From Basidiobolus meristosporus CBS 931.73 (lineage: Eukaryota > Fungi > Basidiobolomycota): a stretch of 64,000 nt of DNA. Position 1 is the stretch's first letter. Every line of letters starts with the position of its first letter. A program made the translations under genes and the position numbers. The DNA lies in contig MCFE01000123.1 of NCBI GenBank assembly GCA_002104905.1, positions 97,574 through 161,573 of the forward strand. Direction: 5' to 3'. The notes under the pieces are model-generated. The model made no database searches and had not been told where the DNA came from. It saw nothing but the letters and a program-made list of their open reading frames with translations. Below are positions 1 through 64,000 of the stretch, piece by piece.

Positions 1-1018
1 TGACAGTTTGATGCATATCATGCTTGAAACACATCCAGATAGCTCATATTCAGTGAGAGTTGTCAGCCAACATAATCAGAACTATGGATCTGACCATACT
101 GCTGCAGTTAAGCGGGTTTTTAGATATCTAAAAGGAACTGCTGATATCTGCTTAAGATACACTTACAAGGACTCAGAGCAGGATCTTTTGGGATATTCTG
201 ATGCTTATTGGGGACAAAATTTGGAAGACTGAAGATCCACCACAGGATACACCTTTCTTTACCGTAAAGGAGCAATTTCATGAAATTCAAGTGAGCAACC
301 AACCATAACACTATCTTCCACAGAGGCAGAGTACATGGCAGCCTGTGAGGCTACAACAGTAGCAATGCGGTTAAGAAAGCTTTTTGCAGACTTAGGCCTA
401 TGTCAAAAAATGCCTATTACTTTATTTCAAGATAAGTAAGGATGTTTACAATTAGGTAGAAATCCAACTTTTCATGCTAGAACCAAGCACATATATATTA
501 AACATCATTTCATACATGAAGCCATAGAGAATAACTTAGTTAGCTTAGTTTACTGTCCTACAAATGATATGATTGCAGACATATTTACCAAACTATTAGC
601 TAGAGACAAGTTTGAATATCTTAGGTCAAAATTAGGACTAGTCAGTATGAACATTTAGCTGAGTGGGAGTGTTGTAAGAATTTGTATTTCCACCCAAATA
701 TTCTCCTAACTTTGTCATTTAGAACATCACCTTCAAATCCTAGAGAATACTGACCAAATTCCTTGTCAGGATTCACTTAGAATATTTTCTCCAAAAAACC
801 TGGTACCTAGAACATGAAAATTCTCAAAGTGGTCCGTACTGCCCCAAACTTTGCACACATGTTCTTGGGACCTTCTTTAGCCTATTCTACATGCTTGCTA
901 TGCCAAGACCAGGTAAAAGTATAAGTACTACTTTTACATTCAATAAATCATTAAGTGAAAACCACATAATCAACTTGTCCTCCCAATCACTTCCAATATC
1001 TCTAAGACTCTTACAACA
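1..1018 (+). mobile_element. 3' part of a decayed Ty1/Copia LTR retrotransposon (RT/RNase H remnant, PPT, 3' LTR)
   Basis: ORF 8..232 has Copia motifs AVKRVFRYLKGT and LLGYSDAYW; following sequence resembles Copia RNase H with stops; purine-rich GAGTGGGAG at 661-669 immediately precedes the LTR start TGTTGTAAGA. Confidence 0.9.
670..1018 (+). repeat. Copia LTR, 349 bp
   Basis: Begins TGTTGTAAGA, ends TCTTACAACA (10-bp terminal inverted repeat); related copies at 3658, 5424, 5811, 9541, 54730-55947. Confidence 0.92.
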
Positions 1019-1172
1019 CTATCTCCCTTGTCAAAGCACCGGTCTGATGAGTGTCCTCTCCTTTTGCAGTAGTAGCAACATAGGTTGGTATTGCTCTTGG
1101 AAGATCTTGAGCATCTCCTTTATTGGTTATCATTGCTTATCAAAGCATTTTCTTCTTCCTTCTTCTTGGTGC
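1019..1172 (-). pseudogene. Copia gag fragment with zinc knuckle
   Basis: Minus strand reads CYYCKRRGHSSDRC (CX2CX4HX4C) preceded by KKEEENAL, matching gag in ORF 8110..9090. Confidence 0.8.
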
Positions 1173-3224
1173 TGTGGTGGTGTATACGTCCAAGGGAGAG
1201 ATACATCCAACACTTCTCAAGTGCTTTGTGTGTGGGGTGTTCACTGGGTGCAATAACCTCTGGCAAATCTTGCTAGGAATACTTGGGTTCTGTCTCTAAT
1301 CTAATGTGAAGGGGAATAAAGCCACAAGCTTGTCAAGAGAAAACTATTGAGCTACAATCACCAACTTAGTTGGCATCTTAGTAAAAGTATGTGCTGGGTT
1401 CAGCATTATTTGAGATGACAATGTACTAAAGCTTCCAAAGTCAAAACAACTGTAAACTCCACCAGCAGGGACTTGATAAGAATGCAGCTGAGGTCAATAG
1501 TTACAAAGACAGAAAAGTATCTCTGCCTGTACAAGAAAAAACTTGGGAAAGAATCAAATACAACAAAAGATACCTACTCTGAGTTTTCCTCACAAGTAGT
1601 GCCTCTACGGTCAGTTGGCTGTCAGCGTAGTTTCCTGGGAGTGTCCTGTGGTCCAGGGTTGGAAGTTCAGGTAGCAGCAGGTAGCAGTGATTACACTAAT
1701 CAGCAAGTTGGTATATTGATAAAAGGGAAGATCATTTACTGTTGAGAGACTGCCTCCCTTATATACTTCTCTCACTGGTAAAGTGATTACTAATCTTGGT
1801 GTTCCAGAAGGCTCTGGAGATCAACAGAAATCTTAATGACATCAGAGTGAGCTAAGAGTATTCTAGGTAGGTGCCAGAAGGTTCTAAGAGGCACAGCACA
1901 TCCAATCAATCAGGAATTAGTATTATGAAACCTGTGTAACATAGCAATACCTTATATGGTATGAAAATTGTAGGGAAGGTGACATGGGTTGATCATGTGT
2001 CACAGGTACTGGTACAGGTACTTGCCTAATATAGAAGCACTTACAGCTAGTAATCTTACATCAAGTGAGGGATAACTTATGCAATAAGGTAAGCAGGTGT
2101 GATAGTCAACCAACTTATGGGATAGTACTGATCAGGTAAGACAAATGGGATAAAACTAAAATAAGTTTAGTAGAGATATAGGGAAGTAGAAAATATGGGA
2201 ATGTGCGTATATGTCAGTTGGTGTCACTGTGACCCCACTAAAGTGCTTGACTTTCTTAATTCTTCATCCAGCAACCTTTGCTATGACATCATGTAGATAT
2301 CTATCCCAGGAAAAGACAGGTGGCTTCATTGAGGATGACTGAGAGAGCACTTTGTTCTCCAAACTTACAGTGGTTAGCTAAAAAGTTTCAGGGAATTTTT
2401 TAGCTCAAGTGGGGGGTGGATGTGGTAGGGTAAACATACCCCCCATAGACAAGTTTACTCATGTAGTCATTATGATATACTTATCCATATATTATCTTAC
2501 CAGTATTATCCCATTCTTCTTTTGCCCATATTATCAGTATTATCCCCATATGATGTTTACCCTGATTAGTTCTTAGCATTAGTTATCCCAGATGTTACTC
2601 AGCTTTGGGATCAGTGTATGTAACTACATAAGGCAAGTACCCGCGTCAGTACCCGTGACACATGACCTAAGTCTGTGTTACCATTCCTACCATTTCAATA
2701 CCATATATGGTATTTCTATGTTGCACTGGTTTCAGACTACTGATTCCTGATTGGTTGAATGTGCTGTGCCTTTTAGAACCTTCCAGGACATTCTTGGCAT
2801 ATTTTTAGCTTATAGTGATGTCATCAAGAATTCCACTGATACCTAGAATCTTCTAGAACTTTGTCATTAGTAACCACTTGGCAATCAGGAAGAGTATTTA
2901 AGGGAAAGCAATCCCTCATCAATAAATCATCCCTTCTATCAGTAACACTTCTAACTCATTGATTAGCAGTTGATCACTGCACCTGCCTTCAACAGTACAT
3001 CTCAGACCTGCCATCAAGGAGCTTTTCAGGGTAGTGCACAAGGCACACAGAGGCCTTTGGAGACACTTGGAGCACCTAGGAAGCTAGAGAAGCAGGAGCT
3101 TTTACCATAGTGACATATTGACAAAGATACCAGCAGTTTAGACACAGAGGTTATTGCACCCATCAGACACCTCACACACCTTGAGTTGTGTAGCTTCTCT
3201 CAGGAGTACCTCTACACCACCACA
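1173..3224. repeat. Large diverged inverted-repeat pair (arms ~1173-2170 and ~2500-3224)
   Basis: Starts TGTGGTGGTGTA and ends TACACCACCACA; long stretches align in reverse complement, e.g. GAAGGTTCTAAGAGGCACAGCACAT near 1880 vs ATGTGCTGTGCCTTTTAGAACCTTC near 2760. Confidence 0.75.
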
Positions 3225-3989
3225 CTGCATGGCAATTCTGTTAACTAGATTTTTCATTTCTTCTCCTGGCAGCATCTTTGCAGCAAAGAATGTTTGTCTC
3301 AGATAGCTATTCTTGGCAGCTTAGCATCACTGGTAGGTGTCTTCTAATACCTTCCAGACATTCTTTGCCATTTTTGCTGTTGAGCATTGAATTAGCAATT
3401 TGTCTTTAACTTTAAGGCAAATGCAGTTATAGGTACTTAATTATTTCTTCTGTGATTTCAAGGCTTCCTCTCCCATGCTTTTATGAGGGCATTCTTCTCC
3501 CATGACAATATTCCAAAGGCCTCTTTCTTATAGCAGTGTCTTTATCTTTAACTTTAACACTTGGTAGTTGGATCCGTCCAGCTTTTCAGCAGAGGGAAAA
3601 ATTCCAGTAATAGCAGTAGTAGATGTTACAGAGAGTGACAGCTTGGGGCCCATAACCTGTTGTGATAGTCTTGGAGATATTGGAAGCAATTGGGAGGACA
3701 AGTAGACTATGTGGTTCTCACTTAATGATTTATTGAATGTAAAAGTAGTATTTATACTTTTGCATGATCTTGGCATTGCAAGCACATAGAATTGGCTCAG
3801 GAAGGTCCCAAGAGCATGTGTGCAAGGCTGAGAACTTTTTGGACAACTTTGAGAATTTTCATGTTCTGGGTAAATATTCTAGGCAAATCCCAGCTGGGAA
3901 TTTGGTCAGTATTCTCTAAAGTCTGTGGGTAATGAGCTAAGTGCCTACATTTGGTGAATATATAAGTGGAGTTACAAACTTTTACAACA
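3225..3989 (-). mobile_element. Copia 5' LTR (3658-3989), PBS and gag N-terminal fragment
   Basis: LTR homologous to 670-1018; PBS GGTTATGGGCCC at 3657-3646; gag-like AITGIFPSAEKLDGSNYQV. Confidence 0.88.
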
Positions 3990-5423
3990 CCCAGCACATT
4001 GATGGATGACCAGCAAATGTCCATCATCACATCAGCACCACCTATATTAGCATGTATTTCATCAGCTTATACCAAAGCATTATTGAGGCAATTAGGTGCT
4101 GTGGCTAATAGCATAGATGCAATGGCCTAGAGATACCAGGAAATAGTCCAGAAGCCAGATGAGCAGATCATACATGTAGAGCAATCAATATCCCAGGTAG
4201 AGAATGCAGTATCTAGTCTGCAAAGAAGGAATCCAAGTAGTTCATTATCACAGACAAAATCTGAGCCATTTCCCAATGTAGCATCAGTGGAATTTTGTAC
4301 AGTATTTGAAGCACAAGGACAGTGCCCATAGATAAAGCTCACAGAACAACATATGACAGCCTGGGGGAGAGACTGCAGTATTTATACCAAATGCTAAAAA
4401 GCAAAAGACATTGTGAAGCTGTTCAGTGCAATGGTACACCATAGCCTAATATTCAAGATGCCATAAGAAGTTTAGCATGCCATCACCTTAAGGTCTGCAT
4501 AGAATGGGACCACCAGTGACTCAAGGCAAAGCAGAATGTGCTTAGTCTGCTCCATGAGTGTTATCCTGGATCCAAACAGGCCAAAGGATTTTAGGCTAGC
4601 ATTGGCATGCTAAGAGAGTATCTTAAGAATAGCAGAAACTATCAAAGGCAGAACAACAAGGGCACCATGGCCAAAAAGCAGCAGCTTCCTCAGGATTCTA
4701 TCACAAGCAAGGCTGAATGCTTAATGCAAGCAACAAATAAACATCAGGTAGCTGGAAGAGTTCTGGCAAGGGACAAGCAGGCAGAAACAGATACACCAGT
4801 GCAGTATACATCCAGGGTAAAGTGAAGTTAATAATAGGTGCACCAAGAAGTTGCATCACCTCTTCAAGTGCAGTGCTCAAGAAAATGCACTTGAATATTG
4901 CAAGCATTTATTGCCAGTACTGGCAGCTGAGGTGCTAGACCTTATAGTGCTGGCCAAAAACCTGGATGTTTGGGAACCCTTGAGTGAAGAATGGCATAGA
5001 GCTCTAGAATTACTGCAAAAGTCATGGAAAAAGGGCATTACAGCCAAAGCACTCATTGAATGGTGGATTTTTATGGAGTTACTTGTTGAATGTGCAAATG
5101 GGCTTAGTATTAGTGTTGGGTATAGGGACTTGTATAGGTCAGTGCAGTGAGCAAATATGGTACAACTAAAGGCTCAGCAGTAATAAGCCTACTTGTAGGC
5201 ATGAAAAGTAAGAGCATCAGTTGAGTCAGGAAGTAAGAAGTGTGAACAAGTAGCAACAGCCAATCAATGTACACAAATGTAGGAGGTGATTGAGTGTCTG
5301 GGATCAGAAAGTGAGATAAATGGCAGAGAACTAATGAAAAGCCAACTATGTATTGCTTTGATGAAAATTTTGACCAAGTTATTTATGCAATCTGAGATGT
5401 AAATTTTTTTTGATGGTCTTTTT

Positions 5424-8400
5424 TGTTGTAAGAGTCTTGGAGATATTGGAAGTGATTGGGAGAACATGTAGATTATGTGGTTTTCACTTAATGATTTATT
5501 GAATGTAAAAGTAGTATTGAAACTTTTACATGATCTTGGCATAACAAACATGTAGAATAGGCCTAGGAAGGTCCCAAGAACATGTGTGCAAAGTTTGGGC
5601 TGTTTGGACAACCTTGAAAATTTTCATCTTCTGGGTAAATATTCTAAGTAGATCCCACCAAGGAATCTTGTCAGTATTCTCTAGCACTTGAAGGTAGTAA
5701 TCTAAGTGACCAAGTTGGGTGAGTATTTAGGGGAATTACAAATTGTTACAACACTCCTACTCAGCTAAATGTTTATACTGACTAGTCCTAATTTTGACCT
5801 AAGATATACATGTTGTAACAATTTGTATTTCCACCTAAATATTCACCTAACTTAGTCACTTAGATCATCACCTTCAAATCCTACAGAATATTGACCAAAT
5901 TCCTTGTCAGGACTTACTTAGAATATTTCCACTAAAATACTAGGTGCCCAGAACATGAAAATTCTCAAAGTTGTCCAAACAGCCCCAAACTTGCACACAT
6001 GTTCTTGGGACCTTCCTAAGCCCATTCTACATGTTTTTTATGCCAAGACCATGTAAAAGTATAAATACTACTTTGACATTCAATAAATCATTAAGTGAAA
6101 ACCACATAATCTACTTGTTCTCCAAATCACTTCCAATATCTCCAAGACTCTTACAACAATACAAACTTGTCTCCAGCTAATGGTTTGGTGAGTATGTCTG
6201 CAATTATTTCATCTGAAGGACAGTACAATAAGCTTACTAAGTTGTTCTCTATAGCTTCATATATGGAGTGATGTCTAATATCTATGTGCTTAGTTCTAGC
6301 ATGAAAAGCTGGATTTCTACCTAATTGTATACATCCTTGATTATCTTACAATAAAGTAATAGGGATTATTTGACATAGGCCTAAATCTGTAAAAAGCTTT
6401 CTTAACCACATTGCTTCTTTTGTAGCTTCACAGGCAGCCATGTACTCTGTCTCTGTGGTGGAAAGCCCTATGTTTGGTTGCTTTCTTGAGTTTCATGAAG
6501 CTTCTCCTTTATAGTGAAGAAAGGTGTATTCTGTGGTGGATCTTCTGTTTTCCAAATTTTGTCCCCAATCAGCATCAGAGTATCCCACAAGAGTCTACTC
6601 TGAGTCCTTATAAGTGTATCTTAAGCAGATATCAGCAGTTCCTTTTAGGTATCAAAAAATCCACTTATCTGCTGCAATATGATCAGATCCATAGTTCTGA
6701 TTTTGCTGGCTGACAACCCCCACTGAATACAGGATATCTGGACATATTCCAAGCATGATATACATCCAACTGCCAACCATAGATTGATAAGGAAAGTCAG
6801 GGCATTCAGATGGCACCAAGCTCTCTTGATTTGGTTAAGTCTTGACCAAGTTAAGGTTTACCTCCATTGGGGTCGCTGCTGGTTTACAGTCTTCTATTTG
6901 ATACTTCTTTAGTATATCTTGAATATACTTGGACTGGCTTAGGGTGATAGTCTGGGTACTACCGTCTATGGAGAACTTAATCCCTAAGTAGTAACTGAGT
7001 TCTCCTAGAATGGGCATCTTGAACTCATTAGATAGACTGGATCTAGTCTCAAACAATGCTGCTAGGTCATTGGCAGCTATGATAAGCTCATCCACATATA
7101 GAGCTAATAGAACTGGACTTGCTCTGTCTGCCTTATAGTATATACTATAGTCAGCATTACTCCTTTTGAAACTCACAGACTCCAAATAAGAATCTATCTT
7201 GCAGTTCCAGGCTCTTGGTGATTCTTTGAAACCATATAGAGATTTTAAGCTTGCAGACCAAATGGGGTTATCTTGGTCAACAAACCCATCAGGCTGGTTC
7301 ATATACATGTCCTTATCAAAGACTCCATTCAAGAATGCAGTTTTTACCTACATTTGATGAATAAAAAACTTATATTTGGCGGCAAAAGCCAATATTAATG
7401 TGATGGAGTTAAACTTGGCTACCAGTGCAAAGGTCTTAGTATAGTCAAGTCCTTTTGTTTGAGAGTATCCTTTGGCCACAAGTCTTACTTTGTAACTCTC
7501 CATTATACCATCAGCCTTATACTTTGTCTTGAAGACCCATCTGATTTCCAAGCAGTTTCTTGGCATATGCTGTACACCCAAATACTTTTAGGTGTTCTGC
7601 ACTTGGTCTGCATCCATACCATGCTTCAAATGGAGTAGAACCACAAAGTATTCTGTTATGACTCCTATTTTTAAGGTATACACCTGTGGCAACTGATTTT
7701 GCCCAAAAACCATTGGATAATTTTTGATCATGGATCATAGATCTTGCCATATTGATTATTTATCTGTTAGCATGTTCTGCTACTCCATTTTACTATGAGG
7801 AGAATGGTACAATAGTCTCTTGCTTTATCCCATGAATTTTGCAGAAGTGGATGAAGAGCTTTGAGGAATATTCTTCACCTTTGACAGAGCATATTTTCTT
7901 TATTTTTTCACCAGTTTCTCTCTCCACCATGGCTTTAAACTCCCTGAACTTAGACAGAGCTTCTTCCTTTCTCTTTATGAAGAAGACCCAAATGTATTTT
8001 GTATAATCATCAATAAAAGAGTTTAAATACTTTACCCTGCCCCAGGATAAATTTTGCAAAGATCCACACAGATATGAGTGAGTTAGATCTAATTTTTTCT
8101 TAGTTCTCATTACCCCAGAGCTCTTGAACAGTTGACTGGCTTGTTTCCCATATATGCAGGTTTCACAGTGCTCCAAATTAGCTGGGGATCAATTTTTACT
8201 CCAGAAATTAGCTGATCTTTGATCATTTTACACAAGTTATCAAAATTAAAGTGCCCAAATCTCCTATGCCAAAGCATTGGTGTTTCTTTATTTAAGTTAC
8301 CTATATTGGCTTCCAGATATGATGGAATATAAGTCAACTTGTATAGATTTTGATCTCTGATACCCAAAGCAAGATGGGCACCATTTTGATCAGTGATCCT

Positions 8401-9872
8401 GCATCCAGAATTGTCAAAGCTGAAACTGAGTCCTTCTGCTGTGGCCTTGTTTACAGATAGTAGGTTCTTGGCTATTTCTGGTACATAGAGTACTTCCTTA
8501 AAGGTCAGTGTATAGCTTCCTTCACTACTTCTAAGGTTTACTTGGATACTTCCTTCTCCCACTGCATCAAGTGTTCTATTGTCACCCATGAAAACCTTCC
8601 TATCTGGAATTTCTTGGTATTGGGTAAAAAGTTCTTTTTGATGTGTAAAGTGTTGTGATGCTCCAGAGTCAATGTATAATGTCTGAGAATCCTTGTTTGT
8701 GGTCATATTTAGTGCAGATATGAATAGTCTATCTTCAGTTGTTGCAGCATTTCCAAATTCAGGCTTCTTTTGCTGATTATCTCTCTTTTTGAGACACCGG
8801 TCTAATGTGTGTCCTTTCCTTTTGCAGAAGTTACAAAGCAGGTTGCTTTTTTCTTTGAAAGGTCTTGGGTATCTTCTTTGTTGATTATCATTGCTTACCA
8901 AAGCATTTTCTTCTTCCTTCTTATTGGCACTTGATTTTCTTAGTTTTCCATCCAGAAGCCCTCCATATACGTAATTTAAGGTCAAATCTTCAGTTCTGGA
9001 CTCTAGGGCTGATACAAGGCCCTGAAGCTTGTCTGTCAGGCTATGCAGGATGGTTACTATCACATCTTCTTCAGTAGTTGGTGTGCCCACAAATTCATCT
9101 CATCCACCAGCAGAGTAACTCTGTTAATTAGATATTTCATTTCTTCTCCTGGCAGCATCTTTGTAGTAAGGAATTTTTGTCAAAGATACATTTTCTTAGC
9201 AGCTGAACATGACTGGTAGGTGTCTTCTAATGCCTTCCAGGCATCCTTTGCTGTTTTTGCTCTTGAGCATTGAATGAGCAATTTGTCCTTAACGTTTAGG
9301 CAAATGCAGTTAAAGGCACTATGTTCTTTCTTCTGGTACTTTAAGGCTTCCTCATCCACATTTTTATGAGGGCATTCTTCTCCCATGACAATATCCCAAA
9401 GGCCTCTTTCTTGTAGCAGCATCTTCATCTTCACCTTCCGCACTTGGTAGTTAAATCCATCTAATTTTTCAGCAGAGGGAAAAATTCCAGTAATAGCAGT
9501 AGTAGACATTGCAAAGAGTGACAGCTTAGTGCTCATAGCCTGTTGTAAGAGTCTTGGAGATATTGGAAGTGATTGGGAGAACAAGTGGATTATGTGGTTT
9601 TCACTTAATGACTTATTGAATGTAAAAGTAGTATTTATACTTTTATATGGTCTTGGCATAACAAACACATATGATAGGTTAAAGAAGGTCCCAAGTACAT
9701 GTGTGCAAAGTTTGGGGCTGTTTGGACAACTTATCTAATTTTCATGTTCTGGGTAAATATTCTAAGTAAATCCCAACAAGGAATTTGGTCAGTATTCTCT
9801 AGGATTTGAAGGTAATGATATAAGTGACAAAGTTAGGTGAATATTTAGGTGGAATTCCAAATTTTTGGAACA
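5424..9872 (-). mobile_element. Near full-length but decayed Ty1/Copia element (5' LTR 9541-9872, gag, protease, integrase, RT, RNase H, 3' LTR 5424-5753)
   Basis: Copia domain order in broken ORFs: gag 9180..9540; CNFCKRKGHTLDRC and YIDSGASQH (8110..9090); integrase FIDDYTKYIWV (7793..8176); RT LALYVDELII (6835..7332); integrase end is fused to RT start near 7560 (internal deletion); no matching TSD seen. Confidence 0.9.
5811..6158 (+). repeat. Solo Copia LTR nested in the RNase H region of the 5424-9872 element
   Basis: TGTTGTAAC...CTTACAACA flanked by 5-bp direct repeat ATACA (5806-5810 and 6159-6163). Confidence 0.9.
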
Positions 9873-11281
9873 GAATATGCCACAAGATTCTTCACCCACC
9901 TCTGCAAAATTTGTGTCATAAAGGAAGAGGCCACTTCACCGCACTCTCCACAGTAAATCTGAATGTCAAAGCATGAATGTAGATCTACAATTGATATAGC
10001 TAGATCTTCATCTGTGAACAAACATTATGCTACAATTCTTGGGTGGGATCATTTGCCATTGCTGTACATGTCTGAAATAGGAGATATAGTGGAATACTTT
10101 GTAGTTCTACTCCATTTGAGGTGCAGTATGGATATGAGCCAAATGCAGGTCATCTAAGAATATTTGGGTTGCACAGAATATGCAAAAGCTGCCCAGAAAT
10201 CTGCCACAATTTGGGTAAAAAGCAAGAAACCAGTATTTTTGAACAACTGCAATGAGAGTAAGATATAGAGACTTGGCAATACCAAAGCAAATAAGCTGAT
10301 CAAGTCCAGGCATGTTCTGTTTGATTAAAAGTCAGGGAACTCACAAAAATTGTATCAGGCAACTACAAAAATTTAATCTACATCCATCACAGAGCATGTC
10401 AATGAAAATTTTCTCACTCCAATGGACTCCACAACTGTTGTTCAGCCTGAATCAGTACCCAGAAATATCCCAGAAGTGATCATTCCAGTATCACAAGGCA
10501 GAAGATCCTACCAGATTAGCAACAGCCCAAGTTACTATATTGATGTGGGCACAGACTTAGCCTATGTCTATTCTGTCCCAGTAGATGAGCTCCAGGCAGT
10601 AATAAAGGCCCTAGAGGAGTGCTACATGGTAAACATGATCTGGAGGGAGGATATGGACACCATTTACTCAGTGTTATCATGGAAATGAGCAATCCTAGGC
10701 TTGTGGGTTCCATAAGGTAAGGAAAGATGGGACACGTGCAATAGGGAAGATTTTTGACACAGCGGAGGTGTGCTACAGATACAACGTATACGTCTTGCCG
10801 AATGAGCAATTGGGTGCTGTACTGATGATTTGCCAGAGTGGCCATGCGGGCATGGTTTTCCAATTTTGAAAATACTATTGAGTTTCCGGATTCTGCCCAG
10901 GTTAATGGTACGGTCATGCAACACATGGGCATAATAGAGCAGCCAACTACCGTTTCACCATCCATGCCACATATCTGATGATACGATTTCTCGGCTCATT
11001 TCCCAAACCCCTATCAACCGCATGGTTGCTGGAGCCACGTATCGCGTACCAATCCAATGACCCATGTCCACGGAAAGCGGAAAGATGGGGATTATGTGGT
11101 ACCAGATGAGCTTGATCAAATCTTCGCTGCACTTGGCCCGTTTATCGTTGCCCTTGGTTTCTTCGCGCAAGACAAGGTGGGATAGGATCGCCGTGACACG
11201 TGAACATTCCACATCTCCGATGGGGCCCATAAATAGGCCTGACCGCCACCAGATGCCGCAACCTTGATTCTTTTCCGCACC

Positions 11282-12166
11282 ATGCTATCCGAACGAAACT
11301 CAAGTGAAGTCACGGTGATCGGCCTGGGGGACATGGGCTCCACCCTTGCCAGAGTGCTGCTGGAAAAAGGCCATCGTATCACCGTGTGGAATCGCACCAG
11401 TGCCAAGGCTGAGCCGTTGGTCCGAAAGGGGGCCACCCTGGCCTCAAGCCTCCAGGACGCCATCAGGGCGAGCCCGGTCATCATCACCTGTGTCACCAGC
11501 TACCAGGCAACCCGAAGCCTTCTTGAAAGCGAACCAGCATTGCCCAGCATTGCCGGTAGACTACTGGTGCAGCTAAGTACCGGCACGCCGCAGGACGCAA
11601 GAGACAGCGAAGCCTGGGCCCATGAGCACGGGGCCGAATACCTTGACGGGGCGATCCTGGCATTCCCGGATCAGGTTGGCAAAGAAACCACCCCCATTGT
11701 GGTGTCAGGCCCATACTCCCAGTTCCAGAAGTGCGAGCCAATCCTGCGATCCCTTGCCGGTGGTCTCCAGCATGTGGGTGAGCCAGTAGGCGTCGCCTCC
11801 ACATGGGACATGGGATTTCTCTCCTCCCTCTGGGGGGCCACTCTCGGGTTCCTTCACGGGGCCCGCATCTTCGAGTCGGAAGGGCTTCGGGTGGACACTT
11901 TCGGCACCCTGATCAACCGCATCTCCCCGTTGATTGGCGAGATGGCCGAATACGAGTGCCAGGTCATCCAGTCGGAGAAGTATGACAGGCCCCAGGCGTC
12001 CGTAAGCATCTGCTCCCAGTCGGTAGAATTGCTCACGAAGCAGGCGCAACAGGCTGGCATCAACCCCGATATCCCAGTGTTTACCCACGGACTGTTCAAG
12101 AAAGCGATCGCCGCGGGATATGGTGACGAGGAGTTTGGCGCGGTGATCAAGGTACTCCGCAAGTGA
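11282..12166 (+). CDS. NADPH-dependent imine reductase-like oxidoreductase (6PGDH/beta-hydroxyacid dehydrogenase fold), intronless
   Basis: GLGDMG, VWNRT, QLSTGTP, YLDGAILAFP and ASTWDMGFLSSLWG motifs; ATG at 11282. Confidence 0.85.
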   Translation: MLSERNSSEVTVIGLGDMGSTLARVLLEKGHRITVWNRTSAKAEPLVRKGATLASSLQDAIRASPVIITCVTSYQATRSLLESEPALPSIAGRLLVQLSTGTPQDARDSEAWAHEHGAEYLDGAILAFPDQVGKETTPIVVSGPYSQFQKCEPILRSLAGGLQHVGEPVGVASTWDMGFLSSLWGATLGFLHGARIFESEGLRVDTFGTLINRISPLIGEMAEYECQVIQSEKYDRPQASVSICSQSVELLTKQAQQAGINPDIPVFTHGLFKKAIAAGYGDEEFGAVIKVLRK

Positions 12167-12475
12167 GCCTATTGTAGGAAATAAACTTGTCCATGTCGAT
12201 GGCTACCAGCAGTCACTGGGAGTAAGCTTGGGGTGTTATGACACCACGTTAGCAATATTGGTTGTGGAAGAGGTGACGGCGGCACATGGAAGTAGTCCCC
12301 CACCCCATCATCTTATTGGTTAATATTGGGTTAGGATTGGTGGTTTTATTGGGATAAAGGGTGGATACTATTGCCGCCCAAGTGGCCAGAGAAGGAGGCA
12401 AGGGGGAATGGGAGGTGGGAGGTGGGGAAATATACACAATCTATATATAGTGATGAGATGAGATAAGCGCATCGA

Positions 12476-14817
12476 CTAAGAATAATCCCGACCCTCGCAG
12501 CCGGTGATGGTGCGGCCGTTCTGAACGTATCTTTCCAGGAAGCTGGTAAGTCGGGTGTTCGCGGCGACACTCTCCTTGGAGAGTAGAGGTAGATAGCTTT
12601 GGATGATTAGCTGAAGCAATTTGTGGGCCTGGCCTTGATACACTTGAAGGAACACGGGTCCAGCCACCTAACCTGTGGGTTAGCTCGGGTCCGGGGGGGA
12701 AGGAACGTTGAACGCAAATTACCTCCAGAAATATGTTGATCAGGATGGGTGTGATGGGCCGTGGGGGCAGATTCACGATCCGCGCCAGCCAGGTCCAACC
12801 GTTGGCTATGCCGTACGGATTCTGAAAGTCTGCGGACATCATGTCAGTCAGGATTCCTATGCGTCACCCATAGATGTTACCGTGAATTCACTTACTCTCC
12901 GGCGAGGTTTGAACGATCGCCGAGTACAGGGAAAGGATGCCGCCCATGCGTTCGTTGTATTGAACCTCGGTTTCCCACTCGTCACCATCCTTCTTCTTGA
13001 ACCCGATGAGCTTCAGGTAGTCTTCCTTTGATTGGCTCTGCATCCATCGGTAATTAGCATCCGGCTCGACGGGAACTTTCAAATGGCCTACAAACCGCTT
13101 TCTTCCCGATGTATTGGGGGATCACGTAGGGGCAATGCTTGATCAAACGAACCAAGAGAAGATCGAGGAACTCCGGGTGGGTGTTGATCAGGTTGACACA
13201 CACTCGCGCCAGAGGGTAGGCGGTGGATTGCTTGACGGTTACCTCGGTCTCAGCTTGGTCCTAGCCGGGTTCTAATCTTAGTATCGACTCTGGGTGCAGT
13301 TGGCTCGGATGGACTTACTATCACTGATTTGGCGGCAAGATTCATGATCCAGCGATATACCTCTGGAGACTTCTGCTTGGCATCGATGAAGATGTTGTTC
13401 AGCTCGTTGGTCTACCACAAGCGAGTGTTAATCCAGGGGATTCGTGCATCGAGTCGCCAAATACACTTACGATTCTAGTGACATCTTCGGGGGTGTTGAC
13501 CAGCTGTCCCATCTTCGGGCGGATCGATCGCTTGGCGGTGAAGCAGTAATTTTTCACCTCTTTGTTCCCTTGAATTTTTGGTTTGAGTTGTTGGTTGATT
13601 TCCTAGCGGTTGCGTAAACAAACATCAGCTATGATTCGTAGGCGATGTGTGGTTGAGACGTTACTTGTAGCATGTTGCGATACTTGTCAGCCATTTCCAC
13701 GGCCTTAGGTGACGCAAATTTGGCCTCTTGAAGCTAGATTCGATTGGATTAGAAGTACTTCGATTGGGGGGTAGTGGTGTTGCGACATATACCTTTTTGG
13801 CCTGCTCTTCTTGAGCCAGCTTATTGAGTTCCGCTTCTTTGGCAGCATTCTCTTTGGCCACCTTATCCGCCTCCTGCTTTTGCTTCAGCTCGAGCTCCTC
13901 TTTGATATGCCGTTCCTCGGCCTCCTTCAATTCCTTTTCTTTCCGCAACTTTTCTTCCTGTTCTTTCTTCACCTTTTCGAGGGCCTCTTGCTTCAATTTC
14001 TCCTTGCGTTCATGTTCTTCCCGTTTTTGACGAATCACCTGCTCGATTCTCTGCAACGAGTCAGTTAGTACACGGTCTGAGGTACGGAGTGAATCTCCCC
14101 AGGGACGGGTCAAGCTCCGGGAAAGCGCAGATACCTTTTTCATGGCTTCGTTCTTCCCCTGGAACTCGATCTTCAGCTTTTCCTCATCGTTGGTTCTACA
14201 CGAGAAGGCTCAGTCCAAAGTGCACCAAGCCAAACAGCTACAACTTAGCAGGTACCTTTCCAACTTCAACTTCGCCAAGGCCTTGCGTGCTTCCTCGGAA
14301 TCCTTTTCGATCTTCTCCTTAAGAGTGAGGGTGCGAGTAGGGGAGGACCAGGAGCTGGCACGAAACTCTGCCATCTCGGTGGCCTTTCGGTAGCCGGCAT
14401 TCTATCGGGCACGGGAGTGTTAGTTGTCGAGCCATTGTTGAGGCAGGGAAGGATAAGAAAGGGGCTCTTACCCAAGCATGGGTGGAGATCTCCTGGTGAT
14501 GTAGATCGATCGGATCGTCGGTGAAGGTCAAGCGAACGATCCGGGTAGCGTCCAGATTTTCTATTGGCTCCAAGTCAACTACAGGTCAAGTGGGGAAAAA
14601 CCAAACCGCATACTGACCACGAGACTTTTTCGGGCTGGTGAGGTAGGTTGGTGTCGTAGGGTTGGCCAGTGGTTTTCTACATAACGGTACGCGTTGGGTT
14701 AGTGAAGGGGCGGTGGTATGGACGGTGGGCGGAAACCGGTCGGTACTTGTTTATGGTGGCGAATAAGTCCTCCTCGGAATCCGACTCTATTATGGAATTG
14801 GCATTGAAAGTGGGCAT
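12476..14817 (-). CDS. GLE1: mRNA export factor Gle1 (multi-exon; boundaries approximate)
   Basis: Coiled-coil exon 13661..14143; GLE1-domain exons YNERMGGILSLYSAIVQT, GWTWLARIVNLPP..ITPILINIFLEV, AANTRLTSFLE. Confidence 0.85.
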
Positions 14818-15100
14818 GGCTGGAGTTGGGTTGGAACAGCGCAGGTATGACTAGAGTGAAGAAGCACTGGCCATAAATCATCTGAACCCTTTGACTGTTA
14901 TTCCCCCAAATCAAAAAAAATCCTCGATGTTGCTTAAACTTAATCCATAAGCTTGATTAGGTGAGTTTGACTGTGAACCAACACAGTGAGAGTGATGGTG
15001 ATGGTGATGGTGATGGTGCGGGTGACATGACATCATCCGGGTTATCCTGATAAATAGATTATGCTGTGAGGTGAGTGAGCCATATTTTCTATACTCTACC

Positions 15101-16799
15101 ATGTCACAAAGTAAACAGAATCCTTTAAGTGTTCAGACTTTACTGTCTTTATTGGAACAGAATGTGGCGAAACCGGAAGACTCCGACGTCATACTGAGGA
15201 ATGGGGGCGACGCGATAGCCGGACTCTTTCATTCAATCATGATCTCCCTGGGGTTCAGCTTTTCTGGGCTAGGGGATTCGGGGAAAGTAGGTGAGTAGAG
15301 CATAGGTTTCACCCAAAGTAAACTTTAAACTTGTAGCCCGGTGAAAAGAAACCACCCAACAAACTGCCCCCGGTTAGGGAGGAGCGGAAACTCTGGTTAC
15401 ACTTCAACTTACGCTCAGCGGCCCGTTCTCATTCAGACTTGTTACCTTTGCAGATTCAGGAGAAACAAAGCTTCCCGTCGGGTGGAACTCCTCGGACTGT
15501 TACTCGTTTCGTTACACCCATCCTCAGTCTCAACTCACCTTTCTAGTAAAGAGCGTTCACATTGGGAATAAACTAGTCGTGCACGGTTCAACCAAAGAGG
15601 TATAGACTTGGGCGCACACTTCACCTCACCTAAAACATTTTATTAACGACGCTTGGTACCTCACCCTGTCGACCTTGGAAAGAACGACAAGATTGAATCG
15701 TTTGAGGTGGACATATCGAACTGCCTTTCACCTTCCTTCAACTTTCCCCTGACCAGCGGCTCCAACCAACATTACGCTTCCATATTCTGGTCGCCGGAGA
15801 AATTGAAAGAGGTCGTGGAGTTGTATCAGACCCGAATAGTTCAGGTTCTGTTACCCAAGCTGAATAAGCCGGGTTACGAGGAAACCAGGTGTTGTGGCCC
15901 TGTCGCTCTGCTCGCTCATTTCATCTCTAATCGATCTCTATAGAACAAACGTAGAAAGCTCCACCCGCAGCACCGGGACGCCCAGTCACGGAAGACCTCA
16001 ACCCAATTATCCAGACCCGGAGGGATCATCGCAACCCACGCGTGGAGGACTCCCATAGTAATCTCAATCATTCCATGGCGAACGCACTCGAACGAACATA
16101 TGCTCATTTGCTTATCCGATATAGTTACCATCCCACCGGGATCGGACGTTCAGACCTGGATCCACTAGCGGCCTCACCCGGGTTTATTTCCCCGAGGTTG
16201 GTCAACTGAAAGTTACTTGGGTTGAATGCTCTAGCTAAACGGTATCTCTCTTGTAGAGGGGCTCCCTTTGGACTTGGTGGGGATAGTGGGATGTATGTGG
16301 GACCGGATCACTCCATTTTCGGAAGAGTCTCCGGCGATGATTATGACGAAAACCCAATCTTCGGTGGGCCACAGCCGTTGCCAAGGTAAGCTCTACGCAT
16401 CACGCCTCGGAACTCCATTTAACTCGCGTTTCGCCTGTGTAGAGGGTCGGTCCCACCTGGAGCCAGATTCGACCCGATCGGACCTTTCGGTGAAAACCCT
16501 GGGCAGGGCCGCTTCCAAGGCGGTAACCGCGGACGCGGACGCGGGCGTGGCCGAGGGGATGGGTTCAGGTAAGAAATGATCTCTAGAGGCTTGGCACAGC
16601 GACCCAATGATAACGATCCATCAAAACCAGTGGCGAACCCGACCATGATCACCTCCCACCACCGGTAAACGAACATACATGATGAGTAATCTACGCAAAA
16701 TGTACTAAAATGGCTACTCTATAGGGCTTCAACGGCGGATTTGGACCCGGAGGTGGTGGATTCGGATCTGGAGGATTCGGAGGCGGAATGTTCATGTAA
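15101..16799 (+). CDS. PI31-like proteasome regulator (multi-exon; approximate)
   Basis: N-terminal DAIAGLFHSIMISLGF.F.GLG; C-terminal MYVGPDH and PPGARFDPIGP motifs followed by an RG-rich tail. Confidence 0.8.
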
Positions 16800-16952
16800 T
16801 TCACGGGCTACGTTAGCAATGTAGCGACAAATGACCCAATAAAAAACGGAGAGCCCAACTTGGCCTGGACAATGATATAGACAAATTCAGAATCGAGGGA
16901 AACTTTATTAACAAATCATAATGCCCGTCCGATTCAGGCTTCATTGATTCTA

Positions 16953-18794
16953 TTAAAGGCCAGCAATGTGGTGGAATAGTACAAGCCCACAAATATACAG
17001 TAATAGGTTATCCACCCTGCCAGAGCTGGCGCCAGAAATGGCACTCTCCTTGACGTCAGATCCCTGCACTCCATCCGAGGTGTCAGGGGCACTGCTACTC
17101 GTCGTGCACCCAGTATTGCATGTGTGATAGCAGTCGTCCTTGGGGTATTTTGGCCTTTGTGCCGTGGCATTGGGGTGATCCCATCCAAGATCGAGTGTAC
17201 AATCCGAGTGCGGCTGGAAGTTGGAGGCCCCGTACCAATCGATCATCCCCGCAAGCGCCCCCTGGAAGCCTGCATTGTAGTCTTGGGTGACTTCGGTGTA
17301 GACATAGTCCCTACGATTGTCAAAGAAAGAGTCATCGAACGCGGGTCCGCCAACCAGGGCTCCATAGAGGATGAACCGGTTCTTCGTCATGCTTTCCAGG
17401 AAATCCGAACCAACAGCATACTGAGGCTGCCCCTTCATAGGGTAGTCGATATATGCGTTGTAGCTAGCCTTGTGATAGGGCCGTTGTGGGTAGTCTTTTC
17501 CAAACCCAACCACCCAGGACCTACCACAATCCCCCAGTATGTAGTTCATTTGTTGTGTGGCATGGTTGAGAAGCCTTTGGGCGTACGGGTCGTCGTAGCC
17601 GAGATCTTTGGCATGGTAGATCATCGCAAAGGCGACATTGGCCGAATATGATAGGGATCCCCATTTTTCGTAGAACGAAAGTCCTCGGGGAGTCTGCTGC
17701 ACCTTCTGGTTAGGCCCGGGGAGCCATGCGTCGAAGAATTCCTTGGCGTTTTTCTTGTAAACCTCCTCTTTTGTAAGATGGTACAGGAGCACATGGCAGG
17801 CGCCCTCTTGATCATCCCACGACCATTCGTAGCCCCCGTTGTAGGCGGCGGTGTACCATTTAATCCCTTCGTCGAGATAGACTTTGTTGTTGGTTGCTTG
17901 GTAGAGGAAAACCGCCGCCAATCCCAGCTCATCCTGCCAGTTTGTGGATGGGTACCACTCTTTGACCGTGGTCCAGTTGGCATTGTTGGATTCCATGAAC
18001 GTGCCTTGGTGGTCGGTGGCAAATTTGTACAGCTGCTCCGCGTGGCCGAGGAGGGTTTTAGCGTAGTTAGGGTCGGAGTCCTTGAAAACTGAGGAAGAAG
18101 CGGCCATGGCAGCCGATGCGATACCAAGGATCTCCGAAGAGGGGTTTTCCGGGGTAACGTAGAATGCGGTGTGCTTGATACCAAGAGGAACGTACTCGTC
18201 GTAGAACTCTGGTGGCCCGAAATATCCGAAATCCACATCGGTCTCGCCAACGGCAGAGGTTCCCAACTGAGCCACGAAAGCCAGGGGGGCAGGATGAGCA
18301 CTGATTAGGTAATCGGTGCCCCATTTGAGATTCTCCATGGCTTCCTTTTTTTCATTCACAGCCTCCATGGCGTCCCCGAACGCCAGTATGTTGAAGGCAA
18401 GCTGCATAATGGTAAACCCTAATGGTTGGGACCATTTCATCGTGTTCGCAGCCTCAAACCACGCCTTACTCAGATCCTCCCCGTACTCCCCTTTGCAATC
18501 CACGCACGAGTCCGTGCGCCAGGCCAGTCGTTGGTAAGGAAGCTTCCCGGACCTCTGGGAGTGGTAGAAGATCTGCGACTTGTGTAAAACCTCCGAGTAA
18601 TCGTACGCGGGCTTCTTGGGGGCGCTGTAATTCCCGGTCGCCAATGGGCCGGGAGGAGTAATGCGCGGATCCTCCGCGGTGCCGGCATAAGAATCTTGAC
18701 GTTTGGTGAGTTTCCGGGATGCCGCTGGCTCCGAGGAACACAGCAGTAGTAATCCCACTGCACCCACTGCAGAGGCTAGGCTCCAAGGTTTCAT
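16953..18794 (-). CDS. Secreted, probably GPI/membrane-anchored glycoside hydrolase family 9 protein
   Basis: Signal peptide; FYHSQRSGKLP, RSWVVGFG..YPQRPYHK, LYGALVGGP, YTEVTQDYNAG GH9 motifs; Ser-rich linker and hydrophobic C-terminus. Confidence 0.9.
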   Translation of the reverse strand: MKPWSLASAVGAVGLLLLCSSEPAASRKLTKRQDSYAGTAEDPRITPPGPLATGNYSAPKKPAYDYSEVLHKSQIFYHSQRSGKLPYQRLAWRTDSCVDCKGEYGEDLSKAWFEAANTMKWSQPLGFTIMQLAFNILAFGDAMEAVNEKKEAMENLKWGTDYLISAHPAPLAFVAQLGTSAVGETDVDFGYFGPPEFYDEYVPLGIKHTAFYVTPENPSSEILGIASAAMAASSSVFKDSDPNYAKTLLGHAEQLYKFATDHQGTFMESNNANWTTVKEWYPSTNWQDELGLAAVFLYQATNNKVYLDEGIKWYTAAYNGGYEWSWDDQEGACHVLLYHLTKEEVYKKNAKEFFDAWLPGPNQKVQQTPRGLSFYEKWGSLSYSANVAFAMIYHAKDLGYDDPYAQRLLNHATQQMNYILGDCGRSWVVGFGKDYPQRPYHKASYNAYIDYPMKGQPQYAVGSDFLESMTKNRFILYGALVGGPAFDDSFFDNRRDYVYTEVTQDYNAGFQGALAGMIDWYGASNFQPHSDCTLDLGWDHPNATAQRPKYPKDDCYHTCNTGCTTSSSAPDTSDGVQGSDVKESAISGASSGRVDNLLLYICGLVLFHHIAGL

Positions 18795-19259
18795 TTGTGC
18801 GGAGATTGAACAGTATGAGAATTAAGGTTTTGGTACGAAACCCTATTCTTTTATACTGCTCGGATGGCCATCACGCACTAATTTAGAATCTTGGTCGGAT
18901 TTGGAAACGCAGGTCGATTTCATTAGATCTACCACTTGTAGAGGAGCAGCTTTTTTTAGGAGTTGGCGTAGAATTCAGTTAATTTATCAATCGATTTAAT
19001 GTCTCGAGCTCGGCACAAATGCAGCCAGATGAGGGACTGTGGAAATGCATACTAAGACATGCCATCATCATTTCCCTCCGATATACTGTGAAATAGGCAA
19101 GTGTAAATTAAAAGTGCTGGGCCATGAGCATTTATCAGTCCTATGTACAACGTAGTTTAATTAATATGATAAGGCTGCACATACATCCATGGTGTTCTAA
19201 ATAGAAGAGGACAAGTGTGAGTGTGTAGTGGTATCCTGGCTGGAAAAATGGAAGGGCTT

Positions 19260-20216
19260 CTATCTGTTCAAGGAGGGCGGTGGGCTCTTGTTAAAACGAT
19301 TGTTGACGTGATTGGCACAAAGGATGGAAACAAAGATTACGTATAGCTGAGGTATCAAGAGTGAGAAGGCTGAGATATAGAGCAGTTTCAAGGTGCGATC
19401 GCTAAACCGATAGTATTTTCCCATGCACCCGGGCAGGAGACTGCGTAGGTAGCACTTATTGGAGAGGGCGGCGTGATCGAACGGCCCTTTGAACCCGCAA
19501 CAATGTAACTATGAGAAGCGGTTAGTAGTGGTGCATGGAATCACATCCTGAAAGATGAATCCTACGTTGTTCTGAATGATTAGTCGCTCTTGGTAGCCAA
19601 AGGATCTCCATTGATGACCAAGCTTGGCTCTCAGATTCCACAATTGCCGTTTGTAAGCTAAATAGCCAACGACGGCGATCAGGATGAATATTACCCACAG
19701 GATTAGCGCCCAGATGGTCAATATTCTGCGGTTGTTCTTCAAGGACCCGTAATAACCTATCAACGAGTTGATTATCCCGATTAGGCTAAGGGTTATTAAC
19801 ACCCCAAGGAGTCCGCTGTTTCCGGTTACAATCACTTCAGCTCGGAGGTAGCCTATTCGATTCGATCAACGATCAATCAGATTAATGATGGAGCATATAA
19901 GTCAATTAATTATGACAATTACCTCTGGAATAAGTGATCAGGGAGAAGAAGAAAATCGAGAGGGACACCACTAACAACTGTAATTGAACGTCAGTCTCGC
20001 TCTAAAGCCACTCCAGAGCAAACTTCCTACCAGGGTGTTTGCCACGAGCAATGACCATTTAGATTTTGTCCATTGCTCATGGACCATGTAATCTACATCT
20101 GACAGATATTGCTCATTTGCTTGATTCAATTCGTTGGTCAATTTCTCGGATGTTGGTAACGTATCTGCAAGTGATTCTGGCACACACACTTTTTCATCCC
20201 GACGCTCTAGGTTCAT
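19260..20216 (-). CDS. Fungal tetraspanin-like membrane protein (multi-exon)
   Basis: Hydrophobic helices in 19509..19835; final exon reads LHCCGFKGPF...CYLRSLLPGC then a TM helix; stop at 19260-19262. Confidence 0.75.
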
Positions 20217-20996
20217 TGCGATAAGGTACGAAGGTGCTGTAGGAATGGATCACTTGAAGAATGTGAATGCCTTGTCCAACAGAGGCGGTCATTTTATTTG
20301 ACGTAGGAAAAGAGCTAAACTCTACTAGCACCCGCCATGTAGGAGGGAAGGTTTCAAACTGCATGTAATCACTGTTTTGAAAGCAAACCTAACTATTATT
20401 TATTGGGAGCGATTGATAAGCACCCGGCATTGTGGAACTGCATGGAAAGGGACAGTGTGGATACCCAATCCATCCGTCATCATCAGGCAAGCGGGGGCCC
20501 TATATAGCACCCATCCCCGAAATGCGATATATTACAAGTTGTGTATATATCAGCACCCAGCCCTGGATTGCAAGATATTGTATTTGTAAGCCCTGAATTG
20601 CGATATATCGTATTTGCGGATAGGCAAAGTTTGGGGCGTCAGTCTTCCAATAAAAGCCAGATGCGGAAAAGATTTATTTGTATGCTTGCGTCAAGGGAGT
20701 GATGTATTTGTGTGTTTGAGTCACCGCAGGATATATTTGTTCTCTTTGTTCGGATCGGCGCCATGTGGGGTAAGGATGGCCAAATATCGAGGATGGAGGG
20801 AGTCGGAGCAGACGCCTCATCGGATGCTGGTGAATGTGCGAGTGTTGTGTACTCCATGGAGTGGGGATCAGGATGCATGATTATCAGGGCTGATCTCCGT
20901 AAATATTAGGATTATGTAGGCAGGTTTATTACGATGGGTTTAGAATTATATACAGTTGTGTTACGAGGTCTAATTCTTGTTAGTCTATATTGTTGG

Positions 20997-22064
20997 TCAT
21001 GCGCATATGGTGTTATTAAATGGCGCATAGGGTGGGGGTGGTATCCCTTGGTATGGTGACATCGCTTCGTAACTGGGTGGGCACTGCGACAGCTCGTTCT
21101 GAAGGTCGCTTTGGACTCCCACCCGAAGCAGTAGGTGAAGGGTTTTACGCTCGTTGCCATCCTCGGTCTCGATCTCCACGAACACCTTATGGACCACCTT
21201 GATGTAGCTGCACTCACTATCACAGTAAGCGCCCTTGGGGATTTGGAGGTTTAGGCTGCCCTCCCAAGCATGTTCGTTGCATACCTGGCTGGCTTGGCTG
21301 AGGTCATGGCACTTGATTATTGGCTTGCCTCCCTTGAGGCTGTAGGAAATAAACTCCCGTAAGACAAGGGAGATTTTTCGGATCTTGAAAGTAGGCTCGA
21401 ACGAGCAGAAGCTATACAAAACCGGAAACTGATCGCCCACGGTGTAGGTTGTCTCAGGTGAGGAGATTTGATAAGCAAACTTATCCAGCCAAACCCCATG
21501 GATCATGGTCGGCTGTAGGTAGTCATCGGAGGACGGGAGTGGAGCACGTTTGATCTCCACTGTACGACACGCTTTCATGTCAAAATGGAACGCAGGGCGC
21601 TCCACCGTGGCCACCAATTTGTACACGATCTTGCCTGAATTCACGTCGATGGACTCGGGCAAATCACCCTTGAGAGGCAGCTCGAAGTCGTAGGCGTAGT
21701 CTTTAGGCGCCAGTAGGTAAGCGTCCCGGCGTGCTTCCAAGAAGGTCCACTTGTGTCTGATTACATCGTACTCGTGCCTGGGGAGATCTGTGCGGAGGCT
21801 GGTTAGCATCGCTATCACGACGGGGAAAATGCTGCAAACACACTTACCAAAGCCGCCGTTGATCTTGACTTTGCCAACAAATTTGAGGTGAATGGACTTC
21901 ACCTTCATGTGCTCTTGGGGATTGAAGCGCAGGGTTCCACGCAGCACGCATCCAACGGACTCTTCCGTGGTGCCATACATGGTCAGCGAGTCCCCATTCA
22001 AATCGATCTGGATGTGCTCGGTGGCGAGCTGTGTTGTGGAGTCAACGTGGGGTAGGTTGAACAT
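20997..22064 (-). CDS. Alpha-arrestin-like adaptor protein (likely 60-nt in-frame intron 21788-21847)
   Basis: VLRGTLRF, YDFELPLKGDLPES, IVYKLVATVER and C-terminal PPSY/PPPPY motifs; GTAAG...GCTAAC...CAG intron. Confidence 0.85.
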   Translation of the reverse strand: MFNLPHVDSTTQLATEHIQIDLNGDSLTMYGTTEESVGCVLRGTLRFNPQEHMKVKSIHLKFVGKVKINGGFGKCVCSIFPVVIAMLTSLRTDLPRHEYDVIRHKWTFLEARRDAYLLAPKDYAYDFELPLKGDLPESIDVNSGKIVYKLVATVERPAFHFDMKACRTVEIKRAPLPSSDDYLQPTMIHGVWLDKFAYQISSPETTYTVGDQFPVLYSFCSFEPTFKIRKISLVLREFISYSLKGGKPIIKCHDLSQASQVCNEHAWEGSLNLQIPKGAYCDSECSYIKVVHKVFVEIETEDGNERKTLHLLLRVGVQSDLQNELSQCPPSYEAMSPYQGIPPPPYAPFNNTICA

Positions 22065-22542
22065 GTCGATAGTGGTAGGGAGCTTGAGGCAGACACGGGG
22101 AATTTATAGAGGACCAAGGAGTTTGGATCCGATGGGGCACGTGGAACCGCAACGCATGAAGCCTAGCTTTGATTATCTCTGTCCAAGCTAACCACAACCA
22201 TCCAACATTCGTTTTTTTCCTATCCACGTTGTAGCGACCCCGTATATGGTATGGATGCCTGGAAGTCGCCGCTTATGGAATCGGATGCTTGAAAGCCCCC
22301 CATACTGCCAATAAGTTAATTAAATCTCACCATCACTAATAATACACTAACCGCTCGTGTCACAAGGGTTGACAGCGCTCGAGTATTCCACATGTGAAGA
22401 GAGAAGCCACCCCCTTAATCATAGATGACCAAATGAATTGCGGGACCATTGCATGTTGTAGGGTTTTTGTTTATTCAAGTGATGCCGAAGCTTTAGATAT
22501 AGATTCGACCTGGATATTACCTGCGCAGATGAGATCCAAACA

Positions 22543-23410
22543 TTACAATCCCTTATCTTTCTTGCTGGCCGCCTTAGCGGCTCTCTTGAGATCCTTCTTG
22601 GTAACCTGTTTGGGTCCAGAATTGGCTCTGATATTACAAGGGCGAGTTAGTGGGCATCAGGGAGGATGATTAGCTGTTCGCTTATTTACCCGAAAGGTGA
22701 GCTAACTTTCCAAGGGCGTTTCAATTCGCCCTCAGCCCTCTTGTTGAAAAAGTGGATTTGGAACACTTTGCTCTCGAAGAGACTCTTGAAGGGCATGAAA
22801 GTTTGGAGGAAAAGGGGCTGGACATAGCCCCACTTGAGATGGATGAAGGCAAGAATGCAGAGGGAGATGAAGGTTTGCTTCACAACCTTGAAAACCTCAT
22901 CGCAATCATAGTCGCAGTAGGTGGTGGTGATAGGAACGGGCTCCCTATAAACGACGTTAGTGGGGCCCTTCTCCGAACGCGAATGACCAATCAAACATAC
23001 TCTCCGCTCCAAGGGTTGGGCTCAATGTACATGAGCTCGGTAGTATCTGATGATATGTGGATTTAGCAAGTGGAGATGTGGCGATCCAGCAAGCAAACAA
23101 CAATACCGTTTTTAGCCTTGATGCGGGTTCTAACGTAGAAGCACAAGCCGAGAATAATCCCCACCGAGGTAAGATGGATGATACGCATCCAAAACACCTT
23201 GTTTGGATCTTCAAGATTTAGCATGCGGGCCTGTCACCAGTGCGAAGAAGGCAATTGGTTAGTTTGGACCGCTGCTTGCCCGGAGAGAAAGGATGGACTT
23301 ACCACTTGGATCAGACCAAGGACCATGACGAGGTTTTGTACCTATCATCACTGGTTTAATAAGGAAGTAAAGACGGACCAAACGCATCCACGCCCTACCT
23401 GAGGATTCAT
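22543..23410 (-). CDS. PHO88: Pho88/Snd3 ER membrane protein (multi-exon)
   Basis: MNPQ first exon; DYDCDEV...FIHLKWGYVQPLFLQ...FESKVFQIHFF...GELKRPW. Confidence 0.85.
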
Positions 23411-23557
23411 TTTGTGGAGAAGCCAAAGAGTTGGCAATGCGCGTCGAATAATTTAACCTTGCGGCCAAAAAAAAACTAATCAACATTCAGAGGTTCCATT
23501 GGGATCTTATGCCAAATTGAATCTTGGTTTGTGAATGTATGTACAGATTTATTTCAG

Positions 23558-23776
23558 TTAATTATGAACATAGTCAACCCACTTCTGGGCTATACGGCGC
23601 TTAGAATGTGATATCCGGATTCCAATACCAATTTCGTTTGACGGGCTGTTGGTGGTGGTCTGTGTCTGTGTCTGTGTTGTGTCTGTGCCTGCGTCTTCAA
23701 GAGATATGGGCGCGGAATAGGCTAGAAGTATCAGCGCAAGATAGAAGAGCAGAATAAATACGGCCTTGGAGAGCAT
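23558..23776 (-). CDS. Small secreted protein candidate, 72 aa
   Basis: ATG at 23776; hydrophobic signal MLSKAVFILLFYLALILLAYSAP, Thr/Gln spacer, KRR site, C-terminal IAQKWVDYVHN. Confidence 0.45.
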   Translation of the reverse strand: MLSKAVFILLFYLALILLAYSAPISLEDAGTDTTQTQTQTTTNSPSNEIGIGIRISHSKRRIAQKWVDYVHN

Positions 23777-24268
23777 GTTGAGCGTGGGATTGTAGATTTG
23801 CGGAATAGCTGGGCGGGAGTAGGTACTTATATTTAACATCACTTGGCCTGGACTCTTGACTCGTTCATCATGTTCGTATCCAGAGCATCCGTCTTCATCC
23901 CCCCGAAAGTCTAGTTTCTCTCTGGCAAATCACCCGCACTTCCGCCTGCCTCTAGGTCGACTATTTACGGCCTTCGATATGATTCACTCTATGCATTAGT
24001 TACCCATCATTTAGGCGAGAAAGGCCCAAGAATCTGACCACTTGATCGAGCCTCCTGGGTGATCTAGATATATCATCAGGGCGTCACAGGAGATCTAATT
24101 TAGCTTAATTTATTTTTAGGTTGTCCGCAGTGGAAGCACCAGGTTGCTTTATTAGCTGGCTAAGAAGCTGCGATTTTTTTTACGCAAATTTCTATTCTAT
24201 GAATTCGGCTTAATCCTCCATTTATCAGAGGAACCACTCTGACCGCTACCCACGGATAAGTTAGAAAC

Positions 24269-25839
24269 ATGTTTGGTCTGTGCCGACTCACTAGACAGCT
24301 GGCCATAGGCAAACCAGTGCCTTTGACTGTCCAAAAGGCATTCTTCTCCAACACCAACGTGCTGGAGATACGTAAGGCTAGTATAAAGAAGCCCAATGTG
24401 AGCACCTTGACCAAGCATCTCAAGCCAGACGGTATGACTGGTTACCAACGCAGAGCGAAGCTACTGAGGGAGGCGGGTAAGAAGAAGAACCCCATCACGA
24501 AAAAGACCCGAGGGTTTGTGCCGGTTCGATTCAAGCTTTTGTCAGTCGAGTCCGATGTCAAGTCTCCTCCCGTGAAAGGAAAAGGAAAGAAACCCAAATC
24601 TGGCGAAGAGACTGTAAAGGACTTTGTAAAGCGCGCCAACTCAAGCCAGTTCGAGGATTTCAAGCTTAGAGAGGAGGTGTTCACTGCACTGAAGAAGGGC
24701 CCTTGGCCCATGTTGGAGAACACGTGCGCCCAACCGAGATCCAGACGCTTGCTATCCCCGAGATTTTGAAGGGACGGAGCCAAATCCTTTGTGCCGCCGA
24801 GACAGGTTCTGGCAAAACTTTGGCCTACTTGATCCCGCTCATCAACAGACTGAAGGAGCAGGAGGCAATTCACGAGAAGCAGGTAAGCACCACGGCAGTA
24901 AGAAAGCTCAACAAACCACGCGTGATTATCTTGGTGCCAAGCAGAGAGCTTGTCAATCAAGTGATCCAAGTGGGTAAGGGCATGTGCCACCACGCCAAAT
25001 TCCGGATCGCAGCCATGACAAATGCAATGACCAAGAAAAACGTCCTGCGTGCGTTCGAAAGCCCGGTGGATATCCTGGTTGCCACACCCGCAAGCTTGTT
25101 GCATTACTTCAACGATAAAGACATATCCTTCGCCGACACTTTCTCGGTAGTTATCGACGAAGCCGACAGTATGTTCGATGGTGGATTTGGGGATGAAATC
25201 AAAGACATCTTCAAGTACATCAAGAGATCACGCGAGACCCAGAACCTCAGCTCTCAATTCATCGTTGTATCGGCCACTCTTCCGAAGAAAGTCAACGAAT
25301 CCCTGGACAAAATGTTCCCAGAGCTCTTCAAGATCACCACGCCTTCACTTCACAAAGCCCTTCCCAAACTCCGGCAAAACTTCGTGGATCTAGCCAGATT
25401 CCAAGGAAACAAACAGCTGGCGATATTGGATGTATTACGCGGCAATTCCCAAGACCGCACCATGATCTTCACCAACACTAAGCATGGTGCGAAGCTGCTT
25501 CACAAGTTCCTGGACGAAAAGAACATCAAGACCTTCTTGTTGCATGGCGACACCACCGACGATGCCAGAGATGAGATGGTGAACGCTTTCAAGGACGGCT
25601 CTCAAGAGTCCAGGATCATGGTGTGCACTGACATTGCTTCTCGTGGTCTTGATGTCAGCAATGTGCACCATGTCATTCTCTATGACTTCCCTAGCTCTGT
25701 TGTAGACTATCTACACAGAGTAGGCAGAACTGCCCGTGCAGGCAGCAAGGGTAAAGCCACTAGTTTGGTGGCTCGCAAGAACCGCAATCTCGCCGATCGT
25801 ATCCAACGGTCGATTCGAGATGGAACCGTTTTAAGCTAA
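24269..25839 (+). CDS. Mitochondrial-type DEAD-box RNA helicase (Mrh4-like), frameshift near 24700
   Basis: Basic presequence-like N-terminus; AAETGSGKT, VIDEAD, SAT, TDIASRGLD, HRVGRTAR; ORFs 24269..24769 and 24703..25839 overlap in different frames without an obvious intron. Confidence 0.85.
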
Positions 25840-25998
25840 TTCCGCACTAATTCGCATAGAATCCCCCTTCATATCTCTAGAGCATCCACTGTGGCATTTC
25901 TCTTATTTTCTTTAGTCTGCATGTATACTTGAGTTGGTTACTCCACCATAATAATTAAATCGTATTCATTTTTTTTTATTACAAACGCGTTGAATGGT

Positions 25999-27406
25999 TT
26001 AGTTACCGGTTCCGGTTCCGGGCCAGAACACTCTGCATGTGTTTCGATAGACGATCTCTGCAACCTCCTGCACATCTCGGGAGTGCACACCGGCTATCAC
26101 CTCCAACACTTGCCTGTTCGATAGTAATTAGCATTTTTTGATCAGCACCAGGGTGGTAGGGGGGGGGGTTACCGTAAGGTACAGGGCTCGTTTCGGCTTT
26201 TCACCATCAAACCCAACTCGAAGCGTTCCTTCTTCTTGGATTCAAACAACAATTCCGGTTTGTCTTTGATGTATTTGTAGCTGGCATGGGTTGGTCGAAT
26301 GTCACACCAAGGGGCATCTATGTGAGTTCAAATGAGTTGTAGGTTGGGCTGTGGCCTGGAAGAAGATGGTGCGTATACCAGTCTCGATCATCATGCGCTC
26401 AATTGGAATCGATGCCACCACACTGAGATTCTCCTCGGTTTTCAATGAGCATCCATTAATCCCAATAAAAAGATCCAAGTCCAACAGCTCTTTCGCCTCG
26501 TCGCTGGTTCCGGTGAACGAATGAACCACCCCCTGGGTAAACCGACCCCGATTCTCCCTGATCATCTGTGGACTGTTGTGAAGATTAATAACCTGCGCGC
26601 AACTCCAATCATAACCACATTATATGCTAAAGGATATTGGCAAAGTCGCCATCAGTGTTTCGATTGTGAAGGAACATCGGGAGTTTGGTGGTCTCCGCCA
26701 GTTGGAATTGCTTCTCGAAATACCTATTGGATTTAGTGTTAATGTGGGTTTTCTCAAACCAAAGATTCCGTGGCAACATACTTGAGCTGGGTCTCTTTAT
26801 CGCAGAACTGTAGTCTGTCGTAATCTACACTCCTGTGAGTAATTGCTGGCTTGCCGGTCTCGAGCTCACGTTTCCTTACCTAGACCACATTCGCCAATGG
26901 CAACTACTTTGTTCTGATCATTAAGGGCAATCTTCGATAGCTCCTCATAATATACTTCGGGTGAGGCTGAAATAGAGGTATCCTCAAACTCGGAACAACG
27001 AGTAGGATGGCAGCCAACAGTCGAGTACAAATAATCTACGTAGTGAGGGGGGCTAAGTAAAAGAAGTATCTTGTCTTTGCTGAATCATAGCCAACCTCTG
27101 CTTCTGGCCAATTCAAGGGCTTCTTTGCTCTCAGATAAAGAGCCACCAGTAATCAGCATGCGCTCCACACCTGCATCGAGAGCCCTCTTCAGGACGTACT
27201 CTAAATCATCTAAGCGGGCCAGCAAAAGTGGATGTCAGCATTTTCACCGGTTTCTTGAATCCCAATGAGTACCTTCATGGACTTTTTTGCCTCGATAGTC
27301 CCCCCGGAACATAGGGTCAGTCAGGTTAAGGCCGATGTCTTGGGATGATAAGCATAAGTAATAGCGGGTACGCAGAGCAGATGGGACCCTTACCAATGAG
27401 CTTCAT
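25999..27406 (-). CDS. TatD family deoxyribonuclease (multi-exon)
   Basis: MKLI / [13 protein letters not shown] start; YSTVGCHPT; [25 protein letters not shown] motifs. Confidence 0.88.
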
Positions 27407-27648
27407 GTTGGGAGTGTACACAACTGAGGAGTACCTTTGCCTGAAAGAAATGGCCAGCTTACTCAACATGGGTGGAAAATTTCCTTGGAAACCAATAGAA
27501 TCGATCAATGAAGCGCAATCGTTGCTGAATTATTGTTGGAATGATCTAATGCTTTATAAATATATGTATAAGTGGAAACAGTGGCAAAATGCTGGATGAA
27601 TATATATATATATATAACGTGAGGAAGGGGATTGAAATTGATTAAAAA

Positions 27649-30606
27649 CTAGTAAGCAGCCTTCTCATCGTCTACAAGCACAATGTTGGGCTTCATCGTC
27701 CTTCTCTTGATAAGCTTGTAGAGCTCGGAGGCAGCCAAGAAGATGAGGACCGAAACGCCGACGACGGCCCACTCCCAAGTAAGATATTGGTGCTTGAAGA
27801 TGGAGGTGTTGACGTATGGGATGTACAAGACTGGGATCAACAAGCCACATCCAAGGAAGATTGACCAGAACAGCGGGCGGTTGGAGTAGTAGTTGCGGAT
27901 GCCGGGGGGTAGCCATTGGGGCTCACGAAGGCTGCGGCAGTTGTAAGCATGCAATAGAATCAACAGAGTGAGGCAGGAGAAAGCAGCACCACGGGCACGG
28001 AAGACCAGGTCACAGGCGTCGGAGTAGGCAGAGTTGCAATCGTGGCCCAGGTTTCCGTCACCGAAACCGAAGACCACGAGGACGAAGTTCAACAGAGAGA
28101 GGCCGCCCATCAAAGTACCGTATACGAGGATGTCGGAAATAATCTCCAAGGTGAAGATTCCGCTGGTGGGTGAACGAGGAGGCATGCGCATCGTCAAAGG
28201 ATTGTTAGGCTCCAATCCCAAGGCCATGGCTGGAGGAGAGCTGGTAACCATGTTCAGGAAGAGAATCTGAACTGGTGACATGGGATACACGGTAAGTCCA
28301 CTACTATCAGCAAAGCAAAGACCAATGACCAAGGCAATCACCTCGGACACGTTGCCGGACATCAGGTGGAGGACAAACTTCTGAATGTTGGCGAAGATTC
28401 GACGACCCTCCTCAACGGCCCTAACAATAGTGGCGAAATTATCATCGGTCAATACGATATCGGAAGCTTGTTTGGCGACGTCGGAGCCGGCCATTCCCAT
28501 GGCGATACCAACGTTGGCAATCTTAAGACTTGGTGAATCGTTTACACCGTCACCGGTCATGGCGGCGATCTTCTTTCTTCTGTGCAAAGCCTTGATCATC
28601 TTGACCTTTGTGTCGGGACTGCAACGAGCAATGACGTAAGGGAGCTCCTCCAGATCGTCTATTTCTTGGTCGGTCAAGGCATCAAACTCCATGGCGGTCA
28701 TTACTAGCTTGGGCCCTTCCTTGCTCTCCCTGTAGTTGGGTGGGATAATGGATACTTCACGGGCAATGGCGGCTGCAGTGGCTGGATGATCTCCAGTAAG
28801 CATGTGCACACGGATACCTGCACGAGCGCATTGCTCGACACTTTCCTTGGATTCAGCACGAGGAGGATCGTAGATACCGACCAGGCCGACGAACACCATG
28901 TCGCGCTCTACCTGCTCACGAGTCCAGTAATCGGGGTGGGTTTCAGATAGTTGAGGCTCAATATAGCGATACGCCAGAGAGAGCACACGAAGTCCATTGG
29001 ATGCCAGCTGCTCCACCTGGTAGCCGATCATTTGAGAGAGTTGATCCGGCTTTTCAATGGTCTCCTCTCTGTCTCCGATCTTGATACGCGAGCAGCACCC
29101 GATGACACGCTCGGTGGCGCCCTTCATATAAGCGATGTGCTTCCCGGACTTCTCCTCGGTGTACACCACACTCATTCTTTTGACCGTGGAATCGAAGGGG
29201 AACTCGGCATGAAGCGAAAACTCTGGGTGGCCGTTGTCAGTTTTCTGGGTCAGCGCGGGTCTTCCTCGACCAACCTTGGTGGCAAACACCTGAAGGGCGG
29301 TTTCGGTAGGATCGCCCACACCAATCCACTCGCCAGTGGTTTTGTCGTGCTTCAGGGTCGCCATGTTACACAAGGAAGAAACCTCGACCACTCTTCTCAA
29401 AGGAGCCCCCATATTTTCGTAGTTGACGACTTGTGTGTATGAATCGGAACTTCCGGCCATAGCTAGGTCGTTGGCGGAGATTTCTCCCAGACGGATCACC
29501 TGCCCTTCAGGAATGAAGCCAGCACCAGAGATATGGTAGTAGCCGTCTCCTGGAATGTAGGCTTTGGTCATGACCATCTTAGATTGGGTAAGAGTGCCGG
29601 TTTTGTCTGAACAGATGTTGGTGACGGATCCTAAGGCCTCGAGAGAATTCAGTTGTCGGATGATCGCCTTGTTTTTGGCCATGGATCTAACACCAGCAGC
29701 CATGGTGAGGGTAACAACGGCGATCAATCCTTCGGGGATGACAGCAATGCCCAATGAAATGGCGTAGATGGCGACCTCGGCAGTGATTCGGAATTTGTTG
29801 ACGGCGAAGACAACTACGCCCAAGAGAAGAGCAAAGATGAACAGGAGGTAGCCCATTTTGTCCATACTTTTTTGGAGTTTGGTCTTGCTATCCCCACTGC
29901 TCTCAATAAGGCTCTTGGCGATCTTTCCGATCTCACTCTGCATCCCGGTCGCAATAACAACTCCACGGCCACGGCCCTTGGTTACGGTGGTGCTGGAATA
30001 TACCAGGTTGATGCGATCACCAATAGGCTCATCAGGGTCGGTCAGGGTTTCAAGAGTCTTGGGAACTGGAAGAGATTCACCCGTAAGCAAAGCTTCGTCG
30101 ACTTCCAGATTGAACTGTTCAAATAGTCGGGCATCGGCACCAATCACATCCCCATTCTCGAATACCAGGATGTCGCCAGGGACAAGCTCGTTAGTCGAGA
30201 TGTGAGCCAGATTTCCATCGCGCATAACACGTGATGTGGGGGAAGCCATCTTCCGTAGGGAGTCCATGGTCTTCTCGGCACGGTACTCTTGGAAGAACCC
30301 GATAGTGGTGTTTGTTATAATGACCACTCCGATTACTGCTCCCTCGACCCAATCCTTAGCGGAAAAGGCAATGGCCATGGCAGCAACGAGAATAATGGTA
30401 AGAGAATTGGCAATTTGTCTGAAAAGGACCTTCCAGGGACTAACACCGCCATTCCCAGACATCTGGTTGTGGCCGTATTGCTGGAGGCGCTCTTGCACTT
30501 GCTGTGAGCTGAGACCATCCTCTAGATTGGTATCCAACTTCTGAGCGGTATCTTGGATGTCATATGTGTGATAAGGCAGCGGCGCTTCAGTAGTAGGGTT
30601 GGACAT
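27649..30606 (-). CDS. ENA1: P-type IID Na+/K+ efflux ATPase, 985 aa, intronless
   Basis: TGES, DKTGTLT phosphorylation site, TGDGVND, PEGL; TM pattern and PLSPVQIL-like segment typical of fungal ENA pumps. Confidence 0.88.
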   Translation of the reverse strand: MSNPTTEAPLPYHTYDIQDTAQKLDTNLEDGLSSQQVQERLQQYGHNQMSGNGGVSPWKVLFRQIANSLTIILVAAMAIAFSAKDWVEGAVIGVVIITNTTIGFFQEYRAEKTMDSLRKMASPTSRVMRDGNLAHISTNELVPGDILVFENGDVIGADARLFEQFNLEVDEALLTGESLPVPKTLETLTDPDEPIGDRINLVYSSTTVTKGRGRGVVIATGMQSEIGKIAKSLIESSGDSKTKLQKSMDKMGYLLFIFALLLGVVVFAVNKFRITAEVAIYAISLGIAVIPEGLIAVVTLTMAAGVRSMAKNKAIIRQLNSLEALGSVTNICSDKTGTLTQSKMVMTKAYIPGDGYYHISGAGFIPEGQVIRLGEISANDLAMAGSSDSYTQVVNYENMGAPLRRVVEVSSLCNMATLKHDKTTGEWIGVGDPTETALQVFATKVGRGRPALTQKTDNGHPEFSLHAEFPFDSTVKRMSVVYTEEKSGKHIAYMKGATERVIGCCSRIKIGDREETIEKPDQLSQMIGYQVEQLASNGLRVLSLAYRYIEPQLSETHPDYWTREQVERDMVFVGLVGIYDPPRAESKESVEQCARAGIRVHMLTGDHPATAAAIAREVSIIPPNYRESKEGPKLVMTAMEFDALTDQEIDDLEELPYVIARCSPDTKVKMIKALHRRKKIAAMTGDGVNDSPSLKIANVGIAMGMAGSDVAKQASDIVLTDDNFATIVRAVEEGRRIFANIQKFVLHLMSGNVSEVIALVIGLCFADSSGLTVYPMSPVQILFLNMVTSSPPAMALGLEPNNPLTMRMPPRSPTSGIFTLEIISDILVYGTLMGGLSLLNFVLVVFGFGDGNLGHDCNSAYSDACDLVFRARGAAFSCLTLLILLHAYNCRSLREPQWLPPGIRNYYSNRPLFWSIFLGCGLLIPVLYIPYVNTSIFKHQYLTWEWAVVGVSVLIFLAASELYKLIKRRTMKPNIVLVDDEKAAY

Positions 30607-31852
30607 ACTACTCGGAGAATATAGCTTGGATTTTTACAAGGACAAGGTATGAATTTGATAGAATATAAACTTTAAATGGGTAAGAAAGTCTTTGAAGTTT
30701 ATCTGGTGGCTAGTCAAAGCTCCAGGCAACCACTTTTATACTTGATGGCTTCTCAACGGATCCGACTCCGTATTAAAGTAATATGAATAAAAACGGTATT
30801 GATTTCCGATTTATATGGAAACTCTACTAGATTCATACACTACAAAATCAATTTAAATGTATTGGGAATGATTCAGGAAAATTACACACAACATCTCCAC
30901 TGCTGTGTCCTAGAAAATATGAACAAATTGAGTTTCCAATAGATATTATCTATCAATGTTTCGAATTCACAGTAGCTCGATTTGGAAATTCGATTCTACT
31001 GTAGAACCCTTGCAGGTGCGTGTTCTGAATCTCGTCGTTGATTGACGTAGAACTTTTCAACAAGGTCAGTTGGGAATCAATACAACAATCCTTGCCTTCG
31101 CTTGACTCAGTCTTGATTCCAGAATGGACTCTTTTTTTGTCCCCTTGATAGCCCCAAGACTTCGTTTGTGTTCAACTCGAGCTTTGACGGAAATGAATCC
31201 CGGCAATTCATTAAAGTGCACGCAGAAGAGCGAGCAGCGGCTGCCGACTTCGTCTGAGTTGCTTCTAACTCGCGTGCTTTCTTCATATTGAAACCTAATG
31301 CGTTATGTTATAAGGATAAGTTATGAGTGAGCAGTCAATACAATAATAAGGTGACACCATAATGACAAGAAAGTAAAACAAGTCTATATAAGGCAGCGAT
31401 TCAGGAAATGAGCGGAACGCCGGCTAACCCATTCAAGTATTTACCATTGTTTCATCGATCGTTGAGCTTAAATCTCTGTGTTTGATTCGAGAATTGTAGA
31501 TCCTCCAATCGACAATTCTCGGATGGATTGAAAAAGCTTAATTCCTCTGATGGCAAGCGGTAATCCTTCTCCAGCCACCCCACAAGCAGCCTTCGTACGA
31601 GAATGAAACAGAAGCTGGTCTGTCGCCTGAACCATGCGCGCTGGACCTGTCGATCTTACTAGCTGAAGTTGATCTCTTGCTTGCCGTGACAACATGGCTG
31701 CCCTTGCGACCAGTTCACGCACGACCAGTACACGCAAATCCTGAAATTCTGGGGAAACGTGCACCGATTTTGTGCTGAGATTGGAGGAGATCTCGATTGA
31801 GTAACTGAGCGTTTGGCAAGTTCCGGCCTCAGTATTGGTTCGGTCCATTCGA

Positions 31853-32006
31853 ATTTGATCGATTCAATAATGGAAAAGATTCATATTTGATCGATTCAAC
31901 AATGGATTTCAAAGAGCCCTGGCCCATTCAACAATGGAAAAGATTCGCATTTGATCGATTCAGCAATGGATTTTGGGAACCTTGGCCCATTCAACAATGG
32001 ATATAC
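31853..32006. repeat. Short imperfect tandem repeat with five TTCA(A/G)(C/T)AATGGA cores
   Basis: ATTTGATCGATTCA three times and GGCCCATTCAACAATGGA twice. Confidence 0.8.
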
Positions 32007-33400
32007 GTCAACTTCCATATATACCCGTCCGGCACACCGCAGTGACTCAAAAGTTTATCTTTCGCCAACGCAAACCTGAATTGGGCGCTCCAATCATCGC
32101 TTGTACTCCATGACACCATCAATATATAGTGAAGTTCAATAAGATGTTCATTGTAATCTCAAGTTGATGTGGCACCAGCAACAACCTCGTTTCAAAAGAA
32201 CATTCCATAGCGTCATCATAACCAGGGCTCTTATTTAATCCATTCAGTAATGGATTGGTGAAAGGTTCCGAAATCGACTGTCATTTTGTATATAAGCCTC
32301 TGGACCGAGAAACCATTGTCGAATGGATTTTGCCCCCTTGAACACAACCAAGTTATTTTAGAGGACTGTCTGTATAGTGCTGCATAATCAGCTTGTTTGA
32401 TAAACAAGCTTGGCCTTCGACTAGTTCTAGAAGCAGTCTCGTCGTCCCTTGATCCATTTGTTTGAGCATTTCTCGAAACATGCACTGCACTATTAAATCG
32501 GATGTCAATGGCCCAATATTACTATACTATTACGAGCAAAATGTGGCTTGCGGAGGCACTGCAGCTGCGATAAACCATAGAGTCAAACTGCAGTGGAGTG
32601 TCTTTGGCATAATATGTCTGCTGATACGAATCATTCGAATTTGTACATAGCTCGTTACTAATATTGTCTCTGGAGCAAACGCTACACTTCGGTTCATATG
32701 GAAATAAGGCATCCGCATCAAATCAATATATCCTGAATGGTTAGAAAGATTGACGGACCATCGTTGGCATTACAAATCACCCTATATATGGACGGTCTTT
32801 AGCTCTATTATGAGGATTTAGGAAATGTTGAACTTAGTAGGCGTCGGTACTTGCGGTATCTTCGGAAATATCTTCAGAGGGTAGCAATAGTAGCAATAGT
32901 AGCATTAGTTTGACGTTCGGAGAACTATGGCTAATAGACAATTAGATGTATTTTCGCCAATAGTATGCCACCATTTTCTCAGTCAGATAGGCTAGTTGCA
33001 GTAGCAGAGTGGACCGGGCGGCAAAATGTATGTAGCAGTGGTATCAGCAGTGGAGTGGGTGCTGGTAAATCCGAAATGAGCACCCAGCGGGAATGTTGAG
33101 GAATTGAAGGGGTTTAGTTAAATCGGCATGACCATGGTGTCGTTGAGGATATGACATGTGGAATGTGGGATTTAATTGATCATTGGGATGGAGTCTAGAA
33201 TCTTACTTAGCCAGCAAGTCCAATTTCGCTTGCCTGTTACTTTTATATACTCCTCTGTCGGTCCGTTGTTTGACAACCACATTTTTCTTTCATCTAATCT
33301 GTACATCGTTCACTCATCTTGCCTTCACCCCTGAAAAGGTGCCATTTACTTTAATACTCAACTAATATCCCTTAATTTTCTTCTCAACCTCGCGATCCAC

Positions 33401-35691
<2,291 letters not shown>

Positions 35692-35792
35692 ATGCATAGA
35701 GTGTTCATCACGTAACGTGCCTTTGGTAACAAACCCGCCTTTTATGCCCACACAAACACTTGATGTTTCAACACTCTATATTATGTGGATCT

Positions 35793-36994
35793 CTATAATT
35801 CATCATACGACAACTTGAATCCACAGGATTTACAGGTTTGGGTCATTTCTCCAGTCTCCTGGTCCTCGATAGGTTCATCATAATCATGGACGTGCTCCAC
35901 TCGTTTCTTCTCCCAGGTGCTGGTTCTAGTCCTCCTACGAAGGTCTACGACGGGTGGGGTTAGCCGAGTAGCCTTCGGGGAATGTAGGACGCTACATACC
36001 TGCCAGTTGAGCCCGGAATTTCTTGTCTTTTCGCTTTTTCTTGTCGTTTTGCCGTCTTTCAAACTCGGCGTCCAACGCCTCTTCGCCACCCCATTTTTTG
36101 AACGCAAACTCCTCGACCTCGAATATGATTAGGTTTAGAGAGGGTCCATGAACTGAGTGCTGCAGCAAGCCTACCTGCTCTCGTACAAAAAGCATCATGT
36201 CGTTCCAGGTGGATTTCCGGGGATTTGGCTTCTTCCAGCAGGGAAACAGGTCACGGTCCTTCAACTCAGCTTCAGGATAGTCCATGGATTAGAGAAAGGA
36301 TGGAGAAATTAGTGGTGATTTGAAAAAGCGAAACGTACGGTCAGTCAGTAGGTAATCCTAGATAGGGATGAGCCGGTTTAGCAAAGTTTCCCACTCTCAC
36401 ACACGAAACACGTCTTTGCTCTCGAGCCTACCTCTTTGGCTTCAGTTTTCGTGATCAAGCTGAATTTCTCCGGAAACTCCTCTTTACATTTCGAACAAAC
36501 GTGAAGGTTGAATATGGTCAGGAAAATCGGATCCAGCTCGATGGACCCACATTCCTTACATTTCGGATTCTCTTCGGGATTGATGCTAAGTGCTACATTC
36601 GAGCAAGTGTTAGTAGTTTGTCTCGGGGGCGGGTGGACAAGGTGAATGAGGAAGCACCTAGGTCGTTGATCAACTTGGGTGGTTCGTATTTTTTCTTTTT
36701 CGAACCCTCCTCCTCCGCCTCCTCGTCAACCAAAAAGCCACCCCTCGTATCCACCATGTTGGTCAGATCGTACTCATAATACGGGTTGTTCCGTTTCAAC
36801 GCTTTCTTGGGCTTTTCCGCGGTGGCCTGGGTAGACTCAGAGCTTGGGGGTAAGGGTTTATTTTCGGTGGTGGTGGGGTTCGTGGCCGATTGCTTCTCCG
36901 AGAGCTTTTTCAACGCAGCCTGTCGGTTCGCCTCGATTCGCAGCAACTGTTCTTCGCTTAAGCCTGAATTGACTTCGCTCTTTTCCTCGCTCAT
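35793..36994 (-). CDS. RAD14: Nucleotide excision repair protein Rad14/XPA (multi-exon)
   Basis: IEANRQAAL, YYEYDLTNMVDTRGGFL, KPNPRKSTWNDMMLF, KKWGGEEALDAEFERR, C-terminal HVHDY...CKSCG. Confidence 0.92.
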
Positions 36995-37419
36995 TTCTCG
37001 ACTGAGTATTGAACAGTGACAATGACCACAACCTCGATAACACTTGGATGATTTACCCCGACAATGGTCAAGAAGCTACGAAATATACCAGTAGGGGGTG
37101 GGTGCTTAGATTGCGGCAATTTTGGTTAATTTTCTGCTTATCTTATATAGGAGTTGGTCATGATTCCGGGAATTTCGCACAGCTCTGTAGAAATCGACCA
37201 AGTCCGAAATACCAGTAAATTTCTAGCAGTCCTGTTGTACGAGGCGTAACACAAGAACCATCTAGAGTGTCAAGCCCGGGAGATTGATGGGGAGGAGTGA
37301 GTGGAATGACAGCGTGAAGAGGAGGGGGAGGGGGAGAGGACGGGGCAGGAGAGGGAGCGGTGGGATGGTATTTTCGGGGAAAGAAATTCTTTGCACAGGT
37401 TAACTTCACATAAGTGGAT

Positions 37420-38894
37420 ATGACAACGAACAAAATACTTAGTGACCCAACCTCCTATATATGGTCTCAAACAGACGACCAGGTCTCGGTCACCTTTCTG
37501 GTGCCCAAGACGGCACGCTCAAGAGACATAGTCATCGAATTGCACACAGATGAGCTTCATGCTGGCTTGCGCGGTATCGAGCCTATTATCAAGGTAACTT
37601 TTGACTCAACGTTCCTGTCGTTTCCAAAAACAACTAGCTCACCGAGTGTTTCTTGCCACGTCAGGGAAAACTGTACGCTCAGATCCGAAGCAGTGATTCG
37701 GTCTGGCAGATGGAACCTGGCTTAGAGTCTAGTCTGGTTGACTCCAATACCGCCGCACGATTCCAACTCTTGACTTTGCACTTGGAAAAGTTGGTCCGTG
37801 GAGCAGAATGGCCGGTCGTGATCACCGAGACCACAGAAGGGGACGCTCAAGTGGATATAGCATCGCAATTCTACTTAGGAAAGATGTATGAAAGTGCCGA
37901 CCCAGTTAAAGCATTCAAGTACTACCTGTCAGCAGCCAGAAACGGTCACATCGCTTCTCAACTGAAATTGGCAGCAATGTACGAGATAGGGAAGGAAAAG
38001 AGCTCGCTCGTGCCAGTGGAGCGCAGTGCGGAAAAGGCGTTCTATTGGCATTTGGAGGCGGCCAAATGTGGGGACGCTGAAGCCTGTTACATTGTCGGCA
38101 CATCCTACTCAAACGGCCACGGAGTTAAGAAGTCCTATCCAGATGCGATCAAGTACTTCAAAATAGCCATGGATCTCGCACAACCATCACTCGAGGAAGC
38201 CGCCCCGGATTCACGCTCAAGCCAGGTTCGAGGCTCGTATGCTTTCTTTGTGAATTCCGCATTCCGAACCGGTTTGATGTACCTGGAAGGTGGACACGGG
38301 ATTGTTGCTGAGCCTTCCCTTGCATTGGAGTTTTGGAAACAATCGGCAAATTCTGGTCATGCTCAATCCATGTACAATACCGGTATTTTATACTTGAACG
38401 GAGTGGGTACGGCGAAGAATTTGGACAAGGCAGCCAAGTACATCCAGAATGCCATTGAGCTGGACCCAAAATTGAAAATGCCCGAAGCACTTGTGAATCA
38501 CAAGAAACTCTCCGAGGTAGACGTTCAGGAAGGGAGGAGAAAAACTCCCCAGCGCGCACAGACCACCCCAAGGTCTAGAAAGTATTCTGCCCCATCGCCG
38601 TCAAGAGAAGAACCACTCTCGGAGCCTGAAAACGGGGCATCCCAGGCTGAGCTGTCTGAAGAGGTACCACAACCAGCCAAAACTAGTAGAAAGATCAAAA
38701 AACGTAAATCACGGAAATCTTCGTCCAAACCACAACCTGCAGATGACGGTATTGCATGGCTGCTGCTGGGAACCCTAACTGCCCTCACAGTAGGGTTGGT
38801 TGTATTCTCGGCTGTCAGACGGCCAGCAACACAACATCTGCACACGGTTCCACGCTCAGTATCTCGATCAGTTGCTGGGGTTCAGGTCATTTGA
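37420..38894 (+). CDS. CS (p23/NudC-like) domain plus Sel1-like repeats and C-terminal TM helix
   Basis: YIWSQTDDQVSVTFLVP...SVWQMEP; repeats such as SQFYLGKMY, ACYIVGTSYSNGHGV, SMYNTGILYLNGVG; hydrophobic tail GIAWLLLGTLTALTVGLVVFSAV. Confidence 0.8.
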
Positions 38895-39866
38895 ACGTGT
38901 ACTGAGCAGCTCCTCCCACCAAACACCTCATCACCACATATATTCAAGCACTGTATAAATCATTTAACTCTAACTAGATATTTGTTTGATTAAATAGCGT
39001 GCTGGGAGCATTAATGTGGGTATATTACGTGCAACAAAAGGGACAAATCACAATCGAGAAGATTCCTCAAGTTTCTGGAGTTGAGTGGTTGAGCCGAAAC
39101 AATGGAATCGATTCCAGTAGTGTTCTAGGAAGTAGGGGGTGGGAACCGGCGTGGGGAGCACGAATTCTGTGACAGATACCATATTTAACTTCCGGCGACA
39201 GTCATACCCGCCTGGTAAGGAAGTTCGGGTAGAATTAGGAAGGCCAGCTACACCCCCCCCATCAACTCACTTGACCCAAAGGGTCTTTATAACATGGAAA
39301 TGTCCCAATTCTAGAATGGCAATGCCCAATGGAGGAATGAATCTCTGACCTAACCTCCGCCTATGAAATGCTCTTACCTTTTCTAACCCTGCTCGCGTCA
39401 TCCCAGGCGATGAAACCCCAACTCCATCATGTCACAAGATCAATGAGATCTGCAGCAGTGGTGGCCATATTGTCAATATTGTCGCGCTGATTGTCGACAT
39501 TGTTACGATTATTTCCCTCCCTCCAGTTCGCTCAATGGTGACCCGAGTCAAAATGGTTCGTGAGGCAGAGTGCGCCCCTGCGTCTCGTCAGATCATCATA
39601 CAGTTTCAGCGAGTGTATTCCTCACGCCACAGGGGGACAGGGTTAGGATACATTCATAGCTCCGTTTTTGACATCACACTGCACATGATGAAATCATTCG
39701 GTTTGATACAATCTCATTTGCCCACATTCAGGTCAATCTTCCGAGGAAAGCGATGTTTTTCCAGGCCACCTGATTGGGTGTATAACCTGTGATTGAGGTT
39801 GTTTTCTCGAGTTTGGGGATGAGCGAATGACTGCATAATAGGCCCCACTTGGTATAACATTTAGAG

Positions 39867-40640
39867 ATGAGTTTGGTGCGACCGTCCAATAAATATATAA
39901 AGATTGGAGTTGTGCTCAATACGGTTCATATTCTCACCATCCACTCCAACCCGACCACAGCTTTTATGTACACCACCACGCCAAGAGGTTTAGAGGATTT
40001 AGTCGCGCAATACCCACCCAACCCAACACCCTACTCTAACTGGGTGATACCCGAAAAAGTGATATGCGGGGCCTACCCTATGGTGAGAGATAAAGAGAAG
40101 TGCGTGGATTACCTACGGTCCTTGTTGTCAGCTGGCGTGACGACATTTGTGTGTTTGCAAGAGGAGAGTGAGCTGAGCATGCTTCCAGAATACAAAAATT
40201 CACTGCAGTGTATACACAGAGAGCTGGCAGATCATGAGTCTTCGTCGCTTCAGTTTATCCATTTCCCAATACGAGACGGATCCATTCTTCATGATGTTTT
40301 ACTTGGCTCGTTGGTGAACGTGCTAGAGCAAAGAGTCTTCAAGAATAACGAGGTTTTATATATTCATTGCTGGGGCGGTCATGGCAGAACCGGAACGCTA
40401 GTCGCGTGCTTACTCTCCAAGTACTATGGGCTGAATGCCGACCTAGCGTTGGAGCTGACGCAACGGCTACACGACACTCGGCACGATGGGGTGATTGCCA
40501 AGTCACCCGAGACCAGAGTACAAGTGAATCAAGTGCGAAGGATCATAGGCAAATACTCAGTAAAGAGCCCGTATACTGCTTCTACCGCCCTCACCCCAGT
40601 GATGACACCAACGAACTCGGTCAGTGCGATCCCGGGATAA
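39867..40640 (+). CDS. Cys-based dual-specificity/tyrosine phosphatase-like protein (start uncertain)
   Basis: HCWGGHGRTG CX5R loop, FIHFPIRD acid loop, SPETRVQ. Confidence 0.85.
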   Translation: MSLVRPSNKYIKIGVVLNTVHILTIHSNPTTAFMYTTTPRGLEDLVAQYPPNPTPYSNWVIPEKVICGAYPMVRDKEKCVDYLRSLLSAGVTTFVCLQEESELSMLPEYKNSLQCIHRELADHESSSLQFIHFPIRDGSILHDVLLGSLVNVLEQRVFKNNEVLYIHCWGGHGRTGTLVACLLSKYYGLNADLALELTQRLHDTRHDGVIAKSPETRVQVNQVRRIIGKYSVKSPYTASTALTPVMTPTNSVSAIPG

Positions 40641-40669
40641 ATGTATAAAACGTACAAACGTACCCTTCC

Positions 40670-42485
40670 TCAACCGCCCGTAAATCCGTCAATGAACCCC
40701 GAAAATTGTAGATGACCTGTAAAAATATAGACTCTAATAAATCCACTCTCTTCGATGGAAGGTTGTACTTTTATGTCCAAGGTGGCTTGGGAAACGTGCT
40801 CGACGTTCCTGGTGGATTTCAATTGGCGGTGAATGACTTCAGGCCAATTAGGTTCAGGCCAAGCCTCTAATATTTCTAGAAACAAATTCAAGCCACAGTC
40901 GATAACTGGTGAGGCAGGAGTACCCGCAAGTGGATGGGAAGATCTTTCTTTATTGTGTATGTTGAGTATGCTCTATTACAGGGGATGAACTGATGGCTAT
41001 ACCAGGCGTCTAAATGGTCACAAAACACACGTTGTTTCCGTATATATCGACCCGCTCTGTAGCCCTTCCTTTGCCATCTCCATATCCCATTCTGTGAGCG
41101 GCCTTACGCGACCTCCTCTAGCTACGTGGTTGAACCATATCTTGGGGTGTTCACTGCGTAGTTTGATGTGCGGACAATTCAGTTCCTCTAGATGCACCCA
41201 ACAAGCCCCATTGGTTTCATAATCCGGCAGCGACTTCGGCATCTGATCCTCATGTATGGGCTGCAAGATAGTCACTGTTAGTTTGAGCGTAGCACACAGC
41301 CTAAATAGTTAAACAAGGTACCTTGGCCAGAAATACCCACAACCGGTTCTCATACTTCAAATAATCCTCCCCGTTCTTGTCGCCAGACTCGCGTTCGTAG
41401 TGCAGGAGCCCTTGAAGTTCTATATCTATTCCAGACTCCTCCTTTGTTTCCCGTACAGCCGCTTCCATTGGTGTCTCCTCCGGGTCGATTTCTCCCCCTG
41501 GGAACCAGTACCCGGCACTACCACGCTCCTCGATCTGAATGTCATCAAATTCAGTCCATGAGTCTCATGCATGCTCTACATCATTTTTACGAACCATTAG
41601 GAATTTGCCGTCACTTGGACGACGTACAACCACCACAGCAAACCTACAATCCGGTCGAGGCTTTCGTTTCCTAATGCCGAGCTCTTCCGCCACTAAGCTT
41701 TGGGAGGGCCATATCTCATTCGGCAGATGCTCTTCCTGTAAGTGAATAGGAAACCATCTAGGGTTTTGCTTAGAGGGTCTTGAGCATTTAGTAGGGATCT
41801 CCAGGCATCGAGGGCATTCGTGGATGGGTACGTTGGATGCCGAGCTATGGTAAAGAGGGAGGTGCGTCCTCAGTGATGGCTGTCTAGTAGACGTAAATGA
41901 TGTGAAATTGGCCGGACATAGCGGGCATTCGTAGGTCCTGCGCAGTGGTGATACATTGGTGTGAAAATCCGGTTTGACAATTGGGTCAAAAGCAGTCGAG
42001 AGTGCTTGCTGAACACTCTCCTTGCTGCGTGTCACCATGTTGGCACCCATTTCGATGTAATTCGACCGTAATAGCACTTTTTCACTAGCAAGTTCATTCC
42101 ACACTAATATGAAGGTTCGGTTAAACATCTTCTTGCTGAGACCTGGCTCGGAAGGCTCGGGGAGTGCGCGAAGAGCCTGCACCAGTGGAAGTGCCACCTC
42201 CGTATGAATTTTCAGGTCATTAATCCCAGGAAAGAGCAAGAAAGCTAGCGCAGGCGGGGTATTGGCACAGGCGTAACGCTTCGGGTCGAAGGAACTTGCG
42301 TTAAAGTATACAGTTTCTAAATTGAGAAAGTCCAGCATCGGTGTTAAAAAGGATTCAACCTTGCTGTTCTCTAACAACTGTTTATCCGTGTGACTGAAAA
42401 TCAAGGCTTTCTCATGAAAACATCTGGCCATTCCAAGAAGCCTCGGGAGTCTGGGGAGAAAACGAATGCCGGATATCGCTAACAT
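40670..42485 (-). CDS. Nudix hydrolase with N-terminal Cys/His-rich region (multi-exon; approximate)
   Basis: Exon near 41400-41520 reads GGEIDPEETPMEAAVRETKEESG (Nudix box); upstream CPLC...H...H and CPRC...H...H. Confidence 0.75.
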
Positions 42486-42985
42486 TTCCTCTAACTAAAG
42501 TGGTTCATGGACCAAGTAAGCGAATTGAGTGCTGTACGGCAGAGAAGTATTTAATAAAAACACACGCAGGTCTGGATCAAGTTCGAATAATTCACCGGAA
42601 TTGGTGTTGATTGGTTGGGAAGCGAGGTATTTAGAGGGATGTCTTGTTGAGCAAGAAGGCTACCAATGGGTCTTTGCAGCAGGTCGATCAACGATCAGAG
42701 TCTATGACTGTGCAATGCGAGACAATGTACATCAAAATCCAGAGTTGACAGTCTGTCATCATACGAAACCACGCACCTGGTTCTAACAATGATCTGTGTG
42801 CTGATCTGTGGGATATCCTGAAATGCCAATCAATTGTTCTGGATATTAGGGATCAAGAACTATGGCGCTCACGAAACTTCATACAAGCAGGTCCGTGACT
42901 TCGTAAAAATCCTTTTTTTCGATTTTTTTTTCGTAATGAGATTCCCATTACCACAGAATGGTTAGAGGAATTCCCTGTCCCGACA

Positions 42986-44863
42986 ATGTGCAGTTTACAA
43001 GACGACATTGATATAGAGAGTAGGTCCAGCCAACTTTTTCGAGCGTATATGCACCTTTCCTAATCTTTCCAATTCGCTCACCATAGAGAAGAGCAAGCCT
43101 CAGCTCAAAACGTGCGTTAAATGTAAAGTTGCCAACGCCGAATATCTAATTCGACATGCGCAATATTGCAAGTAGGTTTTTTGTGAAGCTCTTCCTCGCT
43201 TCAGAACATCGTCAGAACTGACCAATTGCACCAGACAATGCTTCACACATACTTTTGTCGGAAAATTCCGTATCATCGTTTCGAAATCCAAATTTGTCGT
43301 TGGAAGAAAAGAATGCAAGCCAAACGTACTGTTAGCTTTTTCAGGAGGACCCTCCTCAAGGTACTGATGACTGCAAATCTTTCACAGCCTCCTCTGGAGC
43401 ATTAATTTCTGATTCACCTACAATAGAGCGCTTATTCATATGATGAAGGATTTCCACATTGGCGATAATCCAGAAATCAAGAAAAAAACCATTCTGGGTA
43501 ATGTTAAGATTTGTCATGTCGACGAAAGTGTCGTATGTGGTCCAGAGGTAGGTCCCAACTTCACTTCCGCTTCTAGACACATACTCATGTCTCGTTTAGG
43601 AAGGAACTCTCAAACAGGTCCAGGATATCACATCACAGTACACTTTCCCGTTCGTAGGTGCTTCGTTGGAAGATGTCTTCTCCTCAGAATATACTGAGTC
43701 AGGAGATTTCGAGCAAGTTCTTCGCACCGCAACACTGTCTCGAGATGCTAGCGCCAAGAATCATGACCGTAGGTTCCTTGTTATAATAAGAAAGCTTAGG
43801 AAAAGCTAATAACACCAATCCCGAGCTAGAATTGAAAGCTGTCCTCGAAGACTCTTCCTTAACGAATAGAGAAAAAATTCATGCTCTGTTAAGTGGTGTG
43901 ACCAAAACCACCGCCAAGGAAGATTTGATTGCATATTTGAAAAACAGACTCTTGTTACGCATCGCACAAAGAGAAAAGTATGCTTACTGCAATCCAACAA
44001 CAGCACTCGAAACGATTATTAACTCCACACGCCTAGTTGCTCCATTATACTGCTAGGGGACTCTGCCACTCGGATCGCCATCAAATGTATCGCATACACC
44101 AGCAAAGGTCGTGGATTTAGCTTGCCGTACGATGTAGCCACCGAGATTGAAGCAGAGAATGGAATTGGGTACCTCAGACCACTGCGGGACTGCCTCACCA
44201 AGGAGATTGGAATCTACAACCACTTGAACAAGCTGGAGACGGTGTTTGTTCCAACTCTTACCACTGGTGCACCGATTAAAGCTAGTATTGACAGACTCAC
44301 TGAAGGTAATACATTCATTCACTCCCAAATCAAGAGCTACCAAAGCTAACTTTTGCTTAGATTTCATCACGGGCTTGGATAGAGATTTTCCTTCCACTGT
44401 AAGCACAGTGGTTAGAACTGCTAGTAAACTGGTGCCTACAGAATCTTCAGAAAAGAACGAGAGATGCGCGATTTGTTTACGGTAAGAATTAATTAATAGA
44501 TTTCGAGATTAGATTGACCTAATTGCAACCCCTCCCGAGTAAAGCCCCATGCAAAATGGAGTGAGTGAATGGCGCGAAAGAATTACCGTAATGGAGATGC
44601 CTCACCAAGAAAACAATACTGCCACCAAATCCGAAACCAACACTTCGTGTGGGTCAGGCGAGTGCTGTGGGGAAACATGTGGAGCACCCAAAGAAACCGG
44701 GATTGACCTGCTACCATCATTATGCTATGGATGCCAAATAAGTGCGCGCGATATGAACTCCACTATTTTACCACCGTTTATGGCCGAACGTGCTATCCAA
44801 GCTCATAATTGTGAATCGTTGAGAGAGCAGATATCAGAATTCTTGATTGATGATTCCGAGTAA
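42986..44863 (+). CDS. NCS2: Cytoplasmic tRNA 2-thiolation protein 2 (multi-exon; approximate)
   Basis: CVKCK, VLLAFSGGPSS, GDSATRIAIK...GRGFSLP, RPLRDCLTKEI, FPSTVSTVVRTASKL, LCYGC. Confidence 0.85.
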
Positions 44864-45483
44864 ATTATACTCAACAACTGACAAACCAATAAAGATACAC
44901 CTAGTATAATACTCAACGCATGCTGTACAAATGCTCTGCGAATGCTGCCATATTTGAATTTCGTGGGACATCGAATTTTTTCCCAAGCCAGAGTTTCAGA
45001 TAGCGTAGGACAAGCCCCAGAAATGGTTGAAGATTGGTGATGGTCAACCTACCAGAGCTTGGCCAACATATTCAAGGAAATATGCAATATGATTAAGAGG
45101 CTGGTTTAGCTCCTGCTGCCTAGTCCTTCAGTATGATTAATTAAGCATGAATGGAATAACCATGTTCAAGGAGATCTCCAATATGGTTATATATCCGCTT
45201 CTAGTAAGTTCTTAGAACCATTGAATGCTTCCAGATTCAGCTGTCAACAGAGCTGTGATTGAACACGCCCGCATTGAATGCGTGGATTGTCGAGTGCTAT
45301 ATTTGTGCCATACCCATCCCTGGGATTAAAATCCAGTGGCTTCTTTATATGGATTAAGCCTCTGACGCATACAACTCATTGATTGAATGGAAAGTACAGG
45401 CCAAATTTTGTGAATCCTCAATTCAATAAATAGATGCATTCGACGTTTTCATTTCATCTCATTTCAGAAAAACTTCGGTGATC

Positions 45484-46371
45484 ATGTCTCGCTCTGCTTT
45501 ACTCCAAACTGCCTCAGCTCAAAAGAGTTCTCCCCTTTATGCTCGTTTGGGACTCGCTACTTTGGATTTGACTTCGCTCAACGATAACGATACTGACGCA
45601 GTTATCACCGACCTGTGCCAACGCGCTTTGTCTTCCCCAGAACCAGTTGCTGCTCTCTGTGTGTACGCTCAATTCACTGAACTCGCCCGTAGAATATTGA
45701 AGGAAAACAATTATGACGCCGGTATTGCTACTGTGGTAAACTTCCCCTATGGAACCAACTCCGTCGAGCAGGTTGTTGCCGAGACCAAAGCTTGCCTTGA
45801 CAATGTTGATGAAGTAGACCTTGTCTGGCCTTTCGAGAAGTATATTCAAGGAGATAAAGAGGCTGCTTGCAATATGATCTCAGAAGTCAAGAAGACCATC
45901 GTCGACTACAATAGGACACTTTCCTCTGGACGTAAACCAGTTCTTCTAAAGGTGATTCTCGAGACTTCCGCTTTCCCTGCTGAATTAGTTTATGATGCCT
46001 GTATCGATGCTATCCATGCTGGCGCGGACTTCCTTAAAACTTCAACTGGCAAGCATTCCGCTGGCGGAGCTACTCTCGAAGTTGCCTATGATATGTTGCG
46101 TGCCATTAAAGACACTAAAGAGAAAGAAGGTCAAGATATTAGGCTGAAGATCTCCGGTGGAGTCAAGACCGTTGAACAAGCAGGATCTTATATCTGGCTT
46201 GCCGAGAAGATGATGACCGGTACTGACGAAGCATTGGTTGATGGAAAAGAAGATCAACGCTGGGTAAACGCAAAGAATTTCCGTATCGGAGCGAGTGGAG
46301 TGTTCAGTAAATTGGTCAATGTCCTTGCGCCTGGAAAGGAGGCATCGTCTGAAGTAGAGAGTGGCTACTAA
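45484..46371 (+). CDS. deoC: Deoxyribose-phosphate aldolase, type-2 (E. coli-like), intronless
   Basis: LDLTSLNDNDT, ATVVNFPYG, LKVILET, ADFLKTSTGK, KISGGVKT, FRIGASG. Confidence 0.92.
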   Translation: MSRSALLQTASAQKSSPLYARLGLATLDLTSLNDNDTDAVITDLCQRALSSPEPVAALCVYAQFTELARRILKENNYDAGIATVVNFPYGTNSVEQVVAETKACLDNVDEVDLVWPFEKYIQGDKEAACNMISEVKKTIVDYNRTLSSGRKPVLLKVILETSAFPAELVYDACIDAIHAGADFLKTSTGKHSAGGATLEVAYDMLRAIKDTKEKEGQDIRLKISGGVKTVEQAGSYIWLAEKMMTGTDEALVDGKEDQRWVNAKNFRIGASGVFSKLVNVLAPGKEASSEVESGY

Positions 46372-46537
46372 GTAGTTGTCAATATAGATGTATGCAGTCA
46401 ATAATCCATTATATTAATAAAGTAAACAACTTCGATGCATTCAATTTAATGTCTCAATACATACAGCTAGGGAATCATACATATATATAGAGTAGATAGG
46501 TTATTTGAAGAGAACGTGGGGGACACAAACTATACAA

Positions 46538-48528
46538 TCACATCAGATACTTGATCTTTACACCGTCTTTTGTTTGTCCATCTCGTTCAATAATTCTATT
46601 CAGCCGACCAAGGTCCCATCGCAAAAAAATCGTGACAAGAATGCCCAACCCACTCAGCCCTACGTTAACCATATTGCTGCCAACATATCTCGGTGCATCG
46701 GAGGGCCAACCTTGATACAAAAGATATGTTACAAATATCACTCCAAGTTGGGCCTAGGAATTGGTAACGTATGAGTAAAGTCCAGGAAACCTGTCAAGTG
46801 GTGAAGGAAACCTACCATGGTCGAGGCTATTCCCGTAGTTGCTGCTACGGCCTTTTCCCCATTTGCCGAACTGGTAGTCCAACCCATCGCCTAGATTGTG
46901 TGAGCTATTATCTCGTAACCAGCTTTAACGTAGTGTTTACTTACAATAGGGACTAACGGCCCTTGTCCAAGTGCAGCTACTAGCACACCGAAGTAGCGAA
47001 CACCAAGAGGGCCGGCGAAGGACAAGATGCAGAACCCAATTCCCGTGATGGCAAAAAATACGCACATCGGAAGAGAGCGGCTGTTAAACCTATCTGCAAG
47101 GCGAGGGAAGATGATGGCAGTAGTCATCATGCATATCCCGTACGGAATAATCATAAGGGAAACCTGGATTGAGCTGAATTTCCCACCTCCGAGTTGTGCA
47201 ATAATCGTCTGTAGAAGTGGATCAGAAAATACTAGCATAGTTACGCCATTGAATGTGATTGCTTACGGGAACGTAGTACTGAAGTGAGGTCGAGATGAGG
47301 ACAGGGCACATATACAGTACACCAAAGATGTAAACTAAAAAAGATGGTATGAGAAGAGCTTCGTTATAAGGTTCATTCAATCTTCAGTGTACCGCGGTAG
47401 TTCTTCATCTGCTTCAAAACCTCCTTAAAGCCGACATGGGCAGGCCCTTGGACCTCAGATTTCATTCTCGTCATGGCCAATTCCTTCTCCTTTTCAGATA
47501 AGAATCGGCAACTTTCGGGATTATCAGGGAGCATGAAGTAGACAACGATTCCAACGATCACTGTCAAGGTGCCGTTGATAATTAATAGCCTATACGATGA
47601 ATGCTTATAAGAATTTGGTCAAAGAGATGCTTGGGTGACAGATAATTACCACTTCCAACCATAGATGCCGTTGATTCCATCCATAAGTTGAACGCCTGCT
47701 GAGATAAAATTTCTTGAAAATATGTCAAGTCTGCACTTCTACAAAAACTCCCGCGCTATAGACCAACCCTATAATGCCCGAGGCGCTGGAGGCAAAGTAA
47801 TACGTTCCCACTCGTCCGCCGATTTCTTTCTTGCGGTAAAATTTCGTCAAGTAAAGCGCCATACCAGGCCACAGCTGCGAATTGCGAGTTAGTGAGGGCA
47901 GTCATATGTATGTATGTATCCGTTCCGTATAAGAAGTAAATACCCCGGCTTCTGCCACACCCAACAAAAATCGCAAGGCAAAGAAGGATGCTGCATTACT
48001 AATAAGTGCCATCAAACCAGCAACTGCACCCCAAGTTATGCAGATTCTGGCTAACCATTTCGAAGGAGATACTTTTGTCATGATCAGGTTCGAGGGGATC
48101 TCGAATACTGTATAGCCAATCTAGTTTCGTATTAGTGGTTTGTCATCTGCTCACTAAGTACTAATCCACTTACATAGAAAATAGCAACGCCTAGCGCTGA
48201 TTGCTGCGCTGTGAGGCCAGCCGTAGAGAGAAGATCATGCCCCTGCTCCTTGTTCATTGTCAGGGCCACACCGACGTTCGATCGGTCTGCACTACTGAAA
48301 TAGTACATCAGCCACAATAATGGTATGATACGCATGTCCAATTTGCTGATGACCAAAAGGGGAGTTAGCAAGGTCGATGATGCAGGTATGATCTCCTTCG
48401 AAATACCGAGTTAGCTTAGCTTCCTCCACAGGATCCAAGTCCGGATACTTCTCGATATCTGAGGAAATGGCTATTTCCTCGATTTCCACTTTCAACTTTT
48501 CAGGCTCTCTATTCTCTACGGTTGCCAT
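46538..48528 (-). CDS. MFS transporter, allantoate/nicotinate permease (anion:cation symporter) family, multi-exon
   Basis: KLDMRIIPLLWLMYYFSSADRSNVG, FMLPDNPESCRFLSEKEK, RLADRFNSRSL motifs. Confidence 0.88.
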
Positions 48529-51102
48529 GCTAGGGAAGAATACAATCACTGGTGATTGAAGAAGCAGGCTTATATACATCTCAGTAGGAGGCTGTGGGGA
48601 ATATCTTTCAGAAACCAACGTCTGTGGATTCTAAACGAGAAACCTCCCACATATGTTTCTGATTTGGACTCACCTGAAGCAATTCATGCTTAATTGGCTT
48701 TAGGTATTCAGAACCAGATAGTCTTGCTGATGCGTAGTTATGGCCACAAAAGTACGGGGAACTGCACTGGCAAAATATTTAGTCCGGAGGATTTCAAGCT
48801 TATCAGGCATTTAAGGTTTGTCATGATAATTCCTTGCCATATCAGACTGATTCCCTTTTGGAAATCGTGCGAAGTGATACAAAAGATCGTTGTGATGAGG
48901 TAACGCTACCAGCGAGGATTAATGTTGATCCTTAGGTGGTTTGATGGCGAGATCTAACCAAAACATTACCTGTTGATTCTTAGGGGTATCAAGGATACAG
49001 TGTGGGAGGTCAGGCGTTCATTCATGACCACACTGTACCAGGTAAGGGATACATGTAATAGTCATTCATTTGCAGCTAAAGGATCAAGTTGGTCATTACA
49101 GCTCAAAATACCGTTCCCAACAGGTCCACATGATTAGGAATTGGTTATTCATTCCCACAGATACACCAATCATCCTTTTGAAGACAACATTGTTAGGCAG
49201 TAGTTCATAATAAGTGAGAATACTCAGTGCCACGGTGGCAGATACCTTTCCAGTTTATTCAACTATCTGCCTTAGATAGCATAGTTGGCACACTATGTCT
49301 TGGCCGTTTCATTATCTCTACAGGAATGCTCCAAGTTCGTCAATATACACAATTGAAGTGTTATCTCACTACCTACATGCTATTGGCCGCTGAGATTCGA
49401 GAGGTGACTAGGATATATAGACGCAATCAACCAAAAACGAACTCATTCGCGCTATGCTATCAAGATTGGCATGGATGATGGTGGAGTACAGGCGGTGGCT
49501 TGACTTTAAAGTATAACAACGTAGCATCTTCTCTTCAGAACTTTATTAACTTCTGTTTGACCTTACGCCAAAAGATATTCGCACCCGGTTAGATCCACTT
49601 GAAAGTGATATCAAACGCTGTTAAATGGCTGACTTAGTTAAGCATTTAAGGCTTATTAGGATAAGATATCACTTATTCTCGTCGGTAGATAATATTTGAT
49701 CAAGGTCAAATTGAATGATGCAGAAGAATAGCGCCAATTCTGTCAGCCCACTTTATGGTCATTTTACGACCATCATAACACCCCAGAAAATAACATAATG
49801 GAAATATGTTCTCCAACGTACATGGTTATCTATGGCCTCAGCCATTACCCGTAGGGTTTGCTTCATATTAATTGCATTCAAGCATAGGGTAATCGGCTAG
49901 CAATTAAATATCATACAATACTATTCCTTCTAGGTTACCCTCTTTTCCCTATATTGATGAAAAAGGTGCATGTAATTTGATGTCAGTTTATAATCACTTC
50001 TTACCAAAGCCCTACAAATAGTACTGTACTGAAAACATCAAGGGACACAATTGTAAAATGTGTGAGTATTGTATTTACTTGTCCCAATGTATTACTTCTC
50101 TGCAAATCTGTTGTCAAATTGCGTAGTAATCCAGTTTGTCTTCTTTAAAGTAAGTGCACAAGGAGAAGTACGTAGGTTGCATCTGGTTTTCTTTTGAATA
50201 GTGGTTTAGGCTATTTGGTGGTACTTGGGTATAAGTGTTGTAGCTGTGTGAGCCTGGGAGAGATATGGGGTGTTTAGAGGTAAATGTGGGTTTTACCATT
50301 GGATTTATTGAATCAAAGCATTTGTTACTCCTAACTATAAGAGCAGTCATAGGTGATATTTTCTATAAAGTAGGGAAAATATCCTTGTAAGGTTGGTACC
50401 GAAATGGCCCGGGCTAAGCATTGGTCTCAGCTGAATGTCTGCATTCAAGGAAATCACTCAACATGAGTTGGACCGCGATCTTCTGGATCCCTACCGTCAA
50501 GCTAGTGGCGAAGCGATGGCCAAATGCTTAGTATGGAAATATAGACTAAGCAGATATTCTACTTAGGCACAAGATAGTCTTGAACAACTGACAAATTATT
50601 TAACCCTGAACACATGTATCACGCTCTTAAATAGGTGGTTTCCCATCATATGTGATACGATGTTAACTCACTGAGAAGATCCTAGTTAACAGTACTAACA
50701 ACCAGCAGTGGTACATGTGGTCGGACAACCTTTCATTCCCTACTTCACTGTATCAGGGTAGATAGGGAGTGCAATGGAGTCGGTCACGTGCGGGACTTCC
50801 ACCTGTCAATGGAACGTTTGCTGTAGCATATTACAATGCGAAATATGCATCTCTATAAACTCTCACAGGAGGTACATGGAGACAGGTATGGAGAATGCGG
50901 GGGAATAAGGTTAAGTTCACCCAATAGACAGATTTCATATCCGTTTTAGGTTATCCATCAGGGTGTGCCTTGGCTTACCGAGACACCACCGGAGAGGAAA
51001 AGGGGCAGTGAGGGAGGGTGTGGGGTAACCCATATTTTACTCCAAAGTGAGTATAAATTGATCAAGACACTCACTTGACAGTATATCTCTTTCAACAACA
51101 AA

Positions 51103-52440
51103 ATGAAATTTTCCGCACCCAGAATCTTGTGCTTCCTCTCTGGTTTGGCTGCAATCAACGCCGCAGCTTTCGATAGAAGGCTACAGGCTAGAAACGGTAG
51201 GGCTTACGACGTGACTGATCTATTCGGCGGAGGTAATGGAGATGGAGGCAATGGAAATGGTGGTAACGCAGCTGGTGCATATAGCCCTGGGAACGACGGC
51301 AACGGTGGTAACGGCGCTGGTGCTTATGACTCTGGCAATGGTGGAAATGGAAACGGCGGTAACGGCAACGGAAGCAATGGAGGTGGCAATGGTGATGGAG
51401 GCAGTGGTAGCGGCGCTGGTGCTTACGGCTCTGGCAATGGTGGAAATGGAAACGGCGGGAATGGAGATGGGAATGGCAACGGAGGCAGTGGCAACGGTTC
51501 TGGCTCTTACGATTCTGGAAATGGTGGAAACGGAAACAGTAGTAACGGCGCTGGTGATGGTGGAAATAGTGGAAGTAACAACGGCGCGGGTGCTTATGAC
51601 TCAGGCAATGGTGGAAATGGAAACGGCGATAACGGCAACGGAGGCAATGAAGATGGCAATTGTAATGGAGGCAATGGAAGCGGTGGTAACGGTGCTGGTG
51701 CTTATGACCCAGGCAATGATGGAAACGGCAACGGAGGTAACGGAAATGGAGGCAATGGAGACGGTAATGGTAACGGCGATAATGGAAGCGGTGGTAACGG
51801 TGCCGGTGCTTATGACTCAGGCAATGGAGGAAATGGAAACGGCGGTAACGGTAACGGAGGCATGGAGACGGTAATGGTGATGGAGGCAATGGAAGGTGGT
51901 AACGGTGCCGGTGCTTATGACTCTGGTAATGATGGAAACGGAACGGTGGTAACGGAAATGGAGCAATGGAGATGGTAATGGTAACGGCGATAATGGAAGC
52001 AGTGGTAATGGTGCCAGTGCTTATGACTCGGTAATGGTGGAATGGAAACGGCGGTAACGGTAACGGAGGCAATGGAGACGGTAATGGTAATGGAGGCGAT
52101 GGAACGGTGCCGGTGCTTATGACTCTGGTAATGAGAAATGGAGGCAATGAAGATGGTAATGGTGACAGGCAATGGAAGCGGTGGTAACGGTGCCAGTACT
52201 TACGAATCTGGCAATGGTGGAAATGGAAACGGTGGTAACGGCAAGGGAAGCAATGAAGGTGGCAATGGTGATGGAGGCAGTGGTAACGGCGCTGGTGCTT
52301 ACGGCTCTGGTGATGGTGGAAATGGAAATGACGGTAATGGAAGCGGTGGCAATGGTAACGGAGGAAATGGTGGTAATGGCTCTGGAGACGGTAATAATGT
52401 TGGTAATGGTACCGGTAACGGTGACGGCAATTGTCAGTAA
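51103..52440 (+). CDS. Secreted Gly/Asn-rich tandem-repeat protein, reading frame shifts after ~51860
   Basis: Signal peptide, RR site, about a dozen GAGAYDSGNGGNGNGGNG-type units; the repeat continues in other frames to TAA at 52438-52440. Confidence 0.75.
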
Positions 52441-52745
52441 CACATATAGCTATAGTAGAATGATAATGTATTTAAAATCTATATTACCCATAAATAAAAT
52501 TGCTTAGATATTCGTAGTGCCATTCTGTTTGTTTGTATATTCAACAATGTTTAGCTATATGAATCTGTACTGCTTTTATTTATGAAGATTAAGGCAAGGG
52601 AGAAGGAAGGGATGTAACGATTGCGGATCCATTGAGCCAGGTAGACTATTCCTGTATGCTCCCTTGTGAGGGCCACTCAAAAGGAGGCGTTGAGTGAGTA
52701 GTGAAGAGTTAGTACAACCAGATGGGTATTTATTGACCGCCGATA

Positions 52746-53282
52746 TTATTCGTCGTCTTGCCCTTCATATACATTTTGGTAAAACTTGTTAAGGTTATCA
52801 TGCACATACGAAACGAAGTTCGAAAAGGGAGCCTTGGTAACTTCATTCTCGACATTCTGATTGTTTACCATGTGACGAGCAGCACCAAAAGCTGCTGATT
52901 TTGCATTAAAGTTTACAAATATATAGTCATATTCACTATAACCTGCCAAGCACAACCAGTCTTGGCCACCACAGGAGTCTTTACCGTGTTCTTCGGCCCA
53001 TTCTTTTCGAAGCTCATCTCCACCAATCACGTCCAAAGTAGTTTGAACAATGCTTTCAGGTCTGTAAATGTTAAAACCAAACACGTTGTAATGGTCATTA
53101 ACGAGGTGCCATTCGGAAGCAATCTTCCACATTTCCTTTAATTCCTCAGGAATGGCAGGGTTGGAAACACCGCTTTGCTCCATTGCCTTGACAAGCTCTT
53201 CAAAGTCATGTTCTTGGGCTGGTTCGCTATTGTCTTTGAAATGTTCAGCAAGGTTTTGGAGAGGTGGGTATGAGTTGACCAT
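52746..53282 (-). CDS. Acidic 178-aa protein, SMI1/KNR4 (SUKH)-like, intronless
   Basis: IPEELKEMW, GFNIYRPESI, WLCLAGYSEYDYIFVNF, FGAARH and PFSNFV fit my recollection of the SUKH pattern; no profile search run. Confidence 0.5.
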   Translation of the reverse strand: MVNSYPPLQNLAEHFKDNSEPAQEHDFEELVKAMEQSGVSNPAIPEELKEMWKIASEWHLVNDHYNVFGFNIYRPESIVQTTLDVIGGDELRKEWAEEHGKDSCGGQDWLCLAGYSEYDYIFVNFNAKSAAFGAARHMVNNQNVENEVTKAPFSNFVSYVHDNLNKFYQNVYEGQDDE

Positions 53283-53792
53283 AGTGAAATAGAAGAGCTT
53301 GGATCGTAAGCTTAATTCATGCTGAATATTAGTATTAATTAATCACATCTTTAAAATTTCGCGCGAAGTAAAATGCTGGCAAACGTTGTCGACTTGATCT
53401 GAATTCATTGCTGAAATAACTTGTAATGTTTGTCTACTCCAGTGGCAGGATTGAGAATTGTCAGACATCCATGATAGATTACCGAAGATGGAAGGTTTAC
53501 CATCATTCCGAGTGATTACCCTTGTTCCGTAGGTGGCCTATTCACATTCGCTCAGAACCTTCGATGCGCCACAATCCACTCTTATCTTTTTGACATGCAA
53601 ACCGTTTTTATCTTCCTGCTATACAATCCACTTTTGTGCTCTTGATTTACAATTCACTCTTCAATTCTTGATAAGGGACATTGGCACATTTACAATGCTC
53701 ACTAATCTTCCTCATATGGTAAGTCTATATCCCATGATATGGTTCATATATTTTCCATAAACTGTTATATATACGTATGGTAGCTCCATGAT

Positions 53793-54485
53793 ATGTCATC
53801 AATGAACATAGTTCTAGTCCACGGTGCTTGGGCTGATGGCTCTAACTGGAGTGGAGTCATCCCAGCTTTGCTGAAGTCCGGTCATAATGTGATTTCTGCT
53901 CAATTGCCTCTGACTTCACTCGCTGACGACGTGAACAGGGTCAGGCAACTACTAGATCGTATCCAAGGCCCCACCATCCTTGTTGGCCATTCCTATGGCT
54001 GTGCTGTAATCACTGGTGCTGGAACTGGTGTCAGTCATGTTGTTGGTCTAGTATTCATTGCTGGGTTTGCTCTCGATGAAGGCGAATCATTAGCAGATAT
54101 CTTCTCCAAATATCCAGCATTGGAGAGTGGACAGTACATCAAACCCGACTCGCACGGCTTCCTCTGGGTTGAACCGGAACATTATCCCCAGTATTTTGCC
54201 GCCGACGTAAGTCCAGAGAAAGCAGCAGTGATGGCAGCAGTTCAGAATCCAATCTCAGGCCAAGCATTCACTGACAAGAGTGGACCACCAGCTTGGAAGA
54301 GCCTACCATCTTGGTACCAGGTTTCGGAAAACGACCTAATGATCCCTCCCGAGGCTGAATGGATGATGGCCAAACGCGCGAACTCTACTACCATCTCGCT
54401 CCCTGCCAGTCACTCCTCCCTAGTTAGCCATGCCAAGGAAGTGGCGGAATTCATTTTACAGGCTGTACGAGATTGCACAAGATAG
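53793..54485 (+). CDS. Alpha/beta hydrolase (bacterial-type), intronless
   Basis: IVLVHGAWADGS, GHSYG nucleophile elbow, ENDLMIPP and ASHSS (Ser-Asp-His triad). Confidence 0.9.
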   Translation: MSSMNIVLVHGAWADGSNWSGVIPALLKSGHNVISAQLPLTSLADDVNRVRQLLDRIQGPTILVGHSYGCAVITGAGTGVSHVVGLVFIAGFALDEGESLADIFSKYPALESGQYIKPDSHGFLWVEPEHYPQYFAADVSPEKAAVMAAVQNPISGQAFTDKSGPPAWKSLPSWYQVSENDLMIPPEAEWMMAKRANSTTISLPASHSSLVSHAKEVAEFILQAVRDCTR

Positions 54486-54729
54486 GTCAAATATCATTTG
54501 ATTTATTAGCAACGGAATCTTGAATATTGCTTATCATAAGCTCCAGGTTGCGGTAGTAGTGAATGCTCCCCTGGCTGTAGACAGTCTATGAAGAGGCTAT
54601 ACTTATTATTATAGCTTCTGAAGTAATTTGATGCCATAGAATGCTGAATAAATCTGTAATACTCGAGATGCTGCTTAGCAAATATCGGGCAAAGGAATGA
54701 TTGTCATAATATTTAGATGATAAACATAC

Positions 54730-55947
54730 TGTTGTAAATTTAGTAATCACACATAAGTATTCACTCAACTTAGTCACTTGGATCATAGTCTACTAATCTT
54801 TGAGAACTCTGCCCAAATTCCTTGTCCAGATTTACTTGGAATATTATCACCAAATCATCAAGTACCCACAACATGAAAAATCTCAGATGTTCAAACAGCT
54901 CCAGACTTGGCACACATGTTCTTGGAGCCTTCCTAAGCATGCTCTACATGTTTGTTTGGCAAAGACCATGTAAAAGTATAAATACTACTTTATATGCAAT
55001 AAATCCTCAAGCAAAACTGTTGTAAAAATTTGGATTTCCACCTAAATATTCACCTAACTTAGTCACTTAGATTATTACCTTCAAATCCTAGAGAATACTG
55101 ACCAAATTCCTTGTTGGGATTTACTTAGAAGATTTACCCAGAACATGAAAATTCTCAAGGTTGTGCAAAAAGCCTCAAACTTTGCACACATGTGCTTGGG
55201 ACCTTCCTAAACCTAATCTACATGTTTGCTATTCCAGGATCATGTAAAAGTATAAATACTACTTTTACATGTAATAATGTTGTAAAAAGACGTAATTCCA
55301 CCTAGACATTCACCTAACTTAGTCACTTGGATCATTACCTCCAAATCCTAGAGAATACTGACCAAATTCCTTGTTGCAATTTACTTGGAATATTTACCCA
55401 GAACATGAGAATTCTCAAAGTTGTCCAAACAGCCCCAACCTTTGCACACATATTCTTGGGACATTCCTAAGCCTATTCTATGTGTTTTTAATGCCAAAAC
55501 CATGTAAAAGTATAAATACTACTTTAACATTCAATCAATCATTAAGTGAAAAACCACATAATCTACTTGTCCACCCAATCACTTCCAATATCTCCAAGAC
55601 TCTTACAACAGGTTATGAGCCCTAAGCTGTCACTCTCTGCAATGTCTACTACTGCTATTACTGGAATTTTCCCCTTTGCTGAAAAGTTGGATGGATCTAC
55701 CTACCAAGTGTGGGAGTTGAAGATGAAGATTCTGCTACAAGAAACAGGCCTTTGGGATATTGTCATGGGAGAAGAATGCCCTCCTAAAAACATGGGAGCA
55801 GAAGCCTTAAAGCACCAGAAGAAAGTGTTGTAAGAGTCTTGGAGATATTGGAAGTGATTTGGAGAACATGTAGATTATGTGGTTCTCACTTATTGATTTA
55901 TTGAATGTCAAAGTAGTATTTAGACTTTTACATGGTCTTGGCTTAAC
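54730..55947. mobile_element. Stack of Copia LTR pieces: truncated LTRs from 54730 and 55018, complete LTR 55278-55610 with PBS and gag start, inverted LTR piece 55826-55947
   Basis: Each starts TGTTGTAA and matches the LTR at 670-1018; PBS GGTTATGAGCCC at 55611-55622; gag-like AITGIFPFAEKLDGSTYQVW. Confidence 0.9.
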
Positions 55948-56100
55948 TTAGGGTTTAGGGGAGGGAAAGTCACCAAAGTAGGTGAAATCTTTATTTGATT
56001 TCAGACAAGTCTAACTACAAATAAAGAAGCCAGCTGGGAATAGAAGATTCCCAAAGTAAACACCAAGTTGAATATGAATAAATCTAAGCTAAAGTTAAGG
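55948..56100 (-). mobile_element. Short 3' stub of the telomeric retroelement family (insertion A)
   Basis: TTAGGGTTTAGGG, then shared tail GAGGGAAAGTCACC-AAAGTA-GGTGAAATCTTTATTT...AAAGAAGCCA. Confidence 0.75.
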
Positions 56101-56103
56101 CAG

Positions 56104-58114
56104 TAGGGGAGGGAAAGTCACCAAGTTGGTGAAATCTTTATTTGAGTTAAGTACTAATCTAGGTGCAAATAAAGAAGCCAATTAAGAGGTCTAGAACCTC
56201 TCTAATAAGTAATCTAATTTATGTTTTGTTTCATCTCTAATGTTTGTTTCAATAAAGTAAAGCTCATCAGGGGTAAATATAAAATTCAGGGGTTTTGGGG
56301 GAAGTACAAATTGTAGATGTTTCTGATCAATATAATCCAAGACTGGAACCCAGCCTGGGATTAGGTGTAGTAGGAAAGGTGTGTGGACTTGTAAGTAGCT
56401 CTGCCACATAGATCTTAGATGGTCCTGAGCCAGTAGTCTTGGTTTCTCAGCTTTTTGAAGTTTTGAAGCAAGCTCTGTTACTACAGCAGAGCCAACCAGG
56501 GTGTGCCAGCAAGAAGATTTCAGGGAGGAGTTAGATTGAAGCCATTGTTTGATGGAGGGGTTATGTGATTTCTGAAGTTTGACTAGGAAGGAAGCACGGA
56601 GATAGACCATTCGGATTTGGTATGGGTAGAAGCCAAAGGCTCCATTAGTTGCATGGATATAGGGAGATACTGGAAGATAAGGTACCAAGGATCTGATACA
56701 CTGATGGAGAAATTTATCCAGGCGGTGAAGTTCTCTGGAGGTTAGGGGTATAATGTGGAGACCAAATTCAAGTACCAGCAGTACATACTGCTTCAGAAGT
56801 ATAGGGATCTTTTGAATTGGAGTGTCTGGAGTGACTACTACCAGAAGCTTTTTGAGAGCCTGCTGGGCAAGATGGATCCTATTATTCAGGTGGAGCTTTG
56901 AGTCAATCCCATGTTGACAAAACGGCAGACCTAGATATATTGCAGTTTGTTGTGGCAGAATGCTAGTGTTCTGTATAGTTGTAGTGCATCCAATTGGGAC
57001 TGTCTTGGAAATTGAGAGTGAGAGGTTGTTGGCAGCCAAGTACTTCTCAATGATGGCAGTGTCTGCTATGGGATTAGGAGTAGCAATCTTGATATCATCC
57101 GCATAGAGGGTTAGTAGTGGATAGGGAGAGTCTGGTGAGGGGCCTTTTGGAAATAAAGGAAAGTCATGCAGGAATATCACAAATAGTAAGGGACCTAGTA
57201 CAGATCCTTGCACTACTCCATTTGGAACCTCATAAGTCTCTGATGTACAACTTGGATGCAAAATTTTGGCTGAGTTCTCACAAAATAGAGAACATACAAG
57301 AAGGGTCATTGGTAGTGTGGTAACTGCTAATAGCTTTCTCCAAAGCAGAGCTCTGTCCACAGAGTCAAAGGCTTTAGTAATGTCAAACAGAATGGTTGGC
57401 AATGAGAATTGAAGTGAACGATCATGGCTTAGCACTACAGCCATATCCAAGGAGAGTTTGGGCAAGAAGCCAAACTGAGAAGGATGGAATGGATATAGTT
57501 GAGATTGCAAGGATCTTGCTATTATAAGCTCAAAGATTTTCTGGCAGGTTGGTAGGAGTGAAACTGGCTGGTAAGAACCTGGGAGTGAGTGTTTCCCCTT
57601 CCCTTTGTATAAGGGTATTACATTTGCCTGTGACCAGACCTTTGGGGTGTCAATTGTTGGGCACAGATAGAGTAGAATGGGAGAAGTAAGTGACTCATTT
57701 TGGAGTAGCACACCCGGAGTAGATTGTAGGTAATCAAGTCATGTCCAGGTGCAGTATTTGCAGGAAGCTTCTTTAAAATTTTCTCCAGAAGCTTTGCTGA
57801 AACCAAAATTGGAGATGTTGGACTGCTAGATATGTTACCAGTATGGTAGAAAGGAGGAGTGGGATGCACGGTTGAATCAAAGAATATAGGGGCCAGTTTG
57901 TCTGGTGATGGTATACTCCTTGCTTGGGGTCTCATGGCTTTATATACTCTTGATATGGACCTTGTGGTGGCATTCATATTTACTAAGGGCAAGGTATCCA
58001 TGATATGAGCCCATAATCTAGTATGCTCAGTGATCTGTAGTGACTTGGAGTAGGAGATTGCGCTTTCCAGGAGGTTCTGTGTTTTTGGGTTAAGGAAACA
58101 TAGGTAGCTGGAAT
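56104..58114 (-). mobile_element. 5'-truncated non-LTR retrotransposon (insertion B): RT domain and 3' tail, no endonuclease or ORF1
   Basis: ORFs 57618..58001 and 56191..57711 with TAPGHD, YQPVSLL, FDITKAFDSVDR, GVVQGSVLGP, YADD (57094-57105); shared tail at 56104-56143; TTAGGG tract follows at 58115. Confidence 0.92.
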
Positions 58115-58140
58115 TTAGGGTTAGGGTTAGGGGTTAGGGG
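58115..58140 (+). repeat. Interstitial telomeric tract (similar short tracts at 55948, 58639, 63057, 63217, 63752)
   Basis: TTAGGG TTAGGG TTAGGGG TTAGGGG. Confidence 0.95.
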
Positions 58141-58638
58141 GAGGAAAGTCACCAAGTGGTGAAATCTTTATTTACTTATGACAAGTATCTAAAGAAGCCA
58201 AGTTAATCTGAAGTAATTCCTAGAAAGCTAGGTCTGAGAGATATCTTCCTGGTAAGCCAGGTCTGAGAGTTGAGAAGCTGAGTGGTACTATATTTCCTAG
58301 TTAGCTAGGTCTGAGAGAGGTTTCCTGGAAAGCCAGGCCTGAGAAGTGAGAATCTGAATATATCTGAGCTAAGTTTACTGGTTTGCGGTAGCTGAATTGT
58401 GGCCGGAATGGCCAGTAGACTGGGGGAACTGAGATGAATTTCTGGGCGATCACTGGCCAAATTTACTAGGCAAATCTGACCAATTAGCATTTCAAGGATT
58501 TCAGCCAATCAGAGCCTTTACTTTGCCCGATGGTTGATCAAGCCATCTCCCAATGAGCACACATCAATTTATTGATCAAATTTTGCTGGATCCAGGATTT
58601 GAACCCACAACCATGGGTATGGAAGGGTTAGGGATAAC
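58133..58638 (-). mobile_element. Non-coding tRNA-headed SINE-like element, copy 1 (head truncated, A-box lost)
   Basis: About 98% identical to 63226-63730 by eye; B-box GGTTCAAATCC at 58605-58595; 3' tail shared with the LINEs. Confidence 0.8.
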
Positions 58639-58708
58639 TTAGGGTTAGGGGGGGAGACAGTCACCAACAGGTGAAATCTTTATTTCAGTTGAAACAAAGA
58701 AGCCAGCG

Positions 58709-61478
58709 CTACTGTTGTAGCTTTGATACAAGAGTGTGGAGCTGAGGGGAATTTGTAGGTAAGTTAATAAGAAGTGATGATAGTTCTTCAGTGCTCAAGA
58801 CACTGTTCAGTGGGAAGGGGGGTAGCAAGAGAGGTAAGAATGACTTGTGAACAACATTAATGAGGGGAATGTGATAAGGATTGATATTCATCATAAAGGG
58901 AGTGTGCTGCTGCAGATATTGCTGCCAAAGGTCTGTCAAGTACTTCAGGTAGGCCAGCTTGGGTTTTTCTGACTGCAGAATATAGTGAGCAAACTTCTTG
59001 ACTTCAGGATCTCCAAGTATAGTTCTCCAGCAGGAGCCAGGTGTTGTGTGGTGTGTTCTCTTCCAGGCCTTAATCAGTGGGTTGTTGCAGTTGTGAAGTC
59101 TGAGGTATAATCTGGTTCTAAGGTAGAGAAGTCTGATCTTATGGGCATAAACCCAAAAGCACCAAGAATAGCATGTCTGTAGGGGCATTCAGGCAAATGA
59201 GGCACCAAGGAGGTAATGCACCATACTGCAAACTTGTCAAGCTTAGTGCAGTCTCTAGAAGTAAGAGAGAGAAGTGGTAAGCCAAATTCCAGGACAGGGA
59301 AGACAAACTGCTTGAGTAGAAGGAGGCAGCTGGGAGCTGAAGTTGTAGGAGGAGTAACAGCCAGTAGCTTGTGGAGTGCCTGTCTTGCCAGGATAATTCT
59401 CTTCTTCAGGTGTGCTCCAGAGTCTAGTCCAGTAGGAAGGAAAGGAAAGCCAAGATATGTAGCAGAAACCTGAGCAGGTAGAGTGGAGTTCTCCAAGTTG
59501 ATGGGAGAGCCCAAAGGTACTGTCTTTGCAATGGAAAGCTGGAGATTATTCTTCTGCAGATACTGGTGGATGGTCTGGGAGTCTTGTTGCACATTGGAGG
59601 AGGATATTCTGATGTCATCAGCAAAGAGAGTAACCAGGCAGTCAGCTGAGAGTCTTGGGAAATCATTCAGGAAGATGGCAAACAGTATAGGACCAAGCAC
59701 AGAGCCTTGAACCACTCCATTAGGAACTGAGAACACAGCTGATTGCTCACTTGGGTGCAGAATTCTTGCTTGTGGATCCAAAACAGAGACCTGACAAGGA
59801 GGGTGAGAGAGGTACTGGAGAAGCATTGCAACTTGGACCAAAGCAGATTTCTGTCAACTGAATCAAAGGCCTTAGTAATATCAAACAGAACAGAGGGATA
59901 CTTGCACTGGAGAGAGTGATCTTGGCTAAGTATGACTGCATATTCCAAGGAGAGGCCAGGAACAAAGCCAAACTGTGCAGGATGAAACTTGAGGGAGTCA
60001 GAGTAGAGCTCCTGAGCAAGCAGAAGCTCAAACACCTTTCTGCAGGTGGGCAGCAGAGATATTGGCCTGTAGGAGCTAGGATCCAGGTGCTTTCCTTTAC
60101 CCTTGTACAGTGGCAGAACATTTGCAAAGGACCATTCCTCAGGAGTAGAAAGCTGGGCTGAGCATTGCTGAAACAGTGGAAGCAGAAGTGCAGACATGGC
60201 CTTGGTACTAGTCTTCAGAAGCTCATAAGAGATTGTGTCCACACCTGGAGCAGTAGAGTTGGGAAGCCTCTTGAGCACATAATGGATTCTCCTTTGATCA
60301 AGTGCAAGTGGGATGGGCAGAGTCTTGAAGTCAGGATGAAAGCCAGGAGTTGAGTACTGCCTTTGTAGAGAAGAAGATGTTAGCCAGCTGTTCTGTTGAA
60401 GGTAACTTCCTGGAAGAGGGCCTCATTGCCCTGTAGAGTCTTGATACTGTTCTTGTTATAGAGTTGGAAGATTGCAGAGGCAAGGAACTCATAATATGAT
60501 CCCAGAGCTGAGTATGCAGAGTGTGGTGAATTGCCTTGGAGTGGTGTATTGCTGTCAGGAGGAGTTTCTCTGTTTTTGGGTTAGGGAAAGCTCAGGTAGC
60601 TTTGTTGCAGGGCTGAAACAATGGATTCCCATTTTCTTGAGGTAACAGCAGTAGTCTTGCATGGCAGTGAGAGGGAGGCAGACACCAGAATCAGATGCTT
60701 CACAAAGAGCCAGGCAAAGTTGAGATCATCTGGCAGAGAAAGTAGCAAACTGGCAAGCTTCAAGTAGTTCCCAAAGTCTTTCTTCTGATTCTTGGTAGCT
60801 TTGTGGGTGAGACACAGTAAGTTTTGGCAGCTTCTTCTTCACAACTGGTTGCATAGAAAGGGACCAGGCTGGGTGGTCAGAGGCTCTCAAGGATCCTAGC
60901 TCAGCTCCAGAGAATTGCTTAACTTCATTCACAAAGTAGAGGGCAGCAGCAGAAGGGCAGATCCAGTCAACACATCTTTTCTCAGATTGAGCACCTAGTG
61001 CTAGCAGATGGCTTTCTCTCAGGAAGTTCAGTAGGAATGTAGACCTTGGCTTCATTCTTGCAGTCAGAGTAGTCTTGTTCTCAGGATGGGGAATGTTGAG
61101 ATCTCCAAGCAAGATAACAGGTGTTGATATAGATTGTTGGTATTGCTGAACCTTCTGGCATATAACTTGCACTTCCTGAAGGGCAAGACTTGGAGGCAGA
61201 TAGCAGAGCACCAGACTGATAGTTGGCAACTGGAGAGCAGCACAGTAAGGGGAGTAAAGAGGAACACAGAGCTGAGGAGTATTGATGGTAGAAGAGATGA
61301 AGCAGATAGAGGAGGTATTCTTTGTTCTAGGAGTAGAAAAGCAATATAGATTAGTCAAAAGTATAGAGGGTAGCTGGACATCAATCAAACACAGGAGGGA
61401 AAATCTTGAAAGAAGTCTCTCTAGAGTTGGTCTTGATGGCTGTATGCTGTTGCAGTTAAGCAACAGAACTTCAGGTAG
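58709..61478 (-). CDS. LINE ORF2: AP endonuclease plus reverse transcriptase, about five frameshifts in this assembly
   Basis: APE motifs LLNCNSI, LCYLPP, LLGDLN, VDWI, SDH; RT motifs TAPGVD, YRPISLL, FDITKAFDSVDR, GVVQGSVLGP, FADD (59614-59625). Confidence 0.9.
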
Positions 61479-62987
61479 TCAGGCAGAGGTTGTAGCTTCT
61501 TCAGAGGCAGCATTGACAATGTGACCTGCAGAGTCCCAGAGCTCTTCAAATGGTGCATCACTTAAGTCAGCAAGGAGGGAAATGGCATGGTTCTTGAGGA
61601 AGTATGCCACATCATAGGAGGGGGCTTGTCTCTTGATGGCAGCAAAGAAAGACAGAATGGCAACATGGGCTGGAGGCTTGTTGAACAGTAGAGAGTCAGA
61701 GGATTCAGATTCTTCAGGCACTATCTTGAAGTCAGTTTTCAGCCAGTTAAGGTTCTTCTCCACAAAGGCAACAAATGGGTCAGCAATGTTTTGGTCTAGG
61801 ATAACCTCCAGAATCTTCCCTTTTCTCCAGGCCAGGTTGACAATTCTTGAGAGCTGAATATTGCATGCCTTGAGTGCTTTCCTGATGTTGGAAATGGGAG
61901 TCCAGGGAACTTGCTTCAAGTACACCACAGTCCAGGTAGAAGCTGGTGGTAGGTTTGCTGGGGGCTTGTAAGTCCTTCTGTGTTGCAATGGAGCTGCAGT
62001 AGTCAGATTGGAGTCCACATTCTCAGTAGAAGGTTTTCTTGATGTGTCTTGCTGAATAGTACTGGAGCTGGATGTGCTGATAATTCTTGCTAGAACCTTG
62101 CCTGCATAAGTCTGAGGTATAGCTGAGGTGACTGTAGAGGTGGTGGCAGCTGGTGCAGGTGGAGAGGCAGAGACTGAAGCAGGAACTGAGGTCACCTGGG
62201 AGAAGGCAGTGGAAGCAGGTTTTCTGGGAGGAACAGAGTTCACTATCCAGTTGTTCTGTAAAACACTGGAGTAGCTTTTCTGTGGAACAGGATCTTGCTC
62301 TTGAACAGGAACAGAAGCAGGAGGCTGGGGCTGAGCAGTAGTGGTAAGGCAGTGGCACTCCAAGGAAGCTTTTTGCAAGGCATCTCTGGCAGTTTTCAGG
62401 GCAGTATTGGCTTCATTCTTGAGCTTCTTGCATTGGGCATCCAGTCTCTTGTTTTCAATAGCCAGGGCAGTATTGGCAGCCTCTAAATCAGCAATTCTCT
62501 TCTCAATTGCAAGGAATCTCTGAAGAAATGCATCAGTAGAAGTGCTGGCATCTGGGAGAGCAGTGGCAGGAATAGAGTCCATTGACAGTGGGCTTCTTGG
62601 AGGCAAGGAAAGTGGACTGGCAGATTCAGGCACAAAAGGAGATATCCTGGCAGGAGGAGAAGGAGTATCCAAGGCAGTAACAGAGGCAATTCTTGTTGGT
62701 GAAGCAGCAGCAGGGGAGGCAAGCCTGTTCAGAAACTGGGCAGGAGAGAGTGCTTGAGGAGAGGGAGTCTTCAGCTTGCCAAGCATGTCTTCCATCAGAG
62801 TGATACCAATATTCCTGGTGCATTTGCAGAGAAAAGTAAGCTTCCTGAGTCTGCCAGCTCTTCCATTCCTTCTGATAGTTCCTTTGTTTCCACAGTTGGG
62901 GCAAGAAATCTTCTTGACAGACTTGTCAAAGCAATCAAGAACCTTCCTTTCAGGTGTAGTGGGCTCCTGTTGAGGTTTTGGTGGCAT
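61479..62987 (-). CDS. LINE ORF1 (gag-like), 502 aa, intact
   Basis: ATG at 62987; N-terminal CPNC...CKC zinc motif, Pro/Ser-rich linker, coiled coil (RFLAIEKRIADLEAAN...), putative RRM-like block TVVYLKQVP...IRKALKACNIQLSRIVNLAW. Confidence 0.85.
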   Translation of the reverse strand: MPPKPQQEPTTPERKVLDCFDKSVKKISCPNCGNKGTIRRNGRAGRLRKLTFLCKCTRNIGITLMEDMLGKLKTPSPQALSPAQFLNRLASPAAASPTRIASVTALDTPSPPARISPFVPESASPLSLPPRSPLSMDSIPATALPDASTSTDAFLQRFLAIEKRIADLEAANTALAIENKRLDAQCKKLKNEANTALKTARDALQKASLECHCLTTTAQPQPPASVPVQEQDPVPQKSYSSVLQNNWIVNSVPPRKPASTAFSQVTSVPASVSASPPAPAATTSTVTSAIPQTYAGKVLARIISTSSSSTIQQDTSRKPSTENVDSNLTTAAPLQHRRTYKPPANLPPASTWTVVYLKQVPWTPISNIRKALKACNIQLSRIVNLAWRKGKILEVILDQNIADPFVAFVEKNLNWLKTDFKIVPEESESSDSLLFNKPPAHVAILSFFAAIKRQAPSYDVAYFLKNHAISLLADLSDAPFEELWDSAGHIVNAASEEATTSA

Positions 62988-63225
62988 ATCCAGAGTTTCA
63001 GCTTCAAATTTCAATTTTTGAGATTTTTGGGTGATTTTTGATGGGCGGGATCAAAATTAGGGTTAGGGTTGCGCGCTGTGACTGCTTTTTACGATTGCAA
63101 GGTCAGAATCCTAGGAAAAAATAAAAATACTTAGTAAAGGTGATTTAATGGATGGATGGATGGATTCGGAGTCAGATTCAATCAAAAAATCAAATCGTTG
63201 ACTAATTTAAAGAGGAGGGTTAGGG

Positions 63226-63751
63226 TAGGGGGAGGAAAGTCACCAAGTGGTGAAATCTTTATTTACTTATGACAAGTATCTAAAGAAGCCAAGTTAATCT
63301 GAAGTTATTCCTAGAAAGCTAGGTCTGAGAGATATCTTCCTGGTAAGCCAGGTCTGAGAGTTGAGAAGCTGAGTGGTACTATATTTCCTAGTTAGCTAGG
63401 TCTGAGAGTTGTTTCCTGGAAAGCCAGGCCTGAGAAGTGAGAATCTGAATATATCTGAGCTAAGTTATACTGGTTTGCGGTAGCTGAATTGTGGCCGGAA
63501 TGGCCAGTAGACTGGGGGAACTGAGAGGAATTTCTGGGCGATCACTGGCCAAATTTACTAGGCAAATCTGGCCAATTAGCATTTCAAGGATTTCAGCCAA
63601 TCAGAGCCTTTACTTTGCCCAATGGTTGATCAAGCCATCTCCCAATGAGCACACATCAATTTATTGATCAAATTTTGTTGGATCCAGGATTTGAACCCAC
63701 AACCATGGGTATGGAAGGGTTAGGGATAACCACAAGGCTAAGTGTTCTTGG
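63226..63751 (-). mobile_element. Non-coding tRNA-headed SINE-like element, copy 2 (complete head)
   Basis: A-box-like TAGCCTTGTGG (63740-63730) and B-box GGTTCAAATCC (63697-63687) 32 nt apart; hairpin-rich body; LINE-shared 3' tail. Confidence 0.82.
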
Positions 63752-63759
63752 TTAAGGGT

Positions 63760-63798
63760 TAGGGGAGGAAGTCACCAAGTGGTGAATCTTATTATGAC
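63760..63798 (-). mobile_element. About 40-bp 3' stub of the same family directly under the terminal telomere tract
   Basis: GAGGAAGTCACCAAGTGGTGAATCTTATTATGAC matches the SINE tail with homopolymer shortening. Confidence 0.7.
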
Positions 63799-63839
<41 letters not shown>

Positions 63840-64000
63840 GGTTAGGGTTAGGGTTAGGGTTAGGGTTAGGGTTAGGGTTAGGGTTAGGGTTAGGGTTAGG
63901 GTTAGGGTTAGGGTTAGGGTTAGGGTTAGGGTTAGGGTTAGGGTTAGGGTTAGGGTTAGGGTTAGGGTTAGGGTTAGGGTTAGGGTTAGGGTTAGGGTTA
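63799..64000 (+). repeat. Telomere (TTAGGG)n, about 33 units to the window end
   Basis: Near-perfect TTAGGG array with one TTTAGGG variant, G-rich strand running 5'->3' outward. Confidence 0.99.

What the first reader, a model, noticed from the sequence alone, without database searches (positions are those of the whole stretch)
55948..64000. Chromosome end built from a head-to-tail array of telomere-targeted LINEs and SINEs separated by short TTAGGG tracts
Seen: six insertions (stub A, truncated LINE B, SINE 1, full LINE D, SINE 2, stub E), all on the minus strand with 5' ends facing the tip. Each 3' end is fused to 1-4 TTAGGG-like units, and a normal (TTAGGG)n caps the array. Known analogues: this polarity matches Drosophila HeT-A/TART and silkworm TRAS; the known fungal telomeric element MoTeR (Magnaporthe) uses a restriction-like endonuclease rather than APE. 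Inference: an APE-type LINE family specialised for telomeric repeats or chromosome ends, alternating with telomerase, plus a non-autonomous partner. I do not know of a described fungal system of this kind.
Basis: partly seen in the sequence, partly recalled or inferred. Interest (0 to 1): 0.95.

Follow-up and report, generated by a model that had tools for sequence, protein, structure and literature searches.

The report
Telomere-bound LINE/SINE array in Basidiobolus
The last 8 kb of this Basidiobolus (early-diverging fungus) chromosome end is a one-way stack of retrotransposons and their parasites that end in the telomere repeat instead of poly(A). I found no published description of a telomere-directed system with this enzyme type and partner set in fungi.

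Summary
Window 55948-64000 carries six minus-strand retroelement copies under a 33-unit (TTAGGG)n cap, all with their 5' ends toward the tip.

- **Host:** Basidiobolus meristosporus CBS 931.73, or a near-identical strain.
- **Coding:** the LINEs encode ORF1, then a UGA, then an in-frame ORF2 with a divergent but selected APE endonuclease (dN/dS 0.13) and an RT.
- **Shared tail:** LINEs, an ORF1-only family (stub A) and a SINE share a 3' module of two hairpins, a C-run and (CCCTAA)0.5-4. None has poly(A).
- **Other places:** the same families, polarity and junction style recur at a second contig end of the genome. They also recur in B. ranarum and in unrelated assemblies. Read contigs show at least 86 different head-to-tail joints.

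- LINE B has no telomere unit at its 3' junction.
- LINE D runs to 63217 and carries a conserved internal (CCCTAA)2 in its 5' leader.
- The frameshifts in LINE D's ORF2 vanish with five 1-nt differences seen in the read contigs.
- The short tracts may be templated by the element itself rather than made by telomerase.

Known fungal telomeric non-LTR elements (MoTeR, FoTeR, Cnl1) are REL-endonuclease types, so this is a new variant of a known kind. First-stage readers of this scan noted the same architecture on many other pieces of this genome; those notes are unchecked. Genome-wide exclusivity, the RT clade and the priming mode remain untested.

The parts
55948..55961 (+). Telomere-like tract TTAGGG-TTTAGGGG. 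It joins subtelomeric DNA to the tail of stub A. The last four G are the element's C-run.
55962..56105 (-). Stub A: the 3' end (about 144 nt) of an ORF1-only element family, 5'-truncated.
   Evidence: 99% and 98% identical to L001:493-632 and L001:2001-2140. There the family shows an ORF1 C-terminal domain followed directly by a 3' UTR of about 110 nt and the tail.
56106..58114 (-). LINE B: a 5'-truncated autonomous LINE with an intact 506-aa RT and C-terminal frame (56191-57711). Its C-run abuts stub A with no telomere unit.
   Evidence: Pfam RVT_1 at 1.2e-18. 98.5% identical to L001:4173-6184, where the copy carries a full ORF2.
58115..58141 (+). Tract TTAGGG TTAGGG TTAGGGG TTAGGGGG between the truncated 5' end of LINE B and the tail of SINE1.
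58142..58638 (-). SINE1: a copy lacking about 22 nt at its 5' end, 98% identical to SINE2.
58639..58654 (+). Tract TTAGGG TTAGGGGGGG at the 3' end of LINE D.
58655..63217 (-). LINE D, full length (4563 nt). In order from its 5' end: CpG-rich leader 63071-63217; internal (CCCTAA)2 63057-63070; rest of the 5' UTR; ORF1 61479-62987 (502 aa); UGA; in-frame ORF2 58709-61478 (APE then RT); 54-nt 3' UTR made of the two hairpins.
   Evidence: Pfam. APE alignment and model. RT alignment. The leader is collinear in other families and in B. ranarum contig L133. ORF2 is continuous over 922 codons once the five read-contig indels are applied.
63218..63232 (+). Tract GG TTAGGG TAGGGGG between the 5' end of LINE D and the tail of SINE2.
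63233..63751 (-). SINE2: full length (519 nt). It has an A-box-like motif at +12, a B box at +55, no T4 run, four internal hairpin repeats of about 38 nt, and a LINE-type 3' module.
   Evidence: Not called as a tRNA by ARAGORN or Rfam.
63752..63765 (+). Tract TTAAGGG TTAGGGG between the 5' end of SINE2 and stub E.
63766..63798 (-). Stub E: the last 33 nt or so of a SINE-type tail, capped directly by the terminal repeat.
   Evidence: Homopolymer error at 63768.
63799..64000 (+). Terminal (TTAGGG)n cap: 33 units with one TTTAGGG. The window ends inside it.

Best explanation
This is a real chromosome end of Basidiobolus meristosporus. It carries a consortium of telomere-directed non-LTR retroelements:
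- at least two autonomous LINE lineages, B and D
- an ORF1-only family, A
- a SINE

The LINEs encode ORF1 (zinc ribbon, coiled coil, alpha/beta domain). ORF2 (APE endonuclease plus RT) follows a conserved UGA-CUN stop in frame.

All members share a 3' module of roughly 55-80 nt. It consists of hairpin 1 (10 bp, containing AAUAAA), hairpin 2 (UCACC/GGUGA), a pyrimidine spacer, a C-run, and then UAA(CCCUAA)n in place of poly(A).

Inferred mechanism:
1. The RT recognises the hairpin module, as in 'stringent' LINE/SINE pairs.
2. The terminal CCCUAA pairs with a TTAGGG 3'-OH of the G strand. That 3'-OH is either the chromosome end itself or a nick made by the APE domain.
3. cDNA synthesis then extends the G strand outward. 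This fixes the orientation, with the 5' end toward the tip.
4. The result is a head-to-tail array of variably 5'-truncated copies.
5. The outermost copy is re-capped with (TTAGGG)n, presumably by telomerase.

Shown here: the anatomy, the polarity, the shared structured tail, selection on the APE domain and on ORF2 as a whole, recurrence at other ends and in other species, and many independent junctions.

Inferred, not shown: the priming chemistry, tail recognition by the RT, the role of telomerase, and any benefit to the host.
For: - Polarity: 6 of 6 copies in the window and 6 of 6 in L001 (the end of GCA_002104905.1 contig MCFE01000090.1) have their 5' ends toward the end.
- Tail: 22 tails from at least 9 families share the module. 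21 of 22 run into TA(A)(CCC..).
- Structure: 95.9% of cells are paired, against 39-54% when the partners are slid. Four pairs show double changes.
- APE: the N, D, GDLN, D and SDH motifs are invariant. The model has pLDDT 76. Its top Foldseek hit is the TRAS1 endonuclease at E 2e-10, about level with APE1. dN/dS is 0.13 for the APE domain and 0.14-0.18 for ORF2.
- Independent events: the read contigs give at least 86 joints. These link different LINE D truncation points to tails through 0-4 TTAGGG units. The summed depth of the read contigs falls about 10-20-fold from the 3' to the 5' end of LINE D. A 947-nt contig runs unbroken from ORF1 through the LINE D 5' UTR and the internal TTAGGG dimer into the leader.
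- Copies at the two ends are 98-99% identical but have different neighbours.
- The same tail and head-to-tail order occur in independent ENA and Logan assemblies L002-L012. The LINE D 5' leader and ORF1 occur on B. ranarum contig L133, which holds no tail or junction.
- No LINE homology or tail lies in the other 56 kb of the window, nor in the other 10 kb of L001.
- Precedent: MoTeR arrays have the same polarity and short interstitial tracts (PMC7367193). Stringent LINE/SINE pairs share structured tails (PMC4176376).
Against: - Genome-wide distribution was not testable here. An unchecked first-stage note (s1-236095) reports a copy that leaves TTAGGG at an internal site.
- L001 holds 870 bp of non-element DNA inside its array. 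One LINE B tail there is joined to it through only TAAACC.
- Tracts between copies are 0-4 units, although the cap has at least 33. Simple insertion at random places in a normal telomere does not fit this. It needs short or uncapped ends, a nick near the base of the repeat, later loss of long tracts, or template jumps.
- No RNA run was listed, so there is no transcript evidence.
- The read evidence comes from the same sample as the assembly.
- TERT was not located.
- The RT clade is unassigned.
Confidence: 0.7

Rival explanations
1. This is an ordinary LINE/SINE pair whose microsatellite-like 3' repeat happens to equal the telomere unit. Copies insert anywhere, or into the TTAGGG units left by earlier copies (self-nesting). 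They survive mainly in gene-poor subtelomeres, so the arrays reflect passive accumulation rather than use of the chromosome end.
For: - Interstitial tracts are only 0-4 units.
- Some tails are joined to non-telomeric DNA (L001:6184 and L001:7896).
- The APE domain is kept under selection, as expected for endonuclease-dependent insertion.
- There is an unchecked note of an internal copy.
Against: - Orientation is uniform, 12 of 12, at two ends.
- The outermost stub is capped directly by the terminal repeat.
- No copies lie in 66 kb of adjacent internal DNA.
- The terminal unit is exactly the host telomere repeat in every lineage seen.
Confidence: 0.15
2. The arrays are relics spread between subtelomeres by recombination or break-induced replication. 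Ongoing retrotransposition plays no part.
For: - Copies at two ends are 98-99% identical.
- MoTeR arrays are known to be remodelled in this way (PMC7367193).
- The LINE bodies are CpG-depleted.
Against: - The neighbours and junctions of the shared copies differ between the two ends.
- At least 86 distinct truncation-to-tail joints and a 3'-to-5' depth gradient are the marks of repeated reverse transcription.
- Open reading frames are intact and under purifying selection.
Confidence: 0.07
3. Many junctions arise within a single event. The RT jumps from the 5' end, or a break, in one template RNA to the 3' end of another. A concatemer is then laid down at once and capped once.
For: - Some junctions have no telomere unit or only TAA (window 56105/56106; L001:7896; L004:523).
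- The tract next to the older element usually begins exactly with TTAGGG, as expected for run-off copying of an RNA that ends in CCCUAA.
Against: - Tract lengths vary up to 4 units and contain irregular units.
- Nothing here separates one event from several.
- Template jumping has not been tested for this RT.
Confidence: 0.05
4. The array is a misassembly of repeats at a contig end.
For: The assembly does contain 1-nt indel errors here.
Against: - A read contig bridges the LINE D 5' UTR, the internal TTAGGG dimer and the leader.
- The same architecture appears at another contig end and in independent assemblies from other samples and another species.
Confidence: 0.01

Closest known systems
MoTeR1/MoTeR2 of Pyricularia (Magnaporthe) oryzae, with FoTeR and Cnl1 (CRE-clade telomeric non-LTR elements of fungi)
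   Same: - They form head-to-tail arrays in fungal telomeres, with 5' ends toward the tip.
- Copies have no poly(A). The 3' ends are joined to whole or partial TTAGGG units.
- 5' truncation is variable and interstitial tracts are short.
- There is a non-autonomous partner.
- MoTeR has telomere-like repeats near its 5' end (PMC7367193, PMC12857005).
   Different: Those elements have a single ORF with a restriction-like endonuclease after the RT. Here there is an N-terminal APE domain and a separate ORF1 read through a UGA. There is also a two-hairpin tail, an ORF1-only family and a SINE with Pol III-type boxes. The host is a zoopagomycete, not a member of the Dikarya.
TRAS1 (and SART1) of Bombyx mori, R1 clade
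   Same: - They are APE-type LINEs specific for telomeric repeats that coexist with telomeric repeats.
- TRAS has the same polarity relative to the G strand.
- The TRAS1 endonuclease is the top structural match to the APE model, at E 2e-10, though it is about level with APE1.
   Different: TRAS and SART carry poly(A) tails, CCHC knuckles in ORF1 and a Cys-His motif after the RT. None of these is present here. No RT phylogeny was done.
HeT-A / TART / TAHRE of Drosophila
   Same: - A polar head-to-tail array at the chromosome end.
- A consortium of RT-encoding elements plus a Gag-only (ORF1-only) element that depends on them.
   Different: Drosophila lacks telomerase and telomeric repeats, and its elements end in oligo(A). 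Here a (TTAGGG)n cap persists and the tails end in the telomere unit.
Stringent-type LINE/SINE pairs such as UnaL2/UnaSINE1 and ZfL2 (L2 clade)
   Same: The LINE and the SINE share a conserved, structured 3' tail followed by a short terminal repeat rather than poly(A). The tail is what the RT recognises (PMC4176376, PMC1636434).
   Different: In those pairs the terminal repeats are unrelated to telomeres and the copies are dispersed. Here the terminal repeat is the telomere unit and the copies stack at chromosome ends.
Athena / Coprina, endonuclease-deficient Penelope-like elements at telomeres
   Same: Their 3' ends carry the complement of the telomeric repeat, and they are thought to be primed by the G overhang.
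   Different: Those elements are Penelope-like RTs without an endonuclease. Here a LINE-type RT sits next to a conserved APE domain.

Membership tests
Telomere-associated non-LTR retrotransposons (functional class) | Copies lie in or next to terminal telomeric repeats. | tested here: met
A second array lies at the contig end in L001.
Telomere-associated non-LTR retrotransposons (functional class) | Single orientation relative to the chromosome end. | tested here: met
   6 of 6 in the window and 6 of 6 in L001 have the 5' end toward the tip.
Telomere-associated non-LTR retrotransposons (functional class) | Absent, or rare, at internal sites across the genome. | tested here: inconclusive
   None in 56 kb plus 10 kb of adjacent DNA. 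The whole genome was not searchable. One unchecked note reports an internal copy.
Telomere-associated non-LTR retrotransposons (functional class) | Demonstrated transposition onto telomeres. | not testable with these tools
   This needs time-series long reads or an assay.
APE-type LINE | An N-terminal apurinic-endonuclease-like domain with catalytic residues, followed by a LINE RT. | tested here: met
   - Pfam hits fall below the gathering score.
- The motifs N, GDLN, D and SDH are invariant. The catalytic Glu position is Asp in all six lineages.
- The model has an APE fold.
- dN/dS is 0.13.
- RVT_1 matches reach 1e-27, and the best PDB match is L1 ORF2p at 8e-12.
R1 clade (TRAS/SART) | CCHC zinc knuckles in ORF1, a Cys-His motif after the RT, and a poly(A) tail. 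| tested here: not met
   ORF1 has one C2C2 ribbon, a coiled coil and an alpha/beta domain. There is no conserved Cys-His motif after the RT. There is no poly(A).
R1 clade (TRAS/SART) | The RT groups with R1-clade references in a phylogeny. | not tested
   No reference LINE set (Repbase or Dfam) was available. The nearest database RTs outside Basidiobolus are unnamed and at most 37% identical.
CRE clade (MoTeR/FoTeR/Cnl1) | A restriction-enzyme-like endonuclease downstream of the RT, in a single ORF. | tested here: not met
   The endonuclease is APE-type and upstream of the RT. There are two ORFs. Nothing matches a REL domain in Pfam.
Stringent-type LINE/SINE partnership | The SINE and the LINE share a conserved, structured 3' tail with a short terminal repeat. 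| tested here: met
   The shared module occurs in LINE B, LINE D, family A and the SINE. Covariation exceeds the controls.
Stringent-type LINE/SINE partnership | The tail is required for mobilisation by the cognate RT. | not testable with these tools
   This needs a retrotransposition assay with tail mutants.
tRNA-derived SINE | Internal Pol III A and B boxes in a tRNA-like head. | tested here: inconclusive
   An A-box-like motif lies at +12 and GGTTCAAATCC at +55. There is no T4 run, which 6% of shuffles also lack. ARAGORN and Rfam find no tRNA.
Penelope-like telomeric elements (Athena/Coprina) | A Penelope-type RT without an endonuclease. | tested here: not met
   The architecture is LINE-type ORF2 with a conserved APE domain.

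The most novel reading that the evidence does not exclude
Basidiobolus runs a HeT-A/TART-like division of labour alongside telomerase. RT-encoding LINEs, an ORF1-only element and a SINE, all ending in the telomerase-template-like CCCUAA, would add themselves preferentially to critically short or broken ends. They would act as a back-up healing system. The conserved (CCCTAA)2 in the CpG-rich 5' leader would then serve as a built-in seed for re-capping, or as a binding site for telomere proteins. This would be a convergent, intermediate stage between selfish telomere-targeting elements and the retrotransposon telomeres of Drosophila, and it would be experimentally tractable.
Probability: 0.2. 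Interest if true: 0.9.

Novelty: new variant of a known kind. Interest (0 to 1): 0.75.

Why it matters
Telomere-directed retrotransposons are known from a handful of lineages: insects, Giardia, Chlorella, a lizard, rotifers and a few Dikarya fungi. They are central to ideas on how telomerase and retroelements relate.

This system adds several things:
- An early-diverging fungus as host.
- A different enzyme architecture from all described fungal cases: an APE endonuclease with ORF1 read through a stop codon.
- A structured tail that ends in the telomere unit itself.
- A full consortium of autonomous LINEs, an ORF1-only element and what may be the first telomere-stacked SINE.

It offers a natural test of three questions. 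Does end-targeting work by base pairing of the RNA 3' end with the G strand? Why do such elements keep an endonuclease? Can retroelement addition and telomerase share the work at one chromosome end?

Tried and rejected
1. **A seventh insertion at 63071-63217.** I first read this stretch, flanked by TTAGGG on both sides, as a separate element. I rejected that reading. The same order (leader, GCGC, AACCCTAACCCTAA, UTR, ATG) is present in B. ranarum, and the leader is collinear with the 5' UTRs of other LINE families.
2. **Metagenome scan with the tail pattern**. It gave 120 hits, almost all single matches in bacterial-looking contigs. None had the C-run, so they are chance matches.
3. **Rfam and ARAGORN on the array**. 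They found no tRNA or other known RNA, so a tRNA origin of the SINE head rests on box motifs only.
4. **Clade assignment.** PDB sequence searches, the protein atlas and cluster names give only 'APE+RT LINE'. No named clade could be assigned.
5. **ORF1 fold search**. Nothing scored below E 0.09. An RRM-like topology is suggested but not shown.
6. **RNA runs.** None was listed, so transcription is untested.
7. **Host protein look-up by exact sequence**. Nothing was on record. The host was identified through the LINE homologue instead.
8. **TERT.** It could not be searched for, because no tool-supplied query was available and the genome is not searchable here.


Full report
**Observation.** The window ends in 33 TTAGGG units (63799-64000, one TTTAGGG variant), with the G strand running 5'->3' to the end. 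TTAGGG dimers occur 37 times against 0.21 expected, all from 58115 onward. A tail motif (GTCACC, a 4-6-nt loop, GGTGAA) occurs six times, always on the + strand. The positions are 55969, 56117, 58148, 58660, 63239 and 63771. It occurs nowhere else in the 64 kb. LINE ORF1 and ORF2 homology is confined to 56.2-63.0 kb. They lie on the minus strand with their 5' ends toward the tip. Exact coordinates are in the parts list.

**Host and recurrence.**
- The best homologue of LINE B's RT is K493DRAFT_348252 of Basidiobolus meristosporus CBS 931.73.
- Its locus L001 is the last 18.8 kb of contig MCFE01000090.1. L001 holds 98-99% identical copies of LINE B, LINE D and stub A. Its six tails all have the 5' end toward the contig end, but their neighbours differ from those in the window.
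- L001 shows that stub A belongs to an ORF1-only family. An ORF1 C-terminal domain is followed at once by a 3' UTR of about 110 nt and the tail.
- Related LINEs (49-62% amino-acid identity) sit on independent ENA and Logan contigs L002-L012. They carry the same tail, CCCTAA units and head-to-tail order. L009, for example, holds two different LINE families in tandem.
- ORF1 has only seven homologues among 5.8 billion proteins, one of them from B. ranarum.

**Proteins.**
- *ORF1 to ORF2.* ORF1 ends in UGA followed by CU[ACU] in six lineages. ORF2 continues in frame, and its first APE motif starts 4-5 codons later.
- *APE domain.* It falls below Pfam's gathering score and finds nothing useful in PDB by sequence. 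Even so, the motifs N, GDLN, D and SDH are invariant, and the catalytic Glu position is Asp in all six lineages.
- *APE model.* An AlphaFold model (pLDDT 76) matches APE-fold nucleases. The TRAS1 endonuclease ranks first at E 2.2e-10, about level with human APE1.
- *Selection.* dN/dS is 0.13 for the APE domain, 0.26 for ORF1 and 0.14-0.18 for ORF2.
- *RT.* It has an FADD centre and no Cys-His motif after it. Its best PDB match is L1 ORF2p at 8e-12.
- *ORF1 model.* It shows a zinc ribbon, a 60-residue coiled coil and an alpha/beta domain with RRM-like topology. There was no significant fold match.
- *LINE D frameshifts.* LINE D's ORF2 is frameshifted in the assembly. Five 1-nt differences (at 59142, 59780, 60360, 60590 and 60812) are present in all or nearly all of the X3 read-contig depth (53 of 60 at 60590) and in 40-100% of the X1 and X2 depth. 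Applying them gives one 922-codon frame. Either the assembly is wrong at those sites, or this copy is broken while the family is intact.

**Tail.**
- Twenty-two tails from at least nine families share one plan: AATAAAGATT, then [T/A]CACC, a 4-6-nt loop, GGTG[A/G/T], a pyrimidine spacer and a run of 4-9 C. In 21 of 22 the run continues into TA(A)(CCC...), even where the neighbour is not telomeric.
- Folding shows two hairpins in every family. On 13 tails, 95.9% of cells pair, against 39-54% when the partners are slid. Four pairs show double changes, and 0 of 500 shuffles reach the observed covariation score.
- The module is nearly the whole 54-nt 3' UTR of LINE D.
- The SINE and stub E carry the B/A subtype of the tail.
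- At least one CCCTAA unit is therefore part of the element. The 0-4 unit tracts need not have been made by telomerase.

**5' leader.** I first took 63071-63217 for a seventh unit, because TTAGGG flanks it on both sides. B. ranarum contig L133 shows the same order: leader, GCGC, AACCCTAACCCTAA, UTR, ATG. Other LINE families have a collinear leader ahead of their UTRs. LINE D is therefore 4563 nt long, with a conserved internal telomeric dimer. Its leader has CpG o/e 1.17, against 0.01 in the body.

**Reads.**
- Contigs of runs from the assembly's own sample give at least 86 joints. These link many different truncation points in LINE D to the tails of other copies, with 0-4 TTAGGG units between.
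- The summed depth of the read contigs falls 10-20-fold from the 3' to the 5' end of LINE D.
- More than 20 different flanks of the LINE D tail end in GGGTTA.
- One 947-nt contig runs unbroken from ORF1 through the LINE D 5' UTR and the internal TTAGGG dimer into the leader.
- Taken together, this points to repeated, independent reverse-transcription events rather than a misassembly or a single duplicated block.

**Mechanism.** The orientation is the one expected if a TTAGGG 3'-OH of the G strand primes cDNA synthesis on an RNA that ends in CCCUAA. By analogy with stringent LINE/SINE pairs, the hairpin module is the RT's handle, and the ORF1-only and SINE families borrow it (PMC4176376). Whether the primer is the natural end or an APE-made nick is open. 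Selection on the APE domain argues that it is used.

The tracts (0-4 units, median about 1) are far shorter than the cap (at least 33 units). At about 0.15 per event, 17 random insertions into such a cap would leave tracts this short with a probability near 1e-14. Several explanations remain:
- Addition happens at very short or broken ends.
- Nicks are made near the base of the repeat.
- Long tracts are lost afterwards. This is shown for MoTeR, where tracts of three or more repeats break (PMC7367193).
- The RT jumps between templates.

**Comparison and novelty.** Telomeric non-LTR elements listed in the literature are:
- TRAS/SART (R1 clade)
- HeT-A/TART/TAHRE (Jockey clade)
- Zepp and Tx1-1_ACar (L1-like)
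- MoTeR and GilM/GilT (CRE clade)
- Athena (Penelope-like) (PMC10088271)

The fungal cases (MoTeR, FoTeR and Cnl1, plus Cnl1-like elements in Malassezia) belong to, or sit nearest, the CRE/REL group (PMC12857005 and PMC10055393). Three searches found nothing on Basidiobolus or Zoopagomycota telomeric elements. The system works like MoTeR arrays and like HeT-A/TART. It fails the defining features of the CRE and R1 families. I therefore file it as a new variant: an APE-type, stringent-tailed, telomere-unit-terminated consortium that includes a SINE.

**Limits.**
- There is no genome-wide map, and one unchecked note reports an internal copy.
- There is no RNA evidence.
- The RT clade is unassigned.
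- TERT was not located.
- The read support comes from the same sample as the assembly.
- First-stage readers of this scan noted the same architecture on many other pieces of this genome. Those notes are leads, not support.

Noticed in passing
window 61476-61484; L002:1449-1457; L004:2669-2677; L009:1595-1603; L011:2115-2120; L012:1690-1698: The ORF1 stop is always UGA followed by CU[ACU], a known read-through context. ORF2 follows in frame with no start codon of its own. This holds in six diverged lineages and suggests an ORF1-ORF2 fusion made by programmed read-through.
   Followed up: partly
window 63071-63217 versus 58655-63056: The 147-nt 5' leader of LINE D has CpG o/e 1.17. The 4.4-kb body has 0.01 (2 CpG). 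The leader's CpG-containing motifs are shared with other species, as expected of a protected or selected promoter in an otherwise methylation-decayed element.
   Followed up: partly
window 63057-63070; L133:146-159: A telomeric dimer (AACCCTAACCCTAA on the element strand) is embedded in the 5' leader of the LINE D family in both B. meristosporus and B. ranarum. It could be a telomere-protein binding site or a seed for re-capping.
   Followed up: partly
window 61380-61382 (APE motif II); alignment A1 column 33: The catalytic Glu of APE-type endonucleases (the QET/QEP motif) is Asp (CLIDV) in all six lineages. I recall no other LINE endonuclease with Asp at this position; that is from memory and was not checked here.
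   Followed up: no
window 59142, 59780, 60360, 60590, 60812, 63768: Here the read contigs differ from the assembly by single-base indels. They account for all the apparent frameshifts in LINE D's ORF2.
   Followed up: yes
window 63308-63450 and 58214-58360: The SINE body holds four repeats of about 38 nt. Each has a small hairpin (CCUGG..CCAGG or CCUAG..CUAGG) with paired changes between copies.
   Followed up: partly
window 55008-55527 and 55500-55935: Just inside the array lie a 260-nt tandem duplication and an inverted repeat of about 110 nt per arm. The inverted repeat encloses a fragment that looks like the N-terminus of a copia-type Gag.
   Followed up: no
window 1-10000: A second CpG-depleted block (o/e 0-0.1) contains a copia-type Gag/pre-integrase ORF at 8110-9090. 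The genes between the two blocks have CpG o/e of about 0.8.
   Followed up: no
L001:10790-18266: Five tandem genes, four of 181 aa and one of 231 aa, each with a CHAP domain (PF05257, typically bacterial) lie directly inside the telomeric array of the other contig end.
   Followed up: no
L001:6190-7057: About 870 bp of CpG-containing DNA that matches none of the element families sits inside the L001 array. It includes an internal repeat of about 155 nt. A LINE B tail is joined to it through only TAAACC.
   Followed up: no
all tails, e.g. window 58677-58686: AAUAAA is invariant in all 22 tails and forms the 3' arm of hairpin 1, about 35 nt before the end of the element. It may double as a polyadenylation or cleavage signal that defines the RNA 3' end.
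   Followed up: no
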